In this document: in pieces, positions 1-64,000 of the stretch
How the letters are laid out: each line of letters starts with the position of its first letter
Numbering within the stretch: position 1 is the first letter of the stretch
NCBI GenBank assembly: GCA_965223905.1
Contig: CBDCXV010000010.1
Location: 832,001 to 896,000 of the forward strand
Reading direction: 5' to 3'
DNA: 64,000 nucleotides
From: Candidatus Latescibacterota bacterium
GTDB lineage: Bacteria > Latescibacterota > UBA2968 > UBA8231
The notes under the pieces: model-generated
Databases searched by the model: none
What the model was told of the DNA's origin: nothing
What the model saw: only the letters and a program-made list of their open reading frames with translations
Made by a program: the position numbers and the translations under genes

Positions 1-160
1 CGCTGCTGCCGTCGTCGACGAAGACGATCTCCGACGCCCGCGCAATGCGGTCGAGGGCCGCGTTCAGTTTTTCGCACAGCGCCGGCAGGCTCTCGCGCTC
101 GTTGTACACCGGGATCACCACCGAGATTTCCGGCGCCCTGCAGGCCTCTTCCGGGCTCAT
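1..160 (-). CDS. Glycosyltransferase family 2 (DPM1/ArnC-like), N-terminal part, runs off the window edge
   Basis: Manual translation from ATG at 160: MSPEEACRAPEISVVIPVYNERESLPALCEKL...EIVFVDDGSS, with the GT2 motifs SVVIPVYNE and VDDGS. Confidence 0.9.
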   Translation of the reverse strand, partial: MSPEEACRAPEISVVIPVYNERESLPALCEKLNAALDRIARASEIVFVDDGSS

Positions 161-349
161 CTACCGACTTTTCCGGTTTAGGCGCCGGGTTTCCGCCCCA
201 CCGCCGGCTATTCCGCACTTGCGTAAATCCATAATTTTATATTTCTCTTTAGTGGTTTCCCTCTGAAAACAGGGTATTTAATAGATACCACAAACTATAT
301 AGTATCTCGGAAATAAACTAAAGTTTGATACTCTCTGAAGAGAAAACTT

Positions 350-800
350 ATGAAAGACCTTGTCGCCGCTAATCCCGAAGTCTCCCCCGGGGTCCGCGAT
401 CTCGTCGAAGAGGGATTGTCCCCCGGCACCCGGAAAAACTACGAGCGAGCCCTTCGGGAACTCGAAAACGAGGTGGGACAGAGTACCGATTTCAGTCTTG
501 CGCATTTTCTGGAGGGGAGGTTTCGGGCCGGAATAGCCCCCGGAACCCTGAACACTACCATTAACGTAACGCCGTGAAGTTCCGGTCTCGACTGACTGGC
601 GATCCTTGCCCGATTGGTCCCCTCACAGAAAGAACGATTGCCGGGATTCGCCGCAAGGGTCGGAACAGGGGCCGGGGGCAAGTGGAGGGGCTGCAATGGG
701 CGGGAGTGGACGCTCTGGCTACTCTGGCGGCTGACGACGGCCTGTCAGAGTTTACGGGATGCGGCAATATTGGCGGTTGCCAGTGACGCCTGCTGCGCTC
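350..800 (+). pseudogene. Degraded Cre-like tyrosine recombinase/integrase, N-terminal remnant
   Basis: Three consecutive frames give SPGTRKNYERAL...IAPGTL / TIAGIRRKGRNRGRGQVEGLQW / SLRDAAILAVASDA (box I-like LRDxAIL). Frameshifted, with the catalytic C-terminus missing. Confidence 0.65.
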
Positions 801-1043
801 AGGGTAGATTGTCGCCGTCCGTTTTGAAGACCTGGAATGCCCCAACCCAACGGCTTGGAGTGGCTGGCAATTCGCTGCTCGATAACAGACCAAGCGGGGA
901 AACAGGCTCCGGCGATGTTAATCAAAACTTACAGCCGGTTCAGGGGCAATCCGCCCGCTCTCCTGTAGCCGCTCCGGCCGCTCCCCCGGCCTCCCCGCCG
1001 CCTTCCCTTGGTTGCTGCCCTCAGCCTTAATCTGCCGCACAGA

Positions 1044-1077
1044 AAAGCCCCGGATTCAAGGTGAAATCCGGGGCTTT
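1044..1077 (-). terminator. Rho-independent terminator hairpin
   Basis: AAAGCCCCGGATT-N8-AATCCGGGGCTTT perfect 13-bp stem just downstream of the 1099..1326 minus-strand gene. Confidence 0.8.
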
Positions 1078-1098
1078 GACTTCGGGGAAGGATGCAAG

Positions 1099-1326
1099 CT
1101 ATTCCGCATGACTTTCGTAGGGATCCGGCCGGCCCTTGATAAACTGCACCTCGCCGTGCAGCTCTTTTATGTCGGATTGGATGCGGTCGATTTTCGAGTC
1201 TACCTTGTCGATGCTCTTCGCTTGAGCCTCGTTTCCGTCATCAATGCGCTTTCCAAGGCTGTTCCAGGAAATCCCCATCAAAACGCCGACAATGACAATC
1301 AGTCCCGGAACTATCAAGCTTTCCAT
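1099..1326 (-). CDS. Small membrane-anchored coiled-coil protein, hypothetical
   Basis: Hydrophobic N-terminus LIVPGLIVIVGVLMGISW, then heptads IDKVDSKIDRIQSDIKEL; followed by a terminator. Confidence 0.65.
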   Translation of the reverse strand: MESLIVPGLIVIVGVLMGISWNSLGKRIDDGNEAQAKSIDKVDSKIDRIQSDIKELHGEVQFIKGRPDPYESHAE

Positions 1327-1376
1327 CGTTTCGGTCTCCTTGGTGGAAACAGCTGTCTGAAAGTGTCGGTTTCGGC

Positions 1377-2834
1377 ATGGGACCCGTCAAGAAGCAACCC
1401 CGTCCCGGCGCACACGTTCACCTGATCGCGGTCTGCGGCACCGCAATGGGATCGCTGGCCGCCATGCTCGCCGAGCGCGGCTGCCGGGTGACCGGCTCGG
1501 ACGCCCATACCTATCCGCCGATGAGCGATTTCCTCGAGCAGGCCCGCGTCGGCGTGTACGAGGGGTTCGACGCGGCCAGACTGTATCCGGCTCCCGACCT
1601 GGTGGTGGTGGGAAACGCGGTGTCGCGCGGCAATCCCGAGGTCGAGGCCACCCTCGACCGCCGCATCCCCTACACTAGCCTGCCCGAACTGTTGCGGGAC
1701 GCCTTCCTGGTTTCCAAGCGGCCCGTCGTCGTCACCGGCACGCACGGCAAGACCACGACCACGGCGATGGCCGCCCATCTGCTCGCCGCCGCCGGTCTCG
1801 ACCCCTCCTTCCTGGTCGCCGGGATTCCGCGCGACTTCCCGCGTCCGTACCGGCTGGGTTCGGGAAGCTGCTTCGTCATCGAGGGGGACGAGTACGACAG
1901 CGCCTTCTTCGCCAAGTTCCCCAAGTTCTTCTTCTACCGCCCCGAGCTTCTTCTCGTCAACAATATCGAGTACGACCACGCAGACCTGTACGCGAGTCTC
2001 GACGAGATCGAACGGGCCTTCCGCTACCTCCTCAACACCGTGCCGGGCAACGGCCTGATCCTTGCCAACGGGGACGACCCGGTGATCGCGCGGCTGCTGC
2101 CGCAGGCCCCGGCCCCGGTGCAGACCTTCGGCATGGGAAGCGCCTGCCGGTGGCGCGCCTCCGAGGTAGTGCAGGGTCGAGGCAGGCAGCAGTTCTCGAT
2201 ACTGGACGGAGAGCGCGTTTTCGGCCGCTTCGAGATCGGCCTGTGCGGCGAGCACAATCTCCGCAACGCCCTGGGAGCCGCGGCCGCGGCCGCCCACCTC
2301 GAAGTGCCGGCCGCGGCGATCGCCGGGGGACTGTCCTCATTCACCGGCATCCGGCGCCGCCAGGAACTGCTCGGGGAATTCGGGGGTATAACCGTTATCG
2401 ACGATTTCGCCCATCACCCGACCGCGGTCGAGAAGACCCTGCTCGGCCTGCGGGATGCCTACTCCCCCGCCCGCCTGTGGGCGGTGTTCGAGCCGGCGAG
2501 CGCAACCAACGCGAGAAATGTCTTCGAGCAGCGATACCTGCAGGCCTTCGCCGCCGCGGACCGCGTCACCCTCGCCGCGGTGCCGCGTCCCGAGCGCGCG
2601 CGCGGGGACGCCCCGTTCTCTTCCGAACGTCTGGCCGCGGAGCTGAGCCGCGGCGGCCTCCAGGCCTGCTGCGCCCCCTCGAAGCAGGAAATTCTGGACC
2701 TGCTCGCCGCCGAGGCGGCCGACGGGGACCTGGTGGTGTTCATGAGCAACGGGGGCTTCGGCGGGGTGCAGCAGTCGTTCGTCGATCTGCTGAAACGCCG
2801 AGGCGCAGAAAGCGGGGAATGCCCGCAGGTCTGA
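1377..2834 (+). CDS. mpl: Murein peptide ligase (UDP-MurNAc:L-Ala-gamma-D-Glu-mDAP ligase)
   Basis: HLIAVCGTAMGSLA, GTHGKTTT, EGDEYDSAFF, DDFAHHPT, MSNGGFGG. Confidence 0.92.
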   Translation: MGPVKKQPRPGAHVHLIAVCGTAMGSLAAMLAERGCRVTGSDAHTYPPMSDFLEQARVGVYEGFDAARLYPAPDLVVVGNAVSRGNPEVEATLDRRIPYTSLPELLRDAFLVSKRPVVVTGTHGKTTTTAMAAHLLAAAGLDPSFLVAGIPRDFPRPYRLGSGSCFVIEGDEYDSAFFAKFPKFFFYRPELLLVNNIEYDHADLYASLDEIERAFRYLLNTVPGNGLILANGDDPVIARLLPQAPAPVQTFGMGSACRWRASEVVQGRGRQQFSILDGERVFGRFEIGLCGEHNLRNALGAAAAAAHLEVPAAAIAGGLSSFTGIRRRQELLGEFGGITVIDDFAHHPTAVEKTLLGLRDAYSPARLWAVFEPASATNARNVFEQRYLQAFAAADRVTLAAVPRPERARGDAPFSSERLAAELSRGGLQACCAPSKQEILDLLAAEAADGDLVVFMSNGGFGGVQQSFVDLLKRRGAESGECPQV

Positions 2835-3817
2835 ACCGCCCCGGTGTGCTCGAGCCGGGGGATCTCGTGGCCCTGGTGGCCCCCTCCCGTCCCGCCTCGG
2901 AGCGGGGCCCGCGGGAGGCCGCGGCCTACCTCGAGCAGCTAGGCTACCGCGTCGAGATATCACCCTCCATCCACGACCGGCATTACTACCTCGCCGGAAC
3001 GGACGAAACCCGCGCCGCCGAGCTCAACCGCGTCTTCGCCGCCCCGGAGATCAGGGCGGTGTTCTGCGCCCGGGGAGGGTTCGGCAGCGGGCGTCTGCTC
3101 GACCGGCTCGAATACGACGCGGTCCGCAGCGACCCGAAGGTCGTCGCCGGCTTCAGCGACTCCACCGCCCTGCTGCTGGCGCTCTACTCGCGGGCCCGGC
3201 TGGCGGTCTTCAACGGCGCCCTGGCCGACTTCGACCTCGGCAAGCGCCGGGACCCCCTGGTCGAGGCCTCGCTCTGGCCGCTGGTGACCTCGCCGGAACC
3301 GCTCGGGGAGGTTCCCGAGGCCGCAGAGTCCATAGGGGTGGTGCGCCCCGGGACCGCGCGCGGGCCGCTGGTACCTGCCAATCTCGCCCTGCTGTGCAGT
3401 CTCCTCGGCACCCCGTTCTTCCCGCCGCTCGACGGCGCCCTTCTCGTCCTGGAGGACATCGAGGAGTACCCCTACCGCATCGACCGCATGCTCAACCAGC
3501 TGCGCCTGGCCGGTGTCTTCGAGCGCCTCGGCGGCCTTCTGTTCGGGCAGTTCAGGGACTGTTTCACCGCCGAAGAGATGGAGGAAGCGCCGACCCTGGC
3601 AGAGCTCGCCCTCGAGCATGCCCGGGAGACCGATTTCCCCATCGTCGCCGGCCTTCCGTTCAGCCATTTCCCTCGCCGCCTGGTGCTTCCGGTCGGGATC
3701 GGCACGGAGCTCGACACCTCGGTCCCCTCCCTGAAGATCACCGAAGCCGCCGTGGTGAATCCTGCCGGGTGCTCAAGAAGGATTTCTGCAGGCACCCCAT
3801 CCATCCCTCCAGAATAG
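2819..3817 (+). CDS. ldcA: LD-carboxypeptidase, peptidase S66
   Basis: ATG at 2819 overlaps the mpl end; LVAPS, RGGFGS, GFSDST nucleophile, LEDIEE, FSH motifs. Confidence 0.9.
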   Translation: MPAGLNRPGVLEPGDLVALVAPSRPASERGPREAAAYLEQLGYRVEISPSIHDRHYYLAGTDETRAAELNRVFAAPEIRAVFCARGGFGSGRLLDRLEYDAVRSDPKVVAGFSDSTALLLALYSRARLAVFNGALADFDLGKRRDPLVEASLWPLVTSPEPLGEVPEAAESIGVVRPGTARGPLVPANLALLCSLLGTPFFPPLDGALLVLEDIEEYPYRIDRMLNQLRLAGVFERLGGLLFGQFRDCFTAEEMEEAPTLAELALEHARETDFPIVAGLPFSHFPRRLVLPVGIGTELDTSVPSLKITEAAVVNPAGCSRRISAGTPSIPPE

Positions 3818-3836
3818 GGAGGCTGCAGAGGCTACC

Positions 3837-4517
3837 ATGAAATCCAGGTTCGCCCTGTTCTTCCTGCTTTGCGTCCTGGCGCTCGGCGCCTGCGGCGAAG
3901 GCGATCCTGTTTCATCCCGCCAACCGGCCGCGAATTCCGGGACTACCGCCAAGCGCATATCCAGCAGCGTGACCTTCAGCACCCCTGTCGCCGGTCTGGC
4001 CGAGTCCCGGATGTCCGGGGCGGACACGGTGGGCACCGATTCGACGAACGTGATTACCGGGAACCCGGACACCATGGGCACCGACTCGACGGACGTGATT
4101 ACCGCAAACCCGGACACTTCGGAGAAGGGCATGGATCCCGGACAGTCGGGAACCCTGGTTTTCACCGGAACCGCAGATGCGACCGAAGAATGGGGTAGGG
4201 ATGCTTTCGAGTTGACCGATGCAACGATAACCGGTGATACCCTTGCCGTTACGGTGTCGTACAGCGGTGGATGTCAAGACCACCAATTCACGTTGGTCGC
4301 CTCCGCTTCCTTCCTGGAGTCCGACCCGGTACAGCTCGAGGTTGCTCTCGCCCACAATGCCAACGCCGACCTTTGCATGGCGTGGTTGACCGAAGACTAT
4401 CTCTTCAGCCTCGTCCCGATCAAAGAGCGGTTCCAGAGTCAGTACCAGGATTCGGGCAGAATCGTTCTGCAACTCGAAGATGCTCCCGATGAACTCCTCT
4501 ACGAGTTCGCGGAGTAA
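3837..4517 (+). CDS. Lipoprotein, hypothetical (possibly NigD-like C-terminal domain)
   Basis: Lipobox LGAC, Thr/Asp-rich repeat linker, YSGGCxxHxF...ESDPVQ...C domain. Confidence 0.75.
   Translation: MKSRFALFFLLCVLALGACGEGDPVSSRQPAANSGTTAKRISSSVTFSTPVAGLAESRMSGADTVGTDSTNVITGNPDTMGTDSTDVITANPDTSEKGMDPGQSGTLVFTGTADATEEWGRDAFELTDATITGDTLAVTVSYSGGCQDHQFTLVASASFLESDPVQLEVALAHNANADLCMAWLTEDYLFSLVPIKERFQSQYQDSGRIVLQLEDAPDELLYEFAE
4021..4117 (+). repeat. In-frame 48-bp tandem repeat, about 2 copies
   Basis: DTVGTDSTNVITGNP / DTMGTDSTDVITANP. Confidence 0.8.
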
Positions 4518-4931
4518 CGCCGGCCGGAGGCTGAGGGCCAGACGCGGCCCGGATTCGCTTCATCCCACCACGCCGGCTGCGGACCGGTGAGGGCCTTGGG
4601 CAGGCCGGGAGACGGTCAGGTGGCCGGCGGAACGGTGCCGGCGCCAGGAGCCAGGTGAACAGCCCGCTCGGTCTGCGACCGGCCCTGGCCGCCGGTTTGC
4701 GCGCCTCGAAGCGACTTTCACCACGGCTCCTGGTCCTTGATGGAATCCCGCTCGTGCGGACCGCTACCCCACACAGGTCCCCGGGGAATCGGTCGGAGTC
4801 CGAAGAGCACGACAGGGACCACACTTCGCCCCCACAGGTCCCGGGTCCGCCCTCTTTCCAGCCGCCCCGGGAATCCGCGGGCAGGCGATGCCGAGGGCCG
4901 ACATCCGCGGCGTTGTCGACAGAGGCGATGG

Positions 4932-5720
4932 TTAGCCGCCCGCGGCCGCAAGCGGCTGAATGCGAAACTTGACCACGCCCCAGCTGCTCCCTTCGACCGC
5001 AGTGGGGGTGGACTCGCCGGACTCGGTGGACTCCTCCCCCTCCGGCCCGGTCCCTGTTTCCGTCGACTCCGACTCCCCTGTTCCCCCCGTCGACAGCGTC
5101 ATCAGCCGCTCGGGAATGCTTCCGGGCGTTCCCAGCTCGACGCTGCCGTCGTCCCATCCGCTCGCTTCGGTCGCGGTTTCCCACGCCTGTTCAAGCGAGC
5201 CGTCGGTGTCGAACTCGACCCGCACCATCGCCGCCTTCTGCTTGTTGTCTCCCGCCAGGGGAGCGCCGCTGCCGTCATCCGCGGAGTCGACCAGGTTTCC
5301 GCCCGCCCCGGGGTCGCCGTCGTAGAGGCGCAGCTGCAGCTTGCTGTTGGGCAGCGCCACCGCGGTCGCCACGACGTCGGGATCGGCGCTGATCTGCGAG
5401 CGCGCAGCGCCGTAGTTGGCGATCAGGAACGCCTCCCCCGGGGCGATGCTGCCCTCGCTGAGCTGGAGCATCACCGTCTCCTCGCCGTCTTTCCCCGTTT
5501 GCGTGATGACCCAGCCGCTGAGATCCCGCGCCGAGGACCCGCGGTTGTAGAGCTCGATCCACTCGTCGGCGCTCGAGGACTCGCTTCCCATCCACATAAG
5601 CTCGCTGAACACCACGTCACCCGGTTCCGCCGCAGCGACCGGGGTGCTGAAGGGGGCCGCTCCCAGCAGGAAGGCCAAGAGCAGGCTGGTACACCTCAAA
5701 ATGGTTCGGGCAGGTTTCAT
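4932..5720 (-). CDS. Secreted lamin-tail-domain (LTD) protein with C-terminal TAVEGSSWGVVK tag
   Basis: Signal peptide ending AAA; VVFSELMWMG, DEWIELYN, DLSGW, GTPG motifs; start taken as ATG 5720. Confidence 0.85.
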   Translation of the reverse strand: MKPARTILRCTSLLLAFLLGAAPFSTPVAAAEPGDVVFSELMWMGSESSSADEWIELYNRGSSARDLSGWVITQTGKDGEETVMLQLSEGSIAPGEAFLIANYGAARSQISADPDVVATAVALPNSKLQLRLYDGDPGAGGNLVDSADDGSGAPLAGDNKQKAAMVRVEFDTDGSLEQAWETATEASGWDDGSVELGTPGSIPERLMTLSTGGTGESESTETGTGPEGEESTESGESTPTAVEGSSWGVVKFRIQPLAAAGG

Positions 5721-6038
5721 GTCGCAGTCTCCTTTTTGGTGTGAAGGTTTCCGATTCCCTGCGAATCGGCTGACTGCGACCTGCAATTCCTGTGCCGCTT
5801 GCGAAGGCATCTCCTGGAGCGGTCCCAAGGCCTTTTTTTACAGGAGGTTACGCACCAGATCCCCCTCCCGGGCTCGAGCGGCCTTGCGGCACCAGGCCCA
5901 CACAGGTGTCACCGGAACCACATATCCGGCGGGAATGTCCCGCAGCGACGGCGACCATTCCGGGCAGGCGCTGATGTCGCCTGCGGCTGCATTGACGTAC
6001 CCTTCGCCACGATCCCCGAAACCCGGAAAGGAGAGGTC

Positions 6039-6995
6039 GTGAAGATTCTCCTGCGCCAGTCCGATCTGTCGGACGAGTACCTGCGCTTCGCGGCCCAGAT
6101 CGGGGCCGACGGCATCGACATCCACAACGCCGAGAGCGTCCCCGGCTGGATGGAGCAGGGGTACCCGGATGCCGATGAGCTGAAAAGGATCAAGGAGCGG
6201 ATCGAAGGGGCCGGCCTGCGGCTCTACCGGCTCGCGCCCCCGGACGAGCCGTGCAACTTCATGCTCGGCCTTCCCGGCGGGGAGAAGGACATCGACGACC
6301 TGATCCGCACCATCGAGATCATGGGCCGGCTCCGCATCCCCTTCCTGTCGACCCCCTTCCACTTCGACCACCCGGGCCATCGCGGCGGCCAGCTGTTCGA
6401 GCACCGCGGCGGCTACAAAATGGGCGGCTTCAGCGCCGACAGGATGAACGCCAGTTTCGCCGCCGAGCCCTGGAACCCGCCGGTCTCCATCGAGGATCAC
6501 TGGCAGCGCTCCCTGGAGATGCTGCGGGCCCTGGTCCCGGCCGCGGAGAGCCACGACGTCAGGCTGATCACCCACCCCGGGGATCCGCCGCTGTCCAACT
6601 GCTACGTCTCCCCCCAGCGCTGGACCGACCTTATGGATCTGGTCCCCAGCCCGCACAACGGCCTGCTCTACTGCGTCGGCACCCGCTACGAGTCCGGGGT
6701 CGACATTCACGAGGACATCCGCCGCTACGGGCGCAAGGGGCAGATCTTCCACACCCACATCCGCAACGTCCGCGGCCAGATCCCCACTCACGGCGGCTAC
6801 CAGGAGGTGGCCATCGACGACGGCGACATGGATCTGCTTTCCGTGCTGCACACCCTGCGGGAAGTCGGCTTCGACGGCGGCCTCCAGCTCGACCACATGC
6901 CCAGCTTCGACGGCGACGACCGGCACCGGAGGATCGCCTGGGCGCACGCCGTCGGGTACGTGCAGGCGCTGCTCGCCGCCATGGGGCTCAGGTAA
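6039..6995 (+). CDS. Mannonate dehydratase-like (UxuA family)
   Basis: GTG start after GGAGAGG; HPGDPP, HTHIRNVRG, DDGDMD, DHMP motifs. Confidence 0.85.
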   Translation: MKILLRQSDLSDEYLRFAAQIGADGIDIHNAESVPGWMEQGYPDADELKRIKERIEGAGLRLYRLAPPDEPCNFMLGLPGGEKDIDDLIRTIEIMGRLRIPFLSTPFHFDHPGHRGGQLFEHRGGYKMGGFSADRMNASFAAEPWNPPVSIEDHWQRSLEMLRALVPAAESHDVRLITHPGDPPLSNCYVSPQRWTDLMDLVPSPHNGLLYCVGTRYESGVDIHEDIRRYGRKGQIFHTHIRNVRGQIPTHGGYQEVAIDDGDMDLLSVLHTLREVGFDGGLQLDHMPSFDGDDRHRRIAWAHAVGYVQALLAAMGLR

Positions 6996-7043
6996 ACCGC
7001 ACCTTAGCCGAGCCCTGATTTTTTTCTTGTGAAATCGCATGGC

Positions 7044-7072
7044 TTGACCCTTCTTATACAACATAGTAGTAT
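7044..7072 (+). promoter_or_regulatory. Sigma70-type promoter
   Basis: TTGACC-17 bp-TAGTAT upstream of AGGAG RBS (7125) and the 7139 start. Confidence 0.7.
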
Positions 7073-7138
7073 GAAGCACATCGCTGGAAAGCTGCGTCCG
7101 CAGCGTCACCTTCACCCTTTTCATAGGAGTTGATCGAG

Positions 7139-8053
7139 ATGAAAAGAATTGCGTTGATCGCGGCCCTGGCCGCGGTCGTGGCCATGGTAGGTAGCTCGTG
7201 GGGTGGAGATCCCACCTATACCTACGAGATCCCCCACATCCCAGATAGCATGGTGCCGGAGGTAGATGGCGATCTAAGCGATCCTGCCTGGACCAACTAC
7301 CCCATGGAGTATGCCATCGTCCACCCGGGTGGAGATATTCCCCTGACGAATGGACGAGGGATTGGAGCGGACGTCCCCGATGCCGCCGACTACTCCGCGA
7401 CGATCAAGTGGGGCTGGAACGATGGCACCAACAAGCTGTACATAGCCATCGACGAGTTCGACGACATCTTCTACGTCGACACGCCGGCTGAGTGGTGGAA
7501 TGATGATGTCTGGCAGATCCACATGGATGGCAAGCTCTGGAACGGCCCTTACGAGTACACAAACCAACTACCGGAAGAGGAGTGGGGGGCCCACGCGCAA
7601 CAGTGGGAGTTCACACAGGGCGAGCACTGGTGGGGTGCTGCGAACAACATCAATCTCGAAACTCCCAAGGGCAACCAGGAACCTGCCATGGAGCCCTGGG
7701 CCAAAGTCGCGTTCGGAAACACGCCCCCCCAGAACGGCGATACGAACGTGAATCTGATCTACGAGCTTTACATCACTACCTGGGAATACATCGACTCGAC
7801 GGACAACAGCAAATCCGTTCCATGGGACATGGAAGGCGGAAACGTCATGGGGTTGCTGCTGTCGCGTTATGAAGACGACGAAGGAGGAGCCACCCTGAAT
7901 GTAGAATGGCAGACTGGAGGCGCGTACCAAACGACAGATTCTTCGACCTTCAATGAGGTCGTCCTCCTCTCTCCCGGCGAAGTTGAATGGCCCGACTCGG
8001 GAACCGCGGTCGAGTCTTCCACCTGGGCTCGCATCAAAGCCTCCTTGTTCTAA
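7139..8053 (+). CDS. Secreted CBM9/DOMON-like protein with C-terminal TAVESSTWARIKASLF tag
   Basis: Signal peptide; PEVDGDLSD.W, WNDGTNKLYIAIDEFDD, YELYI motifs; Trp/Asp-rich. Confidence 0.8.
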   Translation: MKRIALIAALAAVVAMVGSSWGGDPTYTYEIPHIPDSMVPEVDGDLSDPAWTNYPMEYAIVHPGGDIPLTNGRGIGADVPDAADYSATIKWGWNDGTNKLYIAIDEFDDIFYVDTPAEWWNDDVWQIHMDGKLWNGPYEYTNQLPEEEWGAHAQQWEFTQGEHWWGAANNINLETPKGNQEPAMEPWAKVAFGNTPPQNGDTNVNLIYELYITTWEYIDSTDNSKSVPWDMEGGNVMGLLLSRYEDDEGGATLNVEWQTGGAYQTTDSSTFNEVVLLSPGEVEWPDSGTAVESSTWARIKASLF

Positions 8054-8068
8054 AGGTGGTCCTGCAGG

Positions 8069-8104
8069 AAAAACGGGGGAAAGTCGAGCTTTCCCCCGTT
8101 TTTT
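8069..8104 (+). terminator. Rho-independent terminator
   Basis: AAAAACGGGGGAAAG-TCGAG-CTTTCCCCCGTTTTTT. Confidence 0.85.
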
Positions 8105-8127
8105 CTTTGGTTCTTTTCTAGTCGAAG

Positions 8128-8907
8128 ATGCTATCTCTTTTTTGCTCTCGCCGGTTCTGGACCCGGATATCCGTAAGCGCCTGGCTGTTTTCGGTGCTCT
8201 CTCTGGGTATGCTTTCATGCGGCTATCGGTTCTGGGCCGGAAAACTGACCCCTGCGGACGAAGAGATGCAGGAGCCGGGGATGAGGGTGAACGACGACGG
8301 AACGGTAACCTTCATCAAGGAACGACTCGAGCTCGCCGTGCGGCCCCTCACAGTCGCCGAGTTGAACCGGCAGTTTCCCCAAAACTCCCAGGGCGGAACC
8401 GAATCGACCAATCCCTTCACCTTCGGGGACTGGAAAGATCCGAGGACGGGCGAGGTCCCGGATCGTTTTCTGGTTTTTTCTCTCAAGGTAAAGAACTACT
8501 CTCATCCCAAGATCCGGGTCGATCCGTCCAATGCCCACATCACCACCGATGTCGGCATGACCTATCTGCCCCTGGGGAAGCTGGATCTGGAGCGCTATTT
8601 CCGGACCTACGTTACCGGGTACGCCGGTGTGCCGTACTTGCGCTTCGAGGAACGCAAGGATACTGCGAGGGCGACCCTTTTTCCGGGCGATGTCGTCTTC
8701 AGCGGTCAGGAAGCCGAAGGGTACCTGGTTTTCCCCAACTTGCACCAAGAGGTCAAGACGGTAGTTCTCAACCTGAATGAGGTAGCTCTGCGTTTCAACT
8801 ACGCCAACGACCCAATTGAAACGATCGATGTGCAGTACAGATTCCAGCGGGAAACCGGCCGCCTCTACACGGACGGCAGGCTGGTGAAAAACAATCCGGG
8901 GTACTGA
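8128..8907 (+). CDS. Probable lipoprotein, hypothetical
   Basis: Hydrophobic segment ending MLSC (lipobox-like); beta-rich body. Confidence 0.75.
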   Translation: MLSLFCSRRFWTRISVSAWLFSVLSLGMLSCGYRFWAGKLTPADEEMQEPGMRVNDDGTVTFIKERLELAVRPLTVAELNRQFPQNSQGGTESTNPFTFGDWKDPRTGEVPDRFLVFSLKVKNYSHPKIRVDPSNAHITTDVGMTYLPLGKLDLERYFRTYVTGYAGVPYLRFEERKDTARATLFPGDVVFSGQEAEGYLVFPNLHQEVKTVVLNLNEVALRFNYANDPIETIDVQYRFQRETGRLYTDGRLVKNNPGY

Positions 8908-8946
8908 AGAACTGCAGGACTACAGGAACCGCAACCGGGGGCAGGA

Positions 8947-10818
8947 TTGCTGATGTACTCGTCTCCCCGCCGAGGATGGCGCGGCTGTTGCTGCGGGTTC
9001 TCGTGCTGGATATGGGGTTCGGTCGTTTTTCTCTCGGGATTCTCCGTGTCCGGGAGCGTTCAGCGGTGGACCTTCGGCGGTGCAGGCGCAAGCTGGCAGG
9101 ACGGGGGGATCATGGAAGCATTGGAGATAACCCCCGGGGCGACTCTGCAACCCGAGTATACCAGCCCGGTTGAGAACCTCGCCGCGACGGCCGCCGCACG
9201 CGGAGGCGGCATCGATACACCGATCCCCACCCTGAAAAGCACCTCGCTGCCGGGAAACCAGCTTTCCAACATGATAGACGGTAATCCCGACGTCGCCTTC
9301 AAGTCCGAACTGAGCAACAACCAGGGTGTGTTCCTGGTGCTGGACCTGGGCGCTTCGCTGGGGGTCAACCGGATCCTGTTCTACACGAGAGACCCCGCAA
9401 ACACGGAAGACTACCCTTTTCTGCAGGGATACAGGCTCTCCGTCAACGACGGCAGGCCGGAGACCCAGAGCCGGGCAGGACCGATCTGGACGGTGGTGGA
9501 CAGAAGGTCCCCCAACAGGTCTCCCCGGGTAGAGGTGGAGTTTCCGCTGCAATTCATCCGCTACATCAAGCTGGAATCCCTCGTTGTCTTCGACTGGGAG
9601 ATCGCGGAATTCGAGGTGTACGGCGAGGGGTTCGCGCCGAATGCGGTCTATACTTCCCAGGTGCTCGAGGTGCCCGGACAAGCCGGCCAACCTGGCGCGG
9701 CAAACTGGGGAAAATTGAGATGGTCCCACATCACCGATCCGGATGCCTCGATAGTCCTTCAGGTCAGGAGTGGTGAGACCGCTGATCCCAATCGGTACTT
9801 TCAGATCGAAGTGGACGACCTTACCCGGGCGCGCACCCTGGAGCCGATCACCAGGGAGGAATACGAGGAACTGGGGGAGACCGACGCCGTCATGGAGGCG
9901 GACCGGGACCACTGGAGCGACTGGTCCGAGCCTCTCCCGCCATCCGGAGAGGAGCAGATAACCGCTCCGGCCCCCCGGTCATACTTCCAGTTCAGAGCCT
10001 TCTTCCAAAGCCGCTCCCTCTCCGCCAAGGCCGAGTTGGGTTCTCTGTCCATCGAGTATTCGGTTCCGCCGCTGGCCCGGGAGATAACGGCTGCGATCTC
10101 TCCTCGCCAAACCCAGGCGGCGATCAGTACTCCGTTCACCTACACACTCGAGGCCGATATCGACCCGGACGCCGGGCACATCGGGTTCGACGCACTCGAG
10201 ATCGCCATGCCTGCCCGGCCCACCTTCGAGGAACTGAGGATCGACGGTCTTCCCATCGCCCTGGATCCCGACCGGGTCACGGCTGCGTCGGACCGGCTTG
10301 TTCTGCTGTTCCCCGAACACCGCGTCGACAGGGACGGAACCCTCCTCGAGGTGGACTTCGATTGCCCGGTATTCTCCTACGGAACTGCGTTCGACGGAAA
10401 GGTGTTCGATACGACGTCCGATGAACTGCCCCAGATCGTCGTGCCGGACGAGACCGTCGACACACGAGCTCTTTCCGTCGAAGTGGTTTTGAAGGAGTGG
10501 ATTCTTGCCTCGGTCCGGGTCCGCTCGAATCCCTTTACGCCCAACGGCGATGGAACCAATGACGCGGCCTTCATTTCCTACTCGATACTGAAAGTCTCGG
10601 AGCCTATTGACGTCTCCGTCCAGGTGTACGATCTGGCCGGTAGAGTGGTGAGGGATCTTTTCTCGGGAAGCGAAGCAAGCGGTGAACATCAGCACCTCTG
10701 GGACGGACGCAACTCCCAGGGAACCCTGGTACCGCCGGGATTCTATATTGGACGAGTCAAGGCGGATGCCTTGGCGATAACCGAACAGAGAAGCACGGGG
10801 ATAATGGTGGTCTATTGA
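8947..10818 (+). CDS. Secreted discoidin/F5-8-like protein with FlgD-Ig/CHU_C (T9SS type B-like) C-terminal domain; start uncertain
   Basis: MIDGNP, LVLDLG, IAEFEVYG; C-terminal NPFTPNGDGTND...VYDLAGRVVR...WDGRN...PGFY. Confidence 0.85.
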   Translation: MLMYSSPRRGWRGCCCGFSCWIWGSVVFLSGFSVSGSVQRWTFGGAGASWQDGGIMEALEITPGATLQPEYTSPVENLAATAAARGGGIDTPIPTLKSTSLPGNQLSNMIDGNPDVAFKSELSNNQGVFLVLDLGASLGVNRILFYTRDPANTEDYPFLQGYRLSVNDGRPETQSRAGPIWTVVDRRSPNRSPRVEVEFPLQFIRYIKLESLVVFDWEIAEFEVYGEGFAPNAVYTSQVLEVPGQAGQPGAANWGKLRWSHITDPDASIVLQVRSGETADPNRYFQIEVDDLTRARTLEPITREEYEELGETDAVMEADRDHWSDWSEPLPPSGEEQITAPAPRSYFQFRAFFQSRSLSAKAELGSLSIEYSVPPLAREITAAISPRQTQAAISTPFTYTLEADIDPDAGHIGFDALEIAMPARPTFEELRIDGLPIALDPDRVTAASDRLVLLFPEHRVDRDGTLLEVDFDCPVFSYGTAFDGKVFDTTSDELPQIVVPDETVDTRALSVEVVLKEWILASVRVRSNPFTPNGDGTNDAAFISYSILKVSEPIDVSVQVYDLAGRVVRDLFSGSEASGEHQHLWDGRNSQGTLVPPGFYIGRVKADALAITEQRSTGIMVVY

Positions 10819-13226
10819 AAACGATTGCGAACATTCTCGGTTCTCTGCTGCTCGGGTTCGTCCTCATCGCTCTCGACACCGCCGTGTCATCCGGAGCGGA
10901 ACTGGTTTTCGAAGCCGATAGGATCGGCTCTGAATGGCGGTCTCCCCCGGGCACCTTCGTCCTTTCCCAAGGGGAGATTCGTCCCGCCTACATCCGGGGC
11001 GAACGGGATTCTGTAAACGCCGCCGCCAACGCCGAAGGTTTCGTCGCCGAGAGGGACAGGGATGGCAATCCCACCCGGTTCGGGGGCATCTTCGTCCCCG
11101 ATTGGGTAACGGTTCTGCCATCCAATTTCGAAGAGCTGCCGGTTATCATGGACGGAGACCGCAGCACGGCCTGGGCTCCGTCAGGTGACGATCCCCTCAG
11201 CACGTGGTGGCTGCTGATAGATCTCGGGCGTGCGGTCCGGGCAACCAAGGTACGCCTCGTGTTCGCCGAAGACGGGCCACCCTTCGAGATGTTCGAACTC
11301 TACAAGTCGACCGGTCAGCAGGCCTTCACCAAGAGGTCGGGCGTGCTGGATTTCAGGACCATACACCGCTCGACCCGGCCAAACTTCGATCACGTCCTGT
11401 CCTACGAGGTGGAAGAGCAGCCGGTGCGCTATCTGTACCTGCAGGCCATGGAAAAGACAGAAGGCGCGAAAGTTGCCGAGCTGGAGGTGTTCACCCTGGG
11501 CGACAACATCGCCCTGGGCGTTCAGGACCGCGGTGGACTGGCGCGCAGCGTTGCCTCCCGGGGGGGGGGGTTGGCCGAGAACATCGAGGTCTGGGAGATG
11601 GTGGACGGAGATTACCTGACCTTCTTCAATCTCAGCACCCCCGCCTACAACAACTGGTGGCAGTGGGAGTCCAAGGGATGGTTCCACCTGGATCTTGGCA
11701 ACCTCTTCTGGGTAGACCTGGTGCGCATCGTGCAGCAGCACGAGCTCTACAGCTCCAGGTTTCACCCCCTGCAGAGCTACGTGCTCTACGCGTCGGACGC
11801 TTCCCCGGCGCCGCCTGGATCCGGAGGCATACTCGGGCCGTTCCTGTCTCCTTTGGTGGGAGACTTCGTTTGGTGGGAAGTCGGGAATCTTTCCAGGAAC
11901 CCGCCCGAAGGTGAGACCCAGCAGAGATTCCTGTTCGAGGAACGGCTTTCGCCGCAACCGGTCCGCCACATTTTTCTGAGCCATCGCAACCTCTTCGGCG
12001 GCAGCGGCATCGGAATGATCGCCAACATCGGAGAGTTTCAGGTGTACGGCCGGGGGTTCCTCCCGGAGATAGTGCTCACCTCGGGCTTCATAGACATGGG
12101 CGCAGTACGGAACATCACGGAAATCTCATGGGATGGCGACGTTCCTCCTGGCACCAGGATACAGTTCAGGAGCCGGACGGGGGAGGAATTCCGTTGGGAG
12201 GTCACCTACTGGAAGAAACTGGGGGCCAACATCAGGAACAAGGAAGTGACCAAGGAGGAATGGGAGGCATTCTCCGCCACCAGGAAAGGTGCCGTGGACA
12301 GCACGGTGGTCCTTGAGGGCTGGAGTCCCTGGAGTCAACCCTACCTCGCGCCCGGGGAGACCTTCGTCTCGCCGAGCCCGAGAAAGTTCGCTCAGCTCGA
12401 TGCCCGGCTCATCACCTCGGATCCCGACGCTCGAGCTTCGTTGCAGCGTGTGAGGCTGATTCACCGGGACCCGGTCGCCGCCGCCCTGGTCGGTGAGATC
12501 CATCCCAGGCGCGCCCTCCCGGGCGTGGAAGAAGTGTTCACCTACCATATCAAGCCGCAGATATCTGCCGGCAACCAGGAATTCGACGATATACTGATCC
12601 TGCCCCCTTCCTCGGCCACGCTCCTCGACGTATTGATAAGCGGAACTTCGGTGGGCGACGCGATAGAAGTGATGCCAGCAGGCGAAGACTCGCTGTGGAT
12701 TCGCCTGCCCTCGGCACTGGATCGCCAGGCCGCATCCAACGACCCCGATCTGGCGGTCGAGGTCGTGTTGGCGACCAGGGTGTTTGCGAACGGGACGCTG
12801 ATCGAGTCTTTCGCAGGCAACTCCGCCAGCCCCGGCTCCTGGCAGCGCGTGGACCCCAAAGACGGCAGGTTCGAGAACCTGACCGTCCTGCTGCCCTACA
12901 GTGAGGTAAGGGTGCTCGGGGATATCAGCATTGTTCCGTCCACGTTGACTCCCAATGGCGATGGGGTCAATGACGCCACCGCGATAACCTTCACCCTTTT
13001 CCAGATCGACCAGTCAAGTCCCGCGACCGTGACGATTTTCGACGTCGGCGGACGGACGATCAGAAACATGCGCCATCAGGGTGCCAGCGGCGTCAACCGA
13101 ATCGTCTGGGACGGCTCCGACGAATCGGGAGAGATCGCGCTTCCCGGTACGTATATATGTCGCGTCGACATCGACACCGACAGCGGCACCAGGACTGCCG
13201 TCCGAAGCATCGCCTTGGCCTACTGA
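10815..13226 (+). CDS. Secreted protein with two discoidin-like domains and a FlgD-Ig/CHU_C C-terminal domain
   Basis: Signal peptide; MDGD..LIDLG..AELEV and VDGD..HLDLG..GEFQVYG; C-terminal TPNGDGVND...WDGSD...PGTY. Confidence 0.87.
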   Translation: MKTIANILGSLLLGFVLIALDTAVSSGAELVFEADRIGSEWRSPPGTFVLSQGEIRPAYIRGERDSVNAAANAEGFVAERDRDGNPTRFGGIFVPDWVTVLPSNFEELPVIMDGDRSTAWAPSGDDPLSTWWLLIDLGRAVRATKVRLVFAEDGPPFEMFELYKSTGQQAFTKRSGVLDFRTIHRSTRPNFDHVLSYEVEEQPVRYLYLQAMEKTEGAKVAELEVFTLGDNIALGVQDRGGLARSVASRGGGLAENIEVWEMVDGDYLTFFNLSTPAYNNWWQWESKGWFHLDLGNLFWVDLVRIVQQHELYSSRFHPLQSYVLYASDASPAPPGSGGILGPFLSPLVGDFVWWEVGNLSRNPPEGETQQRFLFEERLSPQPVRHIFLSHRNLFGGSGIGMIANIGEFQVYGRGFLPEIVLTSGFIDMGAVRNITEISWDGDVPPGTRIQFRSRTGEEFRWEVTYWKKLGANIRNKEVTKEEWEAFSATRKGAVDSTVVLEGWSPWSQPYLAPGETFVSPSPRKFAQLDARLITSDPDARASLQRVRLIHRDPVAAALVGEIHPRRALPGVEEVFTYHIKPQISAGNQEFDDILILPPSSATLLDVLISGTSVGDAIEVMPAGEDSLWIRLPSALDRQAASNDPDLAVEVVLATRVFANGTLIESFAGNSASPGSWQRVDPKDGRFENLTVLLPYSEVRVLGDISIVPSTLTPNGDGVNDATAITFTLFQIDQSSPATVTIFDVGGRTIRNMRHQGASGVNRIVWDGSDESGEIALPGTYICRVDIDTDSGTRTAVRSIALAY
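11560..11570 (+). repeat. G11 homopolymer inside the CDS
   Basis: Eleven consecutive G (CGG GGG GGG GGG, encoding RGGG). Confidence 0.9.
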
Positions 13227-13280
13227 ATCGGGGCCGTCCGGATCGAACGTGGTCCCCTAATCGCGTCAGGGAGGGATGTT

Positions 13281-15830
13281 ATGAGGAAAACCGCCCGGGT
13301 ATTTCTGACTGGGTTTGCCTTTCTTTCACAGTCCGCCGCATTCCGCGCGGAGGCCCAGCAGCCGGAGACTTACTTTGCCGACGTTCCCATCCGGCTCGAG
13401 ACCCTCGACCCTGTTGTAAAGAAGGATTATCGCCTGCAGGATCTCTACTATCAGTATCAGTACGAGCCGTGGCGGTTCACCAACTACGCCCGGGACCACT
13501 ACCAGAGATACACGAGTGTCGACCTGGAGGGCGAGACGTGGTACGATGTCTTCGGCACGTACATCACCAGGGGTTTCGCGCTCTACTCCTGGAGCCAGAC
13601 GCAACCCCAGGCATTCGGCAGCGACGTTTTCAAACGGCACCAGTACGGAAGCTGGTTCAACAACCTCGTGGTCGCGAGTGACCGCAAGGGCCAATACCAC
13701 ATGGCCCTCACGGTCGGGGACGAGATTCGCACCACCCTCACCCCGCTGACCTTTTCGAAGCCTTCCTTCAGCGGCTTGCAGTGGGATTTCCTGTCGGACA
13801 AATACGAGCTCACCGCCCTGGCATCCCGCGTCAGCAGCCCCGGGTTCGCCGCGCAGTTTCGCGAACAGAAGGAAGGCCAGACCCTGACCTCCCTGGTCAA
13901 CCTCTTCGGCGGCCGCGGCACGGTACAGCTGGGCGACTTCGTCAAGGCCGGAGCCACCTACGTCAATGCGCAGGTAAACCGCACCGACCAGGCCTTTTAC
14001 GACAAAGGTCTGATCGAGGGGCAGTTGAGCTCTGATCAGAACCGCGACCTGATCAGGCGGATCACCATTCGCATCAGCGACCATTCACCCGGGGACGGCA
14101 AGGGAGGGGGCAGGCTGTTCTCGGAGAGGGTGTATTTGACGAGAGAGGACGAACCGCGGGCGCGCGAGGACGTCCGTCCGCTGGTCCAGGGTGGACTCAG
14201 GCGGGGCGGGGCCCTGGCCGCCGACGGCGGCGAGACCATCGAGCTGACCTACACCCTGCCGGAGCCGGAGAATATCAGGGAAATCGAGTTCGAGCTGGTG
14301 GTTTCCAACGACTACGTGATCGAGGTCACTTCCAATCTGCAGGAGCCCTTCTTCCTTCCGGTGGCTCAGGCGCGGGGGAACGTAACCGACGGATCCAACC
14401 AGACGGTGGTGCGCTTCGACTACGGTCTGCCCACCGCCCACGAGGTGGCAGGTCTGACTCTCGAGGTGAAAGACCTTCTGGGCATCCGGATGACCGGCGA
14501 GTACGACATCAGCCGCAGACGCAGGAAATCGCCCAATCCGAACTTTGCGTTTCACGGGAGCTCATTGATCAAGTCGAAGGCGTGGTACGGGGACCTCAGC
14601 TGGAATCGCTATCCCTATTTCGCCAGGGGAGAGGCGTTTTCCATCGAGCCCGAGTACCAGACAAGGATGTTCATCACCAACGAAATCGGCGTAATCAACT
14701 ACGACAACCCATCCCAGCACCTCTTCGAGTTCGTCGACGACAACGACGACGCCGACCGCACTCCCGACTGGAACCGAAGGTTCTCGGAACGCGACAACGA
14801 CGGCATCTTCCCCGGCTGGGACGAGAACAACGATTTCCGGCCGGACATCAATCGGAACACGAACAAGATACCGGACTACGAAGAGCCGTTTCTTCGGTAT
14901 TCGGTCGACCCCCCCGAATTCCTCTTCGGCGTCGACATGAACAACAACACCATCATCGATCGCTTCGAAGACGACGAGATGCCCGACTACCCCTACAAGC
15001 CGGATCACCACGGGTACAACGCCTACATCGGGACTGAAATCGTGCCCGACGTTCGCCTCCTCGTCGGCAGATCGCATGAAGAGCTCTGGTCGACCGACGA
15101 ACGCGCACGGGCGACCTACGCCCTGTTGACCGCCGAGAGGGTATTCCCCGGTCTTGGAAAGCTGAGAGTGTCCGAGCGAACGAAATTGGCGAAAGACGAC
15201 CTTCGGGACAACGTGCTTCAGTGGGTGCAGAGGAGGGGCACGTTCGGCCAGGACCGCGTCCTGCAGAAAGATCCCCTCGTGGCCCAGGACACCTGGATCA
15301 ATACAACCTTCCTGGGCTTCGACTACACCCGGATTTCCAATTTCAACAGTATCAACATCGTCAAGTACGAGTTCTACGATCAAAGGGACCCTGCCGAGGA
15401 CATGGCGGACCTGTCCCGGTTTCTGGGAATCATCAACAAGGCGGATTACACCTTGTCATTCAAAGGCCTGGAAATCCGACCCAAGATCAAGAGCATGTAC
15501 CGGTACCGGACACCCTTCATGAAGAACGAAAAGGATGTCAACGAGCTCACCGAGTTCCTGTCCATCGAGACCGACATTCCGGTGCTGAGCCGGTCCCGGC
15601 TGCAATTGGGCGTGGAGCAGGTCTTTTTCAACGATTGGACCGACGAGCAAAATTTCAACTCCCGAACCCTCGCCATGCAGTTCTCCAACTTCACCGCCTA
15701 TCTGGGATATGCAGTGACGACCAATGTCGGATTCTTGGTGGAGAACAGAAACTTCAGGGGTGCCTTCGAGGGCCGCCCCAGCGAGCGATTCACGAACGCA
15801 TTCATCAACATTTTCGCGGGTCTGGAATAG
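13281..15830 (+). CDS. Large exported protein, probable outer-membrane beta-barrel with acidic Ca-binding-like loop
   Basis: Signal peptide ending AEA; alternating beta-strand patterns; DDNDDAD/DNDG/DENND/DMNNN motifs; ends FINIFAGLE. Confidence 0.75.
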   Translation: MRKTARVFLTGFAFLSQSAAFRAEAQQPETYFADVPIRLETLDPVVKKDYRLQDLYYQYQYEPWRFTNYARDHYQRYTSVDLEGETWYDVFGTYITRGFALYSWSQTQPQAFGSDVFKRHQYGSWFNNLVVASDRKGQYHMALTVGDEIRTTLTPLTFSKPSFSGLQWDFLSDKYELTALASRVSSPGFAAQFREQKEGQTLTSLVNLFGGRGTVQLGDFVKAGATYVNAQVNRTDQAFYDKGLIEGQLSSDQNRDLIRRITIRISDHSPGDGKGGGRLFSERVYLTREDEPRAREDVRPLVQGGLRRGGALAADGGETIELTYTLPEPENIREIEFELVVSNDYVIEVTSNLQEPFFLPVAQARGNVTDGSNQTVVRFDYGLPTAHEVAGLTLEVKDLLGIRMTGEYDISRRRRKSPNPNFAFHGSSLIKSKAWYGDLSWNRYPYFARGEAFSIEPEYQTRMFITNEIGVINYDNPSQHLFEFVDDNDDADRTPDWNRRFSERDNDGIFPGWDENNDFRPDINRNTNKIPDYEEPFLRYSVDPPEFLFGVDMNNNTIIDRFEDDEMPDYPYKPDHHGYNAYIGTEIVPDVRLLVGRSHEELWSTDERARATYALLTAERVFPGLGKLRVSERTKLAKDDLRDNVLQWVQRRGTFGQDRVLQKDPLVAQDTWINTTFLGFDYTRISNFNSINIVKYEFYDQRDPAEDMADLSRFLGIINKADYTLSFKGLEIRPKIKSMYRYRTPFMKNEKDVNELTEFLSIETDIPVLSRSRLQLGVEQVFFNDWTDEQNFNSRTLAMQFSNFTAYLGYAVTTNVGFLVENRNFRGAFEGRPSERFTNAFINIFAGLE

Positions 15831-15834
15831 GGGC

Positions 15835-17835
15835 GTGACCAGCGGTGGCAGAAAACGAACCCTGGCCCTGTTTCTGAGCGCCTTCGTCTCCGCATCTGCG
15901 AGCGGGGAGCAATGGGTCGTAGGCAACCAGCAACACCCCTGGGAGGAATGGGGCGGTGAAATGGCTCAGAGCCTGAGAAAGGGAGGAAAGGAACTCCAGG
16001 ACGAATGGGTCGATTGGGTCGGATTGGGGTTCCAGCAGGCAGGTCAGGAAGCGATTGTCGCCAGGATCGACGCGACCACGGATCCAGGCTGGCTGCAGCC
16101 GGTCCGGATAGATCCATCGATCAATCTGTCCTTCGGGCTCGCGCAACGCTCTCTCCGGGCGAAACCCATCTCCGACCGAGGCCACTTCGGGGAAGCTGCC
16201 CGCACCCTGCCCGGCCCGATCCCCGCCCCTCTGAATGCCATCGATGGCGATGCCGGAACTTTCATCTACAACAGGTCCGGGGTGGAGTTCAAAAACCACC
16301 AGACACTGTATTTCGATCTGGCCTGGCCCTTTCCGGTCAACCGCGTTCGCTTCTATCCCCGAACCGGATTCGAGCTCTTCTATATCCCCGCCTATACTTT
16401 CGTGATCAGCGAGGGGGATCCCGAAGATTATGTGCCGCTAAAAAGGGATCCGACCGGATACGACCTCTGGGATCAGGGCGTCAGGACATGGTCGACCGTC
16501 GCCGAGGTACCGATCAACACGGAAAGCGTTGTGGACCTGCACTTCCCCAGGCAATACGTGCGCTACCTCTCTCTCCAGGACACGCTCACCTCCGAAGACG
16601 CGAAGACGCGCTGGGAGATCGCGGAGTTCGAAGTATACGGGGAGGGCTACCTGCCGGGCTTCACCTACACCTCTGCAATACTCCCCTTTGAGAATGCGGC
16701 CAACTGGGGCGGACTGCACTGGCATGCCGAGGTCGACCCGGGAGCTTCCTTGAGCCTCCGGACACGAACCGGGCAGACTCCCAACCCCTACCGGTATTAC
16801 ATCAACACGGGCATAGGGCCGACAGGGCGGCAGGAAGTCACCCGGGAGGAATATCGCGCCACCGCGGACGACTTCAACCGGAAAGCGCTTGCAGGTCTGG
16901 TGACCGAGGATACCGACAACTGGAGTTTCTGGTCCCTGCCCTACACCGAAAGCGGTCAGACGATCGTGTCACCGGCGCCAGCGAGGTTCTTCCAGTTCGA
17001 GCTCTCCGTCACATCCACGCCCGATGCCCGGGCACGCGTCGATTCCGTGGTGATCGAGTTCTCCAGTCCTCCCGTGGCACAGGAGTTGGTGGGAGAGCTG
17101 GGGTACGGAGAAGTTCAGCCCGGCCGCTGGGAGCAGTTCCGCTACGCCATTCTGGCGCGCTTCGGGCCTGCGGATACGGGGTTCGACGCCGTTCGGATCG
17201 TCACGCCCGAGGAGGTGGACGAAGCCTCGATCCGCAACTTGGTGGTGGACGGCACGGCTGCGTCACCGGACTCCCTGCATCTGGCGGCCGACGGGTTTAC
17301 CCTCTTCCTGCCCGAGCACCGCGGTCCATCCGGCGGGGTCGACAGCACCCTTGTCGAGATCTCGTTCGCCACGCGCCTGTACGTCCACGGGACCAACCTG
17401 TCAGGCTCCGTCTTCGACAGCAGGACGCCGGAGGCGCTGGCTCAGGGCATTCTACCCGGTGACGCCACCGCGGCGCTGGACATCGACAACCTGCAAGTGG
17501 AGTGGGAACTGGGAGGGGCCCTGCTGGGTTCGGCGGTCGCAGCGCCCAATCCGTTTACGCCCAACGGGGACGGCGTCAACGATCGAGTGCAGATCGACTA
17601 CGGCCTGTTCCAGGTGGACCATGCAATACCCGTGACATTCACGGTCTATGACCTGAGCGGACGCGCGGTGTATGCGGTGACCCGAAGCGAGCAAAGCGGG
17701 CCCGGGTCCATACGCTGGGAGGGAACCGACGGGGCGGGCGCTCTCGTGTCGCCAGGTCTCTATGTGTGGCAGATCAAGGCCGATACGGGGGCAGGCGAAT
17801 TCGTGGAAAGCGGATTTGTTTCAGTTGCGTATTGA
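15835..17835 (+). CDS. Third discoidin-like protein with FlgD-Ig/CHU_C C-terminal domain
   Basis: GTG at 15835, signal peptide; AIDGD, FDLA, WEIAEFEVYGEG, NWGGLHW, PNPFTPNGDGVND, PGLY. Confidence 0.87.
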   Translation: MTSGGRKRTLALFLSAFVSASASGEQWVVGNQQHPWEEWGGEMAQSLRKGGKELQDEWVDWVGLGFQQAGQEAIVARIDATTDPGWLQPVRIDPSINLSFGLAQRSLRAKPISDRGHFGEAARTLPGPIPAPLNAIDGDAGTFIYNRSGVEFKNHQTLYFDLAWPFPVNRVRFYPRTGFELFYIPAYTFVISEGDPEDYVPLKRDPTGYDLWDQGVRTWSTVAEVPINTESVVDLHFPRQYVRYLSLQDTLTSEDAKTRWEIAEFEVYGEGYLPGFTYTSAILPFENAANWGGLHWHAEVDPGASLSLRTRTGQTPNPYRYYINTGIGPTGRQEVTREEYRATADDFNRKALAGLVTEDTDNWSFWSLPYTESGQTIVSPAPARFFQFELSVTSTPDARARVDSVVIEFSSPPVAQELVGELGYGEVQPGRWEQFRYAILARFGPADTGFDAVRIVTPEEVDEASIRNLVVDGTAASPDSLHLAADGFTLFLPEHRGPSGGVDSTLVEISFATRLYVHGTNLSGSVFDSRTPEALAQGILPGDATAALDIDNLQVEWELGGALLGSAVAAPNPFTPNGDGVNDRVQIDYGLFQVDHAIPVTFTVYDLSGRAVYAVTRSEQSGPGSIRWEGTDGAGALVSPGLYVWQIKADTGAGEFVESGFVSVAY

Positions 17836-17850
17836 CCCAGGAGCAGTGTC

Positions 17851-18243
17851 ATGAAAAGAATGCTCACCGTTCTCGCAGCGTTGGGTTTCGCGGCATCCCA
17901 TCCCGGCTGCGGAGCCACCGGGACCGGCATCGGCACCGCGAAGACCGGGATCCTTTTCATCAACGAATCGAACAGGGATGTCGATGTCACCATCGAAGGG
18001 TGTGACGAGTTCTTCCTGCCGGCGAGGCGAGGCAACACCTCGAGTCGGTACACAGCACGCTGCGAGTCGACGGAGGACGTGGTGTGGACGGTGCGCGCCC
18101 ATGGCGAGTGGGTGAAAAGGCCGGGGACTCCTCCCGTCATGGGCTCGCACGAGCACTTCGCCACCGCCAGGTCAGGCGACACCGTCTACGTCAGGAATTC
18201 CCACGCCATATTCGGTCTGCACGTGATCAGCGACGAGGAGTGA
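17851..18243 (+). CDS. Small probable lipoprotein, hypothetical
   Basis: AGGAG RBS, signal peptide with PGC. Confidence 0.65.
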   Translation: MKRMLTVLAALGFAASHPGCGATGTGIGTAKTGILFINESNRDVDVTIEGCDEFFLPARRGNTSSRYTARCESTEDVVWTVRAHGEWVKRPGTPPVMGSHEHFATARSGDTVYVRNSHAIFGLHVISDEE

Positions 18244-18261
18244 CCGCCTTGAACCACCCCC

Positions 18262-19023
18262 CTACACCAGTTCGTACTCCATGTAGCACTCCGGCGTGTT
18301 CAAATCGCCGTCGCGCGGCGGCTGCCGCGTCCAGTTCGCCTGCCGCACGCTTGCCCGCTGATCGATGAGCTGACGTCGCAGCAGGACCATCCGCAACAGG
18401 TCCCCTTTCTTCAGGGAGGCCGCCCCCTCCTCGGCGAGCCACTTCAACCCCGCCCAGGGCATCGCGATCTCGGCGTACCAGCCCCGGTCGATGTCGCTGC
18501 GGTCATCGAGCGTGCCCTCCACCTGCACCGCGGCGCGCAGTCCCGGAATCTCCCAGGGTGAGAAACACCAGCGCATGCCGCGCCGGTGGTGGGGGCCGCC
18601 GTCGCCTCCGAGCACCGATGGCCGCTGCCGCCCGAGGTCGAACTCCGGCACGTCGTAGCGACCGCCCCGGCGATAGGCATCCTTGAAGATGAAAAAGGCC
18701 GCCGACGTGGCCCCGCGGGGGTTGACGGCGACCCGGCAATGGGCGTCGGAACCCGCAAGGAGGATTTCACAGCAGTTTTCCTGCCATCCCAAAGGGCCGG
18801 GCCGTTCCCCGGTGCTGCAGACATCCCGGTCTTCGAGCCAGAAAGCGGCGTAGAGGTTGTCTGCGTCCCACATCAACGCCGCCCGGGTGTCGAACAGGGT
18901 CTGCCTTCGTCCCGTGGCGATATCGCCGAAGCGTGGAGAACGCTCCACCCCGGACCACGCCTCCTTTTCGAGCCGGCCGTCGATGTCGATCGGTCCCGGG
19001 GCCCGCTGAATGCGCTCACTCAT
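18262..19023 (-). CDS. CBM9-like domain protein
   Basis: IDIDGRLEKEAW, WDADNLY, GWYAEIAMPW; paralog of the adjacent gene; start ATG 19023. Confidence 0.8.
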   Translation of the reverse strand: MSERIQRAPGPIDIDGRLEKEAWSGVERSPRFGDIATGRRQTLFDTRAALMWDADNLYAAFWLEDRDVCSTGERPGPLGWQENCCEILLAGSDAHCRVAVNPRGATSAAFFIFKDAYRRGGRYDVPEFDLGRQRPSVLGGDGGPHHRRGMRWCFSPWEIPGLRAAVQVEGTLDDRSDIDRGWYAEIAMPWAGLKWLAEEGAASLKKGDLLRMVLLRRQLIDQRASVRQANWTRQPPRDGDLNTPECYMEYELV

Positions 19024-19858
19024 GGGGACCTCCTCCCGGGCTGCCGACGACGGCTTCGGAGAAGTGTATGAAGGTGAAGCGATCCGGTATGTGCGAGTCG
19101 TAAATCTGGTGGCTGTTCCATGCCCAGCCCGGGCAGTTGCGCACGCCGCCCTCATCGATCCACTGGAAGCGGGAGAAATCCATGCGCCACACGTCCCCCT
19201 CCCGGGCGGGAAGCGAGCGGCCGTCAGCCAGGTGCTTCAGCCCCTGCCACGGGAAGGCGATCTCCGCGGTCCAGCCCCGGTCGACGTCGCTGTCGTCGTT
19301 GATGGTGCCGTCGACGTGCACCCCCCACTTCAGCCCCGGCATATCCCAGTCGCGGAAGATCCATCGCCGCCCGCGAGGGTGGGCGTGGCCGCTCCCCTCG
19401 CCACCCAGGGTATCGACCGTCGGGTTGGCGACCAGGTCGAACTCGGGCAGCTCGGCGTACCCGGCTTCGATGTAGCGGTCCTGCCAGATATACAAACGCT
19501 CCATGATCGTTCCGAGGGCATTGAGCTCGAACTCGAAGTAGGCGTCTTCGCCGGCGATGAAGACCTCGACGTCGTTCTCCAGGCAGATCATCGAGTCGCG
19601 CTCGGTAAAGGTTGCGCGCACGTCCGGTTCTTCGAGCCAGAAGCCGACGTAGAGGTAGTCGTCGTCCCACAGAACCGCGGCCCGGGTGTCGTAGAGCGCC
19701 GGCCGCCCCGGCTCTTCCAGATCCTCGAAGCGCGGGGACCGCGGCGCCAGGTGCCAGGACGCTTCGTCGAGACGGCCGTCAACTGCAATCGGACCTGCCG
19801 CCCGCTGACTGGTGTAGTGTTTCAGCCCCTCCTCGGAATATCCATACTTGCTCGCCAA
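19016..19858 (-). CDS. CBM9-like domain protein
   Basis: AAGGAGG RBS then TTG; VDGRLDEASW, WDDDYLYV, ENDVEVFI, FEFELNALG, GWTAEIAFPW. Confidence 0.85.
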   Translation of the reverse strand: MASKYGYSEEGLKHYTSQRAAGPIAVDGRLDEASWHLAPRSPRFEDLEEPGRPALYDTRAAVLWDDDYLYVGFWLEEPDVRATFTERDSMICLENDVEVFIAGEDAYFEFELNALGTIMERLYIWQDRYIEAGYAELPEFDLVANPTVDTLGGEGSGHAHPRGRRWIFRDWDMPGLKWGVHVDGTINDDSDVDRGWTAEIAFPWQGLKHLADGRSLPAREGDVWRMDFSRFQWIDEGGVRNCPGWAWNSHQIYDSHIPDRFTFIHFSEAVVGSPGGGPHE

Positions 19859-20245
19859 CTCATCCTCCTTTGGTAATTGGTGCCGCACCTTTTTCCCGGT
19901 TTGACCGCGGTCGGGACCGCTCCTTTGGTGCCCAGGTGGCGCTTGAAGTGACCTGGCAAATATAAAAAAGCTTCCTGGAGGCCCGGACCAGTTTACACCG
20001 CATCTGTCGCGGCCAATTTCTTTGAGAAAATCCATTCTTGATCTTCGAGCTCACGGCATGCCCGTTGGCCATCGTCACGGCGCCGGTTAAATTGACCGCG
20101 GCCAGGCTGACCAGGGGTTACCCCATCGGAGAAAGCACAAAGGCGCTCTTCAGCGGGGGTTCGGCCGGTAATCAGCTACCGCAACACCGTCCCGAAATCA
20201 AACCTTCTCCGGATCTTCACCAGCGCAATCAGGACCAACATCGCC

Positions 20246-21229
20246 ATGTTCATCCAGGAACAGCTCGGGCACGGGAGCCTGAACGACGACAATCTCGCCT
20301 TCTTCAAGGCGATCGGCGTCGACTACCTGACGATCAACCCGCTCCACTTCGCCGCCGACGACAAGGGGGAGCTGTCGACGTTCGACGAGATGGCCGGCTT
20401 CCTCAAGTCGGCGCGCGACCTGGCGGAGAAACACGGCCTGAAGCTGATGAACGTCGCCCTCGAGGGGCCCGACGACATCACCCTCGCCCGCCCCGGCCGC
20501 GACGCGAAGATCGAGCAGTGGAAGGACGCCCTGCGGGCGATGGCCGCGGCCGGCGTCCGCACCCTGGGCTACAACTTCAAGCCTATCGGCAACTTCCGCA
20601 CCGCCTCGGCCATCGGCCGCGGCGGCGCCCACTACAGCACCTTCGACTACGACGAGTGGCAGCGGACCGAGCCGGAATGGGAACCGCGGTCTCGCGGCAA
20701 GCAGATCGACGAAGCGGGCATGTGGGAGAACATCGCCTGGTTCCTCGAGCGCATTCTTCCGGTCGCCGAGGAGTGCGGGGTGCGCATGGCCCTGCACCCG
20801 GACGACCCTCCGATTCCCGCCCCGATGGGGGGCGCCGCGCGCATCGTCTCCACCCTGGAGCAGTACGAGCGCATCTTCGCGCTGGCGCCGAGCGACAGCA
20901 ACGCCATGCTCTTCTGCCAGGGCTGCGTCACCGAGATGGGGGTCGACGTGCTCGCTTCCATCCGCCGCATCGGCGCCCTCGGCAAGATCGCCTACGTCCA
21001 TTTCCGCAACGTGCGCGGCTCGCGCCGCCACTTCGAAGAGGTCTTCATCGACGAGGGGGACGTCGACATGTACCGCGCCATGCAGACCTACAGGGAATCC
21101 GGTTTCCAAGGCCCCTTCATGATGGACCACACCCCCTCCATCCCCGGCGACCGCGGGGGCCGAGAGGGCCACGCCCTGGCCACCGGCTTCATGCGCGCCA
21201 TGATCCAGGCGGTGTACGGCCGCGGCTGA
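20246..21229 (+). CDS. Mannonate dehydratase-like (UxuA family)
   Basis: MALHPDDPP, FCQGC, HFRNVRG, DEGDVD, DHTP. Confidence 0.9.
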   Translation: MFIQEQLGHGSLNDDNLAFFKAIGVDYLTINPLHFAADDKGELSTFDEMAGFLKSARDLAEKHGLKLMNVALEGPDDITLARPGRDAKIEQWKDALRAMAAAGVRTLGYNFKPIGNFRTASAIGRGGAHYSTFDYDEWQRTEPEWEPRSRGKQIDEAGMWENIAWFLERILPVAEECGVRMALHPDDPPIPAPMGGAARIVSTLEQYERIFALAPSDSNAMLFCQGCVTEMGVDVLASIRRIGALGKIAYVHFRNVRGSRRHFEEVFIDEGDVDMYRAMQTYRESGFQGPFMMDHTPSIPGDRGGREGHALATGFMRAMIQAVYGRG

Positions 21230-21272
21230 AGGCCGCCGCCTGCCCGCCTCCATCCCGACCGGAGGACCCGTC

Positions 21273-21719
21273 ATGCCGCTGATCCTCTTGCTGCCGCTGC
21301 TGGCCCTGGCCGGCGGCTGCGCCGACCCCTGCGCCACCCCGGAGAACGAGAAGGTCCTCGCCGCCGCGGCTGCCGAGAAAGGGGCGGTGCGCGCCGAGTC
21401 CGGGCTCGTGTTCAGGCAGCTCAAGGCCGGCCTCGGCCCCAAGCCGCAACCGCGCCATCGCGTCAAGGTTTTCTACGAAGGGCGCCTGCCGGACGGCACC
21501 GTGTTCGACAGCTCCCAAAAGCAGGGCCGCGCCGCGGAGTTCAAGCTGTCCGGGGTGATCCCCGGGTGGGTGGAGGGCCTGCAGATGCTCAGCGGGGGCG
21601 GCAAGGCCAAGCTCACCATCCCCCCGGACCTCGCCTACGGGAAGAAGGGCAAGCCGGGCAAGATCCCTCCCTGCTCGGTGCTGATCTTCGAGATCGAGCT
21701 GCTCGGCATCTCGGACTGA
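21273..21719 (+). CDS. FKBP-type peptidyl-prolyl isomerase, lipoprotein
   Basis: YEGRLPDGTVFDSS, VIPGWVEGL, IPPDLAYG, LIFEIELL; AGGC lipobox. Confidence 0.93.
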   Translation: MPLILLLPLLALAGGCADPCATPENEKVLAAAAAEKGAVRAESGLVFRQLKAGLGPKPQPRHRVKVFYEGRLPDGTVFDSSQKQGRAAEFKLSGVIPGWVEGLQMLSGGGKAKLTIPPDLAYGKKGKPGKIPPCSVLIFEIELLGISD

Positions 21720-21771
21720 AAGGACCCTGCCCTGCCCTCGCCTCGCCAGCGGTTCGGGGCGGCGAGCCCGG

Positions 21772-22878
21772 CTATCCCTGCAGGCGGCGCACTCGCGCCG
21801 GGGTTTGGTCCTGTCCGATTTCCGCGGAAAGGATCCCGAGCGAGCGGTCGGCGAGGGGCAGGTCGACGCGGGTGAAGCCGCGGCGGTGGGACTCGCGCAG
21901 GGCCACGGCGATCTCCAGGGCGTGACGGGCGTCGGCGCCGGAACAGCGCGGCTTGCCGCCGCTCTCGGCCGCGGTGAGGATGTCGTCGACGATGGTCAGC
22001 CCCATCCCCTGAATGTGGGTGGGGTAGGGGAACGGCAGCCGCGCCGGCTGCGGGCGGCCCCGCGGACCTCCCGGCACCGACTTCCACAGCTCGAACTGCA
22101 GGGCATGTTCCAGGATGCGCACCCGCCCCTCGGTTCCCAGCACGTCGAACTCCCAGGCAGTCGCCTCCCCGGTAGGCATCGCCCGCAGGAACCCGCGGGC
22201 GCCGTTGTCGAAGGCGAAGTAGCCGTTCCCCTGGGGATCTTCCTCCCCCGCGGCCGCGGCGTCTGATTCGAGCTCGCCGAACAGCCAGCTGACGTTGCCG
22301 TCGAGGGCGAGGTAGCGCATCGCGTCGATGGCGTGGCTGCCGTTGTGCGACAGCCCGCACTGGGCATAGGCCGTCACCTGCAGCAGCTCGCCGATCTCGC
22401 CGGCGGCGATCAGCTCGCGGGCGCTGGTGTAGTGGGGGTTCCAGCGCCGCGCGCAGTTCACGGCGAGGGCGACCCCCTTGCCGGCGCAGACCTCGACCAT
22501 GCGGTCCGCCTCCTCCAGGGTCAGGGCGATCGGTTTCTCCGCCCAGATTGCACGGGCCCCCGAGGCGGCCACCTCCTCGACTATCTGCGACCGCACGCGC
22601 GCCGTGGTGCAGACGCTGACGATCTCCGGCTGCTCCTTTGCGAGCAGATCCCGGTAGTCGGCGTACACGTGCCCCTGCATGCCCCAGCGTTCCGCGTAGA
22701 TCGAGCGCTGCCCGTCGTGGGGGTCGGCGGCGCCCACCAGCTCGGTACGCGGTGAGGCGACAAAGGCCGGGGTGTGGCAGTACGGCAGATAGATCGAACC
22801 GCCGCGCGTCATCTCGTCGTCGAAGGTGCTGCCCATGCGTCCGAGGCCGATCACGGCCGCCCGGTACTGTCTGCTCAT
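21772..22878 (-). CDS. Gfo/Idh/MocA family oxidoreductase
   Basis: VIGLGRMG, AEKPIA, HNGSHAID. Confidence 0.9.
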   Translation of the reverse strand: MSRQYRAAVIGLGRMGSTFDDEMTRGGSIYLPYCHTPAFVASPRTELVGAADPHDGQRSIYAERWGMQGHVYADYRDLLAKEQPEIVSVCTTARVRSQIVEEVAASGARAIWAEKPIALTLEEADRMVEVCAGKGVALAVNCARRWNPHYTSARELIAAGEIGELLQVTAYAQCGLSHNGSHAIDAMRYLALDGNVSWLFGELESDAAAAGEEDPQGNGYFAFDNGARGFLRAMPTGEATAWEFDVLGTEGRVRILEHALQFELWKSVPGGPRGRPQPARLPFPYPTHIQGMGLTIVDDILTAAESGGKPRCSGADARHALEIAVALRESHRRGFTRVDLPLADRSLGILSAEIGQDQTPARVRRLQG

Positions 22879-22912
22879 CTCTCGCCTGCCTGTCTGCTAT
22901 ATACCAGGTGGG

Positions 22913-23960
22913 TTAATTTGTGGCCCTTTCCAACACCTTTTCCGCAGCTTTCAAATTCTCAACTGTCTTTTCGATGTGGAACCTGCCGTCGCCATGAAAT
23001 GCCAACCAATCTCCTTTCCATTGGGCGACAGTCATAAAAGATCCCGCTCTCATGACATTAGGTCTTTGCACGGATTCTCCTCCTGTTTCACAAATCTTCT
23101 GATGCCACTTCCATTTCAAGTCATTTCGTTCATCAGATTTTCCAGCGTACACTTTAAAACAAAGAAATTGCTTCTCCTTATTTCCCGGATGAATTTCCAA
23201 TTGCAAGTTACAATTTGCCAGCCAATGCCAGTAGAAACCAAGAAACCCCCCGGCTGGATTGGGCACATACCCCCAATCACCATGGCCTAATTTTTCCTCA
23301 AGGCATTGAAAAAAACCTTCCCAAGAAGCCCATGACCAACATCCTATTTTTTCTTTTTGCCAATTTTTGAAACTATTGGTGTCGTCTTCTTTCTGACCTA
23401 GGTAATCTCTGAAATCTGTGAGAATGGGATTGCTTCCTCGGTATTTATTCAATACAGACGATAAGAATTCATGCCGATGGAAGACCTTATAACACGACTT
23501 GGTTTCAATCTCAGTGTCCTTGCATTTTGACTGATTGCCCGTCTTGAGATAGAGCGCATAAAGGTTGCGGTCGTCGACTTTGGAGAGGGATGTCAGTCCC
23601 TCCTTTACTGCATCATACGTATCGCTGTAACTGTCCACTGTGATCCTTGGTTCCCGTCTTATCCTCAACGAGAAGTATATATTCTTTCTTTTCGCTATTG
23701 ATTCTCGCCAGCACATCAATGCTATGGTCTTGCTGATATATTTCAGTCTTGTTGATCTCTTCGTTTGGACCCAGATTAACATCATGCTTTCTCAGCAATG
23801 CTTGCACGAACAGGCGGCCACAATCCCGTAACGCTCTCTCTTCCTCATCTTGAACATTCTCTTGTCCCGACCAATCAATCAGCCAGCATATCATGGCATC
23901 TTGCGATAGCTCTTTGGTTGCATAGCTAAATATGTTTGGGCGGCAACACGACTCTTCCAT
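22913..23960 (-). pseudogene. PD-(D/E)XK nuclease family protein, frameshifted near 23620
   Basis: NIFSYATKELSQDA, IDVLA...VEDKT...QLQRY continues as YDAV...LYLKTGN after a one-base shift; AT-rich relative to flanks. Confidence 0.75.
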
Positions 23961-24226
23961 TTAAAACTCCTATTCTCTTCGAAGTTTTTCCTCTCATTCG
24001 TTTCAATTCCCGAAACCTCCGCAGGAAGGTATGCGCTGCCATCTCAGGATGCAACCAAAATCCAAGGAATCACTTCGTCCCGTCCGTTTCAGGAATTTCC
24101 CGTAAATAACCGCGAATAGACCGAAACTAGCAAAATCTCCCCATCACCATGCTGCAAGGACAGCTTCAAACACACTTCCATTTCATCCCATTTCGGGCTA
24201 TTTTCCCCGCTCAGGGAGCAACGAAT

Positions 24227-25144
24227 ATGACGACCGCTACCGCCACCGACAAACGCCGGCAACTGCTGCGAGACGGGTTCTGCCTGTTCGAGGGAATCCT
24301 CGACTTCGTCCTGCTCGAGCAGACCCGGAAGATCTCCGACGCCCTTCTCGACCGGCAGCCGCCGGAGCATTTCGCGCAGCAGAAATCGACCGGCAGCATG
24401 ATCTCCGTCTTCGACGACCCGGCCTTCGCCGAGCTGGTGCGCTGCCCCGCCGCCATCGCCGCCCTCGGCAGCCTCGGCTTCCCGCACCCGAAGTGGTGGT
24501 CGGGGTTCGTCATCAGCAAGCCGCCGCAGAGCCCGCCGCTGTTCTGGCACCAGGACTGGTGGGGCTGGAACCACCCGGTCAGCTACGGCGACCCGGTGCC
24601 GCAGAAGGTCTTCCTGATGTACTACACCGTCGACACCCGGCGGGACAACGGCTGCCTGCGCGTCATCCCCGGATCGCACCTCATCCGCCACCGCCTGCAC
24701 GACGCGGTTCCCGACGCCCACACGAACGCGCTGCGCGAAATCGAGAATCCCCGCAGCCCGGTGTATCAGACCGTGGAGGAAGCCGTCGATGTACCGGTTC
24801 GGGCCGGCGACCTCGTCATCGGGGACTCGCGGCTGCTGCACTCGGCGCACGCCAACGATTCCGGGGAACGCCGCACCGTCATCACCCTGTGGTACTTCCC
24901 CGCCTTCGAGCAGCTTCCCGAGTCCATCCGGGCCCACATCGTCACGGAGAGGAAGATCGATGCATGGCCGGCCGCGGCGCGCGCCCGCATCGCCCACCTC
25001 CTGCCGGAGTACGGCGGCGGCACGGAACCGATTGAGTGGAACCGCATCCCCGGACCCGGCCTGAGAGACAGCCGCCCCAGCCATCCCGAACTCGAACAGG
25101 AAATCGGCAACAGAGGCAACAGAGAGGAGAATCCGGTTACGTGA
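24227..25144 (+). CDS. Phytanoyl-CoA dioxygenase (PhyH) family Fe/2OG enzyme
   Basis: WHQDW, NGCLRVIPGSH, LLHSAHAN...RR. Confidence 0.9.
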   Translation: MTTATATDKRRQLLRDGFCLFEGILDFVLLEQTRKISDALLDRQPPEHFAQQKSTGSMISVFDDPAFAELVRCPAAIAALGSLGFPHPKWWSGFVISKPPQSPPLFWHQDWWGWNHPVSYGDPVPQKVFLMYYTVDTRRDNGCLRVIPGSHLIRHRLHDAVPDAHTNALREIENPRSPVYQTVEEAVDVPVRAGDLVIGDSRLLHSAHANDSGERRTVITLWYFPAFEQLPESIRAHIVTERKIDAWPAAARARIAHLLPEYGGGTEPIEWNRIPGPGLRDSRPSHPELEQEIGNRGNREENPVT

Positions 25145-25722
25145 AAACAGTGATCCTTGTCGGCGACTCGATTCGCATGGGGTACGAACCTGTGGCCGTC
25201 CGCGAGCTGGCGGGATGGGCGGAGGTGATCGAAATGGGGGGTATCCAGGGCGGCAACACCCGCAACATTCTCGCCCACCTGGACGAGTGGGTCGTCTCGC
25301 GCGACCCGGACATCGTCCACCTCAACGCCGGCCTCCACGACATGGCCCGGGACCCGGGACCGGGGCCCGAGAACCGCGTGCCCCTCGACGAGTACCGCGC
25401 CAACCTGGAGCGGATCCTGCAGACCCTGCAGCGGGATACCGGGGCCGCCCTCGTCTTCGCGCTCACCACCCCCGTCGATCTCGGGCGCCAGCTCGCGATC
25501 GCCAGGGGGGTCAACAGAACCTCGGAGGACGTCGCCGCCTACAACGCCGCGGCCCGGGAGGTCGCCGCCGGGCTCGGGGTCGCCGTCAACGACCTGCACG
25601 CCGCGGTGGTCGAGGGCGGCTCCGGCGAGCTGCTGGCCGAGGACGGCGTCCATTTCACCGCCGCCGGGGACGAGGTTCTCGGACGCGCCGTTGCCGCCGC
25701 GGTCCGGGCGGCCGCGACCTGA
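25141..25722 (+). CDS. SGNH/GDSL hydrolase
   Basis: LVGDSIRMGY, NAGLHD, DGVHF; GTG overlaps the upstream stop. Confidence 0.9.
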   Translation: MKTVILVGDSIRMGYEPVAVRELAGWAEVIEMGGIQGGNTRNILAHLDEWVVSRDPDIVHLNAGLHDMARDPGPGPENRVPLDEYRANLERILQTLQRDTGAALVFALTTPVDLGRQLAIARGVNRTSEDVAAYNAAAREVAAGLGVAVNDLHAAVVEGGSGELLAEDGVHFTAAGDEVLGRAVAAAVRAAAT

Positions 25723-25950
25723 CCTGCCGAGAAAACCATGAACCCCCGCCGCCGGCCCCGACACCCGGCGCCTCTCTTACTTGCCCCGCGGTCCCGGTGG
25801 CCGCGACCTGACCTGCCGAGAAAACCATGAACCCCCGCGCCTGCGCCGGCATCCGGCGCCGCCCTTCCTTACCGCGGCCCCGGCGGCCGCGGATTTACCT
25901 CGGAGAAACCACATGAACCCTCGCGTCCGCGCCGGTATCCGGCGCCTGCC
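25698..25950 (+). repeat. Three imperfect ~87-bp tandem units spanning a gene junction
   Basis: GGCCGCGACCTGACCTGCCGAGAAAACCATGAACCCCCGC occurs twice, then a degenerate third copy (GGAGAAACCACATGAACCCTCGC) carries the real start. Confidence 0.85.
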
Positions 25951-26818
25951 CCTGCTTGTCGCGGCAGCCCTGTTCGCCACGCAGGCCGCCGCCCACTTCC
26001 CCGAAGACACCGTGCACCAGCTGTTCCAGTTTCCCCGGGACCGGGTGCCGGTGATGGACGGGGACTTGAGCGACTGGGACATGCTGCCGGCCGAGTACAT
26101 CTTCGACCTCGAGAAATACACCCAGCACAAGGAGCAGACCAGCCTCGAGCACAACCCGGCCGATCTCAACATCGTGCGCGCCGCCGCGGCCTGGAACGAC
26201 GAGTTCAACCGCCTCTACTTCATGGCCGAGGTCTACGACGACGTGGTCCGCTTTCACAAGGAGAACCCCGACTCGCTCGACCTCCCGTTGTCGCGGCTGA
26301 CCGGTTCCAACGTCCACGGGGCCGACATCTTCGAGATCGTCATCGACGCCGACCACGGGGCGGAGCGCGTCGTCGGCTTCTCGGAAAACGACGAGCGGGA
26401 GCTGCGCTACCGCAGCGCCTTCACGCAGAACTACCACCTCTACATGCCTCCGCTGAACGGCTACTACTGGCACTGGTACTGGGGCAAGCCGCTGTGGACG
26501 AAGGAGGAGGCCTGGTCCGCGGTCGGCTGGAGCTTTCCCGGGGAGCACGAATCCGCCGGCACCGTCACCTACGAGTGCTACCTCACCCCGTTCGACGACC
26601 TGCACCCGGACGGGCCGGAGCAGAGCGTTCTCCACGACCTGCAGGAGGACGCCGTCATCGGCCTGGCCTGGTCCTTCATCGACGCCGACACCAGCAACAC
26701 CACCTCCGACGCCTTCTGGAGCATGACCGGCGACGTCCAGATGTACTGCATGGGTGAATTCTTATCCGACTTCCGGCTCATGCCGGTTGACACCTCGCTG
26801 TTCCCGGAAAAGCGATGA
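25913..26818 (+). CDS. Secreted CBM9/DOMON-like protein, same family as 7139..8053
   Basis: Signal peptide; PVMDGDLSDW, WNDEFNRLYF, IDADH, YECYLTPFD. Confidence 0.8.
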   Translation: MNPRVRAGIRRLPLLVAAALFATQAAAHFPEDTVHQLFQFPRDRVPVMDGDLSDWDMLPAEYIFDLEKYTQHKEQTSLEHNPADLNIVRAAAAWNDEFNRLYFMAEVYDDVVRFHKENPDSLDLPLSRLTGSNVHGADIFEIVIDADHGAERVVGFSENDERELRYRSAFTQNYHLYMPPLNGYYWHWYWGKPLWTKEEAWSAVGWSFPGEHESAGTVTYECYLTPFDDLHPDGPEQSVLHDLQEDAVIGLAWSFIDADTSNTTSDAFWSMTGDVQMYCMGEFLSDFRLMPVDTSLFPEKR

Positions 26819-27888
26819 ACTCGATCTCGGAGCGCACCCGCCGCTTTCACCGCGACCACCCGATCGCCGACCTGCTCGCCCTCAACCTCGGCCATCCGCG
26901 CTTCACCGTCTCCGACATCGACCTCGGCAAGAGGGACGAGACCTCCCGCCGCGGCGACTTCCCCAAGTTCAGGGACTGGGGCCTGAAAGTGGTGATGTGC
27001 AAGGGAGGGGCCGCAGTGCCCGAGATGAACTTCGACGCCGCCTGGCCCCAGGATCCCACCTACCGCCCGGGCCGCCCGGACAGCGAGCCGATGTACCTCA
27101 GCATGGCCATCAACAGCCCGACCCTGCTCTGCCTGACGGTGCTCGACCGCTTCCTCTGCAACGTCGAGGAGAACCCGGACAAGGTGATCCTCGTGCGCAC
27201 CGTCGCCGACCTTGACCGCGCCCTGGCCGACCGCGAGCGCATCGCCGTGCTCATGGGGGCCAACCGCAGCGACTGGTTCGGCGACAGCCCGGGGGCGCTG
27301 CGCCAGTTCGCCCGCCTCGGGCTGCGCATGATCACCATCGGTCAGGCGACCCGCGAGCTGGGCTGGGACGTCTCGGACGAGATGCGGTCCGGGGGGCGCA
27401 TGACTTCCCTCGGGGTGCGCATGATCGAGGAGATGAACCGCTGCGGCATCCTCATCGACCTGGCGCACAGCAACGACCCCTGCGCCCTCGACGCCATCGA
27501 GGTGTCGGAGAAACCGGTCATCGACACCCACTCCGGCCCGCGCGCCCTCGAAGAGGACCCGAGCCCGCGCAGCACTCCCGACGAAGTCATGAAGGCCCTG
27601 GCGGAGAACGGGGGCATGCTCGGCATCACCCCGCCCATCGGGCGGCCGGACGGCGACGCCCCGTACGAGTCGGTCGACGACGAAGAGATGGAGGCGACCC
27701 TGAAGCAGATCCGCTACGCCGTCGACCTGATGGGGACCGACGGCGTCGGCATCGGCACGCACTTCAACTCGGCGGTCATTCCCTGGGTCACCGAGGCGCT
27801 GCTCGAGGACGGCTTTTCCGAGGAGGACACGGCGAAGATCATGGGCGGCAACTACCTCCGCGTGCTGCGCGAGGTGCTGCAGGATTGA
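26815..27888 (+). CDS. Membrane dipeptidase (M19)-like protein, divergent
   Basis: EEMNRCGILIDLAH, DTHS, NGGMLG, VGIGT, KIMGGNYLRV. Confidence 0.85.
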   Translation: MNSISERTRRFHRDHPIADLLALNLGHPRFTVSDIDLGKRDETSRRGDFPKFRDWGLKVVMCKGGAAVPEMNFDAAWPQDPTYRPGRPDSEPMYLSMAINSPTLLCLTVLDRFLCNVEENPDKVILVRTVADLDRALADRERIAVLMGANRSDWFGDSPGALRQFARLGLRMITIGQATRELGWDVSDEMRSGGRMTSLGVRMIEEMNRCGILIDLAHSNDPCALDAIEVSEKPVIDTHSGPRALEEDPSPRSTPDEVMKALAENGGMLGITPPIGRPDGDAPYESVDDEEMEATLKQIRYAVDLMGTDGVGIGTHFNSAVIPWVTEALLEDGFSEEDTAKIMGGNYLRVLREVLQD

Positions 27889-28038
27889 CTGGAGAACCGG
27901 GGGCCGCGGCGGTGGCAAGGGCCGAGTGGGCAACCTGGAGCCGTGCCCGCGATATAGCCGCGGCTTCGACACCGCCTCTTGTTGCTGCCGGTTCGTGACC
28001 GGTCCCGGGCGAAACAAGCGAAAAGACTGGTGGATCAA

Positions 28039-28771
28039 GTGAAGAAAGACTGGCGCGCCGAAGAATTCCGGTGCCTGGTCGCCCTCGGGGAGAGCACCAC
28101 CGCGGGCGGCTGGAGCACCTCCCCCGAGCGCTGCTGGGTAGCCGTTCTCGGCGCGCTCATCAACGACTTTCAGGAGACGCCGGTGCGGGTTGTCAACTCC
28201 GGGATCGGCGCCAACGTCATCTCCACCCGCAGCCCGTCCTATGACGAGAGCGGCAAGCCGGCCGCCTCCGAGCGCCTCGAGAAGCACGTCCTCGTTCACG
28301 ACCCCGACCTGCTGATCATCTCCTACGGCCTCAACGACGCGCGCGGCGGCACGCCCCTGCCGCAGTTCCGGCGAGGACCTCATCCTGCTGGTGCGGCGCG
28401 TGCGCGAGCACGGAGACCCGGCCATCCTGCTGCCGGGTCCCTACTTCATGACCGACTTCACGGTCGGGGGCGAAGCCTGGAGCCATGCGGACCTGCCCCT
28501 GTTCAAGAGCTTCAACGCCGCCACCGCCGAGGTCGCAGCGGAGCTCGGCTGTCTTTACGCCGACCTGCTGGAGGCCAGCGGCGAAGCGGCCTGGACGGTC
28601 CATTACGACGGGGTGCACCAGAACGACCTCGGGCACCGGCTCGTCGCCAACCGCATCTTCGAGGTCCTGGCCCGGAACTGCTCCTGCCTGGCGAGAAAAA
28701 CAAAGCAGGCAGAGCTGAGCAGCCCGAGGTGGCGGGACGAGTCGACCCTTAAATCGGACTACGGACACTGA
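28039..28771 (+). pseudogene. SGNH/GDSL hydrolase, frameshifted near 28370
   Basis: LGESTT, NSGIG, YGLND in one frame and DGVHQN in the next; removing one base restores QFREDLILL. Confidence 0.8.
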
Positions 28772-28776
28772 GGGCC

Positions 28777-30285
28777 ATGTATCGGATCCTCGTCGCCGAG
28801 TGCATGCAGGAGATCTCCTCCTTCAACCCCGTCGAGACCCGGTACGGGCACTTCGACATCCGGCGGGGCGAAGAGCTGTTCGTTCATCACCGCGGCATCG
28901 AGTCCTACGTCAGCGGAGCCCTTAAAGTTTTCGAGGGGAGGCCTGACGTCGAGCCGTTGCCGCTGTGGGGCGGGGACGCCTGTTCCTCCGGCCCCCTGGT
29001 GCAGGCGGACTTCGAGCGCCTTGTCGCGGAGATACTCGATGCGGTGGAACGGGAGCATCGCGGGGAAGCGGACGGCTTCTACTTTACCCTGCACGGGGCC
29101 ATGGGGGCCACCGAAGAACTCGATCCTGAGGGGTACCTCCTGCAGGAGGTGCGGCGGCTTGTGGGGCCGGACCTCCCCATCGTCATCTCCCTCGACCTGC
29201 ACGGCATCCTCACGCGGCGGATGCTCGAGCACTGCGACGCCCTCACCCTGCTGCACACCTACCCCCACGTCGACTTCGCCGACACCGGCGCGCGCGCGGC
29301 CCGCCTGCTGCTGCGCATCCTCGACGAGGGCCTGCGTCCCGTGGTCGCCCGGGTTCCGGTTCCGGCGCTGGTCCGCGGCGACGAGCTGATCACGGAGACC
29401 GGCATCTACGGCGAGACCATCCGCCGGGCGCAGGAGCTGGAGCGCTCGGGGAAGGCGCTGGCCGCGGGCATGATGATCGGCAACCCCTTCACCGACGTGC
29501 CCGAGCTCTGCTCGCAGAGCCTCGTGGTCACCGACGGCGACCCCGAGGCCGCGGAGCGGGAGGCGCTGGAGCTGGCGCGCGGCTTCTGGCCAGACCGCGC
29601 CCGCATGCAGGCGCGGCTCGTGAAGGTAGAAGAGGCTATCGAACAGGCGCGCGGCATCGAAGGCACGGCGATCTTCGCAGATGCCGCCGACGCCACCAGC
29701 TCCGGGGCCAGCGGCGACAGCAACTTCATCCTCGCGGCTTTGCTCGAGGCCGGGTACGAGGGCAGCGTGCTCGCGCCGCTGGTCGATCCCCCGGCGGTCC
29801 GGCAGGCCTTCGAGACCGGGGTCGGCAACACCGGCCGCTTCTCGCTGGGGGGCGTCCTCGATCCCCGCTTCACCCCGCAGCAGCTCGAGGCCACCGTTAC
29901 CATGCTGCGCACCGGCCCCTACCCTTTCGAGTCCTGGGGAACCCGGCAGGACGCCGGAGACACGGTGCTGCTCCAGGCAGGCCGCATGAGCATCGTGGTC
30001 ACCTCGCTGCCGGTATACCTCTTCGACCGCTCCCTCTTCCTCGCGCACGGCTGCGACCCGCGGCTGTTCGACCTCGTCGTGGTGAAATCCCCCCACTGCC
30101 AGGAGGGCTTCTTCACCGCCTGGGCCGCGGCGAACTTCAACATCGACGCCCCCGGGTCGACGAGCGCCAACCTCCCGAGCCTGGGGCACACGGTCTGCAG
30201 GCGGCCGGTCTATCCGCTCGACGACGACGTCCGTTTCGAGCCGCGGCCGGAGGTTTTTTCGCGCCGGGGCCGGATACCCAGGTAA
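28777..30285 (+). CDS. mlrC: MlrC-like M81 metallopeptidase
   Basis: QEISSF, LHGAM, DLHG, YPHVD, DAADATSSG, VVKSPH. Confidence 0.88.
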   Translation: MYRILVAECMQEISSFNPVETRYGHFDIRRGEELFVHHRGIESYVSGALKVFEGRPDVEPLPLWGGDACSSGPLVQADFERLVAEILDAVEREHRGEADGFYFTLHGAMGATEELDPEGYLLQEVRRLVGPDLPIVISLDLHGILTRRMLEHCDALTLLHTYPHVDFADTGARAARLLLRILDEGLRPVVARVPVPALVRGDELITETGIYGETIRRAQELERSGKALAAGMMIGNPFTDVPELCSQSLVVTDGDPEAAEREALELARGFWPDRARMQARLVKVEEAIEQARGIEGTAIFADAADATSSGASGDSNFILAALLEAGYEGSVLAPLVDPPAVRQAFETGVGNTGRFSLGGVLDPRFTPQQLEATVTMLRTGPYPFESWGTRQDAGDTVLLQAGRMSIVVTSLPVYLFDRSLFLAHGCDPRLFDLVVVKSPHCQEGFFTAWAAANFNIDAPGSTSANLPSLGHTVCRRPVYPLDDDVRFEPRPEVFSRRGRIPR

Positions 30286-30328
30286 ACCGGCCTTATTTTG
30301 ATCCCCCCAAAAGTCCCGGTTTCGACGG

Positions 30329-30448
30329 GAAGAAGAGGACGGGATCGACTTCCTGTCGGTCACGCATCAGGAGATCATCGCCCGGCTGGCCAGACGTTTC
30401 CGCGACGAGCATCGTGACTACATCGACTACACCGAGAGAAACCTATGA
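30329..30448 (+). pseudogene. Orphan C-terminal fragment of an unidentified gene
   Basis: Host-like codon usage reading EEEDGIDFLSVTHQEIIARLARRFRDEHRDYIDYTERNL*, with no start found. Confidence 0.4.
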
Positions 30449-30797
30449 AGGATCCGCGTTCTCGGCGGCTGTGGACTAGGAGGAAGAAAATGTCCTATAT
30501 CGGCTTTCACCCGGATCGCGCAAAGTGGGCCTTGGTCCTACTGCTCTTCTTTCTTGTCGGATACTCGGAGGGGGACGGCGCGACCGAAGATGGTTCCCAG
30601 ACATGGCACTTGCCAGATGGGGCGATTGCCCGGCTGGGCAAAGGAGACTTTAGGTCCGTTGCCTTTCTTGGCAATGATCGATTCCTTCGGGTGGCAACTG
30701 ACCTTGGCGTGTGGGTGTACGAGGTGGCTACATCTCGTACTCTGGCCTTCTTTCCCACGGGTAGAGTCAAATCAATTGCTATATCCCCCAATGGCAC

Positions 30798-31652
30798 GAA
30801 CCTATCTCAAAATCACAAAATTTAATCTTGAGTTCTGATTGATGATAATGTATCATTATTTATATGGTTACTTTGACCGACAAGCAATGGGAGCGAATCC
30901 GTCATCACTTTCCTGAAGAACATCGTCCCAAAAGCCATCCGGGCCGCAAACCAGTTGCCACACGTGAGGTTCTTGAAGCCGTCCTTTGGATTCTCAATAC
31001 CGGTGCCCAATGGCACATGCTGCCGCAGGGCTATCCGAACTACAAAACGGTGCATCGTCGCTTTCAAAATTGGTGTCGCAACGAGGTGCTGCGCGATGTT
31101 CTCATGGACTTGGCCAATACCCTTCACGAGCAAGGGGACCTGGACGAATCGGAAGCTTTCATCGACGGCATGTTCTCGGCGGCCAAGGGTGGAGGTGCCG
31201 ATGTCGGCCACAGCAAGCGAGGTAAGGGGGTGCGGGTCATGGGGATCGTGGACGGCAATGGGCTTCCCTTGTCGGTGAGCACGCATGCAGCGAACCATCA
31301 TGAAGTGACGCTGGTTCAGTTGACCTTTGACTTTTACCTGATCGAAGACAAACCTGACAACTTGATCGGTGACAAAGCGTACGACAGCGATTCGTTGGAT
31401 GAAGAACTTAAGAAAGACGGGATCGAGATGATCGCCCCGCATCGCCAGAATCGGACCAAGAAAAAGACTCAGGATGGACGGCGATTGCGGCGTTATGTGC
31501 GGCGTTGGATGGTTGAGAGATTCTTTGCTTGGCTTCAATGGCAGCGTCGAGTGATCACTCGCTGGGAATTGTATCCGGAGAATTTCCTTGGCTTCGTCCA
31601 ACTTGCATCCATTTTGATTTTACTTAAACAATTTCAATTTTGAGATAGGTTC
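30798..31652 (+). mobile_element. IS5-family insertion sequence, 855 bp
   Basis: Perfect 16-bp terminal IRs GAACCTATCTCAAAAT / ATTTTGAGATAGGTTC flanked by a 2-bp AC duplication. Confidence 0.93.
30864..31643 (+). CDS. IS5-family transposase
   Basis: LTDKQW, WILNTGAQW..LP, FIDG, GDKAYD, RWMVERFFAWL..RR (DDE). Confidence 0.95.
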   Translation: MVTLTDKQWERIRHHFPEEHRPKSHPGRKPVATREVLEAVLWILNTGAQWHMLPQGYPNYKTVHRRFQNWCRNEVLRDVLMDLANTLHEQGDLDESEAFIDGMFSAAKGGGADVGHSKRGKGVRVMGIVDGNGLPLSVSTHAANHHEVTLVQLTFDFYLIEDKPDNLIGDKAYDSDSLDEELKKDGIEMIAPHRQNRTKKKTQDGRRLRRYVRRWMVERFFAWLQWQRRVITRWELYPENFLGFVQLASILILLKQFQF

Positions 31653-34133
31653 ACTACTGTCGCTACTGGAAGTGACCACACAGTCCAGCTGTGGGATGCG
31701 GTCACAGGAGAGAATATCGCCACCCTTGAAGGACATGAGAGTCAAACAGGGGAACTTGACAATTATGTGTGGACACTCTCGTTCTCACCTGATGGAGTTC
31801 TTCTCGCTTCCGGAGCCGGGGATGGAATCATACTCTGGGACGTAGCGACGCGCACCGAGGTCGCTGCCTTGCCAGCAAGAATGGGCCCAGTGACAGCTAG
31901 GATCACGTTTTCTCCGGATGGCACCACCATTTTCGCCAGAACAGGCGGTTGTAACTACCGATTGTGGGATGTAGAGGCCAAGGTAGAGATAGACACCCCT
32001 GTATTAGCCCCCCTCATGCTAGGTGAATTGCAGTCACGGGGAGGAGCGATTCTCTCCCCTGATGCGACACTGGTCGCTTGCACAGTTTGGAATTGGGATC
32101 GGGACACCGTTGACCGGGTTGAGGTGTGGAATTTGAGAACAGGCGAAAAGATCGTCACCCTGAAAGCATACGGGTGCCTGGAGGGATCGCTGTTGTTTTC
32201 ACCCGATGGGACCTCGTTGGCCTGCGGATCTGGTGAAAGGGGCTTCCTCCTTTGGGACGTTGAGAGTTGGAATCGCGTCCCCATCGAGGAGAGGGACGGC
32301 GAGACAGTCATTTCCATTTCGTTTTCCCCCGATGGAACTACCCTGGCTTCCGCCCGGTGGGATGGAACGATCAAGCTGTGGGATGTGGCGACGGGGAAGA
32401 GTATCGCCACCATTGAGGCCCATGAAGGGGAAGTCCTTTCCGTCTCGTTTTCGTCCGATGGAGCCACTTTGGCTTCAGGTTCCCACGATGGAACGGTCAA
32501 GCTGTGGGACGGAGCGAATTGGCAAAGAATTACCTCTTTCTCAGGGCATAATGGTAATCTCGACGCGGTGGCATTTTCTCCCGATGGAACTACTCTCGCG
32601 GCCGCGTCATGGTATGGAACAGTCGCGTTGTGGGAGATGGCTACACTCAGAAATACCGTCACGCTGGGACCCTTCGGTTCGGTGAATTCCGTGGCGTTTT
32701 CTCCAGATGGCACCACTCTGGCCGCCGGGTACCAGAGCGGCACGTACGGATATCTCAGGCTGTGGGACTTATCGACGAGGCAAGTCTCCACCATCGCCTG
32801 CCGGGGCAATGGTGCTCGGGGACTGCCGTTGGCCTTCTCGCACGACGGTGCCCTCGCGGTTGGATGGGAGGGAAGGGTCGGTCTCTGGGACGTGAGGACG
32901 GAGGATAGGGTGGCCATCTTGGAAGGGCATACAGCCGTTGTGAAGTCGGTTTCGTTTTCTCCAGATGGAACTTTAGCTGCCGGGTTACGGGATGGAACGG
33001 TTCATCTATGGGACGTAACGAGAGGGGAAAGGGTTGCGACTCTCGAAGGACATGGAGGCGTGATTGGTTCGGTATCCTTCTCTCCCGATGGAGCCACCTT
33101 GGCCTCGGGGTCAGGGGATACGGTTCATCTCTGGGACGTGACGAGAGGGGAGAGGGTTGCAGCCCTCGAAGGACATAGATGGGGGGTTCGTTCGGTGGCG
33201 TTTTCGCCGGATGGCACCATCCTCGCTGCCGGGTCTGACCATGGAAGCAAACTGTGGGACGTGGCGGCGCAAACCGAGATCGCCTCTCTCGAAGGCCACC
33301 GGCATCTGGTCATCTCTGTTGCATTCTCACCTGATGGAACAACGCTCGCTTCCTCGTCCCTGGACGGCACGATTCTCTTGTGGGATATGTCGCCCTACAT
33401 ACGCTCTGCACCCACAGCGATCCAATCTCCGTTCTCTCCGTTACCGAGGCCGACCGCCCTGCTCGGCAACTTCCCCAACCCCTTCAACACCACGACCTTG
33501 ATCGAGTACCACCTTGCCGAGCCCGGGGGCGTGCGCTTGGTGATCCACAACGCGCTCGGTCAGCCCGTGCGGACTCTGGTCGACGACTCTCGTGGGGCCG
33601 GGCACCACTCGGTCGAATGGGACGCACATGACGACGGCAGCACCCTCGTTGCCTCCGGGGTCTACCTGGCCCGCCTCAGCCATCCTGGAGGTGCCCAAAC
33701 GCGGCGTCTGATGTTCCTGAAGTAGCCCTCCGGTCAACCCACCGAGCATCCCCCGTCGAGGCAGCCTTGGCGCCCCCTCTTTGTCCGAACGCGACGCGAC
33801 CCCGCACGCGACCGCCGCCACCGAACTCGTTCCCGAAGCCAGCCATAGCCGGTAGGGCCAAGGAGCGGCATTCCCACAACCCCCTTGTGGTTGGCTGTTT
33901 TTCGTTGACAACCGGGGCCTGGGCTCTGTACCGTGCCCCTCGCTGACGCTTGTTCCGCCGTAAAACCCGTCTGTCGGGTCTCCTGCTGAATACAACAGCT
34001 GCAGTACCGAGGCCCCGGGCTAGCTATCCGTGGTCGGCGAATAGGCGGGACCTTCCTCGCTCTTCCGCGTGCAAGCGTCAGTCATGCCCGGCTCCGGTGA
34101 GACGGGCGAGTTGTTCACCAAGAGGGTGATCCC

Positions 34134-35153
34134 ATGCTGCGCGTCGCCATCGCCGGCTGCCACCGGCAACTCCTGCGCAAACCGGGAAGCCACAACTTCG
34201 CCTCCGCCTTCTGCGCCCACCCCGGCACTCAGGTCGCCGGTGTCTTCGACTACAGCGCAAGGGAGCGCGCCGGATTCGTCGAGTGCTGGCGGGAGGTCTG
34301 GGGTGAGGTACCGGCCTTCGACAACTACGAGCAGCTTCTCGAAGAGGTCCGGCCCGACATCGTCTGCATCGCCACCCGGCAGACCATGCACGCCGACCAG
34401 ATCGAAAAGGCGGTGGCCGCCGGAGCGCGCGGAATCCTCTGCGACAAACCGCTGGTAACCAGCCTCTCCGAGCTGGACCGGGTCGCCGCGGCCTGCGCGG
34501 AGATTCCGCTGGCCTTCGCTCTCGACCGCCGCTGGGACCCTGCGTACCGGACGCTCTGCTCAGCGCTTTCCTCAGCCCCGATCGGCGAGATCAGCAGCCT
34601 CGTCGCCTACGGCATCCCGAACACGATCAACCACGGCTGCCACTGGTACGACGCCATGCTCATGCTCCTCGGCGATCCGGAACCTGCCTGGGTCAGCGGC
34701 TTCCTCGACCCCGGCGACTCTCAGGACGAGCGCCGCCGCAGCGACCCGCCCTGCCGGGCGCAGATCGGCATGGAGAACGGCGTCACCGCTTACGTCACCT
34801 GCGACGGGCCAAAGGGCCCTGCCTTCGAGATCGCCGGGGAGGAAGGGCGCATCTCGGTGTTCGCAGACGCCGCCGCAGCCCGCATCCACAAGGACGCATC
34901 GGAAGAGCGGCTGCCCCTGCCTCCGAAGGTGGAAGGCTGGCATGCCGGCATGGACATGGTCGCCGACCTGGTGCGGGCCGTGAAGGAAGGAGGGCGCACC
35001 GCCTGTGACCTTCCCCAGGCCCGGCGCGCCACCGAGATCGGGTTCGCCATCTGCTCCTCTTCGGCACGGGACGGGGTCCGGGTCCGGCTGCCCGCGGACG
35101 ACCGCTCCCTCCGCGTCCAGTCGTATCCGTGGGGGAACGAAGCTCCCGCGTAA
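34134..35153 (+). CDS. Gfo/Idh/MocA family oxidoreductase
   Basis: PDIVCIAT, CDKPL, NHGCHWYD. Confidence 0.88.
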   Translation: MLRVAIAGCHRQLLRKPGSHNFASAFCAHPGTQVAGVFDYSARERAGFVECWREVWGEVPAFDNYEQLLEEVRPDIVCIATRQTMHADQIEKAVAAGARGILCDKPLVTSLSELDRVAAACAEIPLAFALDRRWDPAYRTLCSALSSAPIGEISSLVAYGIPNTINHGCHWYDAMLMLLGDPEPAWVSGFLDPGDSQDERRRSDPPCRAQIGMENGVTAYVTCDGPKGPAFEIAGEEGRISVFADAAAARIHKDASEERLPLPPKVEGWHAGMDMVADLVRAVKEGGRTACDLPQARRATEIGFAICSSSARDGVRVRLPADDRSLRVQSYPWGNEAPA

Positions 35154-35555
35154 CAGGGCCCACGACTCACGGGCCAGCACCATATTTCACTGTTCCCACC
35201 GCTGGAGCACAGAGGGCGAAATGGTTGGCTGTTCCGGGCGCGCGATCGCACCACCTCGTGTATGCGCTGGCTCGAGGCTTTTTGATCCCTCTTTCCGCTA
35301 CTGCTACACTGAGCCAAACCAGGCCACACCGGGTAACCAGATTGCCCATTCTCCCATCCCTGAGTTGCACCAGTTCAGGTCTCACTTGCGCGACCCGATT
35401 CCCCGGCGGAATTGCCCGGTGTCGCCGGCAGTTGGATTTTCATCCCTGAAGCGGAGCACCTGAAGGAGCGCACGTCCGCCGGTCGACCGGTATTGCGGCT
35501 GCCCGATGTCCCCGCTTCCAGCCACCGAAGCAGCAGTCCCCTGGAGAAACCAAAC

Positions 35556-36449
35556 ATGAGCCTGAGAATCGAAAAAATCAGCGAGCACATCGGCGCCGAG
35601 GTCCACGGCGTCGACATCGCCTCCCCCATCGACAGCGGCACCTTCGCCCTCCTGCGCGAGGCCTTCCACCGGCACTCCGTCCTCGTCTTTCGCGGCCAGG
35701 AGATCGGCGACGAGCAGCACGTGGCCTTCAGCGAGGGGTTCGGCCCCCTCGAGATGACCATCCCCAGCGACCCGGTCGGCGACGGCGGCCCCATCGGCGT
35801 CATCTGCAACGTCGACGACAACGGCGACGTCATCCCCCCCGACGACCAGCGCATGCTCTACCAGAAGGGGAACACCCTGTGGCACTCGGACGGCTCTTTC
35901 CGCAAGGTGCCGCTGCGCGGCTCCCTGCTGTCGGCCAAGGAGGTGCCGCCCGCCGGAGGCGAGACCGAGTACGCGAGCCTGCGCGCCGCTTACGCCACCC
36001 TCACCGACGAACGCAAGGAACTGATCGAGGACCTGGTCGCCGAGCACAGCATCGCCTGGTCGCGGCAGCAGATCGCCCCCGGCCTGATGGACGACGAGTT
36101 CCTCAAGGACACGCCGCCGGCGCCGCATCCGCTGGTGCGCAGGATTCCCGAGACCGGCGAGAAGGTCCTCCTCGTCGGCTCGTACGCCACCCACATCGTC
36201 GGCTGGCCGGTGGAGAAGGGCCGCGCCCTGCTAGCGGAGCTTCTCGAATGGGCGACGCAGCCGGCCTTCGTGTACCGCCACGAGTGGCGGCGGCACGACC
36301 TGGTGATGTGGGACAACGTCAGCTGCCTGCATCGCGGCCGGCCCTGGGACGGCCGCTACCGCCGCGTCATGCACCGGACCACCCTTTCCGGGGCGAGCCT
36401 GGCGGAGGCAGCCGTTGCCTCCCGCAGCGGCCGGAGATCAAAGCAATGA
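35556..36449 (+). CDS. TauD/TfdA family 2OG-dependent dioxygenase
   Basis: GAEVHGVD, WHSDGS, GGETEY, MWDN..LHRG, RVMHRTT. Confidence 0.92.
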   Translation: MSLRIEKISEHIGAEVHGVDIASPIDSGTFALLREAFHRHSVLVFRGQEIGDEQHVAFSEGFGPLEMTIPSDPVGDGGPIGVICNVDDNGDVIPPDDQRMLYQKGNTLWHSDGSFRKVPLRGSLLSAKEVPPAGGETEYASLRAAYATLTDERKELIEDLVAEHSIAWSRQQIAPGLMDDEFLKDTPPAPHPLVRRIPETGEKVLLVGSYATHIVGWPVEKGRALLAELLEWATQPAFVYRHEWRRHDLVMWDNVSCLHRGRPWDGRYRRVMHRTTLSGASLAEAAVASRSGRRSKQ

Positions 36450-37558
36450 CGACGGATACCACCACGGACTCGGCAGCGATCCCCGCCCGCCTCGACAACC
36501 TGCTGCGGCCCGAGGTCCTGGCCGCCTTCGACCGCGCCGCTTTCGAGCGCGAGGGGTACTGGGTCTGGGAGGGGGTCCTCACCGAAGCCGGCCGGGAGCG
36601 GTTCACCGCCAGTCTCGAGAGGCTGCAACAGCTCAACGACGACATCATCATGGCGACCGACTGGGGAGCCATCGACTACGAGGCCCGGGGTCTGGAACCG
36701 CCGTCCCCGGAAGAGCTCGCCATCGAGGCGCGGCAGCGCACCCTCGGCGGCAGCGAGGAGGTCCGTTGCCTGCCGCGCCAAGGCCGCGCCTACATGCACG
36801 AACACGGGCTCTTCGGTCCGGAGCCCACCCTCGTCACCCCCGGTGTCGACTCCGAGGGGATGATGCCGGAGTACTGGGCCGCGGCGTACGACGGCTTCAT
36901 CCTCGACGTCATCACCGCGCACCCGCAGATGATGGAGCTGCTCGCCAGACTCTTCGGCGACCGCTTCGTCCTCGACCACCTGGTGCTGATGAACCGCTCC
37001 CCCGGGTCGAGAGGCCGGCGCTGGCACGGCCACCCGTACCGCGACGGCAGTTACGAGGTCCAGGACCGGGTCGGGGACGGCAGCGCCCTCACCCGGGAGT
37101 ACCTGCGGGAGCAGTGCATCCGCACCCTCTGCTACCCCGAGGGGGCCGACGACGAGCACGGCGGCGAGCTCGCGGTAATTCCCGGATCTCACCTCTACCG
37201 CATACCTTACAAATGGGACGGCGGCCGCAACGAGGGGGACGAGGAGATGGAAAGGTACTGGCTGCCGGGAAAGGTCCACGCCTTCACCGGGGAGCCGCTG
37301 AAGATCGTGCACCTGCAGATCCCTCCCGGCAGCATGGTCTCCTTCGTCCACCACATGCCGCACTTCGTCGGTTACCGGGCGCCCGGCGCCCCGGTGCGCT
37401 GGGGGCTGCTAATGGCTTACCGGAGCCCCGACCCCAATGCCGAGCCGGGAAAGTGGTCGGAGGGAGTGCCGCCGCACTGGGCGGAGCGGATGCTCGCTGC
37501 CGGCAGGCTTTCGTCCCAGGCGCGGCAGGTGTTCGCAGGCGACAACCCGGTTTTCTGA
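36446..37558 (+). CDS. PhyH-like DSBH protein with atypical metal motif
   Basis: FEREGY, WHGH, LAVIPGSH, PPGSMV..HHMPH; translationally coupled to the tauD-like gene. Confidence 0.75.
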   Translation: MTTDTTTDSAAIPARLDNLLRPEVLAAFDRAAFEREGYWVWEGVLTEAGRERFTASLERLQQLNDDIIMATDWGAIDYEARGLEPPSPEELAIEARQRTLGGSEEVRCLPRQGRAYMHEHGLFGPEPTLVTPGVDSEGMMPEYWAAAYDGFILDVITAHPQMMELLARLFGDRFVLDHLVLMNRSPGSRGRRWHGHPYRDGSYEVQDRVGDGSALTREYLREQCIRTLCYPEGADDEHGGELAVIPGSHLYRIPYKWDGGRNEGDEEMERYWLPGKVHAFTGEPLKIVHLQIPPGSMVSFVHHMPHFVGYRAPGAPVRWGLLMAYRSPDPNAEPGKWSEGVPPHWAERMLAAGRLSSQARQVFAGDNPVF

Positions 37559-37581
37559 ACAATCTTCATATCGAGACCAGG

Positions 37582-38646
37582 ATGGGCAAAGAAGAGCTGT
37601 CCCCCGCGACCTTCATCGGCGTGCAGGGGGACGACGTCATTTCATTCGGATCGGGGCAGCCGGACCTGCCCCCGCCTCCCGAGGCGTACCACGTTCTCCC
37701 CCACTACCGCGACTTCAAGTACGGGCTGATCCAGGGGATGGCGGAGCTGCGCCGGGCGCTGGCCGGCCAGTACCCCGACTCGACCCCCGACAGCTTCGTC
37801 ATCACCAACGGCGCTTCCGAGGCGCTCGACCTCGTGCTGCGGGTGATCGCCCGCAAGCAGGGGCCCGGCGGCAAGGTCCTGATGGCGCGCCCCTACTACT
37901 ACTCCTACCCGCACATGGCGCGCTACGCCGGGCTCGAGCCGGTCTACACCGACACCATCGACGGCCTCATCGACTTCGACGACTTCGCCGCCAAGGTCGG
38001 GGACTGCCGCGCCGTCATCGTCAACTCCCCCTCCAACCCGACGGGACGCGTCGAGGCGATCGAGACCCTGGCGAAGATCGAGAAACTCACCAGCGATCTC
38101 GGGGTCTACGTGCTCTCCGACGAGGTCTACAAGGACCTGATCTACGTGCGCGAGAACTACCTCCTCAAGGGCCCGCACGTGGTCACCATCAACTCCTTCT
38201 CCAAGACCTACGCCATGTGCGGCTTCCGGGTCGGCTACCTCTGGTCCCTCGACCAGGAGCTGGTCGAGGAGGTGATCGCCGTCAAGACGCACACCTCGAT
38301 GAACACCAACATCCTCGGCCAGGAGATGGCACTGGCGGCTGTGGGGGTCTCCTCCGACTTCGCGGAGAAGCAGCTGGAGGTCTGGCGCCACCGCCGCGAC
38401 CTGATCTGGCAGGGACTCGCCGACCTCGGCCTCGACCTGTGGAAGCCGGAAGGGGCCTTCTACGTCATGCCCAGGGTAGAGGAGCCCCTCGACTTCGTCC
38501 GCGACCTCTTCGAGCGCTACAAGGTGATCACCTACCTCGGCGACTGGTTCGGCTCCCCGGACCGGGTGCGGCTGTCGTACGCCCTCGATGTGGGCAAGAT
38601 CGAAGAGGGGCTCGAGCGCATCGGGCGTTACCTGCGGCAGCGGTAG
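37582..38646 (+). CDS. PLP-dependent aminotransferase class I/II
   Basis: GQPD, ITNGASEAL, NSPSNPTG, SDEVY, SFSKTYAMCGFRVG, VRLSYA. Confidence 0.93.
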   Translation: MGKEELSPATFIGVQGDDVISFGSGQPDLPPPPEAYHVLPHYRDFKYGLIQGMAELRRALAGQYPDSTPDSFVITNGASEALDLVLRVIARKQGPGGKVLMARPYYYSYPHMARYAGLEPVYTDTIDGLIDFDDFAAKVGDCRAVIVNSPSNPTGRVEAIETLAKIEKLTSDLGVYVLSDEVYKDLIYVRENYLLKGPHVVTINSFSKTYAMCGFRVGYLWSLDQELVEEVIAVKTHTSMNTNILGQEMALAAVGVSSDFAEKQLEVWRHRRDLIWQGLADLGLDLWKPEGAFYVMPRVEEPLDFVRDLFERYKVITYLGDWFGSPDRVRLSYALDVGKIEEGLERIGRYLRQR

Positions 38647-38708
38647 GGGGCCGGGAATAGGTCGGAGCGGTTGCGAAGGGTGAGTCTCGTGGCAGGGAGA
38701 GAAACCGC

Positions 38709-39995
38709 ATGAAAGCGACCATTACCATTTTCGGGATTTGCCTCCTCCTGCTTGCGACCGGACCGGCCTCCGGTGCCGACTGCGATAACTGGAACACCAG
38801 GGGATTTTTTGAAACCGCTACAGTCGAGGAATTGACGGGTTGCCTTCAGGCCGGTGCCGACCCGAACGCACGGGACGAAGAGGGGAATACTCCCCTGCAT
38901 GCAGCGGTCCATTCAGATCCCGCCGTGCTCACGGCCCTGCTGAACGCCGGAGCAGACCCCAACGCGCGCGACAAAGGCGGCCGCACTCCTCTGGACGGGG
39001 CGATCTCCTCGACGGTCCTTTCGAATGGAAGTCCTTCCGTCATCACGCTGCTTCTGGAAGCCGGGGCCGACCCGAACGCACGGCACGAAAGCGGAGGAAC
39101 TTCCCTGGATCTCGCTGTCCTGTTAAGCGCCCATCCCGCCGTTATTACGACCCTGCTGAAAGCCGGGGCCGACCCGAACGCACGGAACCCCAACATCGGC
39201 TTCACCCCACTGCATTGGGCTGCTGCCAATAGAATCATAAACCCCGACGTCGTTACTGCCTTCGTGAAAGCCGGAGCCGATCCAAACGCGCGGGACAAAG
39301 ACGGCCGCACCCCTCTCCATCTGGCAGCAGAAGAGAACGAAAATCCCGCGGTCATCACTGCCTTGCTTGACGCCGGAGCCGACCTCACCGCACGGGACAG
39401 TAACGGCAACACCTCCCTGCATTGGGCTGCTGGGCGGAACGATAATCCCGACGTCATCGCTGCCTTGCTTGACGCCGGAGCTGACCCCAACGCAAGGAAC
39501 AAAAACGGAAACACTTTCCTCCATTCGGCGATGTGGAACAATAACCCCGACGTTATTTCTACCTTGCTGAAGGCCGGGGCCGACACGAACGCACGAAACA
39601 AAAACGGAAACACCTCCCTGCATTTGGCAGCAGTGCAGAACGATAATCCCGCGGTCCTCGCTGCTCTCCTGAATACCGGGGCGGATCCAAACGCACGGGA
39701 CAAAGACGGCTGCACCCCTCTGCATCTGGCAGGAAGGAACGATAACCCCGACGTCATCGCTGTTCTCTTGAAGGCCGGGGGCGACACGAACGCACGGGAC
39801 AAAAACGGCAATTCCTCCCTGCATTTGGCGGCCATTTTAACAAAAAATCCCGCAGTCATAACCTTACTCTTGGACGCAGGTGCCGACCCGAATGCACGAA
39901 ACGAGGAGGGCCACCTCCCCTGGGATTACGCCGAGAAAAACGAAGCCCTCAAGAACACCGACGCCTATTGGCGGCTGCATGACGCGAGGTTTTGA
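38709..39995 (+). CDS. Secreted ankyrin-repeat protein, about 11 repeats
   Basis: Signal peptide; repeated GADPNARDxxGxTPLHxA. Confidence 0.95.
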   Translation: MKATITIFGICLLLLATGPASGADCDNWNTRGFFETATVEELTGCLQAGADPNARDEEGNTPLHAAVHSDPAVLTALLNAGADPNARDKGGRTPLDGAISSTVLSNGSPSVITLLLEAGADPNARHESGGTSLDLAVLLSAHPAVITTLLKAGADPNARNPNIGFTPLHWAAANRIINPDVVTAFVKAGADPNARDKDGRTPLHLAAEENENPAVITALLDAGADLTARDSNGNTSLHWAAGRNDNPDVIAALLDAGADPNARNKNGNTFLHSAMWNNNPDVISTLLKAGADTNARNKNGNTSLHLAAVQNDNPAVLAALLNTGADPNARDKDGCTPLHLAGRNDNPDVIAVLLKAGGDTNARDKNGNSSLHLAAILTKNPAVITLLLDAGADPNARNEEGHLPWDYAEKNEALKNTDAYWRLHDARF

Positions 39996-40042
39996 GTGGC
40001 CAGAGCATATTCAGTTGAGAGTTTGTCTTCGAGAGGCACGAC

Positions 40043-41323
40043 ATGGCCAAACTTCGAGAAATTTATGAACATAAGCTCCCGGAACTCTGTCGTGCGAAAG
40101 CCCGGATAAAATCCCTCCTCAAAGAAGTGGTCCTGGCAATTGAAGACAGGAACCTCGTACGCGCTGAAGTTCTCTGTGTCCGAATCAAGGATTTTCCCAG
40201 CCTTCAGCGGAAAGCACGAAAGAATGGTTGGCAGCCGGATCAGGCGTTGTGGAGATGCACAGATCTCATCGGGGGGCGGGTGGTTTGCAATAATATCGAG
40301 GATGTGCACAGATTTGCCGAGCTCCTTAAGGAACGTCTTCCCCTCTTTTTGGACTTTGACCTCGATGTACAGGATTACATCTCAGAACCCAAGGGCGGTG
40401 GCTATAGGGCACTTCACGTAAATTTTAGGCTGGACTTTGTCGTAGAACATTTTCAAATGCACTCCGTGCCCTGCGAGGTCCAAATTCAAACCCGCCTTCA
40501 GAATGCCTGGGCAGAGCTTTCCCACGACGACATCTACAAACAATCGGGTCTCCCTGAAGACCTTCGTGCCCGAGCAAATGACCTCGCGGAGATACTGGCA
40601 GCCGCAGACAAGATCGCAAGCGATATCCGGTTAAGAGTGATGCGAGAAATCCATGCTCCATCTCATCAACCGGACTTGGGACAGGTTTCGACTGATGGTC
40701 TCGTCTACAGCTTCAAGGAAGTGTTTGCTCGGTCCCCTTCCGAGTACTCGGTCAGACAGGCTCTCAACCTTTGCGACCATTTTAACCTCGGTACGCTTGA
40801 GAAATTTTCCAAAATTCTCAAGTCGTCTGAATTCCGTGACAAAGCAGAAAAAACCTACCGTCCAATCCTCGGGGTCAGTATTGAGAATGAAGATGTTTTT
40901 CTTGCCGCACTATACGCCGCTGCAAAAGGCAAGGCTAAAGCATTCAAGTGGGTAAAGAAGAAAGCGCGCCGAGCGTGGCGCGAAATCGAAGCATTCGCGA
41001 TTAGAGAAACGCTTAGCTCGCTTCCGGATACGATTGACGATTTCATCGAGGAACTAAAAGACCCAAGTGTTGACACCAAAGAGGTAGAAACGTGGGCAGA
41101 AGCATTAGGGGCAACCAGTAATTGCGCAGTATGCAGTACGACTGTTGTACAGCCTTTCGCGTTCGCAGAGGCCGCGGTGCGGCATTATGAAGTCTCCGAA
41201 GACCAACCTGGTTTCATTGAACGAATTTATAGCGTAATAGAACCTTCCGGCTTGGAAACCGGAGGCGGTAATGATGACTCACTTTGTGCATACCACAAAC
41301 ACCTGCAGGCAAAAGACGATTAG
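40043..41323 (+). CDS. RelA/SpoT synthetase-domain protein with long C-terminal extension
   Basis: RIKDFPSLQRK, DLIGGRVV, DYISEPKGGGYRALH, EVQIQTRLQNAWAELSH; lower GC than flanks. Confidence 0.88.
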   Translation: MAKLREIYEHKLPELCRAKARIKSLLKEVVLAIEDRNLVRAEVLCVRIKDFPSLQRKARKNGWQPDQALWRCTDLIGGRVVCNNIEDVHRFAELLKERLPLFLDFDLDVQDYISEPKGGGYRALHVNFRLDFVVEHFQMHSVPCEVQIQTRLQNAWAELSHDDIYKQSGLPEDLRARANDLAEILAAADKIASDIRLRVMREIHAPSHQPDLGQVSTDGLVYSFKEVFARSPSEYSVRQALNLCDHFNLGTLEKFSKILKSSEFRDKAEKTYRPILGVSIENEDVFLAALYAAAKGKAKAFKWVKKKARRAWREIEAFAIRETLSSLPDTIDDFIEELKDPSVDTKEVETWAEALGATSNCAVCSTTVVQPFAFAEAAVRHYEVSEDQPGFIERIYSVIEPSGLETGGGNDDSLCAYHKHLQAKDD

Positions 41324-41329
41324 CCCTCG

Positions 41330-41600
41330 ATGACCTTGAAAATCGGCATCGTCGGGACCGGCAACGTCGCCAGGGCCAACTACATGCCCTGCCTGACCGC
41401 GGAGAAGGATGTTGAGCTCGGCTACTACAACCGCACCGCAAGCAAGGCGGAGCAGTTCGCTACGGACTTCGGGGGGCGGGCGTTCCAGTCTCCGGGGAAC
41501 CTGGTCGCCTGGGACCCGGATGCGGTCCTCGTGCTTACCAAGGAAAACGACCGCTTCGAGGCGGCCTCCGCTCTTCTCGAGCACGGGCCGAGGCGGTTGT
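41330..41600 (+). pseudogene. Truncated 5' copy of the Gfo/Idh/MocA gene at 45857
   Basis: 41336-41600 aligns without gaps to 45857-46121 (KIGIxGTGNVARANYMPCLTAEKDVELGYYNRT...). Confidence 0.9.
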
Positions 41601-41611
41601 CCGTGCCTCAA

Positions 41612-43276
41612 TCACTCGTCGTCTGAAGCGTCGCTATCCGCAATGTTGGCGGCCGTCCGCTCCGCCGGCAGCGTTACGGTACGTTCACTCATGAACTCCC
41701 GCTCCCCGGCTATCAAGGTCTCAAGCCTGGCTCTGATCAAACCTACCCGATCGTCCTTTCGTAACGATTGGAGCGAGTCTTCACAAAAGCCGTGTGTGGG
41801 GAGTAACAACTTCAGGTCGTTGTCCGGTAAACCAGCCAAGCGGTCGAACGCTTGGCCGACTTGGTCCGCGTCGGAGAACATGCGGTTCGCTGGGCTGCTG
41901 AGATACTCTCCCAGTGGCCCTGGGCTGGAAAACACGTAGCCAACCGCTTTGGTTCCCCGAGCGGACAGAAGTTGACCGGGATCGAGGTCTTGCGGACTTC
42001 GCAAAGAACGAGGCCGGAGCGACGCAAGATAGAGAAGGAAGGCGCGGACGCGGGCGCTTCGACCATCGAAGCGCTCTGGAAACGGCTGAGCAGGCGCGTC
42101 GAGGTCCAACACGCTGAACCCGGCTCCAGTGCCCTTTGCAAGTTCGCGGATATCATTCAGCGCGTGCCTGGCCTGCGCTGTGTTGACGCTACCAAACCAG
42201 CCGGTGAATGAGGTCACCCAGAACCAGCGCTTGAGCAACTCTACCACTTCGTCCGCAGGCCGCGGGCACTGTCGAAAGAACTCACCGAGCAGCACAAACT
42301 GAAGCCCATAGGGAAGCAATCGATCGGACGTGACCCCCAGTTCCTTGAGGAAGCTTAGCGCGCTTCTGATTCCGTCCGCTGCCCGGTTGAAGGCCCCAGG
42401 AAGCTTTTCCCCGACTTCCGGCCTGACCATGAGGTCCGCCCAGTCCTTGGCGTATATATCCCGGTCAAGGGCTGCAAGCACCGACCTGAGCAAGAGAACG
42501 CGATCGAGATTCCCAAACCCCGATGCGTCGAGTTCCTCCTTGAACTCGTCCAGCTTCCTGGCAAGATGGAACTCCCCTTCCCGGTAGGTCAGGGCTGAAA
42601 CCATCTCGTCCGCCGCCATCTTGCGACCTGTACGGTTCAGCCGGGCAAAGACGGTTACTGCGCTGTCGAGGTCAGCCTCGCGGATATGGATGAGCGGGAG
42701 CTGATAGTTTCGAAACGCGTTTGCCAGCCGATCTGCCTGTTCGAGCCATCGTCGGGCAAAACTCTTGTCCGCAACTTCCGATTCGATGCGCCGGCAGGCA
42801 TCGATGAAACCGGCCGTGTGGAGCAGGCTCCGCATTGGGAAATGCTGCGGCTCGATTCCACTCGCGGGTGCCCTGAGGAACTCCCGGCTCTCCAAGTCGC
42901 AGTACACGCACCAGTCGACTTGATCAACTATCGATTTCACCCCATCAGGAAAATGCAGCGTGCCTACGAGGGTCGACACCCGCTGCTGACCGTCGAGCAG
43001 ATAGCCAACCACCCCGGCCGGTCTAGGACCGACTTCGACCGGCCCGATGCGCTCGGCGGTCTCGATCGTTTCCTCCGTGTCCCAGACAAGGATGGAGCCA
43101 ATCGGAATACCACGTAGAACACTGTCGAGCAACTGATGCAGGTCTTCCTGCTTCCAGACGAAAGGACGTTGGAATCTGGGAATGCGGATTTTTCCAGCCG
43201 CAATCTTTTCCACGAGCTTGCCCAGGAAAACAACCTCTGTAAGGAACTCGGTGCGACTACGATTGCTGTTGGACAT
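41612..43276 (-). CDS. DUF262 (GmrSD/ParB-like) domain protein
   Basis: IPRFQRPFVW, LDSVLRGIPIGSILVW, LLDGQQR, FARLNRTG. Confidence 0.9.
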   Translation of the reverse strand: MSNSNRSRTEFLTEVVFLGKLVEKIAAGKIRIPRFQRPFVWKQEDLHQLLDSVLRGIPIGSILVWDTEETIETAERIGPVEVGPRPAGVVGYLLDGQQRVSTLVGTLHFPDGVKSIVDQVDWCVYCDLESREFLRAPASGIEPQHFPMRSLLHTAGFIDACRRIESEVADKSFARRWLEQADRLANAFRNYQLPLIHIREADLDSAVTVFARLNRTGRKMAADEMVSALTYREGEFHLARKLDEFKEELDASGFGNLDRVLLLRSVLAALDRDIYAKDWADLMVRPEVGEKLPGAFNRAADGIRSALSFLKELGVTSDRLLPYGLQFVLLGEFFRQCPRPADEVVELLKRWFWVTSFTGWFGSVNTAQARHALNDIRELAKGTGAGFSVLDLDAPAQPFPERFDGRSARVRAFLLYLASLRPRSLRSPQDLDPGQLLSARGTKAVGYVFSSPGPLGEYLSSPANRMFSDADQVGQAFDRLAGLPDNDLKLLLPTHGFCEDSLQSLRKDDRVGLIRARLETLIAGEREFMSERTVTLPAERTAANIADSDASDDE

Positions 43277-44233
43277 CTATACTTCCTCTCGAATCAGGCC
43301 GATGCCACGCTCAAGGTCGGATTGTCCGCGCAGTTCGTTCTTGGCCTGCACTCCCCACAGAGTCCAGCACTTGTACACGTTCGGTCCGAATCCACGAGAG
43401 AGAGTCGTTCGGTCTACGGAAGACAGTCCATCGAAAAGTTCCTTCTCAATTCCGGATGGCGCTTCCGGCAACCCACTCTTCATGTCGAAGAAATCCTTCT
43501 GATCCTCGTTGAGTCTGTCCCATGCATCAACCAACCGGGCATGGTCCCCACCTGCATCTTGTCGCTCATCGAGTAGGATTCGGGGCAGGTAGTTCTCGGC
43601 TTCCCGTTTGGCGAGGACCCAGCAGGAAACACCCAGCGTCTGGCATTTGCGGCGCAGCTTTCGAGCGGCATCGCTTTCCGTATCGCCGGGACCCTTCCGG
43701 TCGCTGTCGATGATTGCAACCAAGCGCGGGGGATGCGGCTTTCCCTGCATCCGGTGCTCAACCTCGTCCGGCATTTGTCCCGTGCCACCCACGCTGTCAA
43801 TCCGGATCGGATCTCCCGGCTTATGCCAAACCCCATTCAGGGCTCTGTCGAGCTCCGCAACAATGCGTTGCACAAACGCCCCGTCACTTTGCCGATTCTC
43901 GACCAGAATCCAGAGTGGTTCGTCGGCAAAGCGGAAAGCGTTTTCGGGGGTGAATTCATCCGCCGTGCTCGGACGCGCTGTCACTCGCACTCGTTTCCGG
44001 TGCGGTTCCAGGGTCCAGGCCCCGCGCTGAATGGATGCAACCAGCATTTGGCGCACCCAGTCGCCTTGGCCTTCGCGGCTACGAATCCAAGCTGCGTCCT
44101 TGAAGACGTTGGGGTCCACCTGACCGGTAGTGTCCCACACGTGCCAGCCGTCTTCGATTTTGTAGAGAATGCGATCCAGCCATTGGTGAGCATCCGGATC
44201 GTTCGCTACGCCTGAGTCGATCTCGATGCGCAC
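43277..44233 (-). CDS. Probable OLD-type TOPRIM nuclease-domain protein
   Basis: ILVENRQSD, VGGTGQ, IIDSDR, KREAENYLP match the TOPRIM E...D, DxD and ExENY pattern. Confidence 0.7.
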   Translation of the reverse strand: MRIEIDSGVANDPDAHQWLDRILYKIEDGWHVWDTTGQVDPNVFKDAAWIRSREGQGDWVRQMLVASIQRGAWTLEPHRKRVRVTARPSTADEFTPENAFRFADEPLWILVENRQSDGAFVQRIVAELDRALNGVWHKPGDPIRIDSVGGTGQMPDEVEHRMQGKPHPPRLVAIIDSDRKGPGDTESDAARKLRRKCQTLGVSCWVLAKREAENYLPRILLDERQDAGGDHARLVDAWDRLNEDQKDFFDMKSGLPEAPSGIEKELFDGLSSVDRTTLSRGFGPNVYKCWTLWGVQAKNELRGQSDLERGIGLIREEV

Positions 44234-44239
44234 CGCGCC

Positions 44240-45469
44240 TTATTCCTTCGGCCTGGCGGCGCGCCGGATAGCCAGGATCTCTTCATAGTCTTCGATGAAG
44301 ACGCCATCGGGCCAGCTATCCATCTCGCCGTTCTCGTTTATCTTGATTTTCTGCAAAATGGATCCGGCACCCTCCTCCGCGTGAACCCAGTAAACAAGGA
44401 CATTTTCGGCGGGCAGCTTCCCCTCCGCGATCCAGCGTCTCGCGCGAAGCAGCACCATCTCCGAATGAGTCTCGACCACCATGGGCCGCGCGGGTCCTGC
44501 GAGGTTGTTGAGCAGGAGCTCCGCGATATCCGCGTGGGCTGCCGGATGGAGCTCAGCTTCCGGATGCTCGATGACGTCGACACCGGGCCCTGCCTTGCGG
44601 GTCGTCAGGGCCATGACCACGACCGGGAGAACATGCGAGAGACCTCGACCGGATTGCTCCAGTCGGACGTTGCCGTTTCGAACCTGCGTTCCGGCTACGA
44701 GTTCCGAGTAGATTCCCTGGGCCGCCACGTCGATGCTCACCCCGAAAGCATTACGGTACCATTGCCGAGCCGATTCCCTCAACTCGTCGTCCGCCGCCAA
44801 AGCCAGGGGCGTTTTCTCCCCCTTCGGCCCAAGAACATGAGGCGAATATTCTGCCGTGGTGAAAGGTGATGCAGGGATGAGGCGTGGACACTGCAAGTGG
44901 CGAACGCCGTGTGCCCATTCTCTCAGTGGTCCGAGTTTGGCTCCGACCCATTGCGCAAGGTTGTTCGGCTGGCGGGGAATCAATCCTCGCCAATCGATTT
45001 GCTGTGGTTCCCGCGCCCTCCCCGACCCAATAACCGTGTAGGGAGAACGTGCGTCGAAGCCTTGCCTTTCTACCTTTACTTCTTGCCCGCCAATCCTGAG
45101 GCTCCATTCCGAGATTTGTCGCTCGGACCGGGGCGGCGCTTCCACATTCCTGACCGTTGCAGCGAGCGTCACCTCGCTGCTATTGTCCGCCAGGGTTGCG
45201 GACATGCGAAGCCAACCATGTACTGTGCGCCCGGACACTAAATCCTCGAACCTCTCGGCGTGGCGGATTCCACCGGACTCAAGCGGAAGCGGTTCCGACG
45301 TGTTCTCATCCGGGGCGGCCAATCCGCCCGCCAACAACTGAATCGCCTGCCCCAGCGCCGTCTTGCCGGAGTTATTCGCTCCCACCAGGATAGTCAAAGG
45401 AGCGAATTCCACCTCGGTCGGGTCGGCGTAACCTTTATACCGTTCGATACTGAACTTTCGAAGTTGCAC
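44240..45469 (-). CDS. ABC-type ATPase (AAA_15/AAA_21-like) with DUF3696-like C-terminus
   Basis: Walker A GANNSGKT, SGRGLSHVLP, IEHPEAELHP, ETHSE, GEMDSWPDGVF. Confidence 0.9.
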   Translation of the reverse strand: MQLRKFSIERYKGYADPTEVEFAPLTILVGANNSGKTALGQAIQLLAGGLAAPDENTSEPLPLESGGIRHAERFEDLVSGRTVHGWLRMSATLADNSSEVTLAATVRNVEAPPRSERQISEWSLRIGGQEVKVERQGFDARSPYTVIGSGRAREPQQIDWRGLIPRQPNNLAQWVGAKLGPLREWAHGVRHLQCPRLIPASPFTTAEYSPHVLGPKGEKTPLALAADDELRESARQWYRNAFGVSIDVAAQGIYSELVAGTQVRNGNVRLEQSGRGLSHVLPVVVMALTTRKAGPGVDVIEHPEAELHPAAHADIAELLLNNLAGPARPMVVETHSEMVLLRARRWIAEGKLPAENVLVYWVHAEEGAGSILQKIKINENGEMDSWPDGVFIEDYEEILAIRRAARPKE

Positions 45470-45856
45470 TACCGATTACCCTGGCAAAGTGTGAGGGAAA
45501 CTCAGCTTGGAAATTGAAGCTACTCCGGACCCGTGACTTGATGACTTGGGAAGAACATAACGCCATGGGAGAAATAGCCAAGATGAGCGGTGTCCTACGA
45601 CCGGGCAAGAAGCAAGAAGGTGGGCAGGTTCAGCTCGGTTGACCATCATCGCCGAACGTCTCTCGGAGGGGTGCGGTTCCGTTCATTGGTGCCTTTCAGT
45701 GGTCAGATCAACGGAGTATGTTACTCCAACGGGCAGCAGATCGGGAGCCCTGCCTGGCCAAGAATGCCTTTTACAAACGGAGTCAGTGCACGCTTGGGAC
45801 CCGATGCGGTCGCCGTGGGTACACCTTTCGAGTAACCAAGCGAATCTGAGAAGATC

Positions 45857-46849
45857 TTGAAAATCGGGATCGCCGGGACCGGCAACGTCGCCAGGGCCAA
45901 CTACATGCCCTGCCTGACCGCGGAGAAGGACGTCGAGCTCGGCTACTACAACCGCACCCCGAGCAAGGCGGAGGAGTTCGCCGCGGACTTCGGGGGGCAG
46001 GCATTTTCTTCTCCGGGGGACCTGGTCGCCTGGGAGCCGGATGCGATCCTCGTGCTGACCAGGGAGAACGACCGCTTCGAAGCCGCCTCCGCCCTGCTCG
46101 CGCACCGGCCCAAGCGACTGTTCTTCGAAAAACCGCTGGTCGCCCGCGACGGGCAGGCCGCGGTGAGGCAGCAGGACTTCCTCGACGCCCGCTCCCTCAT
46201 GCGGAAGGCGGATGCCCGCGGCTGCGAGACGGCGATGGTGTTCAACTACCGCTTCTTCGACCAGGTGCAGCTTGCCGAGAAAATCGTCGCCGAGCGTTCC
46301 TTCGGGGCGGTGGTGAACTTCACGGGGCTGGTCCACTTCGCCTGCTGGAGCCACGCCATCGACCTGGTCCACCACTTCGCGGGGCCGGTAGCCGAGCTCG
46401 CGGCCCTGGAGGGCGAAGGAACCCGGGGAGGCCGCGCCGGGGCGAAGGACGTCACCGCTACCATGCGCACCGCCGGGGACGCCACGGGCACCCTGATCGG
46501 CACCTCCGCTCTCGATTGGACCTTCCCGCTCTTCGAGCTGACCCTGAACTTCGAGGGGGGCCGCATTCACCTCCGCGACCTCGACGGCGACATGGAGGTG
46601 CTCGATCACGCCTCAGGGCGTTCCGAACTGCACGCCATCCCGAAGGACAAGTCCCGCTGGGACCAGTACAAGGTCTCGTTCGTCAAGTCGGTCACCGCCT
46701 ACCTGCAGTCGCTGCGTGCTGGTGAGCCGCCTCCGGTCCCCGGGGTCGCCGGTCTGCGGGAGCTGCAGGTCGAGGCCGCAATCAGGCGCTCCATCGTCGC
46801 CGGGCGCCCCGTAGACCTCGAGGCGGAGCTGCCCCTTGACGGTCCTTGA
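45857..46849 (+). CDS. Gfo/Idh/MocA family oxidoreductase
   Basis: IGIAGTGNVA, FEKPL, FNYRF, SHAID. Confidence 0.88.
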   Translation: MKIGIAGTGNVARANYMPCLTAEKDVELGYYNRTPSKAEEFAADFGGQAFSSPGDLVAWEPDAILVLTRENDRFEAASALLAHRPKRLFFEKPLVARDGQAAVRQQDFLDARSLMRKADARGCETAMVFNYRFFDQVQLAEKIVAERSFGAVVNFTGLVHFACWSHAIDLVHHFAGPVAELAALEGEGTRGGRAGAKDVTATMRTAGDATGTLIGTSALDWTFPLFELTLNFEGGRIHLRDLDGDMEVLDHASGRSELHAIPKDKSRWDQYKVSFVKSVTAYLQSLRAGEPPPVPGVAGLRELQVEAAIRRSIVAGRPVDLEAELPLDGP

Positions 46850-47125
46850 TGAAAGCTGGTTTCCGCTGCTGGTCACAGACACGGTGAACTTTCCCCGATT
46901 CTTCCGTTTGAAAGACGGCTTTCACCTGCGGCCGTGATCGCTGAAATCCGGCTCGGGGTGAGACTCCCTGCGGCGAACCCTTTGGCGTCACTTTCGGTCG
47001 CCGGGGATTCCCTGCGCTCGCCGGCCGAGACTTCTCGTGGACTCCCCCGCGTTCCTGATCGCCGCGGATTTCCCTTGCCCGCCCCTGCGGCGCCCCTTCC
47101 CCGCGGCCGCGATCCCTGAACGACC

Positions 47126-48130
47126 ATGAAATCCGTACATCTCCTCGGTGAGGGCGCGGTCGCCTGCATCGACGCCCCGGACCCGGAACCGGGCCCCGGC
47201 CAGGTGCTCGTCGACACCCGCGTCTCCGCCCTGTGCGGGAGCGAGCTCAAGTCCTACCGGGGGGAAGGCATGGAAACCGGCAACTCCGGGCACGAGGCGG
47301 CCGGCGTCGTCTCCGGGGTCGGTCCGGGCGTCAGCGCTCCGAGGGTGGGACAGCGGGTCGGCGTCAGCGCCATCAGCGGCTGCGGCGATTGCCCCTGCTG
47401 CGCGCGCGGCCAGTACACCTGGTGCGAGAAGCGGAGCTACCACGGCAGCACTCATTCCGAGCGCTTCGTCACCGCGGCCAACGCCTGCCACGTACTGCCC
47501 GACGACGTTCCGTGGGAGGCGGGGGTGCTGCTGACCGGAGACGGATTCGGCGTCCCCTACCATACCTCGACCAAGCTCCGGAACGAGCCCGTCGACTGCG
47601 TCGCCGTTTTCGGGATGGGTCCCATCGGTCTCGGCAACACCCTGATGCAGACCTGGCTCGGCAGGAAGGTCATCGCCGTCGACTTGTCCCGGGAGCGGCT
47701 CGATCTCGCCAGGAAGCTGGGGGCCGCCCATACCATCGATGCCGGTGGCACCGAGGACGTGCCGGAGGCGATCCGCCGGTTGACCGGGAACAGGGGGGCG
47801 GACGTCTGCATCGAGGCCGCGGGCCGCCCCGAGACCGCCAGGCAGTGCTTCCGCGCCGTGCGCACCGCGGGCACCGTGGTCTTCAACGGCGAGCAGCCGG
47901 AGGTCGAGCTGTCGCCGAGCGCAGACTTCATCCGCCGCGACATCACCGCGGTCGGCTCCTGGTACTACCACTTCAGCGAGTTCCCCGAGATGCTCGCCCT
48001 CTACCGGGCCGGCCTCGATGTCGAGCGGCTGATCACCCACCGATTTCCCCTCGAAGAAGCGGACGAGGGCTTCCGCCTGATGGCTGCCGGCCTCACCGGC
48101 AAGGTCCTGCTGCAGGTCGGCGAGGGGTGA
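47126..48130 (+). CDS. Zinc-dependent medium-chain alcohol dehydrogenase
   Basis: CGSE, GHE, CGDCPCC..C, GMGPIG. Confidence 0.93.
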   Translation: MKSVHLLGEGAVACIDAPDPEPGPGQVLVDTRVSALCGSELKSYRGEGMETGNSGHEAAGVVSGVGPGVSAPRVGQRVGVSAISGCGDCPCCARGQYTWCEKRSYHGSTHSERFVTAANACHVLPDDVPWEAGVLLTGDGFGVPYHTSTKLRNEPVDCVAVFGMGPIGLGNTLMQTWLGRKVIAVDLSRERLDLARKLGAAHTIDAGGTEDVPEAIRRLTGNRGADVCIEAAGRPETARQCFRAVRTAGTVVFNGEQPEVELSPSADFIRRDITAVGSWYYHFSEFPEMLALYRAGLDVERLITHRFPLEEADEGFRLMAAGLTGKVLLQVGEG

Positions 48131-48243
48131 AGCTGCCCCGGGGCTTGCCTGCCGCCCCGCCCCGGCCGCGGCGATTGACAGGGAATTCGGGTCGCGTTTC
48201 TTCCAGCCCGGAACTGCACCCAAGGCAACCTGCGAAACCCCCC

Positions 48244-49074
48244 ATGCCCCGCATCGACGACCGCGACTGGAGCCGGCTCTCCCTCGGCGAATGCATCCGC
48301 CACCTCGAAGTGGAGGGGTACGTCCTCCTTCCCGAGCGCCTGCCGCCCGACCTCATCGCCCGGCTCAAGAGCCAGTGCGCCGGGTTCGAAACCACCCATG
48401 TCGACTACAGCGTCCACCAGCGCGGCAAGTCCTCGGTGCAGTTCGCCGGCGGCGCCGTCACCGAGCTGATCGCCTGGCCGCCGACCATCGAGTTCCTCGA
48501 AAAACTGTGCGGCGAGGTGGTCGCCATGTCCTACGACTACAGCCGCTCCGAGCCGGGCCACCCCGGGATCAGCCTCCACTGCGACGGCCAGCCCTGGGGG
48601 TCGAAGATCTTCGAAGCGGAGTACACCTGCCCCAGACTGCTGCGGGTGCTCTACTACCTCGACGACCTCGTGCCCGAGGTCTCCCCCTTCCGCGTGGTGC
48701 CGCGCACCCACCTGAGCTTCCACAACCAGGCCAACCCCTACCTGCGCTACGAGGAGCACCCCGAGGAGGTGATGGTGACCTGCAAAGCCGGCTCGGCGCT
48801 GGTGTTCAACAACAACGTCTTCCACGGCAACTACCCCAACACCGGCACGTACGCGCGCGAGTCGCTGCAGATCTCCTACCGGCCGACCTGGGCCGGGCCC
48901 GCCGAACCGATCGCCCCCTGGGACGAGGTGGAGGTCGCCAAACTGTCGCCGCAGGTGCGCCGCCTGATGGGGGACCGCAGCGGCCGCATCTGGATTCCCG
49001 AGGGGGGCAACAAGCCGCCCGGCATGGCGTCGGAAGCGCCCGGCATCAACCCGAGCCGCTGGCAGCTACCGTGA
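48244..49074 (+). CDS. PhyH family Fe/2OG dioxygenase
   Basis: EVEGY, LHCDG, VVPRTH, FHGNYPN..R. Confidence 0.88.
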   Translation: MPRIDDRDWSRLSLGECIRHLEVEGYVLLPERLPPDLIARLKSQCAGFETTHVDYSVHQRGKSSVQFAGGAVTELIAWPPTIEFLEKLCGEVVAMSYDYSRSEPGHPGISLHCDGQPWGSKIFEAEYTCPRLLRVLYYLDDLVPEVSPFRVVPRTHLSFHNQANPYLRYEEHPEEVMVTCKAGSALVFNNNVFHGNYPNTGTYARESLQISYRPTWAGPAEPIAPWDEVEVAKLSPQVRRLMGDRSGRIWIPEGGNKPPGMASEAPGINPSRWQLP

Positions 49075-49997
49075 GCGCCGCGGTCGAACTGCAGCGGGCC
49101 GTCGTCGAGGGCTCCGGTCCCGGGCCCCACCTGCTGATCACCGGGGGAGTGCATGGCGACGAGTTCGAGTCGATGGTCGCCGTCCGCCGCCTGATCAGCC
49201 ATTTCGACGGCACCTCCCGCGATGAGCTTCGCGGCCGCCTCACCCTCGTGACGGTCGTCAACGAGGCGGCTTTCCTGCGCGGCGCCCGCACCGCGCAGGA
49301 CGGCCTCGACCTGGCGCGCGTCTGCCCCGGCGACCCCGACGGCTCGGTGACCGAACGCACCGCCCACGCCCTCAGCGAGCTGATCCGCTCGTCCGACTGC
49401 TACATCGACCTGCACACCGGCGGCTCTCCCTCCTCGGTGTGGCCGATGTCGGGGTACGGCCTGCACCCCGACCCCGCGATCCTCGACAGGCAGCGCGCCA
49501 TGGCGAAGGCCTTCAACCTGCCGGTGATCTGGGGCACGACCGCGACGCTCCAGGGCCGCTCCCTGTCGGTGGCCCGCGACGCCGGCGTCGCCGCGATCTA
49601 CGCCGAGTACCAGGGCTCGGGCAGGTGCGATCCGGAAGGGGCGGAAGCGTACTTCGAAGGCTGCCTGAACGTCATGGCCACGCTGGACATGATCGCGCGC
49701 CCGGCGCCGGTTTCGCGGGTCGAGCACGTGGTCGAGGACGACCGCCCCGGCTCCGGCGACATGGGGCTGCACAACCAGACGCCGGTCACCGGCTACTTCG
49801 AAGCCGCGGTGCAGCTCGGCGACCGCGTGCGTGAAGGGGACCTGCTGGGCACGGTGGGCGACCCCCTCGGCTCCGCGGTGCACGAGATGCGGGCCGAGCG
49901 CAGCGGGCACATCCTCGTCCTGCGCACCTTTCCGCGCGTGCTCAAAGGGGACATGGTCGCCGTGATTCTCGAAACCGATCGAAAGGAGAACCTATGA
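49071..49997 (+). CDS. Succinylglutamate desuccinylase/aspartoacylase family (M14)
   Basis: GGVHGDE, DLAR..PG, IDLHTG. Confidence 0.88.
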   Translation: MSAAVELQRAVVEGSGPGPHLLITGGVHGDEFESMVAVRRLISHFDGTSRDELRGRLTLVTVVNEAAFLRGARTAQDGLDLARVCPGDPDGSVTERTAHALSELIRSSDCYIDLHTGGSPSSVWPMSGYGLHPDPAILDRQRAMAKAFNLPVIWGTTATLQGRSLSVARDAGVAAIYAEYQGSGRCDPEGAEAYFEGCLNVMATLDMIARPAPVSRVEHVVEDDRPGSGDMGLHNQTPVTGYFEAAVQLGDRVREGDLLGTVGDPLGSAVHEMRAERSGHILVLRTFPRVLKGDMVAVILETDRKENL

Positions 49998-50974
49998 AAA
50001 TCGCTTTGGCGCTCGGCCCGGAGGCAGGGGCCGTATCGACCTTCGGCAGCCAGTGCGGCGTCGGGCACGCGGTCGGCACCTTCGGCCTCGAGCCCATACC
50101 GGACAAATCGATAGAGGACGAGGCGCAGCCGTTCAGCCGCGTCTCCCTGGCCCGCTTCAAGGCGCAGTACGAGAAGATGGGATACCGGCTTTCGGTGATC
50201 GAAAGCCGCCCCCCGATGGAGGAGATCAAGCTCGCCCTGCCGGGCCGCGACGAGGAGATCGCCGTCGTCTGCGAGTTCATCCGCAACATGGGAGCCGCCG
50301 GCATCCCGGTCTGGTGCCCGGCCTGGATGCCCGTCCACTTCGTCATCCGCACCTCCTCCGACATCCCGACCCGGGGCGGCGCCAAGGTGACCGGCTTCGA
50401 CCTCGAGGAGTTCAACAGGACCCACCCGGCCGGCGAGCACGGCGAGATCACCGAGGAGGAGCAGTGGGACAACCTGAAGTACTTCCTCGAGCGCGTCGTG
50501 CCGGTAGCCGAAGAGGCCAACGTCAAGCTCGCCATGCATCCCGACGACCCGCCGCTGTCGCCGATCCAGGGGGTGGCCCGCATCATCAGCAGCGTCGAGA
50601 ACTACCAGAAGATGGTCGATCTCGTGCCCAGCCCGGTGAACGGCATCGGCCTCTGCCAGGGGAACTTCGGCCTCATGACCGACGACCTGCCGAGCGTCAT
50701 CCGCCACTTCGGCGAGCAGAAGAAGGTCCACTTCGTCCACTTCCGCGACATCCGGGGGACCCCGGCGAAGTTCGACGAGGCCTTCCACGACGACGGCAAG
50801 CACGACATGGCGGCCTGCGTCCGCGCCTACCGCGACACCGGGTACGAGGGGGTGGCGCGCCCCGACCATTTCCCGCAGCTGACCTGGGAGGATTTCGCCG
50901 ACACGCACTCGATGGAGCGCCTCTACGCCATCGGCTACATGAGAGGCCTGATCGAGGCGGTGTACAGCGAGTGA
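49994..50974 (+). CDS. uxuA: Mannonate dehydratase (UxuA family)
   Basis: VIES, LAMHPDDPP, LCQGNF, HFRDI, EAFHDDG, RPDH, AIGYMRGL. Confidence 0.88.
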   Translation: MKIALALGPEAGAVSTFGSQCGVGHAVGTFGLEPIPDKSIEDEAQPFSRVSLARFKAQYEKMGYRLSVIESRPPMEEIKLALPGRDEEIAVVCEFIRNMGAAGIPVWCPAWMPVHFVIRTSSDIPTRGGAKVTGFDLEEFNRTHPAGEHGEITEEEQWDNLKYFLERVVPVAEEANVKLAMHPDDPPLSPIQGVARIISSVENYQKMVDLVPSPVNGIGLCQGNFGLMTDDLPSVIRHFGEQKKVHFVHFRDIRGTPAKFDEAFHDDGKHDMAACVRAYRDTGYEGVARPDHFPQLTWEDFADTHSMERLYAIGYMRGLIEAVYSE

Positions 50975-51708
50975 CGCCGCATCCCACCCCGGTCGCCGTT
51001 GCCCGCGCCCTCGGCCGCGCCGCGGGCGGCCTGCGCTTCGCCGCCCCGGTCGCGCACGTGTACAACCCGCTGGCGTACGCCTTCGAAGCGCACACCGCCT
51101 ACCTCGAACGCTACTGCCGGCGCTGCGCCGAGGTGCTGCTCGTCGGCATGAACCCCGGGCCCTGGGGCATGATGCAGACCGGGGTCCCGTTCGGCGAGGT
51201 CGAGCTGGTCAGGGACTGGCTCGGCATCGACCGCGGGGTGAGCCGGCCCCGCTCCCAGCACCCCAGGCGGGCGATCGAGGGCTTCGACTGCCAGCGCAGC
51301 GAGGTCAGCGGCCGGCGCTTCTGGGGGTGGGCGCGGGACCGCTTCGGCAACCCGGACCGCTTCTTCGACAGCTTCTTCGTCTGGAACTACTGCCCCCTGG
51401 CCTTCCTCGAGGAAAGCGGCCGCAACCGCACCCCCGACAAGCTGCCCCAGGAGGAGCGCGAACCCCTGTTCGCCGCCTGCGACCGCGCCCTCCGGCAGAT
51501 CGCCGAGCACGTATCGCCGTCGTTCGTCCTCGGGGTCGGCAGGTTCGGCTGGGACCGGGCCCGCGCCGCCCTCGGCGACGGCACCTTCCAGATGGGACAG
51601 ATCCTGCACCCGAGCCCGGCGAGCCCCGCGGCCAACCGCGGCTGGGCAGGCCAGGTCGAGAAGCAGCTCGCCGCCGTCGGCATCCCGCTGCCGTCGGGAT
51701 CCCGTTGA
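50971..51708 (+). CDS. SMUG1-type (family 3) uracil-DNA glycosylase
   Basis: VYNPL.YA, GMNPGPWGMMQTGVPFG, SEVSGRRFW, NYCPL, HPSPASP; GTG at 50971. Confidence 0.9.
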   Translation: MTPHPTPVAVARALGRAAGGLRFAAPVAHVYNPLAYAFEAHTAYLERYCRRCAEVLLVGMNPGPWGMMQTGVPFGEVELVRDWLGIDRGVSRPRSQHPRRAIEGFDCQRSEVSGRRFWGWARDRFGNPDRFFDSFFVWNYCPLAFLEESGRNRTPDKLPQEEREPLFAACDRALRQIAEHVSPSFVLGVGRFGWDRARAALGDGTFQMGQILHPSPASPAANRGWAGQVEKQLAAVGIPLPSGSR

Positions 51709-51939
51709 CTGGGGCCCGTGGTCTGCAGCTCACCGGGGAAGGGAAGCATCCGCCGGCGCGTAGGCGCCGGTTGAAACCGCCCGGGGGAACCCCTTGAGGG
51801 AGCTGGTCCTGGCTACAGCCCGCGGGATCCTCTTGAAGCAGCCGGGCGGGGCGGCCGCCCGCAGCAACCCCTTCAAGTGTCCAGGCCAGCTCGCGAACCT
51901 CGCTCCGGCCTTCCCCGCAAACGGACTTCCCGACACACC

Positions 51940-52890
51940 ATGGAACCTCCCGTAACCGCGGACCGGATCGAGCGGGTCGCCGTCGTCGGGGCCGGCCTCA
52001 TGGGCCACGGGATCGCCCTGGAGCTCGCCCTCGCCGGCCTGGAGGTGCGCATGCACTCGCGCACCCGGGCGAGCCTGGACCGGGCCCGCGCCCGCATCGA
52101 CGCCGGCCTCGACTACCTCGCCGGCCTCGGCCGCATCACCGGGGAACAGGCGGAGGCGGTCCCCTCCCGCCTGCACGGCTCCCCCGATCTCGAGGAGGCG
52201 GTATCCGGCGCGGACTTAGCCATCGAATCGGTGTTCGAGGACCTCGAGCTCAAGCGCCGGGTGTTCGCCGACCTCGACCGCCTCTGCCCCGAGCGCGCCA
52301 TCCTCGCGAGCAACACCTCGGGACTGATGCCGGACAGCTTCGTTCCGGAGACGGAACGGCGCGACCGCGTTCTCGTCACCCACTACGCCAACCCGCCCCA
52401 CCTCATCCCGCTGGTGGAGGTGGTGCCGGCAAGCGCAACCTCGGACGCCGCCCTGCAAGCCGTCTGCTCGCTGCTCGAGCGCGTGGGCAAGCGCCCGATC
52501 GTCGTCCGCAGGCAGGTCCCCGGCTTCGTCCTCAACCGCCTGCAGTTCGCCCTCCTGCGCGAGGCGCTCTGGCTGGTCGAGAACGGGGTCGCCACCCCCC
52601 GGGACGTCGACTACGCCCTCAGCAACAGCATCGGCCGCCGCTGGTCGACGGCCGGCATCTTCGAGGTGTTCGAGCTCGCCGGGTGGGACCTGGTGGCCTC
52701 GATCGCCGGCAACCTCCTCCCCCATCTCGCCTCCGGACCGGAGGTGCCCGGGCTGCTGCGGGAGAAGGTGGCCCGCGGCGAGCTCGGGGCGAAGACGGGA
52801 CGCGGTTTCTACCAGTGGACGCCGGAATCCGCGGAGGACCTGAGACGGCGGATCGCCGCCGCCCTCGTCGAGATCGAGAAGTGGCAGTGA
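51940..52890 (+). CDS. 3-hydroxyacyl-CoA dehydrogenase family protein
   Basis: VVGAGLMGHG, ESVFEDLELK, SNTS, HYANPP..PLVEV, PGFVLNRL. Confidence 0.92.
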   Translation: MEPPVTADRIERVAVVGAGLMGHGIALELALAGLEVRMHSRTRASLDRARARIDAGLDYLAGLGRITGEQAEAVPSRLHGSPDLEEAVSGADLAIESVFEDLELKRRVFADLDRLCPERAILASNTSGLMPDSFVPETERRDRVLVTHYANPPHLIPLVEVVPASATSDAALQAVCSLLERVGKRPIVVRRQVPGFVLNRLQFALLREALWLVENGVATPRDVDYALSNSIGRRWSTAGIFEVFELAGWDLVASIAGNLLPHLASGPEVPGLLREKVARGELGAKTGRGFYQWTPESAEDLRRRIAAALVEIEKWQ

Positions 52891-52915
52891 CCCGGCACAG
52901 TCCGAGCGGGCGCCG
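52828..52915 (+). repeat. 88-bp direct repeat, copy 1 (copy 2 at 54918-55005)
   Basis: TCCGCGGAGGA[C/G]CTGAGACGGCGG...GAGCGGGCGCCG, one mismatch between copies. Confidence 0.93.
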
Positions 52916-52922
52916 GGGGCGT

Positions 52923-53065
52923 GCACGCATCCGGATCGTGGCCACAGCTGGCAGTCCGCAATCGATACCGCGGCCAACCTGCACCTGACCGCCGCGGGGA
53001 CAGAACACATCTGCGAGTTCTTCCTGTACCCGAACGGTTTCCGCTACGACCGCTAGAGGATCTGC
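52923..53065 (+). pseudogene. Degenerate internal fragment of the enolase-superfamily gene (matches about 56892-57040)
   Basis: Shared ACCGCGGCCAACCT.CACCTGACCGCCGCGG and ACACATCTGCGAGTTCTTC.TGTACCCGAACGG.TTCCGCTACG. Confidence 0.85.
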
Positions 53066-53106
53066 GAGCGGGGGCGAAAGTGGTCTTTGCCAGGATTTGC
53101 CCTTCA

Positions 53107-53158
53107 TGTATATGTTAAAGGCCAAAATTCCCCAAAAATGTGAATTTTAGCATATACA
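53107..53158 (+). promoter_or_regulatory. Inverted-repeat operator upstream of abiEi
   Basis: TGTATATGTTAAA...TTTAGCATATACA (13-bp arms, 1 mismatch) in an AT-rich promoter region. Confidence 0.6.
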
Positions 53159-53170
53159 CTATACACCGCC

Positions 53171-53977
53171 ATAAACGCACAGACTGCCATACCCAAGGGA
53201 CGCCGCAGGCTGGCCGCCGTTGTTCGGGAAGCTGGCGACATCATCCAAATCGCCGATGCCGAACATGCCCTGGCCGTCAGCCGTTCCGACGCCGCCAAGC
53301 TTCTCTCCCGTTGGAGCGGGCAGGGCTGGCTGCGGCGCGTCGGCCCGGGCGCCTACGCACCAGTTGGCCTTGACTCCCTTGCCAGCGATCGGGTTCTCGA
53401 TGATCCCTGGGTGCTGGTGCCTGCGCTCTTCATGCCGGCCTACATCGGCGGCCGGACTGCCGCCGAACACTGGGACCTTACGGAGCAGATCTTCCGCGAC
53501 ATTGTTGTGATGACAGCGCGAACCGTGCGTGCGAATAGCCAGCAACGCCATGGCGCGCACTTCACCCTGAAGCATGTCCGGCAGGGTATGATCTTCGGGA
53601 CGAAGACAGTCTGGCGCGGAAAAACCCGGATCGACGTATCGGACGTTCACCGCACCATCATCGACATGCTCGACGTTCCGGACCTTGGAGCCGGCATCCA
53701 GCATGTTGCCGACTGCCTTGCGACCTATTTCGACCGCAAGGACAGGGATGACGACAGACTGATTGCCTATGCGGGCCGGCTCGGTAACGGCGCCGTATTC
53801 AAGCGCCTGGGCTTTCTGGCAGAAAGCGGACCCGGCACTGCCACACTTGTTGAGGCGTGCCGTGCGCGTCTGACCCAAGGCAACGCCAAACTCGACCCGA
53901 AACTTTCATGCCGCCGCCTCATATCCCGATGGCGCCTCCTTGTTCCTGAGAGCTGGGCAAAGGTGGCGTCCGCATGA
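53171..53977 (+). CDS. abiEi: AbiEi-like type IV antitoxin/transcriptional regulator; apparent start is ATA
   Basis: The frame stays open 80 codons upstream of the called ORF (INAQTAIPKGRRRL...GWLRRVGPGAY, wHTH-like); AYIGG.TAAEHW.LTEQ, RTIID, KRLGFL. Confidence 0.75.
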   Translation: MNAQTAIPKGRRRLAAVVREAGDIIQIADAEHALAVSRSDAAKLLSRWSGQGWLRRVGPGAYAPVGLDSLASDRVLDDPWVLVPALFMPAYIGGRTAAEHWDLTEQIFRDIVVMTARTVRANSQQRHGAHFTLKHVRQGMIFGTKTVWRGKTRIDVSDVHRTIIDMLDVPDLGAGIQHVADCLATYFDRKDRDDDRLIAYAGRLGNGAVFKRLGFLAESGPGTATLVEACRARLTQGNAKLDPKLSCRRLISRWRLLVPESWAKVASA

Positions 53978-54891
53978 TCGACCGCCGCGAAATCCTCGAT
54001 ATTGCGGGTGTCCTTGGCTTGCTGCCCCAGGTTGTCGAGAAGGACTATGTGCTCGGCTGGGTCCTCGCCGGCATCTATCAGCACGCAGCTCTCGCAGAAA
54101 ACTGGATTTTCAAGGGCGGGACCTGCCTCAAGAAATGTTACTTCGAAACGCACCGATTCTCCGAAGACCTTGATTTTTCGCTCATCGATCCCTCTGACAT
54201 TGATCAGGAATTCCTGGTCGTTGTCTTCCGCGAGATCGGCGAATGGATCTATGAACGGACCGGCCTCGATATCCCCGAAGAGTTGCAGGAATTCGAGCTC
54301 TTTGAAAACCCGCGCGGCACGGTGTCTTGCCAGGGAAAACTCAGCTACCGGGGACCGATCTCTCCGCGCTCAGCCGGTCTGCCGCGCATCAAGCTTGACC
54401 TGACACTGGATGAGCTTCTTGTCCTGCCGCCACCCGAGCATGTCATCTTCCACGACTACAGCACCGGCGTGAAACCCCCTGTCCCGGCCACCTACCAGAT
54501 GGCCCTCGGTGAAATCGTGCTCAGGGAACGCACACTGCGCCTACCGGTCTCTGGCGCCGCCCAGTCATTCCTGGAAATCATCCGCTTTGCCGCCGTCAAC
54601 CATTTGTGCGTGGACTTGGAGTACGAGGGATCTGTCCGGAGGATTGAGCCCTATTCCCTGCGGCGCACCCGCCACGGCAAAATCGTCCTGCACTCAATAC
54701 AGGCCTCCGATGGTGGGCACCTCAGCTTCCGCGTTGACCGCATCCAGGGCGCGCAGACAACCGGGCAAAGTTTCCTCCCGCGCTATGCTGTGGAGCTGAG
54801 TCCGCAGGGCTCAGCGGTCAAAGCGGCTGAGGTTCACCCCCCGGTTGCCCTTGACCCCTCACAAGCGGTAGCCCGGGACATACCTGAATGA
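53974..54891 (+). CDS. abiEii: AbiEii nucleotidyltransferase toxin N-terminus fused to a WYL-like domain, apparently internally deleted
   Basis: VEKDY, FKGGTCLKKCY, RFSEDLDF; then RRIEPYSL, SFRVDRI (WYL). Confidence 0.8.
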   Translation: MIDRREILDIAGVLGLLPQVVEKDYVLGWVLAGIYQHAALAENWIFKGGTCLKKCYFETHRFSEDLDFSLIDPSDIDQEFLVVVFREIGEWIYERTGLDIPEELQEFELFENPRGTVSCQGKLSYRGPISPRSAGLPRIKLDLTLDELLVLPPPEHVIFHDYSTGVKPPVPATYQMALGEIVLRERTLRLPVSGAAQSFLEIIRFAAVNHLCVDLEYEGSVRRIEPYSLRRTRHGKIVLHSIQASDGGHLSFRVDRIQGAQTTGQSFLPRYAVELSPQGSAVKAAEVHPPVALDPSQAVARDIPE

Positions 54892-54917
54892 TCGGGAAGC
54901 GTACCATTCGTCTCGAT

Positions 54918-55005
54918 TCCGCGGAGGAGCTGAGACGGCGGATCGCCGCCGCCCTCGTCGAGATCGAGAAGTGGCAGTGACCCGGCACAGTCCGAGCGGG
55001 CGCCG
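54918..55005 (+). repeat. 88-bp direct repeat, copy 2
   Basis: Repeats the dehydrogenase 3' end and the DMT gene start. Confidence 0.93.
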
Positions 55006-55909
55006 CGCCCTCGGACTGTGCCTCGCCGCGCTCGCCGTCTTTCAGTGGGGGACGCAGCCGGTGCTCCAGGCCATCCTCGTGCGCTCCCTGGAGGTTACCG
55101 CCGTCGGATGGATGCGTTTCGCCATCAGCGCGGCCCTGCTCCTGCCCATGGTGCTGCGCCGCGGCGGCCGCGAGCTGATCCGCCTGCGCGGCCGGCGCCT
55201 CCTCCTGCTGTCGGTCTGCGTCGCCGGTCTGCTCACAAACTACCTGACCTTCATGGCCGCCCTCCGCTACGTCAGCCCCGGCACCGCCCAGGTGGTCATC
55301 CAGCTCGCCCCGGTGCTGATGCTCCTGGGAGGCCTGTTCCTGTTCGGCGAGCCGTTCAGCCGGCTCCAGTGGCTGGGGATCGTTCTCCTGCTCGCCGGCC
55401 TGGCGCTGTTCTTCAGCCCCCGCTACGGAGATCTGGCCGGCGAGTTGCAGGGGTTCGGCCTCGGCATTCTGCTGCTGATCTTCTCCGCGGTGGCCTGGGC
55501 GGTCTATCTCCTGAGCCAGAAGCAGCTCCTGACCGCGCTGCCGCCCGAGGCGATCCTGCTGCCGATCTACGCCACCGGGACGATTATTCTGCTTCCCCTG
55601 GTGCGGTTCGCCGACTACGGCCGCCTCGACCCCATCCACCTCGGCCTGCTGGCGGCCACCAGCGTCCTCACCTTCACCTCCTACCTCTGCTACGCCCACG
55701 CCGCCGAGCACATCGAGGCCTCCCGGATCGGGGTTCTCCTCTCCCTGTCGCCGGTGGTCGTCTTCGTCATTGCGGGCATGTTCGCCCTGCTCCTGCCGGA
55801 CCTGACGAGGCCGGAGGAACTCAGCCCCGCCCGCGTCGGCGGGGCCCTGCTGGTCGTCGCCGGTTCCATGCTCGGGGCCCTGGGGAGCCCGTCCCCTCCC
55901 GGAGGCTGA
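54977..55909 (+). CDS. DMT/EamA family transporter
   Basis: About 10 TM helices, WG.Q, RF, LFGE, two EamA repeats. Confidence 0.9.
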   Translation: MTRHSPSGRRALGLCLAALAVFQWGTQPVLQAILVRSLEVTAVGWMRFAISAALLLPMVLRRGGRELIRLRGRRLLLLSVCVAGLLTNYLTFMAALRYVSPGTAQVVIQLAPVLMLLGGLFLFGEPFSRLQWLGIVLLLAGLALFFSPRYGDLAGELQGFGLGILLLIFSAVAWAVYLLSQKQLLTALPPEAILLPIYATGTIILLPLVRFADYGRLDPIHLGLLAATSVLTFTSYLCYAHAAEHIEASRIGVLLSLSPVVVFVIAGMFALLLPDLTRPEELSPARVGGALLVVAGSMLGALGSPSPPGG

Positions 55910-55983
55910 GGCCTGCCTGACGCCTCGGGCCCGGGGGCGTACCCGTGCACCTGAAAGCCCCATTTCCTCCACGGAGAAAGACA

Positions 55984-57225
55984 GTGAGCGAAGCCACGAG
56001 CCCGACCCCCATCGCCGACCGCACAGGCCGCGAAAACCTCACCATCACCGGCGTCAAGCTGACCCGCCTGACCTCCAAGCCGTCCGACGGCAGGTACGTC
56101 CACGAGTGCGGCCCGGTGGTGCTCACCAAGGTCGACATCGGCCTGCTGGAGATCTCCACTGCCGAGGGCCTGGTCGGCATCGGCGTCGAGCCCGCGGACA
56201 GCGACGGCGACTTCCGGCACCTGATCGGCCAAAACCCGTTCGACGTCGAGACTCTGGGCCTGTCCGCAGGGGCCGACATCGCCTGCTGGGACCTCGTCGG
56301 CAAAGCCAAGGGAGAGCCGCTGCACCGGCTGCTCGCACCGGAGCGCGGCAACCGGGTGCGGGTCTACGCCAGCGGCGGGGTGAACTGGACCTGGCACGAC
56401 CGCGGCGACGGCGGGCGGTTCGGCGCCGAGCAGCTGATTCAGGAGGCGCTGCAGTACCGGGAGATGGGGTTCGACACCTTCAAGTGGCGCCCCGGGACGG
56501 ACTGGGAAGAAGCCGGCGTCACCCCGGCCGAGTTGGGGAAGGTCTGCCGCCGCCTGCGCGAGGCCGTGGGCCCGGATTTCGACCTCGGCCTCGAGAAGAA
56601 GGGGTACGACTCATGGACGTACGGGGAGTGCCTGGAGATCGCCCCGGTCATCGACAACCTCGGTTTCCTCTTCTTCGAGCAGCCGATGGGAGACGCCGGA
56701 CCCGCTCAGTTCGACGACTACCTCGCGCTGAAGGAGCGCATGCCCGGCGTAATGCTGTGGGGCGGCGAGAGCCTTGAAAGCCTGGAGGAGATCAACCCGT
56801 GGCTGGAACGGGGGGTGTACGACGCCATGCAGATCGACGCGTCCAGACAGGGTCTAACGGAGGATCTGCGCATCGCCGGTGCCGCCCGGGAGCACGGCAT
56901 CCGCATCGTGCCCCATAACTGGCAGTCCTCCATCGGCACCGCGGCCAACCTACACCTGACCGCCGCGGCCGCGACCGGACACATCTGCGAGTTCTTCATG
57001 TACCCGAACGGGTTCCGCTACGGCCTGCTCAAGGATCCGCCGCGCCCGGTCGACGGCTGGGTTATCCTGCCGGACGGCCCCGGCCTAGGTATCGAGGTGG
57101 TGGAGGAGGTCGAGAAGCGCTTCCCCTACGAACCGGGACCGAACACCCTGCCCAACCCGCGTTTCCCCCACGCCCTGGACCGGGCCAGGGATCGAGAGCG
57201 GACGGTGCGGCAGCGGTACTCCTGA
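55984..57225 (+). CDS. Mandelate racemase/muconate lactonizing enzyme (enolase superfamily)
   Basis: DIACWDLVGK, VYASGG, FFEQP, GGES, PHNW, PGLG. Confidence 0.88.
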   Translation: MSEATSPTPIADRTGRENLTITGVKLTRLTSKPSDGRYVHECGPVVLTKVDIGLLEISTAEGLVGIGVEPADSDGDFRHLIGQNPFDVETLGLSAGADIACWDLVGKAKGEPLHRLLAPERGNRVRVYASGGVNWTWHDRGDGGRFGAEQLIQEALQYREMGFDTFKWRPGTDWEEAGVTPAELGKVCRRLREAVGPDFDLGLEKKGYDSWTYGECLEIAPVIDNLGFLFFEQPMGDAGPAQFDDYLALKERMPGVMLWGGESLESLEEINPWLERGVYDAMQIDASRQGLTEDLRIAGAAREHGIRIVPHNWQSSIGTAANLHLTAAAATGHICEFFMYPNGFRYGLLKDPPRPVDGWVILPDGPGLGIEVVEEVEKRFPYEPGPNTLPNPRFPHALDRARDRERTVRQRYS

Positions 57226-57362
57226 GGGGACAAAATCGGTAGTGGTATAGTTTTAAAACTTTAAGTAAGGTGCAGATGGAACCCCTGATACCTAAGGAGT
57301 ATCAGTTCTTTCTTTAATCATCGCCTATTGTCTGGTGGGGGAAAATCCTGTCAGTGGACGAC

Positions 57363-57540
57363 TTACGGCGCCAGCATTTTGATAATGCGCCTTGCCAACT
57401 GATCATTAATCTCCCGGTGGCGAGGAAACAGGTTGGGACAGCTTGGTCCCCGGATTTTGATACCAGTCGTGCCTGGCTCCATGCCGAATGAAAATACAAC
57501 CCATACTTTCCAAAGCTCGGATCAAGCCTCGCCGCTTCAT
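57363..57540 (-). pseudogene. hicA: HicA mRNA interferase toxin, frameshifted; absent from the ORF track
   Basis: MKRRGLIRALESMGCIFIRHGARHDWYQNPGTKLSQPV, one extra T near 57427, then PRHREINDQLARRIIKMLAP*. Confidence 0.85.
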
Positions 57541-57728
57541 CCGATTTCCAACACAGCAGCCTCTCGCACACAAGGGATATGGCCGCCTGTGAGGTCGCCG
57601 TACAGATCCTTCAGGTTTTCACGCAACTCTTCTTGAGTCTCACCTTGGGTCCAATAATCAGGATAGCGCTCAAGGTAGCCAAGCCACATATCGCCATCCT
57701 TCCAGAAGACATACCTCTGATAATCCAT
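57537..57728 (-). CDS. hicB: HicB antitoxin, short form
   Basis: WLGYLERYPDYWTQGETQEELRENL; overlaps the hicA start (ATGA). Confidence 0.88.
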   Translation of the reverse strand: MDYQRYVFWKDGDMWLGYLERYPDYWTQGETQEELRENLKDLYGDLTGGHIPCVREAAVLEIG

Positions 57729-57917
57729 TCCCACCTCTCTCGATATGACCTTGTTTGCCGACGGTTTTCCGAGTCGCCACCCCGTGCCGATGATGCTTGC
57801 TGCCGTTCTTCTTGCCCGCCAAAGAATAAACCGGTCAGCGACGGGCAAACAAGGCGGTCCGTCGCGGTCTGCTGATGGAGAGAAGCTTACCGCCGCGATC
57901 CCTATTTCCACTTTCGG

Positions 57918-60005
57918 TCACCCCGCGTTTTCCAGGATCGCGACGTAGGCGTCGTAAAGATCCTGGATGTTCTCGACGTAATGCACCGGCTGGCCGCCGC
58001 GGCAGAAGCCGTAGCGCGCCCGCTTGTAGTAGGCCGGTTGCGACAGCAGGCGCATCGCCTCCTCCACCTGGCCGAACCAGCGGTCGGGATTCCACCCCTG
58101 CTCCCGCGCCAGGTGGCGGGCGTCGAGGAGGTGGCCGTAGCCGACGTTGTAGGAGGCCAGGGCGAAGCGGATCCGCTCCTTCACCGGGATCTCGCGGCCG
58201 AAGCGGTCGAGGAGCCGGTGCATGTACTTGGCGCCGGCGTGAATGCTCACCTCCGGATCCTTCAGGTTGCGGAATCCCAGCTGCTCCCCCGTCTTCGGCA
58301 TGATCTGCATCAGTCCCTGGGCTCCGACCCAGCTCACGGCATCCGGATCGAACTTCGATTCCTGGTACATCTGCGCGGTGAGCAGGCGCCAGTCCTGGCC
58401 GTAGCGCACCGCGTATTTCTTCGCCAGCCCGTCGAAGGGGGACAGCTGCCCGCCGAGGTCGACCCGCATGGAGTCCTTGGCGCGGGCGATGGCTCGCGAG
58501 CTCTTGAAGTACCTCTTCTTCATCATGTTGAAGAAGAGGCCGCCCTTCTCCCGTTTCACGTAGTGGTCGAGCGACGCGAGCAGGGCCGGGTTCCCCTTGC
58601 GCACCGCCCAGCCCAGCTCCGTCGACTTGATGCTGAAGGCCGCTTTCAGCCGGCGGCCGTAGGCGAGCTCGACGTCGAGCAGGTTGGAGTCGCACAGGGT
58701 GATGCCGTAGAGGCCCTCCTCGACCCCGGCGAGGATATCCTCGGTCTCCACGTCGTCCGGCAGCGCCACGATTTCCAGGCCCTCCAGTGAATCCTGCAGC
58801 GCCGTCAGGGTCGTGTAGAACGACGAGCTTGCGCGCACGTGGACGGTCCGCCCGGCCAGGTCGCCCAGGCTGGCGATCGAATCGTTGTCCGCCCGCACCA
58901 CCACCAGCTCGTCCACCTCGTTGTAGGGCCGGGTGAAGGCGGCCAGGGCCTGCCTCTCCGGGGTTATGGTCATGGCCGCGGCCACGACGTCCCCCTTGCC
59001 CTCGTTCAGGAAATGCAGCAACTCGGCGTGACTGTCCGGAATGACGATCTCGAGGCGCAGGCGGTGCTCGGTGGCGAACTTCTTCATCAGCTCGTACTCG
59101 AACCCGACCTGCAGGCCGCGGTGGATGAAATAGGTCATCGAGTTGTTGCGCGTGATCATGCGCAGGCGGCCGCGTTCGATCAGCCCGGGCAGGTCGTCGG
59201 TGAACTCCTGCTGGCGCCCGCGCGTGAACTGCCGGGCGTGGAGGAACTCGTCCACCTTCGCCTTGAGCTCGGTGTCGCCGGGCCGCATCATCAGGGCGAT
59301 CGGCCGCTCCATGGCCAGCACCAGCGGCGTCGCCAGACCGTCGTTGTAGCTGGACAGGGCCTGCCACAGGTGCGCGTCAGCCACGGTCGCCTCGTACTTG
59401 CCGCCGGCGACTCCTGCGAGTATTCCCTCGATGTTGAGGGTTTCCTCCACGGTGTCGATGCGCAGGGTGGGAACCTGCTTCTGAAGCTCGACCAGGGTCT
59501 CGTAGTACGAGCTCGACTTGCGCACGCTGACCTCCATGCCGGCGAGGTCGTCGACCGTCTCGGGGAGATCCCCCCCCGACCTCGTGACCAGGTACTCGTC
59601 GACGTGGAGATAGGGGACCGAAAACGCCGTCCGCTTCTGCCGGTCCGGGGTGATGGTCAGGCTGGCGGCGACCACGTCCCCCTCCCCTTCGAGCAGCTTC
59701 CCCATCATTTGCGAGAAATCCCCGACCTCGACCAGCTCGACTTTCAGCTTGAGGGCCTCGGCCAGGTCGCGGGCGATGTCGTAGTCGAGGGTCACCTGCT
59801 CCCCTTGCCGGGGCATGTAGGAGATCGCATCCAGCGGCACGATCACCCGCAGGACGCCGCGCGACCGCAGGTCGGGAAGATCGCCGGTGTATTTCGGAGC
59901 CGCCTCCGGGGTCTGCGGCGCGGGCGGTTCCTGCCCGGGATCGCCGCATTGCGCGAAGAGGCAGAGGGCGGTCAGCGAGGCGGGAAGGAGCAGACTGTTT
60001 CTCAT
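57918..60005 (-). CDS. mltF: MltF-like lytic transglycosylase lipoprotein with two solute-binding domains
   Basis: Two RGxLRxI SBP domains; SLT motifs YQESKF, GAQGLMQ, SYNVGYG. Confidence 0.88.
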   Translation of the reverse strand: MRNSLLLPASLTALCLFAQCGDPGQEPPAPQTPEAAPKYTGDLPDLRSRGVLRVIVPLDAISYMPRQGEQVTLDYDIARDLAEALKLKVELVEVGDFSQMMGKLLEGEGDVVAASLTITPDRQKRTAFSVPYLHVDEYLVTRSGGDLPETVDDLAGMEVSVRKSSSYYETLVELQKQVPTLRIDTVEETLNIEGILAGVAGGKYEATVADAHLWQALSSYNDGLATPLVLAMERPIALMMRPGDTELKAKVDEFLHARQFTRGRQQEFTDDLPGLIERGRLRMITRNNSMTYFIHRGLQVGFEYELMKKFATEHRLRLEIVIPDSHAELLHFLNEGKGDVVAAAMTITPERQALAAFTRPYNEVDELVVVRADNDSIASLGDLAGRTVHVRASSSFYTTLTALQDSLEGLEIVALPDDVETEDILAGVEEGLYGITLCDSNLLDVELAYGRRLKAAFSIKSTELGWAVRKGNPALLASLDHYVKREKGGLFFNMMKKRYFKSSRAIARAKDSMRVDLGGQLSPFDGLAKKYAVRYGQDWRLLTAQMYQESKFDPDAVSWVGAQGLMQIMPKTGEQLGFRNLKDPEVSIHAGAKYMHRLLDRFGREIPVKERIRFALASYNVGYGHLLDARHLAREQGWNPDRWFGQVEEAMRLLSQPAYYKRARYGFCRGGQPVHYVENIQDLYDAYVAILENAG

Positions 60006-60430
60006 TGATATGCCTGTTTCCTGATTTGCCATGGAGTTGTCGCGAAGGTGCGGATGATGATTGGCGCACGGAAAGTGCGGCGCCGGCGCAAGGAGTTGTG
60101 CGGACAGAAAAAGTACGAGCCGGTACCGGGGACACCAAAAAAACGCCCGCTCCCTTCAACGGTACGCGCCGGGGGCAGGTTCCTGCTGACGAACCAGACG
60201 AGGGGGGACTTACCGCAGGATTCATGGTTTCCGCGCCCCGTGAAGGCGGCTGGATTGCCCGAGGGCGGATCGCAGTTTCAGCGGGATATTCCCGCCGACC
60301 GCGAAGCCTGCGCCGGGCAACTCCCAAGACACCTGCCCCGCTTGACCTGACCCCCTCGAAAAGCCCCTTATCAATTCAGCGATATCGGACTTTACGAGAG
60401 TGAACTCCTGCCAGGGAAAGGCACAGGCAC

Positions 60431-61432
60431 ATGATCAAACTGGGTATGATCGGATGTGGCGGCATGGGGGGTGCCCACATGCGGCGGTTTCACACCCTGA
60501 GCGACCGGGTCGCATTGGCCGCGGCCGTCGATGTTGTTCCCGAACGCGCAGAAGCAGTCGCCCAACAGTTTCCGGGAGCCTGCGTGGCGACGGATTATCG
60601 CGAGATCCTGGACTCGGTAGACGCCGTATTGCTCGCGCTGCCCCACGATTTGCACTCTTCCGTAGGATGCGCCTGTCTCAATGCCGGCGTTCACGTCCTG
60701 CTCGAAAAACCCATGGCCAACGATGAAGCCGCCTGCCAGGAACTGATGGCCGCATCTGCAACTTCGGGCAAAGTGCTGATGATCGCGTATTGCATGCGCT
60801 TTCATCCGATTGTCCAGCGTTTGCAGGCATTGTTGGATGAAGGCGCGTACGGCGGTGTATTTCAAGTGTCGATCTGGACCGAGCAACTCACCCGGTATCC
60901 CCCCGATCACTGGGCGTCGAGCAAAGAGCGCCTGGGCGGCGGGCAGTTGTTCAGTCATGGCTGTCACTACATCGATCTGCTCCTCTGGTTTCTGGGGCGA
61001 CCCGTGCGGGGCATGCACATGGGCACCAACTTCGGCACGCCGTGGATGGAGCGCGAAGGCACCAGCAACGTGACCATGGAGTTTGAAGACGGCCGCCTGG
61101 GGTATCACTTCGGCACCTGGGGGGCGCGGGGCACCCGGTTGCGCTACTCCATCCACGCGCATTGCACGGAAGGCCTGCTCGATGCCGACATCTCGGGCGG
61201 CAGACTCGTGCATATCCTGCGCGGTCAAGAGCGAGTCCTGTTCGAAGCAGAGCCGGGCAAACACACGGAAAACGAGATGGCCCATTTCCTCGATTGCATT
61301 GAAACCGGGCAGACGCCGCTTACAGATGGCAGAAGCAGCTTGCAGGGCTTGCGCGTGATCTGGCGGCTGTACGAAGCCGAGCAAGCAGGGCATGTTGCAG
61401 ATTTGACGGGACTGGGTCTGGATGAAGCCTGA
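60431..61432 (+). CDS. Gfo/Idh/MocA family oxidoreductase
   Basis: IGCGGMG, LEKPMA, GGGQLFSHGCHYID. Confidence 0.92.
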   Translation: MIKLGMIGCGGMGGAHMRRFHTLSDRVALAAAVDVVPERAEAVAQQFPGACVATDYREILDSVDAVLLALPHDLHSSVGCACLNAGVHVLLEKPMANDEAACQELMAASATSGKVLMIAYCMRFHPIVQRLQALLDEGAYGGVFQVSIWTEQLTRYPPDHWASSKERLGGGQLFSHGCHYIDLLLWFLGRPVRGMHMGTNFGTPWMEREGTSNVTMEFEDGRLGYHFGTWGARGTRLRYSIHAHCTEGLLDADISGGRLVHILRGQERVLFEAEPGKHTENEMAHFLDCIETGQTPLTDGRSSLQGLRVIWRLYEAEQAGHVADLTGLGLDEA

Positions 61433-61710
61433 CAAGTCCAAAACCGTTGATGGGTGCGAAGGGCGTTACTTTTGCGCATGACTTCACCTCCGCTGTTCAG
61501 GCAAGCGCCACGGCCCGAAGGAGACCGCGGCACGGCGCTTGGAATGCGTGATCGCGGGGATTTTTTTTGGGGCGGGTCGCCGCATCGTCCGCTGCCGGCG
61601 CGTGATCGCCGCCACAAAGATTGCCGTCAGGTCCGGTCATCGAGGTCTGGGACAAGGCGCGCGAACGGGCAGCGCCGGACCGCCAACTGTTCACGGAGAT
61701 TGATCCACCG

Positions 61711-62529
61711 GTGAAGGCCATCTCGGAAAAAGACCATGAGACGTACGCCACGGAAGGAGTCCTCGTTCTGCGGCAAGCCTTTGCGCCAACCCGCATCGAG
61801 GCGCTTCTCGAGGGGATCGAACGGCTGATCGACAAGGGGCTTGCTGGAGACTGCGAGCTGGGCTGGATCGACCGCGACCGCCGACTGCCGGCCCGCACCA
61901 GCCACCTGCTCCACCCCGACAAGTACCACCCCGCCTTCGCCGGCTGGATCGACGAGGATCTCGCCCCCCATCTCGAGACACTGGTCAGCGGCCCGGGGGT
62001 ACGCCACAGCCTGTTCGGCATGCTCGCCGGGGGCGGCGGGCAGCCGTACACCCAGAAATGGCACCGCGACCTGTGCAGGCCGGGGGACGCGGACGAGACC
62101 GCGTTCCTGCGCCGGCACGAGGGCAGCTCCGTGCAGTTCAACGCCCCGCTCGTTCCCGGTGACCGCTTCCTCCATATCGTCCCGGGAAGTCACCGGCGGG
62201 CCTCGACCGCCGCCGAGATCGAGGCTTCCCGCAGCGAGTCGGGGGAGATGCCGAACGCCCACGTCGTCGGCCTGGAGCCGGGGGACATCGCCTACTACAG
62301 CGCCAACCTCTGGCACCGCGGCTGGAACCCGGAGGGGCGCAAGCGCTGGACCCTGCACTGCGCCTTCTGGAGCGCCGGGGCGACGGTGATGCAGCACGAG
62401 CACGGACAGCGCGAGCCGCTGACCCGGCAGGGGCACTTGGAGCGGATGCCCCCCGTGACCCGGAAGTATATTCAGAGATACCTCGACTGCTATCCCGAGG
62501 GGGAGCCGCCCTCGTTGTTCGACCTGTAG
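61711..62529 (+). CDS. PhyH family Fe/2OG dioxygenase
   Basis: WHRD, IVPGSH, LWHRG...R; start estimated at GTG 61711. Confidence 0.85.
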   Translation: MKAISEKDHETYATEGVLVLRQAFAPTRIEALLEGIERLIDKGLAGDCELGWIDRDRRLPARTSHLLHPDKYHPAFAGWIDEDLAPHLETLVSGPGVRHSLFGMLAGGGGQPYTQKWHRDLCRPGDADETAFLRRHEGSSVQFNAPLVPGDRFLHIVPGSHRRASTAAEIEASRSESGEMPNAHVVGLEPGDIAYYSANLWHRGWNPEGRKRWTLHCAFWSAGATVMQHEHGQREPLTRQGHLERMPPVTRKYIQRYLDCYPEGEPPSLFDL

Positions 62530-62565
62530 CCAGAAGGTCTTCCGCTCAGCCCACAAGGAGAACGC

Positions 62566-63234
62566 ATGCACAGCACGGCAGTCTTCGCGAGCACCGATTT
62601 CGAGATCGTCGACCGCGGGCAGGCGACGACGCACGCCCGCTACTTCTCCGGCTTCGCCAGGACCGACCGGCTCGGGCTGTTCGCTCCGGAGGGCTGCGAA
62701 GGGGCGGGAGCTACCCTGCTGATCATGGCCTGCGTCACCGCCTTCTACGACCGCTACCGCGAGGAGGGGGGCGACTTCTTCGCCTACCCCGACTTCTTCT
62801 CGTTTCAACGGCGGCAGCCGGCGGCGGCGTACTCCATGTTCGACATCTGGCCGGGTCACAAGGACGTGCCGGTCCCCGAGGGGGCCAACGAAACCGCTGC
62901 GGCCATCACCGACCGCGGCGTCGGCATCATGCTGCTGCCGGACCGGCCGCCGCGGAGCAACGAGTTTCAGCGGGTGCAGATGGCGAGCCTGGAGCGCAAC
63001 GTCAGGCGCTGCCTCCTGTACTCGGAGGACGGGGAGGTCGAGAAACCGACCCTCGAGGTAGCCACCTCCAAGGCGGAACCGATCCGCGATTGGGCGGCGG
63101 CGATGTTCGACTCGGTGGAAGGGGATGCCGATTGGCAGCGGCGGCGCGAGCGCTTCCTCGACGCCATGCCGGGGGACGGGGCTCGCCAGAGCTTCAGGGA
63201 GATCCCGCTCGAGCAGGCTCTTCCGCTGTTGTAG
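62566..63234 (+). CDS. Hypothetical protein
   Basis: AAGGAG RBS, host-like codon usage. Confidence 0.7.
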   Translation: MHSTAVFASTDFEIVDRGQATTHARYFSGFARTDRLGLFAPEGCEGAGATLLIMACVTAFYDRYREEGGDFFAYPDFFSFQRRQPAAAYSMFDIWPGHKDVPVPEGANETAAAITDRGVGIMLLPDRPPRSNEFQRVQMASLERNVRRCLLYSEDGEVEKPTLEVATSKAEPIRDWAAAMFDSVEGDADWQRRRERFLDAMPGDGARQSFREIPLEQALPLL

Positions 63235-63380
63235 CCGGCGGGAGCTTCTGTCTTAGGAAGCATCGCCGGAACAGGCACCGGATTTCCCGGAGCCGAAGGA
63301 ATGCAGGCTGGCCAGGTGTCAGGCCGGCCCGAGGTAAGGCTGGTGGCGTAGGGAGGACGACGGGACAGCGGGTACGCCCG

Positions 63381-63789
63381 CTACTCCATCTCCAGGGAGG
63401 CCTTGATCCGGCCCCAGGATACCGACTCGACCGCGCTGTCCTCCGGTGCGTCGGCGGACAGCAGGAGCCCATCGAGAAAGACATCCGCTTGAAGCCTGTC
63501 TATGGCTATGTCCGCGTCCTTTCCGTCAGACATGGCTTCTGGTATCCAGTACAACTGCCCCTCCTCTTCAAGATCACAGTCAATCACCCTGATCCCAAAG
63601 CCGATCACTTTTCCCGCCTCCAGATCGCTGACCTCGTTATCTTCGGCGCTATCCCATCCTCCGCCCCATTGGTCGAACGGGGTGACGTACAGCTCGATCA
63701 CGCTGATGGTCGGGGTTTCTCCGGCAACGCCACCGCCTCCCTCCCCGTAAGGAGGCAGGGCATTCCAAGCGAACTTTTCCGTAGTCACC
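63381..63789 (-). pseudogene. C-terminal part of a CBM9/DOMON-like secreted protein with SAVESVSWGRIKASLEME tag, truncated by IS630
   Basis: IELYVTPFD, LEAGKVIGF; the 5' end abuts the IS terminus. Confidence 0.75.
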
Positions 63790-64000
63790 CTAGTGTCCTG
63801 TCTCAGATATAGCTAATCATAATTCGAGCTCTGTGATCAGACTCGAAAGCAATTAGAATCCATAGTCTCAGCGGCGATTCGATGCGGTTCCTTCGCCAAA
63901 GTGAAGGAATTGGTTCGTCGAATTGAGCGACTTGCAGACCACTGGGACCAAAACGCTCGCTCCTTTGTCTGGAGGCCACCGCAGATCCGGGTAAAGATCA
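63790..64000 (+). mobile_element. Internally deleted IS630-family element, partial
   Basis: Starts CTAGTGTCCTGTCTCAGA (IS630-like end); from about 63871 reads AIRCGSFAKVKELVRRIERLADHWDQNARSFVW, resembling an IS630 transposase C-terminus. Confidence 0.65.

Follow-up and report, generated by a model that had tools for sequence, protein, structure and literature searches.

Over a hundred unrelated exported proteins of one bacterial genome end in a short tail that is probably an undescribed cell-envelope address or docking tag

C-terminal sorting signals decide which proteins reach the bacterial surface and, to our knowledge, behind each one described so far a dedicated machine has come to light, for example sortase, exosortase, rhombosortase or the T9SS. 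Is the short tail shared by exported proteins of unrelated folds in the 64,000-nucleotide stretch of DNA analysed here (the window) such a signal, and what might read it? The original prediction proposed a sorting tag after inspecting the following proteins and tails, to which we add a neighbouring exported protein with an alternative signal.

4932..5720, minus strand: LTD-domain exported protein, tail carrier, 262 aa from MKPARTIL... (ORF, Pfam LTD, start and signal peptide)
4968..5003, minus strand: tail core TAVEGSSWGVVK of the LTD protein, followed by 11 residues and the stop codon (tail-profile match G000:C10:836956-837021)
7130..8053, plus strand: CBM9-fold exported protein, tail carrier, 307 aa (ORF, AlphaFold2, Foldseek, signal peptide)
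8003..8050, plus strand: tail TAVESSTWARIKASLF, the last 16 codons of the CBM9-like protein before the stop codon (sequence, AlphaFold2 model)
8947..10818, plus strand: neighbouring exported protein with an alternative signal, a FlgD_ig/CHU_C-like T9SS C-terminal domain, ending ...GIMVVY (sequence, domain match)
25913..26818, plus strand: CBM9-like paralogue without the tail, ending ...SLFPEKR (ORF 25781/25913-26818; family HMM match; class with neither tail nor T9SS C-terminal domain)
63381..63788, minus strand: 135-aa C-terminal fragment of a CBM9-like paralogue, tail present, signal peptide absent (sequence; body cluster 0)
63384..63437, minus strand: tail SAVESVSWGRIKASLEME ending the 135-aa ORF (strict motif and tail-profile match)

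The LTD protein lies in an ORF at 4932-5828 (minus strand) with a probable start at 5720; Pfam assigned its domain with an E-value of 3.8e-13, and its C-terminal end reads ...PTAVEGSSWGVVKFRIQPLAAAGG. The CBM9 fold of the protein at 7130-8053 is backed by an AlphaFold2 model (pLDDT 74.8), for which the best PDB match was CBM9 7nwn (Foldseek; E 6.5e-10, TM 0.77 on target), and a homologue search with this protein yielded 10 matches. In the model the linker and tail had a pLDDT below 50 and were disordered and unpacked against the domain. The ORF at 63381-63788 is probably a truncated or broken CBM9-like copy. The sequences confirmed that all three proteins end in the tail and that the paralogue at 25913 lacks it, both as originally claimed; the tail is thus separable from the domain.

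We scanned the source genome of the window (G000, 7.92 Mb) as 82,927 stop-to-stop ORFs of at least 50 aa. The tail consensus was [DGPA]-[TS]-[AVS]-[VI]-x-x-x-[ST]-W-[GA]-x-[IVL]-K, usually followed by 4-7 residues and the stop codon, giving a length of ~20 residues, of which ~13-17 form the conserved part. The strict motif occurred 30 times (expected anywhere in the ORFs: ~0.001), and all 30 occurrences were positioned 4-11 residues ahead of the stop codon. Of 133 occurrences of its core, [ST]W[GAS]x[IVL]K, 108 fell no more than 14 residues from the stop codon; the chance expectations are 21.5 anywhere and 2.2 near the stop. Building a profile HMM of the tail, as the original prediction had suggested, gave matches in 103 ORFs from many carrier families; 102 lay within 15 residues of the stop codon, and the single remaining match ended 17 residues before it. 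No match in this genome at iE<=0.1 ended more than 20 residues before the stop codon, and no ORF contained two copies.

The Lys was invariant (37/37 aligned tails, 103/103 profile tails), as was the Trp, and the Gly was conserved. From the Lys to the end of the protein there were 2-21 residues of variable sequence, mostly 4-7 and most commonly 5. Synonymous codons varied at the conserved positions, where serine was encoded by both of its codon families and glycine by four codons, and the 103 tails comprised 95 distinct 39-nt cores. We conclude that it is the protein sequence of the tail that is conserved, and that the tail is no DNA repeat.

The carriers share little besides the tail. After removal of the tails, 95 bodies fell into 23 clusters, 54 of them in one CBM9-like family, and Pfam domains were recognized in 15 of 34 carrier representatives, in about ten different families. 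Carrier types included CBM9-like, PD40, lipocalin-like, LTD, WD40, FGE-sulfatase, BNR and Temptin proteins, i.e. carbohydrate-binding modules, propellers and a sulfatase-modifying-enzyme-like protein among others. By a crude rule, 56 of the 78 tail ORFs that reach 200 aa had a signal-peptide-like N-terminus, compared with 190 of 1500 background ORFs; several of the carriers missed by this rule have evident signal peptides by eye or are truncated copies. Intact carriers in G000 have a Sec signal peptide, and none has a lipobox. A flexible linker thus joins the tail to the C-terminal end of soluble proteins that have many different folds and are exported by Sec, in line with the modularity that had been predicted from the window. 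Taken together, over a hundred unrelated exported proteins end in this tail, which probably serves the cell envelope as a hitherto undescribed address or docking tag.

Searches of Pfam, NCBIfam, the PDB and the literature returned nothing like the tail, only general T9SS papers being found. The original prediction would have been undermined by a described sorting-signal model matching the tail, but NCBIfam and Pfam scans showed that no curated model covers it. The PDB sequence search gave nothing significant (best E 0.27). With six 40-aa tails as queries against NCBIfam and Pfam at E<=10, none of the T9SS C-terminal domain (CTD) profiles (TIGR04183, PF18962, PF13860) matched, nor did full-length tail proteins yield a CTD match at E<=1 or 0.1.

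PEP-CTERM/exosortase, LPXTG, GlyGly-CTERM and MYXO-CTERM signals are tripartite, combining a motif with a hydrophobic transmembrane helix and a cluster of basic residues. The tail resembles them in that a single short tag, restricted to certain lineages, ends dozens to hundreds of exported proteins that are otherwise unrelated. In contrast to them, it has no transmembrane helix, basic end cluster, NCBIfam match or nearby cognate sortase gene; the residues after the Lys are mixed and the mean hydrophobicity of the 10-residue core is -0.03, which bears out the earlier statement that the tail is neither PEP-CTERM nor LPXTG. Two other kinds of C-terminal signal were rejected. The tails mostly end in E, K, R, N, D or Q rather than in an aromatic residue, and the carriers are soluble domains and not beta-barrels, which excludes a BAM beta-signal; a T1SS C-terminal secretion signal is ruled out by the Sec-type N-termini (56/78, see above).

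In the 10-residue core, beta-strand periodicity was 0.574 compared with 0.339 after shuffling, and 95% of 97 tails exceeded their own shuffle mean. The helical hydrophobic moment was 0.346 compared with 0.345 after shuffling, and only 37% of the 97 tails exceeded their shuffle mean. AlphaFold2 placed a helix at residues 297-306 of the CBM9-fold protein of the window, again with a pLDDT below 50. The amphipathic helix that had been proposed is therefore not supported, and the periodicity is that of a beta-strand instead.

PorV carries the T9SS type A CTDs (TIGR04183 / PF18962; FlgD_ig-like outside the Bacteroidota), which the PorU sortase cleaves. Like these CTDs, the tail is located C-terminally on Sec-exported proteins of many folds, and it occupies the same place in the same families of the same genome. 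With 166 C-terminal FlgD_ig-like CTDs, G000 has a comparable number of tail-bearing ORFs, about 115; a single ORF combines the two, its CTD-like domain being internal. Members of the CBM9-like family carried the tail in 52 cases, a CTD in 2 and neither in 17; in the PD40 family these numbers were 8, 15 and 19. The tail and the T9SS CTD are thus alternatives in one genome and within the same domain families. CTD genes were only modestly enriched near tail loci (27/76, compared with 17.0±3.8 for random placement; maximum 30 in 500 trials). The tail also differs clearly from a type A CTD: at ~20 compared with 70-100 residues it is far shorter, as had been noted originally, it forms no seven-stranded sandwich and its Trp is invariant. 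According to PMC10994853, type A CTDs have a nearly invariant and functionally important Lys close to the C-terminus. The Lys of the tail likewise lies a few residues from the end, a likeness to the CTDs that is positional only.

SprA, canonical PorU and PorV are all present in G000. Across the phylum, the tail occurred in 58 of 120 further genomes, in 10 families, all with canonical PorU, and the families without canonical PorU were also without the tail (f2, 0/29; f3, 0/2; f4, 0/13; 44 genomes). Canonical PorU was found in 57 of 59 tail-positive genomes, the two exceptions being 76% and 87% complete. Within the phylum the tail was thus found only in families with canonical PorU. However, f2, f3 and f4 all belong to the class of G000 and may reflect a single loss, and the co-occurrence may then go back to just one event in evolution. 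Moreover, PorU is not sufficient for the tail, since the tail is absent from family f8 (PorU 4/5, tail 0/5) and nearly so from f10 (PorU 12/13, tail 1/13), in which it differs from a type A CTD; four f8 and f10 genomes gave 2-4 chance-level tail matches each at E<=5. The link of the tail to the T9SS is circumstantial.

Several candidate readers of the tail were examined by distribution or position. The tail is not accounted for by how many C25 peptidase genes a genome has, as a single copy is present in tail-bearing G033 and G038 and in tail-less G036 and G041. An Omp85/PD40/peptidase-MA protein encoded after porU-porV is not tail-specific, being present in 118 of 121 genomes and in every family including tail-less ones. 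The PorV family has 6-34 copies in each genome searched (31/31), and the 14 PorV-family genes of G000 were no nearer to tail genes than expected by chance (median about 17 kb). One PorV/PorP-like clade (support 98/95, 9 rows) held tail-bearing genomes only. Its profile, however, reaches tail-less f10 with intermediate matches (E 1e-42 to 1e-56), and in 3 of the 8 loci examined its gene follows a CTD-bearing gene, as would a cognate shuttle; the clade is therefore not supported as reader of the tail. No member of PorU2 or PorV2 (NF052324, NF052325) scored above cut-off in G000. PMC12618676 describes cognate PorP/SprF-like shuttles for type B CTDs. The tail would share with these the idea of distinct C-terminal signals in one secretion system, each with its own shuttle, but no shuttle gene is linked to the tail genes, and the PorV/PorP-like subclade adjoins CTD genes rather than tail genes.

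PorU-like genes excepted, no enzyme recurred beside tail genes in 76 loci of G000 or 75 loci of other lineages. The recurrent neighbours in G000 were CTD proteins, a ~920-aa protein without Pfam match and DUF6785/DUF6784 membrane proteins; they go with the CBM9-like family rather than with the tail as such.

A sister form, [ST]WGxIKALYR followed by the stop codon, was found in MAGs labelled Eisenbacteria, Krumholzibacteriia, Coatesbacteria and Latescibacteria. The stop codon directly followed ALYR in 70 of 89 unique matches and came 1-5 residues later in 13 more. The expectation that the tag would extend to FCB-type candidate phyla thus held for several such MAGs; Poribacteria were not seen among them. 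Copy numbers per genome within a lineage were 5-129. Five tail-bearing genomes of other lineages had 4-7 C25 peptidase matches each. Of 75 non-overlapping loci, 4 had a PorU-like ORF no more than 8 kb from the ALYR-type tail gene, three of the four belonging to one conserved gene cluster.

Unlike a type A CTD, the motif is also found in tandem or internally in some other metagenome proteins. Arrays of 2-5 copies with spacers of ~10 residues were present in P0013, P0014 and P0018; P0020, P0021 and P0027 have the motif after each repeated NTF2-like domain; P0019 and P0031 have one copy near the mature N-terminus and one at the C-terminus; and on a contig in L081 the motif precedes a ~200-aa domain. 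Several of these multi-copy or internal motif proteins have lipoprotein signal peptides. The multi-copy proteins were drawn from a match list that favours them, as scores sum over copies.

We tentatively propose that the tail is a modular address or docking tag read by a component of a T9SS-type outer-envelope machinery, a putative assignment to which we give somewhat less than an even chance. The carrier would first be exported by Sec, and the tail would then be recognized as an exposed beta-strand or beta-hairpin peptide, with the invariant Trp and Lys as likely contact residues. The reader may be a T9SS-type component of FCB-related lineages, namely a sortase/attachment complex of the PorU family or a shuttle that cooperates with this complex, and it would take or hold the carrier at the outer membrane or cell surface. 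The terminal position and modularity, alternation with CTDs, co-occurrence with PorU and adjacency to PorU-like genes, the C25 matches in other lineages, the likeness of the Lys, the beta periodicity and the unpacked linker and tail favour this T9SS reading. It is weakened by the length of the tail, as ~20 residues cannot build the seven-stranded CTD fold bound by SprA and PorV. The PorU-bearing families lacking the tail, the possible single loss, the chance-level distance of PorV-family genes, the gene cluster shared by three of the four PorU adjacencies, the tandem and internal copies and the modest CTD enrichment also count against it.

A retention or docking motif independent of the T9SS is somewhat unlikely. 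Such a motif would be a short linear peptide that docks without a covalent bond on a receptor or polymer of the envelope, for example an outer-membrane protein, peptidoglycan or lipopolysaccharide, and it would hold periplasmic or surface proteins, with avidity growing with the number of repeats. The tandem, inter-domain, N-terminal and lipoprotein copies are better explained by a binding motif that can be reused than by an export signal restricted to the terminus, and the beta periodicity, the invariant Trp and Lys and the occurrence of PorU without the tail in f8 and f10 are also consistent with it. In G000, however, no ORF carries two copies and the profile matches at iE<=0.1 all end within 20 residues of a stop codon, and the terminal precision of the ALYR form is typical of signals read from the C-terminus; a receptor was not found, and the multi-copy proteins come from the biased list described above. 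On a broader view, the WGxIK tag could represent a hitherto unrecognised envelope-sorting or anchoring system outside the T9SS in at least four or five uncultured FCB-related phyla, in which a portable beta-hairpin docking peptide on ~5-130 proteins per genome, usable C-terminally, in tandem and between domains, would be served by a putative receptor or enzyme as its reader; we consider this possible, though doubtful.

It is distinctly improbable that the tail is the substrate tag of a dedicated processing enzyme outside the PorU family, a sortase-like transpeptidase or C-terminal protease that would cleave at the tail and so attach the carrier or set it free. The design, one tag on many unrelated exported proteins in 5-129 copies per genome, is that of other sorting signals, the ALYR form ends exactly at the stop codon, and the patchy distribution among families of one phylum is expected of a losable gene system. 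No candidate enzyme recurs near the tail genes of either set of loci, however, the residues after the Lys vary in number and sequence in G000, and tandem and internal copies are found in other metagenome proteins.

C-terminal amphipathic helices anchor PBP5 and PBP6, and MinD has a membrane-targeting sequence of this kind; these are likewise short C-terminal peptides without a transmembrane helix. The modelled helix at 297-306 and the net charge of the core (+1.7) are compatible with a membrane anchor in the manner of PBP5/PBP6, but the low pLDDT, the helical moment and the hydrophobicity given above speak against one, as do the invariant Trp and Lys and conserved Gly, which are unlike degenerate membrane-targeting helices, and the presence of the motif on lipoproteins, which are anchored already; we regard this explanation as very unlikely. 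That the tail is no signal at all, but a structural end-piece of one family, a DNA repeat over gene ends or chance, deserves hardly any credence: more than half of the clustered carriers belong to one CBM9-like family, but 22 other body clusters and about ten Pfam families are represented as well, the model shows a disordered tail that a linker keeps apart from the domain, the conserved codons vary synonymously, the strict motif far exceeds expectation and the tag recurs in other phyla.

The tag is found in several candidate phyla without cultured members and is invisible to annotation pipelines. Recognizing it would improve the prediction of surface proteomes in these lineages and allows a concrete search for the protein that reads it. 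If the tag is linked to the T9SS, this secretion system would be able to use a minimal peptide signal.

The original prediction proposed a new C-terminal sorting tag on unrelated exported proteins, and the three tails on which it was based are present in the window as described, as is a paralogue whose end differs:

4932-5828 (probable start 5720), minus strand: LTD protein (Pfam LTD, E 3.8e-13), C-terminus ...PTAVEGSSWGVVKFRIQPLAAAGG
7130-8053: 307-aa protein with a CBM9 fold in its AlphaFold2 model, C-terminus ...TAVESSTWARIKASLF
63381-63788: 135-aa tail-bearing ORF, C-terminus ...SAVESVSWGRIKASLEME
25781/25913-26818, plus strand: paralogue without a tail-like end

The last three have no Pfam match. 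The 307-aa protein was modelled as a beta-sandwich (16-row alignment, mean pLDDT 74.8), for which CBM9 modules are the top-ranking PDB structures (7nwn, E 6.5e-10); weaker Foldseek matches include heme-binding CBM9-like subunits (ethylbenzene dehydrogenase, Nxr). In many members of this CBM9-like family of 54 or more copies, His is the first residue past the predicted signal-peptide cleavage site (such as ...AAA/HFPED and ...SASA/HSAV; window 25781-26818 and loci L001-L006 and L037-L039 of the same genome, G000). The ligand of these proteins may be a metal or cofactor, instead of or besides sugar.

We searched 82,927 stop-to-stop ORFs (>=50 aa) of G000 (7.92 Mb, 11 contigs), in which the window corresponds to C10:832001-896000. 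The strict motif [TS]AVExx[ST]Wxx[IV]K occurs 30 times, always 4-11 residues ahead of the stop (~0.001 expected). Of 133 occurrences of the core [ST]W[GAS]x[IVL]K, 108 are <=14 residues from the stop; chance expectations are 21.5 anywhere and 2.2 near the stop. A 22-column tail HMM, whose seeds were picked at C-termini and which carries no stop-position information, matched 103 ORFs at iE<=0.01 (102/103 <=15 residues from the stop) and 115 at iE<=0.1 (112/115; the remaining three end 17-20 residues ahead of the stop). No ORF of G000 had two copies. The consensus is [DGPA]-[TS]-[AVS]-[VI]-[E/x]-x-x-[ST]-W-[GA]-[R/x]-[IVL]-K-[A/x]-[ST/x]-[LF], with Trp and Lys invariant (37/37 aligned tails, 103/103 tails) and 2-21 residues past the Lys (4-7 in 82/103). 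Synonymous codons vary at conserved positions and 95/103 39-nt cores are distinct, indicating selection on the peptide.

When the last 30 residues were cut off, the 95 carriers of >=110 aa formed 23 BLAST clusters (54, 7, 6, 5, 3, 2 and 2 members plus 16 singletons). Pfam domains were found in 15/34 carrier representatives (PD40, Lipocalin_4/DUF5640, Temptin_C, CBM9_1, FlgD_ig with CarboxypepD_reg, LVIVD, FGE-sulfatase, Sortilin/BNR, WD40) and none in 19/34; LTD is a further carrier domain beyond this set. Carriers have Sec signals: by a crude rule, 56/78 tail ORFs of >=200 aa start with a signal-peptide-like N-terminus, compared with 190/1500 background ORFs. Several of the 22 that fail the rule have plain signal peptides, and others begin inside a domain. 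A lipobox was not detected by the crude rule in any tail ORF of >=200 aa in G000. The differing bodies and Pfam families bear out the predicted modularity, and the tail is very likely a real, modular tag carried by exported proteins. Tail ORFs of <200 aa (25/103) rarely have a signal-peptide-like start (3/25), so many copies look truncated, including the window ORF 63381-63788. Several longer tail ORFs in G000 begin inside a domain or carry frameshifted tails. The short and broken ORFs point to heavy pseudogenisation of the paralogue family, or to assembly errors.

In agreement with the presumed novelty, no Pfam or NCBIfam model matched the tail, even at E<=10, and a sequence search found no matching PDB chain (best E 0.27). 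Full-text literature searches for the motif, PorU2/PorV2, and these phyla with sorting returned nothing relevant to the tail; papers on T9SS in general were also retrieved (PMC10994853, bioRxiv 10.1101/483123, PMC12618676).

Among 30 relatives of G000, the tail profile was found in 18/18 same-family genomes (5-129 matches each) and, for two further families within the class, in 0/9 and 1/3 (weak). In a further sample of 120 genomes of the phylum, the tail was found only in families with canonical PorU (scored at E<=1e-110), and PorU is also present without the tail.

Genomes with the tail and with canonical PorU in families f1-f14 of the phylum
Family, tail, canonical PorU
f1, 40/40, 38/40
f2, 0/29, 0/29
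f3, 0/2, 0/2
f4, 0/13, 0/13
f5, 1/1, 1/1
f6, 2/2, 2/2
f7, 1/1, 1/1
f8, 0/5, 4/5
f9, 5/6, 5/6
f10, 1/13, 12/13
f11, 3/3, 3/3
f12, 1/1, 1/1
f13, 3/3, 3/3
f14, 1/1 (weak), 1/1

Completeness is 76% and 87% in the two f1 genomes that lack a PorU match. Searched at E<=5, five genomes from f2, f8 and f10 yielded just 1-4 tail matches each, at chance level. Because the PorU-less f2-f4 all belong to the class of G000, the contrast among families may reflect a single loss. These three families retain only a long, sub-cut-off PorU-like form, and type A C-terminal domains (CTDs) are scarce in them (7-16 per genome in f2 vs 23-123 in f1).

G000 encodes SprA, a canonical PorU (NF033707, 617 bits vs a cut-off of 420) followed by a PorV-family gene, and a second, longer PorU-like C25 peptidase under that cut-off. 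The two peptidases are located as follows:

Locus L035, 7875-11813: PorU-like C25 peptidase
Locus L036, 7954-13476: PorU-like C25 peptidase

An HMM iterated from local examples identified a FlgD_ig-like CTD in 187 ORFs of G000 (166 C-terminal). Tail and CTD are mutually exclusive, with the tail and a CTD-like domain together in only one ORF, and either signal can occur within one domain family: 52 CBM9-like proteins have the tail, two a CTD and 17 neither, and the PD40 family has 8, 15 and 19, respectively. CTD genes are modestly enriched around tail loci (27/76 have one <=5 kb away vs 17.0 +/- 3.8 by random placement; maximum 30, 500 trials). The T9SS-type CTDs of G000 comprise two classes, ending ...TRKLTLLR/K or ...V[AV]Y (matching CHU_C), with these examples in the window:

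31644-33725, plus strand: ...TRKLTLLR/K class
8908-10818, plus strand: ...V[AV]Y class
10686-13226, plus strand: ...V[AV]Y class
15718-17835, plus strand: ...V[AV]Y class

None of the tested candidates for a protein recognising the tail held up. The Omp85/PD40 protein encoded in the porU operon occurs throughout the phylum, and PorV-family genes are universal and unlinked to tail genes. In a five-genome tree, one PorV/PorP-like clade was limited to genomes with the tail; it has relatives of intermediate similarity in tail-less f10 and is placed after CTD genes. C25 copy number does not track with the tail. In G000 and a second genome, G033, a CTD-bearing ORF of 566-635 aa has its end overlapped by a PorV/PorP-SprF-like barrel gene:

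Locus L218, 6074-8618: barrel gene and CTD ORF
Locus L219, 5808-8487: barrel gene and CTD ORF
Locus L222, 9298-12274: barrel gene and CTD ORF

This is the layout of Flavobacterium type B CTDs, for which PMC12618676 describes a cargo gene plus a cognate shuttle gene. CBM9-like tail genes recur in clusters (L037-L039: G000:C1:134001-152000, C10:978001-992000, C1:1352001-1364000) next to 650-900-aa proteins with a terminal CHU_C/FlgD_ig CTD, a ~900-1020-aa protein without a Pfam match (11/76 loci) and DUF6785/DUF6784 membrane proteins (7 loci); by analogy, the clusters resemble a PUL-type uptake or degradation locus. Another locus (L217 3225-12624; G000:C2:357225-366624) combines two tail genes, three no-Pfam proteins, a PorV-like barrel, a 1081-aa TPR protein (YfiO/BamD-like, weak Slam-TPR matches) and an ExbB/MotA gene.

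As for other phyla, at least 131 stretches in a genome collection matched a degenerate DNA pattern encoding the sister tail [ST]WGxIKALYR. Among the matches listed, MAGs are labelled Eisenbacteria (many), Krumholzibacteriia, Latescibacteria, Coatesbacteria and Gemmatimonadota (2), and single contigs Verrucomicrobiota, beta proteobacterium and Patescibacteria. A stop directly follows ALYR in 70/89 unique in-frame matches listed, and after 1-5 residues in 13/89; the six misfits are four that continue for 48-211 residues, one 12-residue variant ending and one that runs off its contig. Five ALYR-bearing genomes each yield 4-7 matches to C25 peptidases and 3-51 to the tail profile. A PorU-like ORF lies <=8 kb from 4/75 non-overlapping ALYR loci among the matches listed; three of the four represent a single conserved cluster that encodes small tail proteins in tandem, and all four PorU-like ORFs score under NCBIfam cut-offs. 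At L081, on a contig labelled Patescibacteria group (a bin label that may be wrong), two adjoining ORFs carry ...TWGAIKALYR ~80 residues from the start, preceding domains of ~200 aa rather than the protein end.

Against 1.84 billion representative proteins, the tail profile scored 23 matches at E<=0.001, a list biased to multi-copy proteins because scores sum over copies. Some of the 20 examined have 2-5 tandem copies, some the motif after each repeated NTF2-like domain, and some a motif near the mature N-terminus plus one at the end; several with non-terminal arrangements are lipoproteins. Even so, these sequences show that it is able to function away from the extreme C-terminus. The main rival explanation, that the tail would be a T9SS-independent docking motif, we consider somewhat less likely than the one preferred below. 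That the tail is the substrate of a putative dedicated processing enzyme is less probable again. A helix anchor is very improbable: the amphipathic helix originally proposed did not survive analysis, as the helical hydrophobic moment of the 10-residue core is not above that of shuffles and the helix modelled at 297-306 of the 307-aa protein is of low confidence, within a segment (291-307) that has pLDDT <50 and is unpacked against the domain. The core has a strong strand-type periodicity which, taken with the T-A-V-E element upstream of it, is suggestive of a peptide in strand or hairpin form.

We tentatively prefer the explanation that the tail is a peptide address alternative to the CTD. A partner that recognises it, a destination for the tagged proteins and any tail cleavage are putative; T9SS-type envelope machinery would read the tail peptide in place of the CTD.

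Follow-up and report, generated by a model that had tools for sequence, protein, structure and literature searches.

A widespread Latescibacterota gene cassette centred on a predicted outer-membrane barrel of a new family, a putative nutrient-capture complex

The window analysed here, a stretch of 64,000 nucleotides from a Candidatus Latescibacterota bacterium, carries a copy of a cassette that is widespread in and characteristic of uncultured Latescibacterota and is present many times per genome. The conserved unit is a barrel (B), three paralogs (P) and a tagged CBM9-like protein (T), usually with a SurA-like lipoprotein. The cassette probably encodes a putative nutrient-capture complex of a new kind.

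In the window the cassette lies among seven tightly spaced open reading frames on the + strand, g1 to g7, of which g3 and g4 overlap by 4 nt. This bears out the single strand and tight spacing described in an earlier sequence-only reading of this DNA. The features are, in window positions:

7044..7072, + strand: sigma-70-like promoter match 5' of g1 (TTGACC, 17 nt, TAGTAT; 9/12 matches; consensus match only)
7139..8053, + strand: g1 (T), secreted CBM9-like protein, by sequence, with a C-terminal tag
8066..8106, + strand: stem-loop with a 19-bp stem and a T run after it, immediately 3' of g1 (terminator- or attenuator-like)
8128..8907, + strand: g2 (L), lipoprotein of an unnamed family
8947..10818, + strand: g3, short P paralog made up of a discoidin-like domain, a pair of beta-sandwich domains and, at the C-terminus, a CHU_C/FlgD_ig domain
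10815..13226, + strand: g4, long P paralog, which has a further discoidin-like domain at its N-terminus
13281..15830, + strand: g5 (B), predicted outer-membrane beta-barrel of 849 aa
15835..17835, + strand: g6, second short P paralog
17851..18243, + strand: g7, small secreted protein or possible lipoprotein, lineage-specific and outside the conserved cassette

Four sigma-70-like promoter matches were found, against 2.5 expected in shuffles. The start of g6 is most likely GTG 15835, 5 nt past the TAG of g5, rather than ATG 15724; that of g3 is ambiguous (TTG 8947 or ATG 8953). All seven products had been proposed to be exported, which fits the hydrophobic N-termini of g1, g2, g4, g5 and g6; the N-terminus of g3 is odd and Cys-rich, yet hydrophobic. 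The lipoprotein assignment stands for g2, since the lipobox Cys31 and 30 other columns are invariant in an alignment of 26 sequences of its family, but the HPGC of g7 is not a canonical lipobox. The proteins were compared with Pfam in its 2025 copy, with NCBIfam of 2026 and with PDB sequences. Neither Pfam nor NCBIfam gave a match for g1, g2, g5 or g7, and g2 has none in the PDB either; in the Atlas g2 falls with clusters named 'Lipoprotein' without a family name, DUF4352 being only a lead (0.78).

Among the candidates scored, 918 relatives of g5 were found at E≤1e-3. None of the 120 relatives listed has a Pfam domain, and those with a name are called 'hypothetical'. Clustering at 50% identity gives 1029 clusters at E≤1e-3, 780 at E≤1e-10 and 357 at E≤1e-30, and 608 loci of the g5 family are present in GTDB genomes. 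Eighty loci of 22 kb each were kept for analysis, 64 of them from sources with Latescibacter in the name; up to five lie on one chromosome, and the copies are diverged, with at least five per genome or chromosome. Composition was counted in the 49 of these loci with at least 7 kb readable on both sides of the barrel. P adjoins the barrel in every one of the 49, in exactly three copies in 44, and T is found in 48, the SurA-like lipoprotein in 45, a DUF6785 membrane protein in 28 and L in 23. The gene set thus recurs in many genomes, as a check proposed for the sequence-only reading had called for. The seven-gene system of that reading needs redrawing: g1 and g3 to g6 recur, whereas g2 is found in 23/49 loci, g7 has a relative in 1/80 (L001, the one orthologous locus), and the SurA-like gene of most loci is absent from both the window and L001.

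Protein g5 is predicted to be an outer-membrane barrel of no described family, judged against Pfam, NCBIfam and PDB sequences. Its AF2 model is a large beta-barrel of about 26 strands (pLDDT 71.4, pTM 0.69). Model confidence is moderate, with pLDDT below 50 for 168 residues that include the N-terminal strands and an acidic segment. A beta-sandwich is inserted between barrel strands at about residues 235–374. The conserved acidic segment, rich in D and N, spans about residues 485–565 and holds 28 of the 108 invariant columns. Foldseek searches with the model return only large outer-membrane barrels (TM ≤0.39). By sequence g5 retrieves no family from Pfam at E≤10 or from NCBIfam at E≤0.01, its segments scanned singly likewise match neither, and the family profile finds nothing among PDB sequences at E≤1. 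The expectation that the 849-aa protein is a barrel is therefore borne out by the model and its structural matches, and that of a new family holds against these three databases, no known transporter family being matched. The barrel is the best-conserved part of the cassette: paralogous copies of B are 42–48% identical, those of P about 30% and those of T 19–30%.

The absence of a SusC/TonB or PorP motif from g5, also noted earlier, agrees with the empty Pfam and NCBIfam scans. These give neither a Plug domain nor a TonB_dep_Rec barrel, as would be expected for a TonB-dependent transporter or SusC, and no match to PF11751, TIGR03519 or a PorV family, as would be expected for PorP/SprF. No TonB box, plug or transport-related motif was found in g5, and no energy source for uptake is evident. 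In size the model resembles the 26-strand, partner-enclosing barrels of LptD-LptE and MtrB-MtrA (8h1r, 5iv9, 6r2q), which are among its top Foldseek matches, and about half of the cassettes also encode the lipoprotein g2. Unlike those systems, the cassette has no sequence relation to them, no LptD N-terminal jelly-roll and no cytochrome partners.

The three P proteins are paralogs (g3 against g6, E 7.5e-77 and 33% identity; g3 against g4, E 1.5e-34), and the common core and PNGDGxND C-terminal domain attributed to them both align. In a tree of the family g4 belongs to a long-type clade (support 1.0) with 66 sequences in 65 loci, never two per locus, while at least two short-type copies are present in 56/68 loci; the set per cassette is one long paralog and two short ones. 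The AF2 model of g3 (pLDDT 90.1) has an N-terminal discoidin/CBM32-like domain, which matches the CBM32 chitosan-binding module 4zy9/4zxe with a TM-score (target) of 0.81–0.82. The discoidin-like domains of the sequence-only reading are thus supported by the fold in g3; in Pfam, F5_F8_type_C is sub-threshold in g4 and g6 (24.1 and 20 bits, cut-off 28.2) and absent from g3.

[quoted passage not shown] Pfam CHU_C passes its cut-off of 27 in all three paralogs (g3 27.8, g4 31.4, g6 37.7 bits), but FlgD_ig (PF13860, cut-off 27) also scores, at 40 bits in g3, 28.4 in g4 and, below the cut-off, 25.6 in g6. The NCBIfam type B model TIGR04131 stays below its cut-off of 35 (17.8, 22 and 17.7 bits), as does the type A model (up to 20.5 bits, cut-off 23), and the domain is here called type-B-like. 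Across the 80 loci PNGDGxND occurs near the C-terminus 142 times, always in P and never in another open reading frame. The g3 model also matches PorU (6za2, E 3.2e-9) in Foldseek. A WD40 protein elsewhere in the window has a T9SS type A sorting domain (TIGR04183, 32.6 bits, cut-off 23). Together with the PorV/PorP-family genes described below, this domain is an indirect sign that the organisms may have type IX machinery.

According to PMC9143113, type B cargo binds PorP-like barrels, known pairs being PorP and PG1035 in P. gingivalis and SprF and SprB in F. johnsoniae. The cassette is similar in a C-terminal domain that scores above the CHU_C cut-off of Pfam, in its cargo genes beside a gene for an outer-membrane beta-barrel, in the type A-like domains on other proteins of the same organisms, and in a possible contact between barrel and cargo C-terminus. 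In three joint folding runs of B residues 85–849 and the C-terminal 233 residues of g3, ipSAE was 0.54, 0.00 and 0.48, with a median of 0.48, against 0.00 for the highest-scoring of three controls; runs agreed in at least 10% of contacts and the partner pLDDT was at least 78. The ipSAE mark was reached by 116/157 solved complexes and 2/215 mismatched pairs, and with values of at most 0.60 by just 18/157 solved complexes and by both passing mismatches, counts that are only rough here because the analysis used its own alignments. The proposed multimer check of barrel and C-terminal domain, with one run of the three at 0.00, weakly suggests that B may contact the C-terminal part of g3.

The cassette barrel differs from PorP/SprF in its length and strand number, in the absence of family matches, and in being accompanied by three cargo proteins and a CBM9-like protein; it is found in Latescibacterota, not Bacteroidota. 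In L008 and L015 a PorV/PorP-family gene adjoins B and L (in L008, at 3654–4598, PF11751 scores 26.1 bits against a cut-off of 22.3 and PorV_fam 84.9 against 90), and its relatives are named PorP/SprF in Latescibacteria MAGs. The barrel therefore need not replace PorP.

Protein g1 appears by sequence to be CBM9-like and a putative sugar binder. CBM9_1 (PF06452, Pfam cut-off 23.4) is matched by 15/70 members of the T family at E≤0.01 (best E 2.9e-6), g1 itself having no match. In the PDB the T profile finds its best match in the CBM9 module of xylanase 1i82 (E 0.0034), and the Atlas clusters nearest g1 bear CBM9_1 (score 0.96). The C-terminal tag TAVE..[ST]WG.IK..F is kept in 64/72 family ORFs, and the protein ends in an alternating hydrophobic motif. 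The same tag is present on an LTD protein in the window and on beta-propellers in L066 and L071, so that it looks like a general sorting tag rather than a polymerisation strand. The stem-loop after g1 folds at -31.8 kcal/mol (z -3.72), none of 200 shuffles folding equally well. Of 70 T genes, 69% have a stem of at least 9 bp within 90 nt downstream; the share is 22% for L (32 genes), 7% for P (201 genes) and 6% for B (81 genes).

Across loci the flanking genes include ABC sugar-importer parts, GH127, GH130, GH106, PL4 and PL11 lyases, sulfatases, peptidases and GntR and ROK regulators. In the window the neighbours are UxuA-like, MR_MLE and GFO/IDH/MocA genes, and ankyrin and WD40 repeat proteins are encoded as well. 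No glycoside hydrolase is among the flank clusters that recur in at least four loci, and the catabolic association may be non-specific because the rest of the window is equally rich in such genes.

The reading that we prefer, to which we give a little less than even probability, is that type-B-like T9SS cargo is held on a new barrel family in a PUL-like capture, possibly uptake, complex. Its core would be B. The P proteins would be non-enzymatic rods with a discoidin/CBM32-like head, Ig/FN3-like spacers and the type-B-like domain. A type IX-like route would take them out of the periplasm, and docking of the uncleaved C-terminal part on B would hold them at the surface, in parallel with Bacteroidota type B cargo on PorP/SprF-like barrels. 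T would be an abundant ligand-binding subunit, probably made in excess because of the stem-loop that follows its gene, and L an accessory lipoprotein. At the cell surface such a complex would capture glycans or other polymers, fragments of which would probably pass through B, and paralogous cassettes would differ in specificity. Glycan capture is putative, suggested by the discoidin/CBM32-like and CBM9-like folds and the mixed catabolic neighbours. The sequence-only interpretation of a dedicated surface display or glycan-capture complex is, overall, partly supported.

The reference for this comparison is the SusC/SusD PULs and 'utilisome' complexes of Bacteroidota. The cassette resembles them in its many diverged copies per genome, in pairing an outer-membrane barrel with non-enzymatic binders whose CBM-like heads sit on Ig-like stalks, and in variable neighbours that include importers, regulators and degradative enzymes. 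It differs in having no TonB-dependent receptor, plug domain or SusD-like protein, in binders with C-terminal sorting domains instead of lipid anchors, and in that a glycoside hydrolase is not constant. The device would thus be PUL- or utilisome-like with no TonB-dependent transporter.

Much of this evidence would also suit a complex for display and adhesion only, in which B is a PorP/SprF-like anchor for lectin-like P and T adhesins that stick to particles, host matrix or other cells, with no passage through the barrel. A type-B-like domain exclusive to P, its weakly supported contact with B, lectin-type heads on adhesin-fashion stalks, the ankyrin and WD40 repeat proteins of the window and the recurrent flanks free of glycoside hydrolases are all consistent with it. 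However, a best-conserved barrel of 849 aa and about 26 strands is large for a protein that serves as an anchor alone (PorP/SprF anchors known so far are about 300 aa, like the family member in L008), and diverged copies, at least five per genome, beside importers and catabolic enzymes suit nutrient specificity better. We regard adhesion alone as unlikely. Chaperone-usher-like secretion or assembly, with B as usher pore, the SurA-like protein as chaperone, T as major subunit of a fibre or layer and P as minor or tip lectins, appears less probable again. A hairpin is known to follow major-subunit genes, and here one lies directly 3' of the putatively over-expressed first gene, that of T; the alternating motif at the T end, the fixed stoichiometry of the minor, lectin-headed components and the inserted beta-sandwich agree with an usher system, and the SurA-like gene of most loci is just as compatible with a device for secretion or assembly. 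FimD and PapC are among the Foldseek matches of g5 (E 4e-6 to 1e-4, TM ≤0.36), but this similarity is generic, as they score no better than SlpA, MtrB, LptD and TonB-dependent barrels. Moreover, g5 has no usher Pfam domain, and its model has no N- or C-terminal periplasmic domains and ends in barrel strands. The chaperone is SurA/PPIase-like, not PapD-like, and missing from the window and L001; the subunits are not pilin-like, the T tag looks like a general sorting tag, and the T9SS-type domains of P suggest a different export route.

Least probable, and by a wide measure improbable, is that B is a distant relative of Deinococcus SlpA, an abundant porin or envelope tether with loosely connected neighbours. 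SlpA/SDBC entries head the Foldseek list (7zgx at 4.8e-10; also 8ae1 and 8agd), and SlpA_C (PF21620) is matched faintly by 3/17 distant family members scanned (E 8e-5 to 3e-4; 19.8–21.7 bits, cut-off 35). Against this, g5 itself has no SlpA_C match even at E≤10, its profile retrieves nothing from the PDB sequences at E≤1, its TM-scores to SlpA are 0.18–0.24, and it has no SLH or coiled-coil region. Diverged copies with fixed partner sets also misfit a general structural porin.

The capture and possible uptake reading also has a bolder form, unlikely as a whole, in which the cassette encodes an unrecognised outer-membrane machine for TonB-free import of captured polymers. Its 26-strand barrel would bear the conserved acidic segment on the outside as a docking site, which might bind Ca2+, and would assemble three lectin-headed proteins, always one long and two short, with an abundant CBM9-like subunit. 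If this were true, Latescibacterota would have their own equivalent of the Bacteroidota utilisome, made of unrelated components, and the B family would be a new kind of anchor for type-B-like T9SS cargo.

The sequence-only reading had proposed seven cell-surface genes on one strand, and seven plus-strand ORFs with the codon-position GC bias typical of genes are present. They comprise T, a tagged CBM9-like protein, L, a lipoprotein, B, a putative barrel, three P paralogs, one long and two short, and g7.

Genes of the cassette in the window
7139-8053, plus strand: g1 (T), 304 aa
8128-8907, plus strand: g2 (L), 259 aa
8947-10818, plus strand: g3 (short P), 623 aa
10815-13226, plus strand: g4 (long P), 803 aa
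13281-15830, plus strand: g5 (B), 849 aa
15835-17835, plus strand: g6 (short P), about 666 aa
17851-18243, plus strand: g7, 130 aa

There is a 4-nt overlap between g3 and g4. Translation of g6 most likely begins at the GTG at 15835, 5 nt past the g5 stop; this start gives a normal signal peptide, and the ATG at 15724 would produce a 107-nt overlap with g5. Rfam has no match in 6500-18800.

B is widespread. Among the candidates scored there are at least 918 relatives of g5, typically 44-50% identical over the full length; those with names are all called 'hypothetical', and the 120 listed are without any precomputed Pfam domain. An exhaustive profile search with B yields 1029 clusters at 50% identity (E<=1e-3), and 608 loci in GTDB genomes encode a g5 relative. 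Among the best 80 of these 608 loci, 64 are named Latescibacter*; the other 16 are named as Gemmatimonad-type MAGs, Handelsmanbacteria, Palauibacter, Planctomycetota, a Thermoplasmata MAG or 'uncultured bacterium'. A single chromosome holds up to five copies among the best 80 of the 608 loci, which is a lower bound; L001, L014, L038, L048 and L062, for example, belong to one record. One locus (L001) is the ortholog of the window cassette, with all seven genes at 61-76% identity.

To determine composition, the window proteins were compared, also by iterated HMMs, with every stop-to-stop ORF in the 80 loci, and unassigned ORFs were clustered. Counts refer to the 49 loci in which B has at least 7 kb on either side.

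Proteins encoded around B in 49 loci
P-type proteins: 49/49 (three in 44 loci, four in 3, two in 1, five in 1)
T: 48/49
SurA-like lipoprotein: 45/49
About 10-TM DUF6785+DUF6784 protein: 28/49
L: 23/49
FG-GAP/ASPIC lipoproteins: 19/49

The proposed seven-gene set thus recurs in part: P and T are near constant (49/49 and 48/49), L is found in 23/49 loci and a relative of g7 in 1/80. Six short or truncated loci have no P. As its only relative is in the orthologous L001, g7 was rejected as a cassette member. That the cassette exists, how it is composed and that it is new are firmly established.

The SurA-like lipoprotein consists of SurA_N and two PPIase domains. The DUF6785+DUF6784 protein occurs in 34 of the 80 loci (for example L072:1450-3414, PF20581 at 3.5e-123); it has no match in PDB or NCBIfam, and no literature was found on DUF6785. 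A distant relationship to OPT-type permeases was considered for it and gained no support (BLASTP E 1.1, hhalign probability 4%). The SurA-like, DUF6785 and FG-GAP genes are absent from the window and L001 cassettes. An FKBP-type peptidyl-prolyl isomerase is encoded at 21204-21719 (+), 3 kb downstream of the SurA-less window cassette. L, a lipoprotein with an invariant Cys, belongs to an unnamed family whose profile has only chance-level matches in PDB (E>=0.083).

B was suspected to be an outer-membrane barrel of a new family, and both suggestions find support. No match to g5 exists in Pfam, even at E<=10, or in NCBIfam, and the family profile has no hits among PDB sequences. In the AF2 model (pLDDT 71.4, pTM 0.69, alignment of 31 sequences) some 26 long antiparallel strands are predicted. 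The model also has an inserted beta-sandwich (about residues 235-374) and an acidic segment that is predicted with low confidence (about 485-570). Conservation in the family is highest in this segment: of the 108 invariant columns, 28 fall between residues 485 and 565. It may be read, and only read, as Ca2+-binding-like, from one DxNxNxxxDxxE loop and two partial loops; assignment to EF-hand, dockerin or TSP3 was rejected, since Pfam on the isolated segment is empty at E<=10. Homology of B to PorP was likewise rejected, g5 having no match to PF11751 or TIGR03519. Foldseek matches of the g5 model are large outer-membrane barrels only, with TM-scores of at most 0.39: SlpA (7zgx, 4.8e-10), MtrB (6r2q_B), LptD, FimD/PapC and TonB-dependent receptors. 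These matches support a big barrel and single out no particular family. Tandem barrels occur in 5 of the 49 complete loci. Two tandem barrel genes in place of one, with 38-40% identity to g5, are present at about 9.8-15.3 kb in each of L056, L059, L063, L065, L074 and L077.

The three P proteins are paralogs, as had been claimed (g3 with g6, E 7.5e-77; g3 with g4, E 1.5e-34), and their unnamed core can be aligned across all three. Pfam places CHU_C above cut-off in all three and FlgD_ig in two of three; the NCBIfam models for T9SS type A and type B both score below their cut-offs. Discoidin-like domains are only partly borne out: the g3 model has a discoidin head, while F5/8 type C in Pfam stays below cut-off. 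In that AF2 model (pLDDT 90.1, alignment of 37 sequences) g3 is predicted to be an all-beta rod of discoidin head, two beta-sandwich domains and C-terminal domain. Foldseek matches this model to PorU (6za2, 3.2e-9), to the N-terminal domains of galactose oxidases and to a chitosan-binding module of the CBM32 type (4zy9/4zxe, TM by target 0.81-0.82). A FastTree phylogeny was built from 194 sequences, comprising ORFs of at least 520 aa and the three window P proteins, with shorter ORFs excluded. The long, g4-type clade (support 1.0) contains 66 sequences from 65 loci, never two per locus; the short, g3/g6-type proteins are present in at least two copies in 56 of 68 loci and form sub-clades with one member per locus. 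The cassette therefore encodes a single long P protein and two short ones that differ in type.

The T protein g1 itself has no Pfam match. CBM9_1 is matched by 15 of 70 T-family members, the family profile has its top PDB match in the CBM9 module of xylanase 1i82 (E 0.0034), and the Atlas neighbours of g1 carry CBM9_1 (score 0.96). The T tag, TAVE..[ST]WG.IK..F, is present on 64 of 72 T-family ORFs and on three beta-propeller ORFs of two further loci (L066 and L071), and it has no match in NCBIfam. Because proteins outside the T family bear it, the tag seems to serve sorting in general and has not been described before. In the form TAVE..[ST]WG.[IV]K it ends the WD40/PD40 beta-propellers at L066:21432-22529, L071:5452-5826 and L071:5830-6783. 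A variant is found on a window Lamin-tail-domain (LTD) protein unrelated to g1 (4932-5837, -), and a g1-family fragment at the window end (63384-63812, -) has the tag at its C-terminus. Two CBM9-like proteins of the window have no tag: a g1-family paralog at 25742-26818 (+; HMM E 1.3e-55) and a protein directly downstream of the cassette on the opposite strand, 18262-19236 (-; weak CBM9_1 match, E 3.2e-4).

Directly 3' of g1 lies a stem of 19 bp with a T run after it (8066-8106; -31.8 kcal/mol, z -3.72, from strand folding). With a purpose-written stem finder, a stem of at least 9 bp within 90 nt downstream was counted after 69% of 70 T genes, mid-cassette T genes included; the same criterion gave 7% for P genes (n = 201), 6% for B (n = 81) and 22% for L (n = 32). 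This pattern argues that T is probably made in excess over the other cassette products.

The 80 loci contain 142 instances of the motif PNGDGxND within 110 residues of a C-terminus, in P ORFs only; other secreted proteins have a type A-like domain in its place. A window WD40 beta-propeller protein (31644-33722, +) matches TIGR04183 (T9SS type A) at 32.6 bits against a cut-off of 23, which indicates that a type IX-like route probably exists in this organism. An LVIVD protein of another locus (L028) reaches 41.1 bits with the same model. We found no literature on type IX secretion in Latescibacterota. A PorV/PorP-family barrel adjoins B-L in two loci, L008 and L015 (in L008: PF11751, 26.1 bits against 22.3; PorV_fam, 84.9 against 90), and its relatives in Latescibacteria MAGs bear the NCBI name PorP/SprF. 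One cassette type has this barrel and an OPT oligopeptide transporter after B-L (L008:3654-4598, 4777-6708; L015:13677-14555).

Residues 85-849 of B were co-folded with the last 233 residues of g3, using own alignments. The three runs gave ipSAE 0.54, 0.00 and 0.48 (median 0.48); the best of three controls gave 0.00. Of 157 solved complexes 116 pass the ipSAE mark, as do 2 of 215 mismatched pairs, and among those passing at 0.60 or under are only 18 of the 157 solved complexes plus both mismatches; with own alignments these calibration counts apply only roughly. The B-g3 runs agree in at least 10% of contacts, with partner pLDDT of at least 78. This is a nudge, not proof, weakly supporting contact between B and the C-terminal part of P.

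Our leading interpretation, held tentatively, is that P would be type-B-like T9SS cargo held on the dedicated barrel B, that T would be an abundant binding subunit, and that the whole would act as a PUL-like capture complex, possibly also in uptake, with several specificities per genome. Where the proteins are located, what they bind and whether they transport it we infer. In the accessible text of PMC9143113, PorP-PG1035 and SprF-SprB are precedents for cargo held on a barrel. A cassette serving adhesion only is unlikely, if the most credible of the alternatives. No catalytic domain was seen in P from the g3 model and its Foldseek matches, and glycoside hydrolases are not a fixed part of the flank clusters scanned (representatives of 28/28 recurrent and 116/143 rarer clusters, 27 mostly short ORFs being left out). 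These flanks encode ABC sugar-importer parts, an OPT transporter, GH127, GH130, GH106 and PL4 and PL11 lyases, together with two sulfatases, a BNR protein, AXE1, S9/S15/M20 peptidases and GGT. Regulators of the GntR and ROK types, with numerous dehydratases, oxidoreductases and dioxygenases, complete a list that has no genomic background for comparison.

Usher-like assembly of a T-based fibre is improbable; FimD/PapC are among the structural matches of B, alongside unrelated barrel types. Least probable is a SlpA-like porin or tether: SlpA heads the structural matches, at the low TM-scores common to them all, and SlpA_C has sub-threshold matches in 3 of 17 distant B relatives.

A mix similar to the flanks is present in the window: three UxuA-like genes, five GFO/IDH/MocA genes (one a fragment), MR_MLE, PhyH and TauD. 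The UxuA-like dehydratases lie at 5745-6995, 20111-21229 and 49835-50974 (+), two of them bracketing the cassette, and UxuA-like and GFO/IDH/MocA genes are unusually dense. An ankyrin-repeat protein (38661-39995, +; Ank_2 at 4e-97) precedes one with a RelA_SpoT domain (40019-41323, +), in a stretch with G+C of 0.54-0.61 against 0.65-0.70 elsewhere in the window. Mobile or defence-type genes are an IS4/IS5-family transposase (30849-31643, +), GmrSD_N with an AAA_15/DUF3696 ATPase (41612-45475, -) and an AbiEi/AbiEii pair (53144-54891, +).

Latescibacterota are widespread and uncultured. No description of the cassette was found in the Latescibacterota literature searched, supplements aside. The accessible text of two papers on Latescibacteria genomes (PMC4454575, PMC12993501), again without supplements, does not mention such a system, and in that of PMC4454575 substrates are assumed to cross the outer membrane via 'non-specific porins'. 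At least five families here are unnamed in current Pfam/NCBIfam copies (B, L, the tagged T subfamily, the P core and the C-terminal tag), and the DUF6785/6784 family gains genomic context. Given about 1000 B clusters at 50% identity, several copies per genome and a fixed subunit set, the cassette is a strong candidate for the main interface of Latescibacterota with external polymers. If the capture complex is real, it would provide a concrete, testable account of substrate capture in FCB-group bacteria without SusCD, and would answer what anchors type-B-like T9SS cargo outside Bacteroidota.
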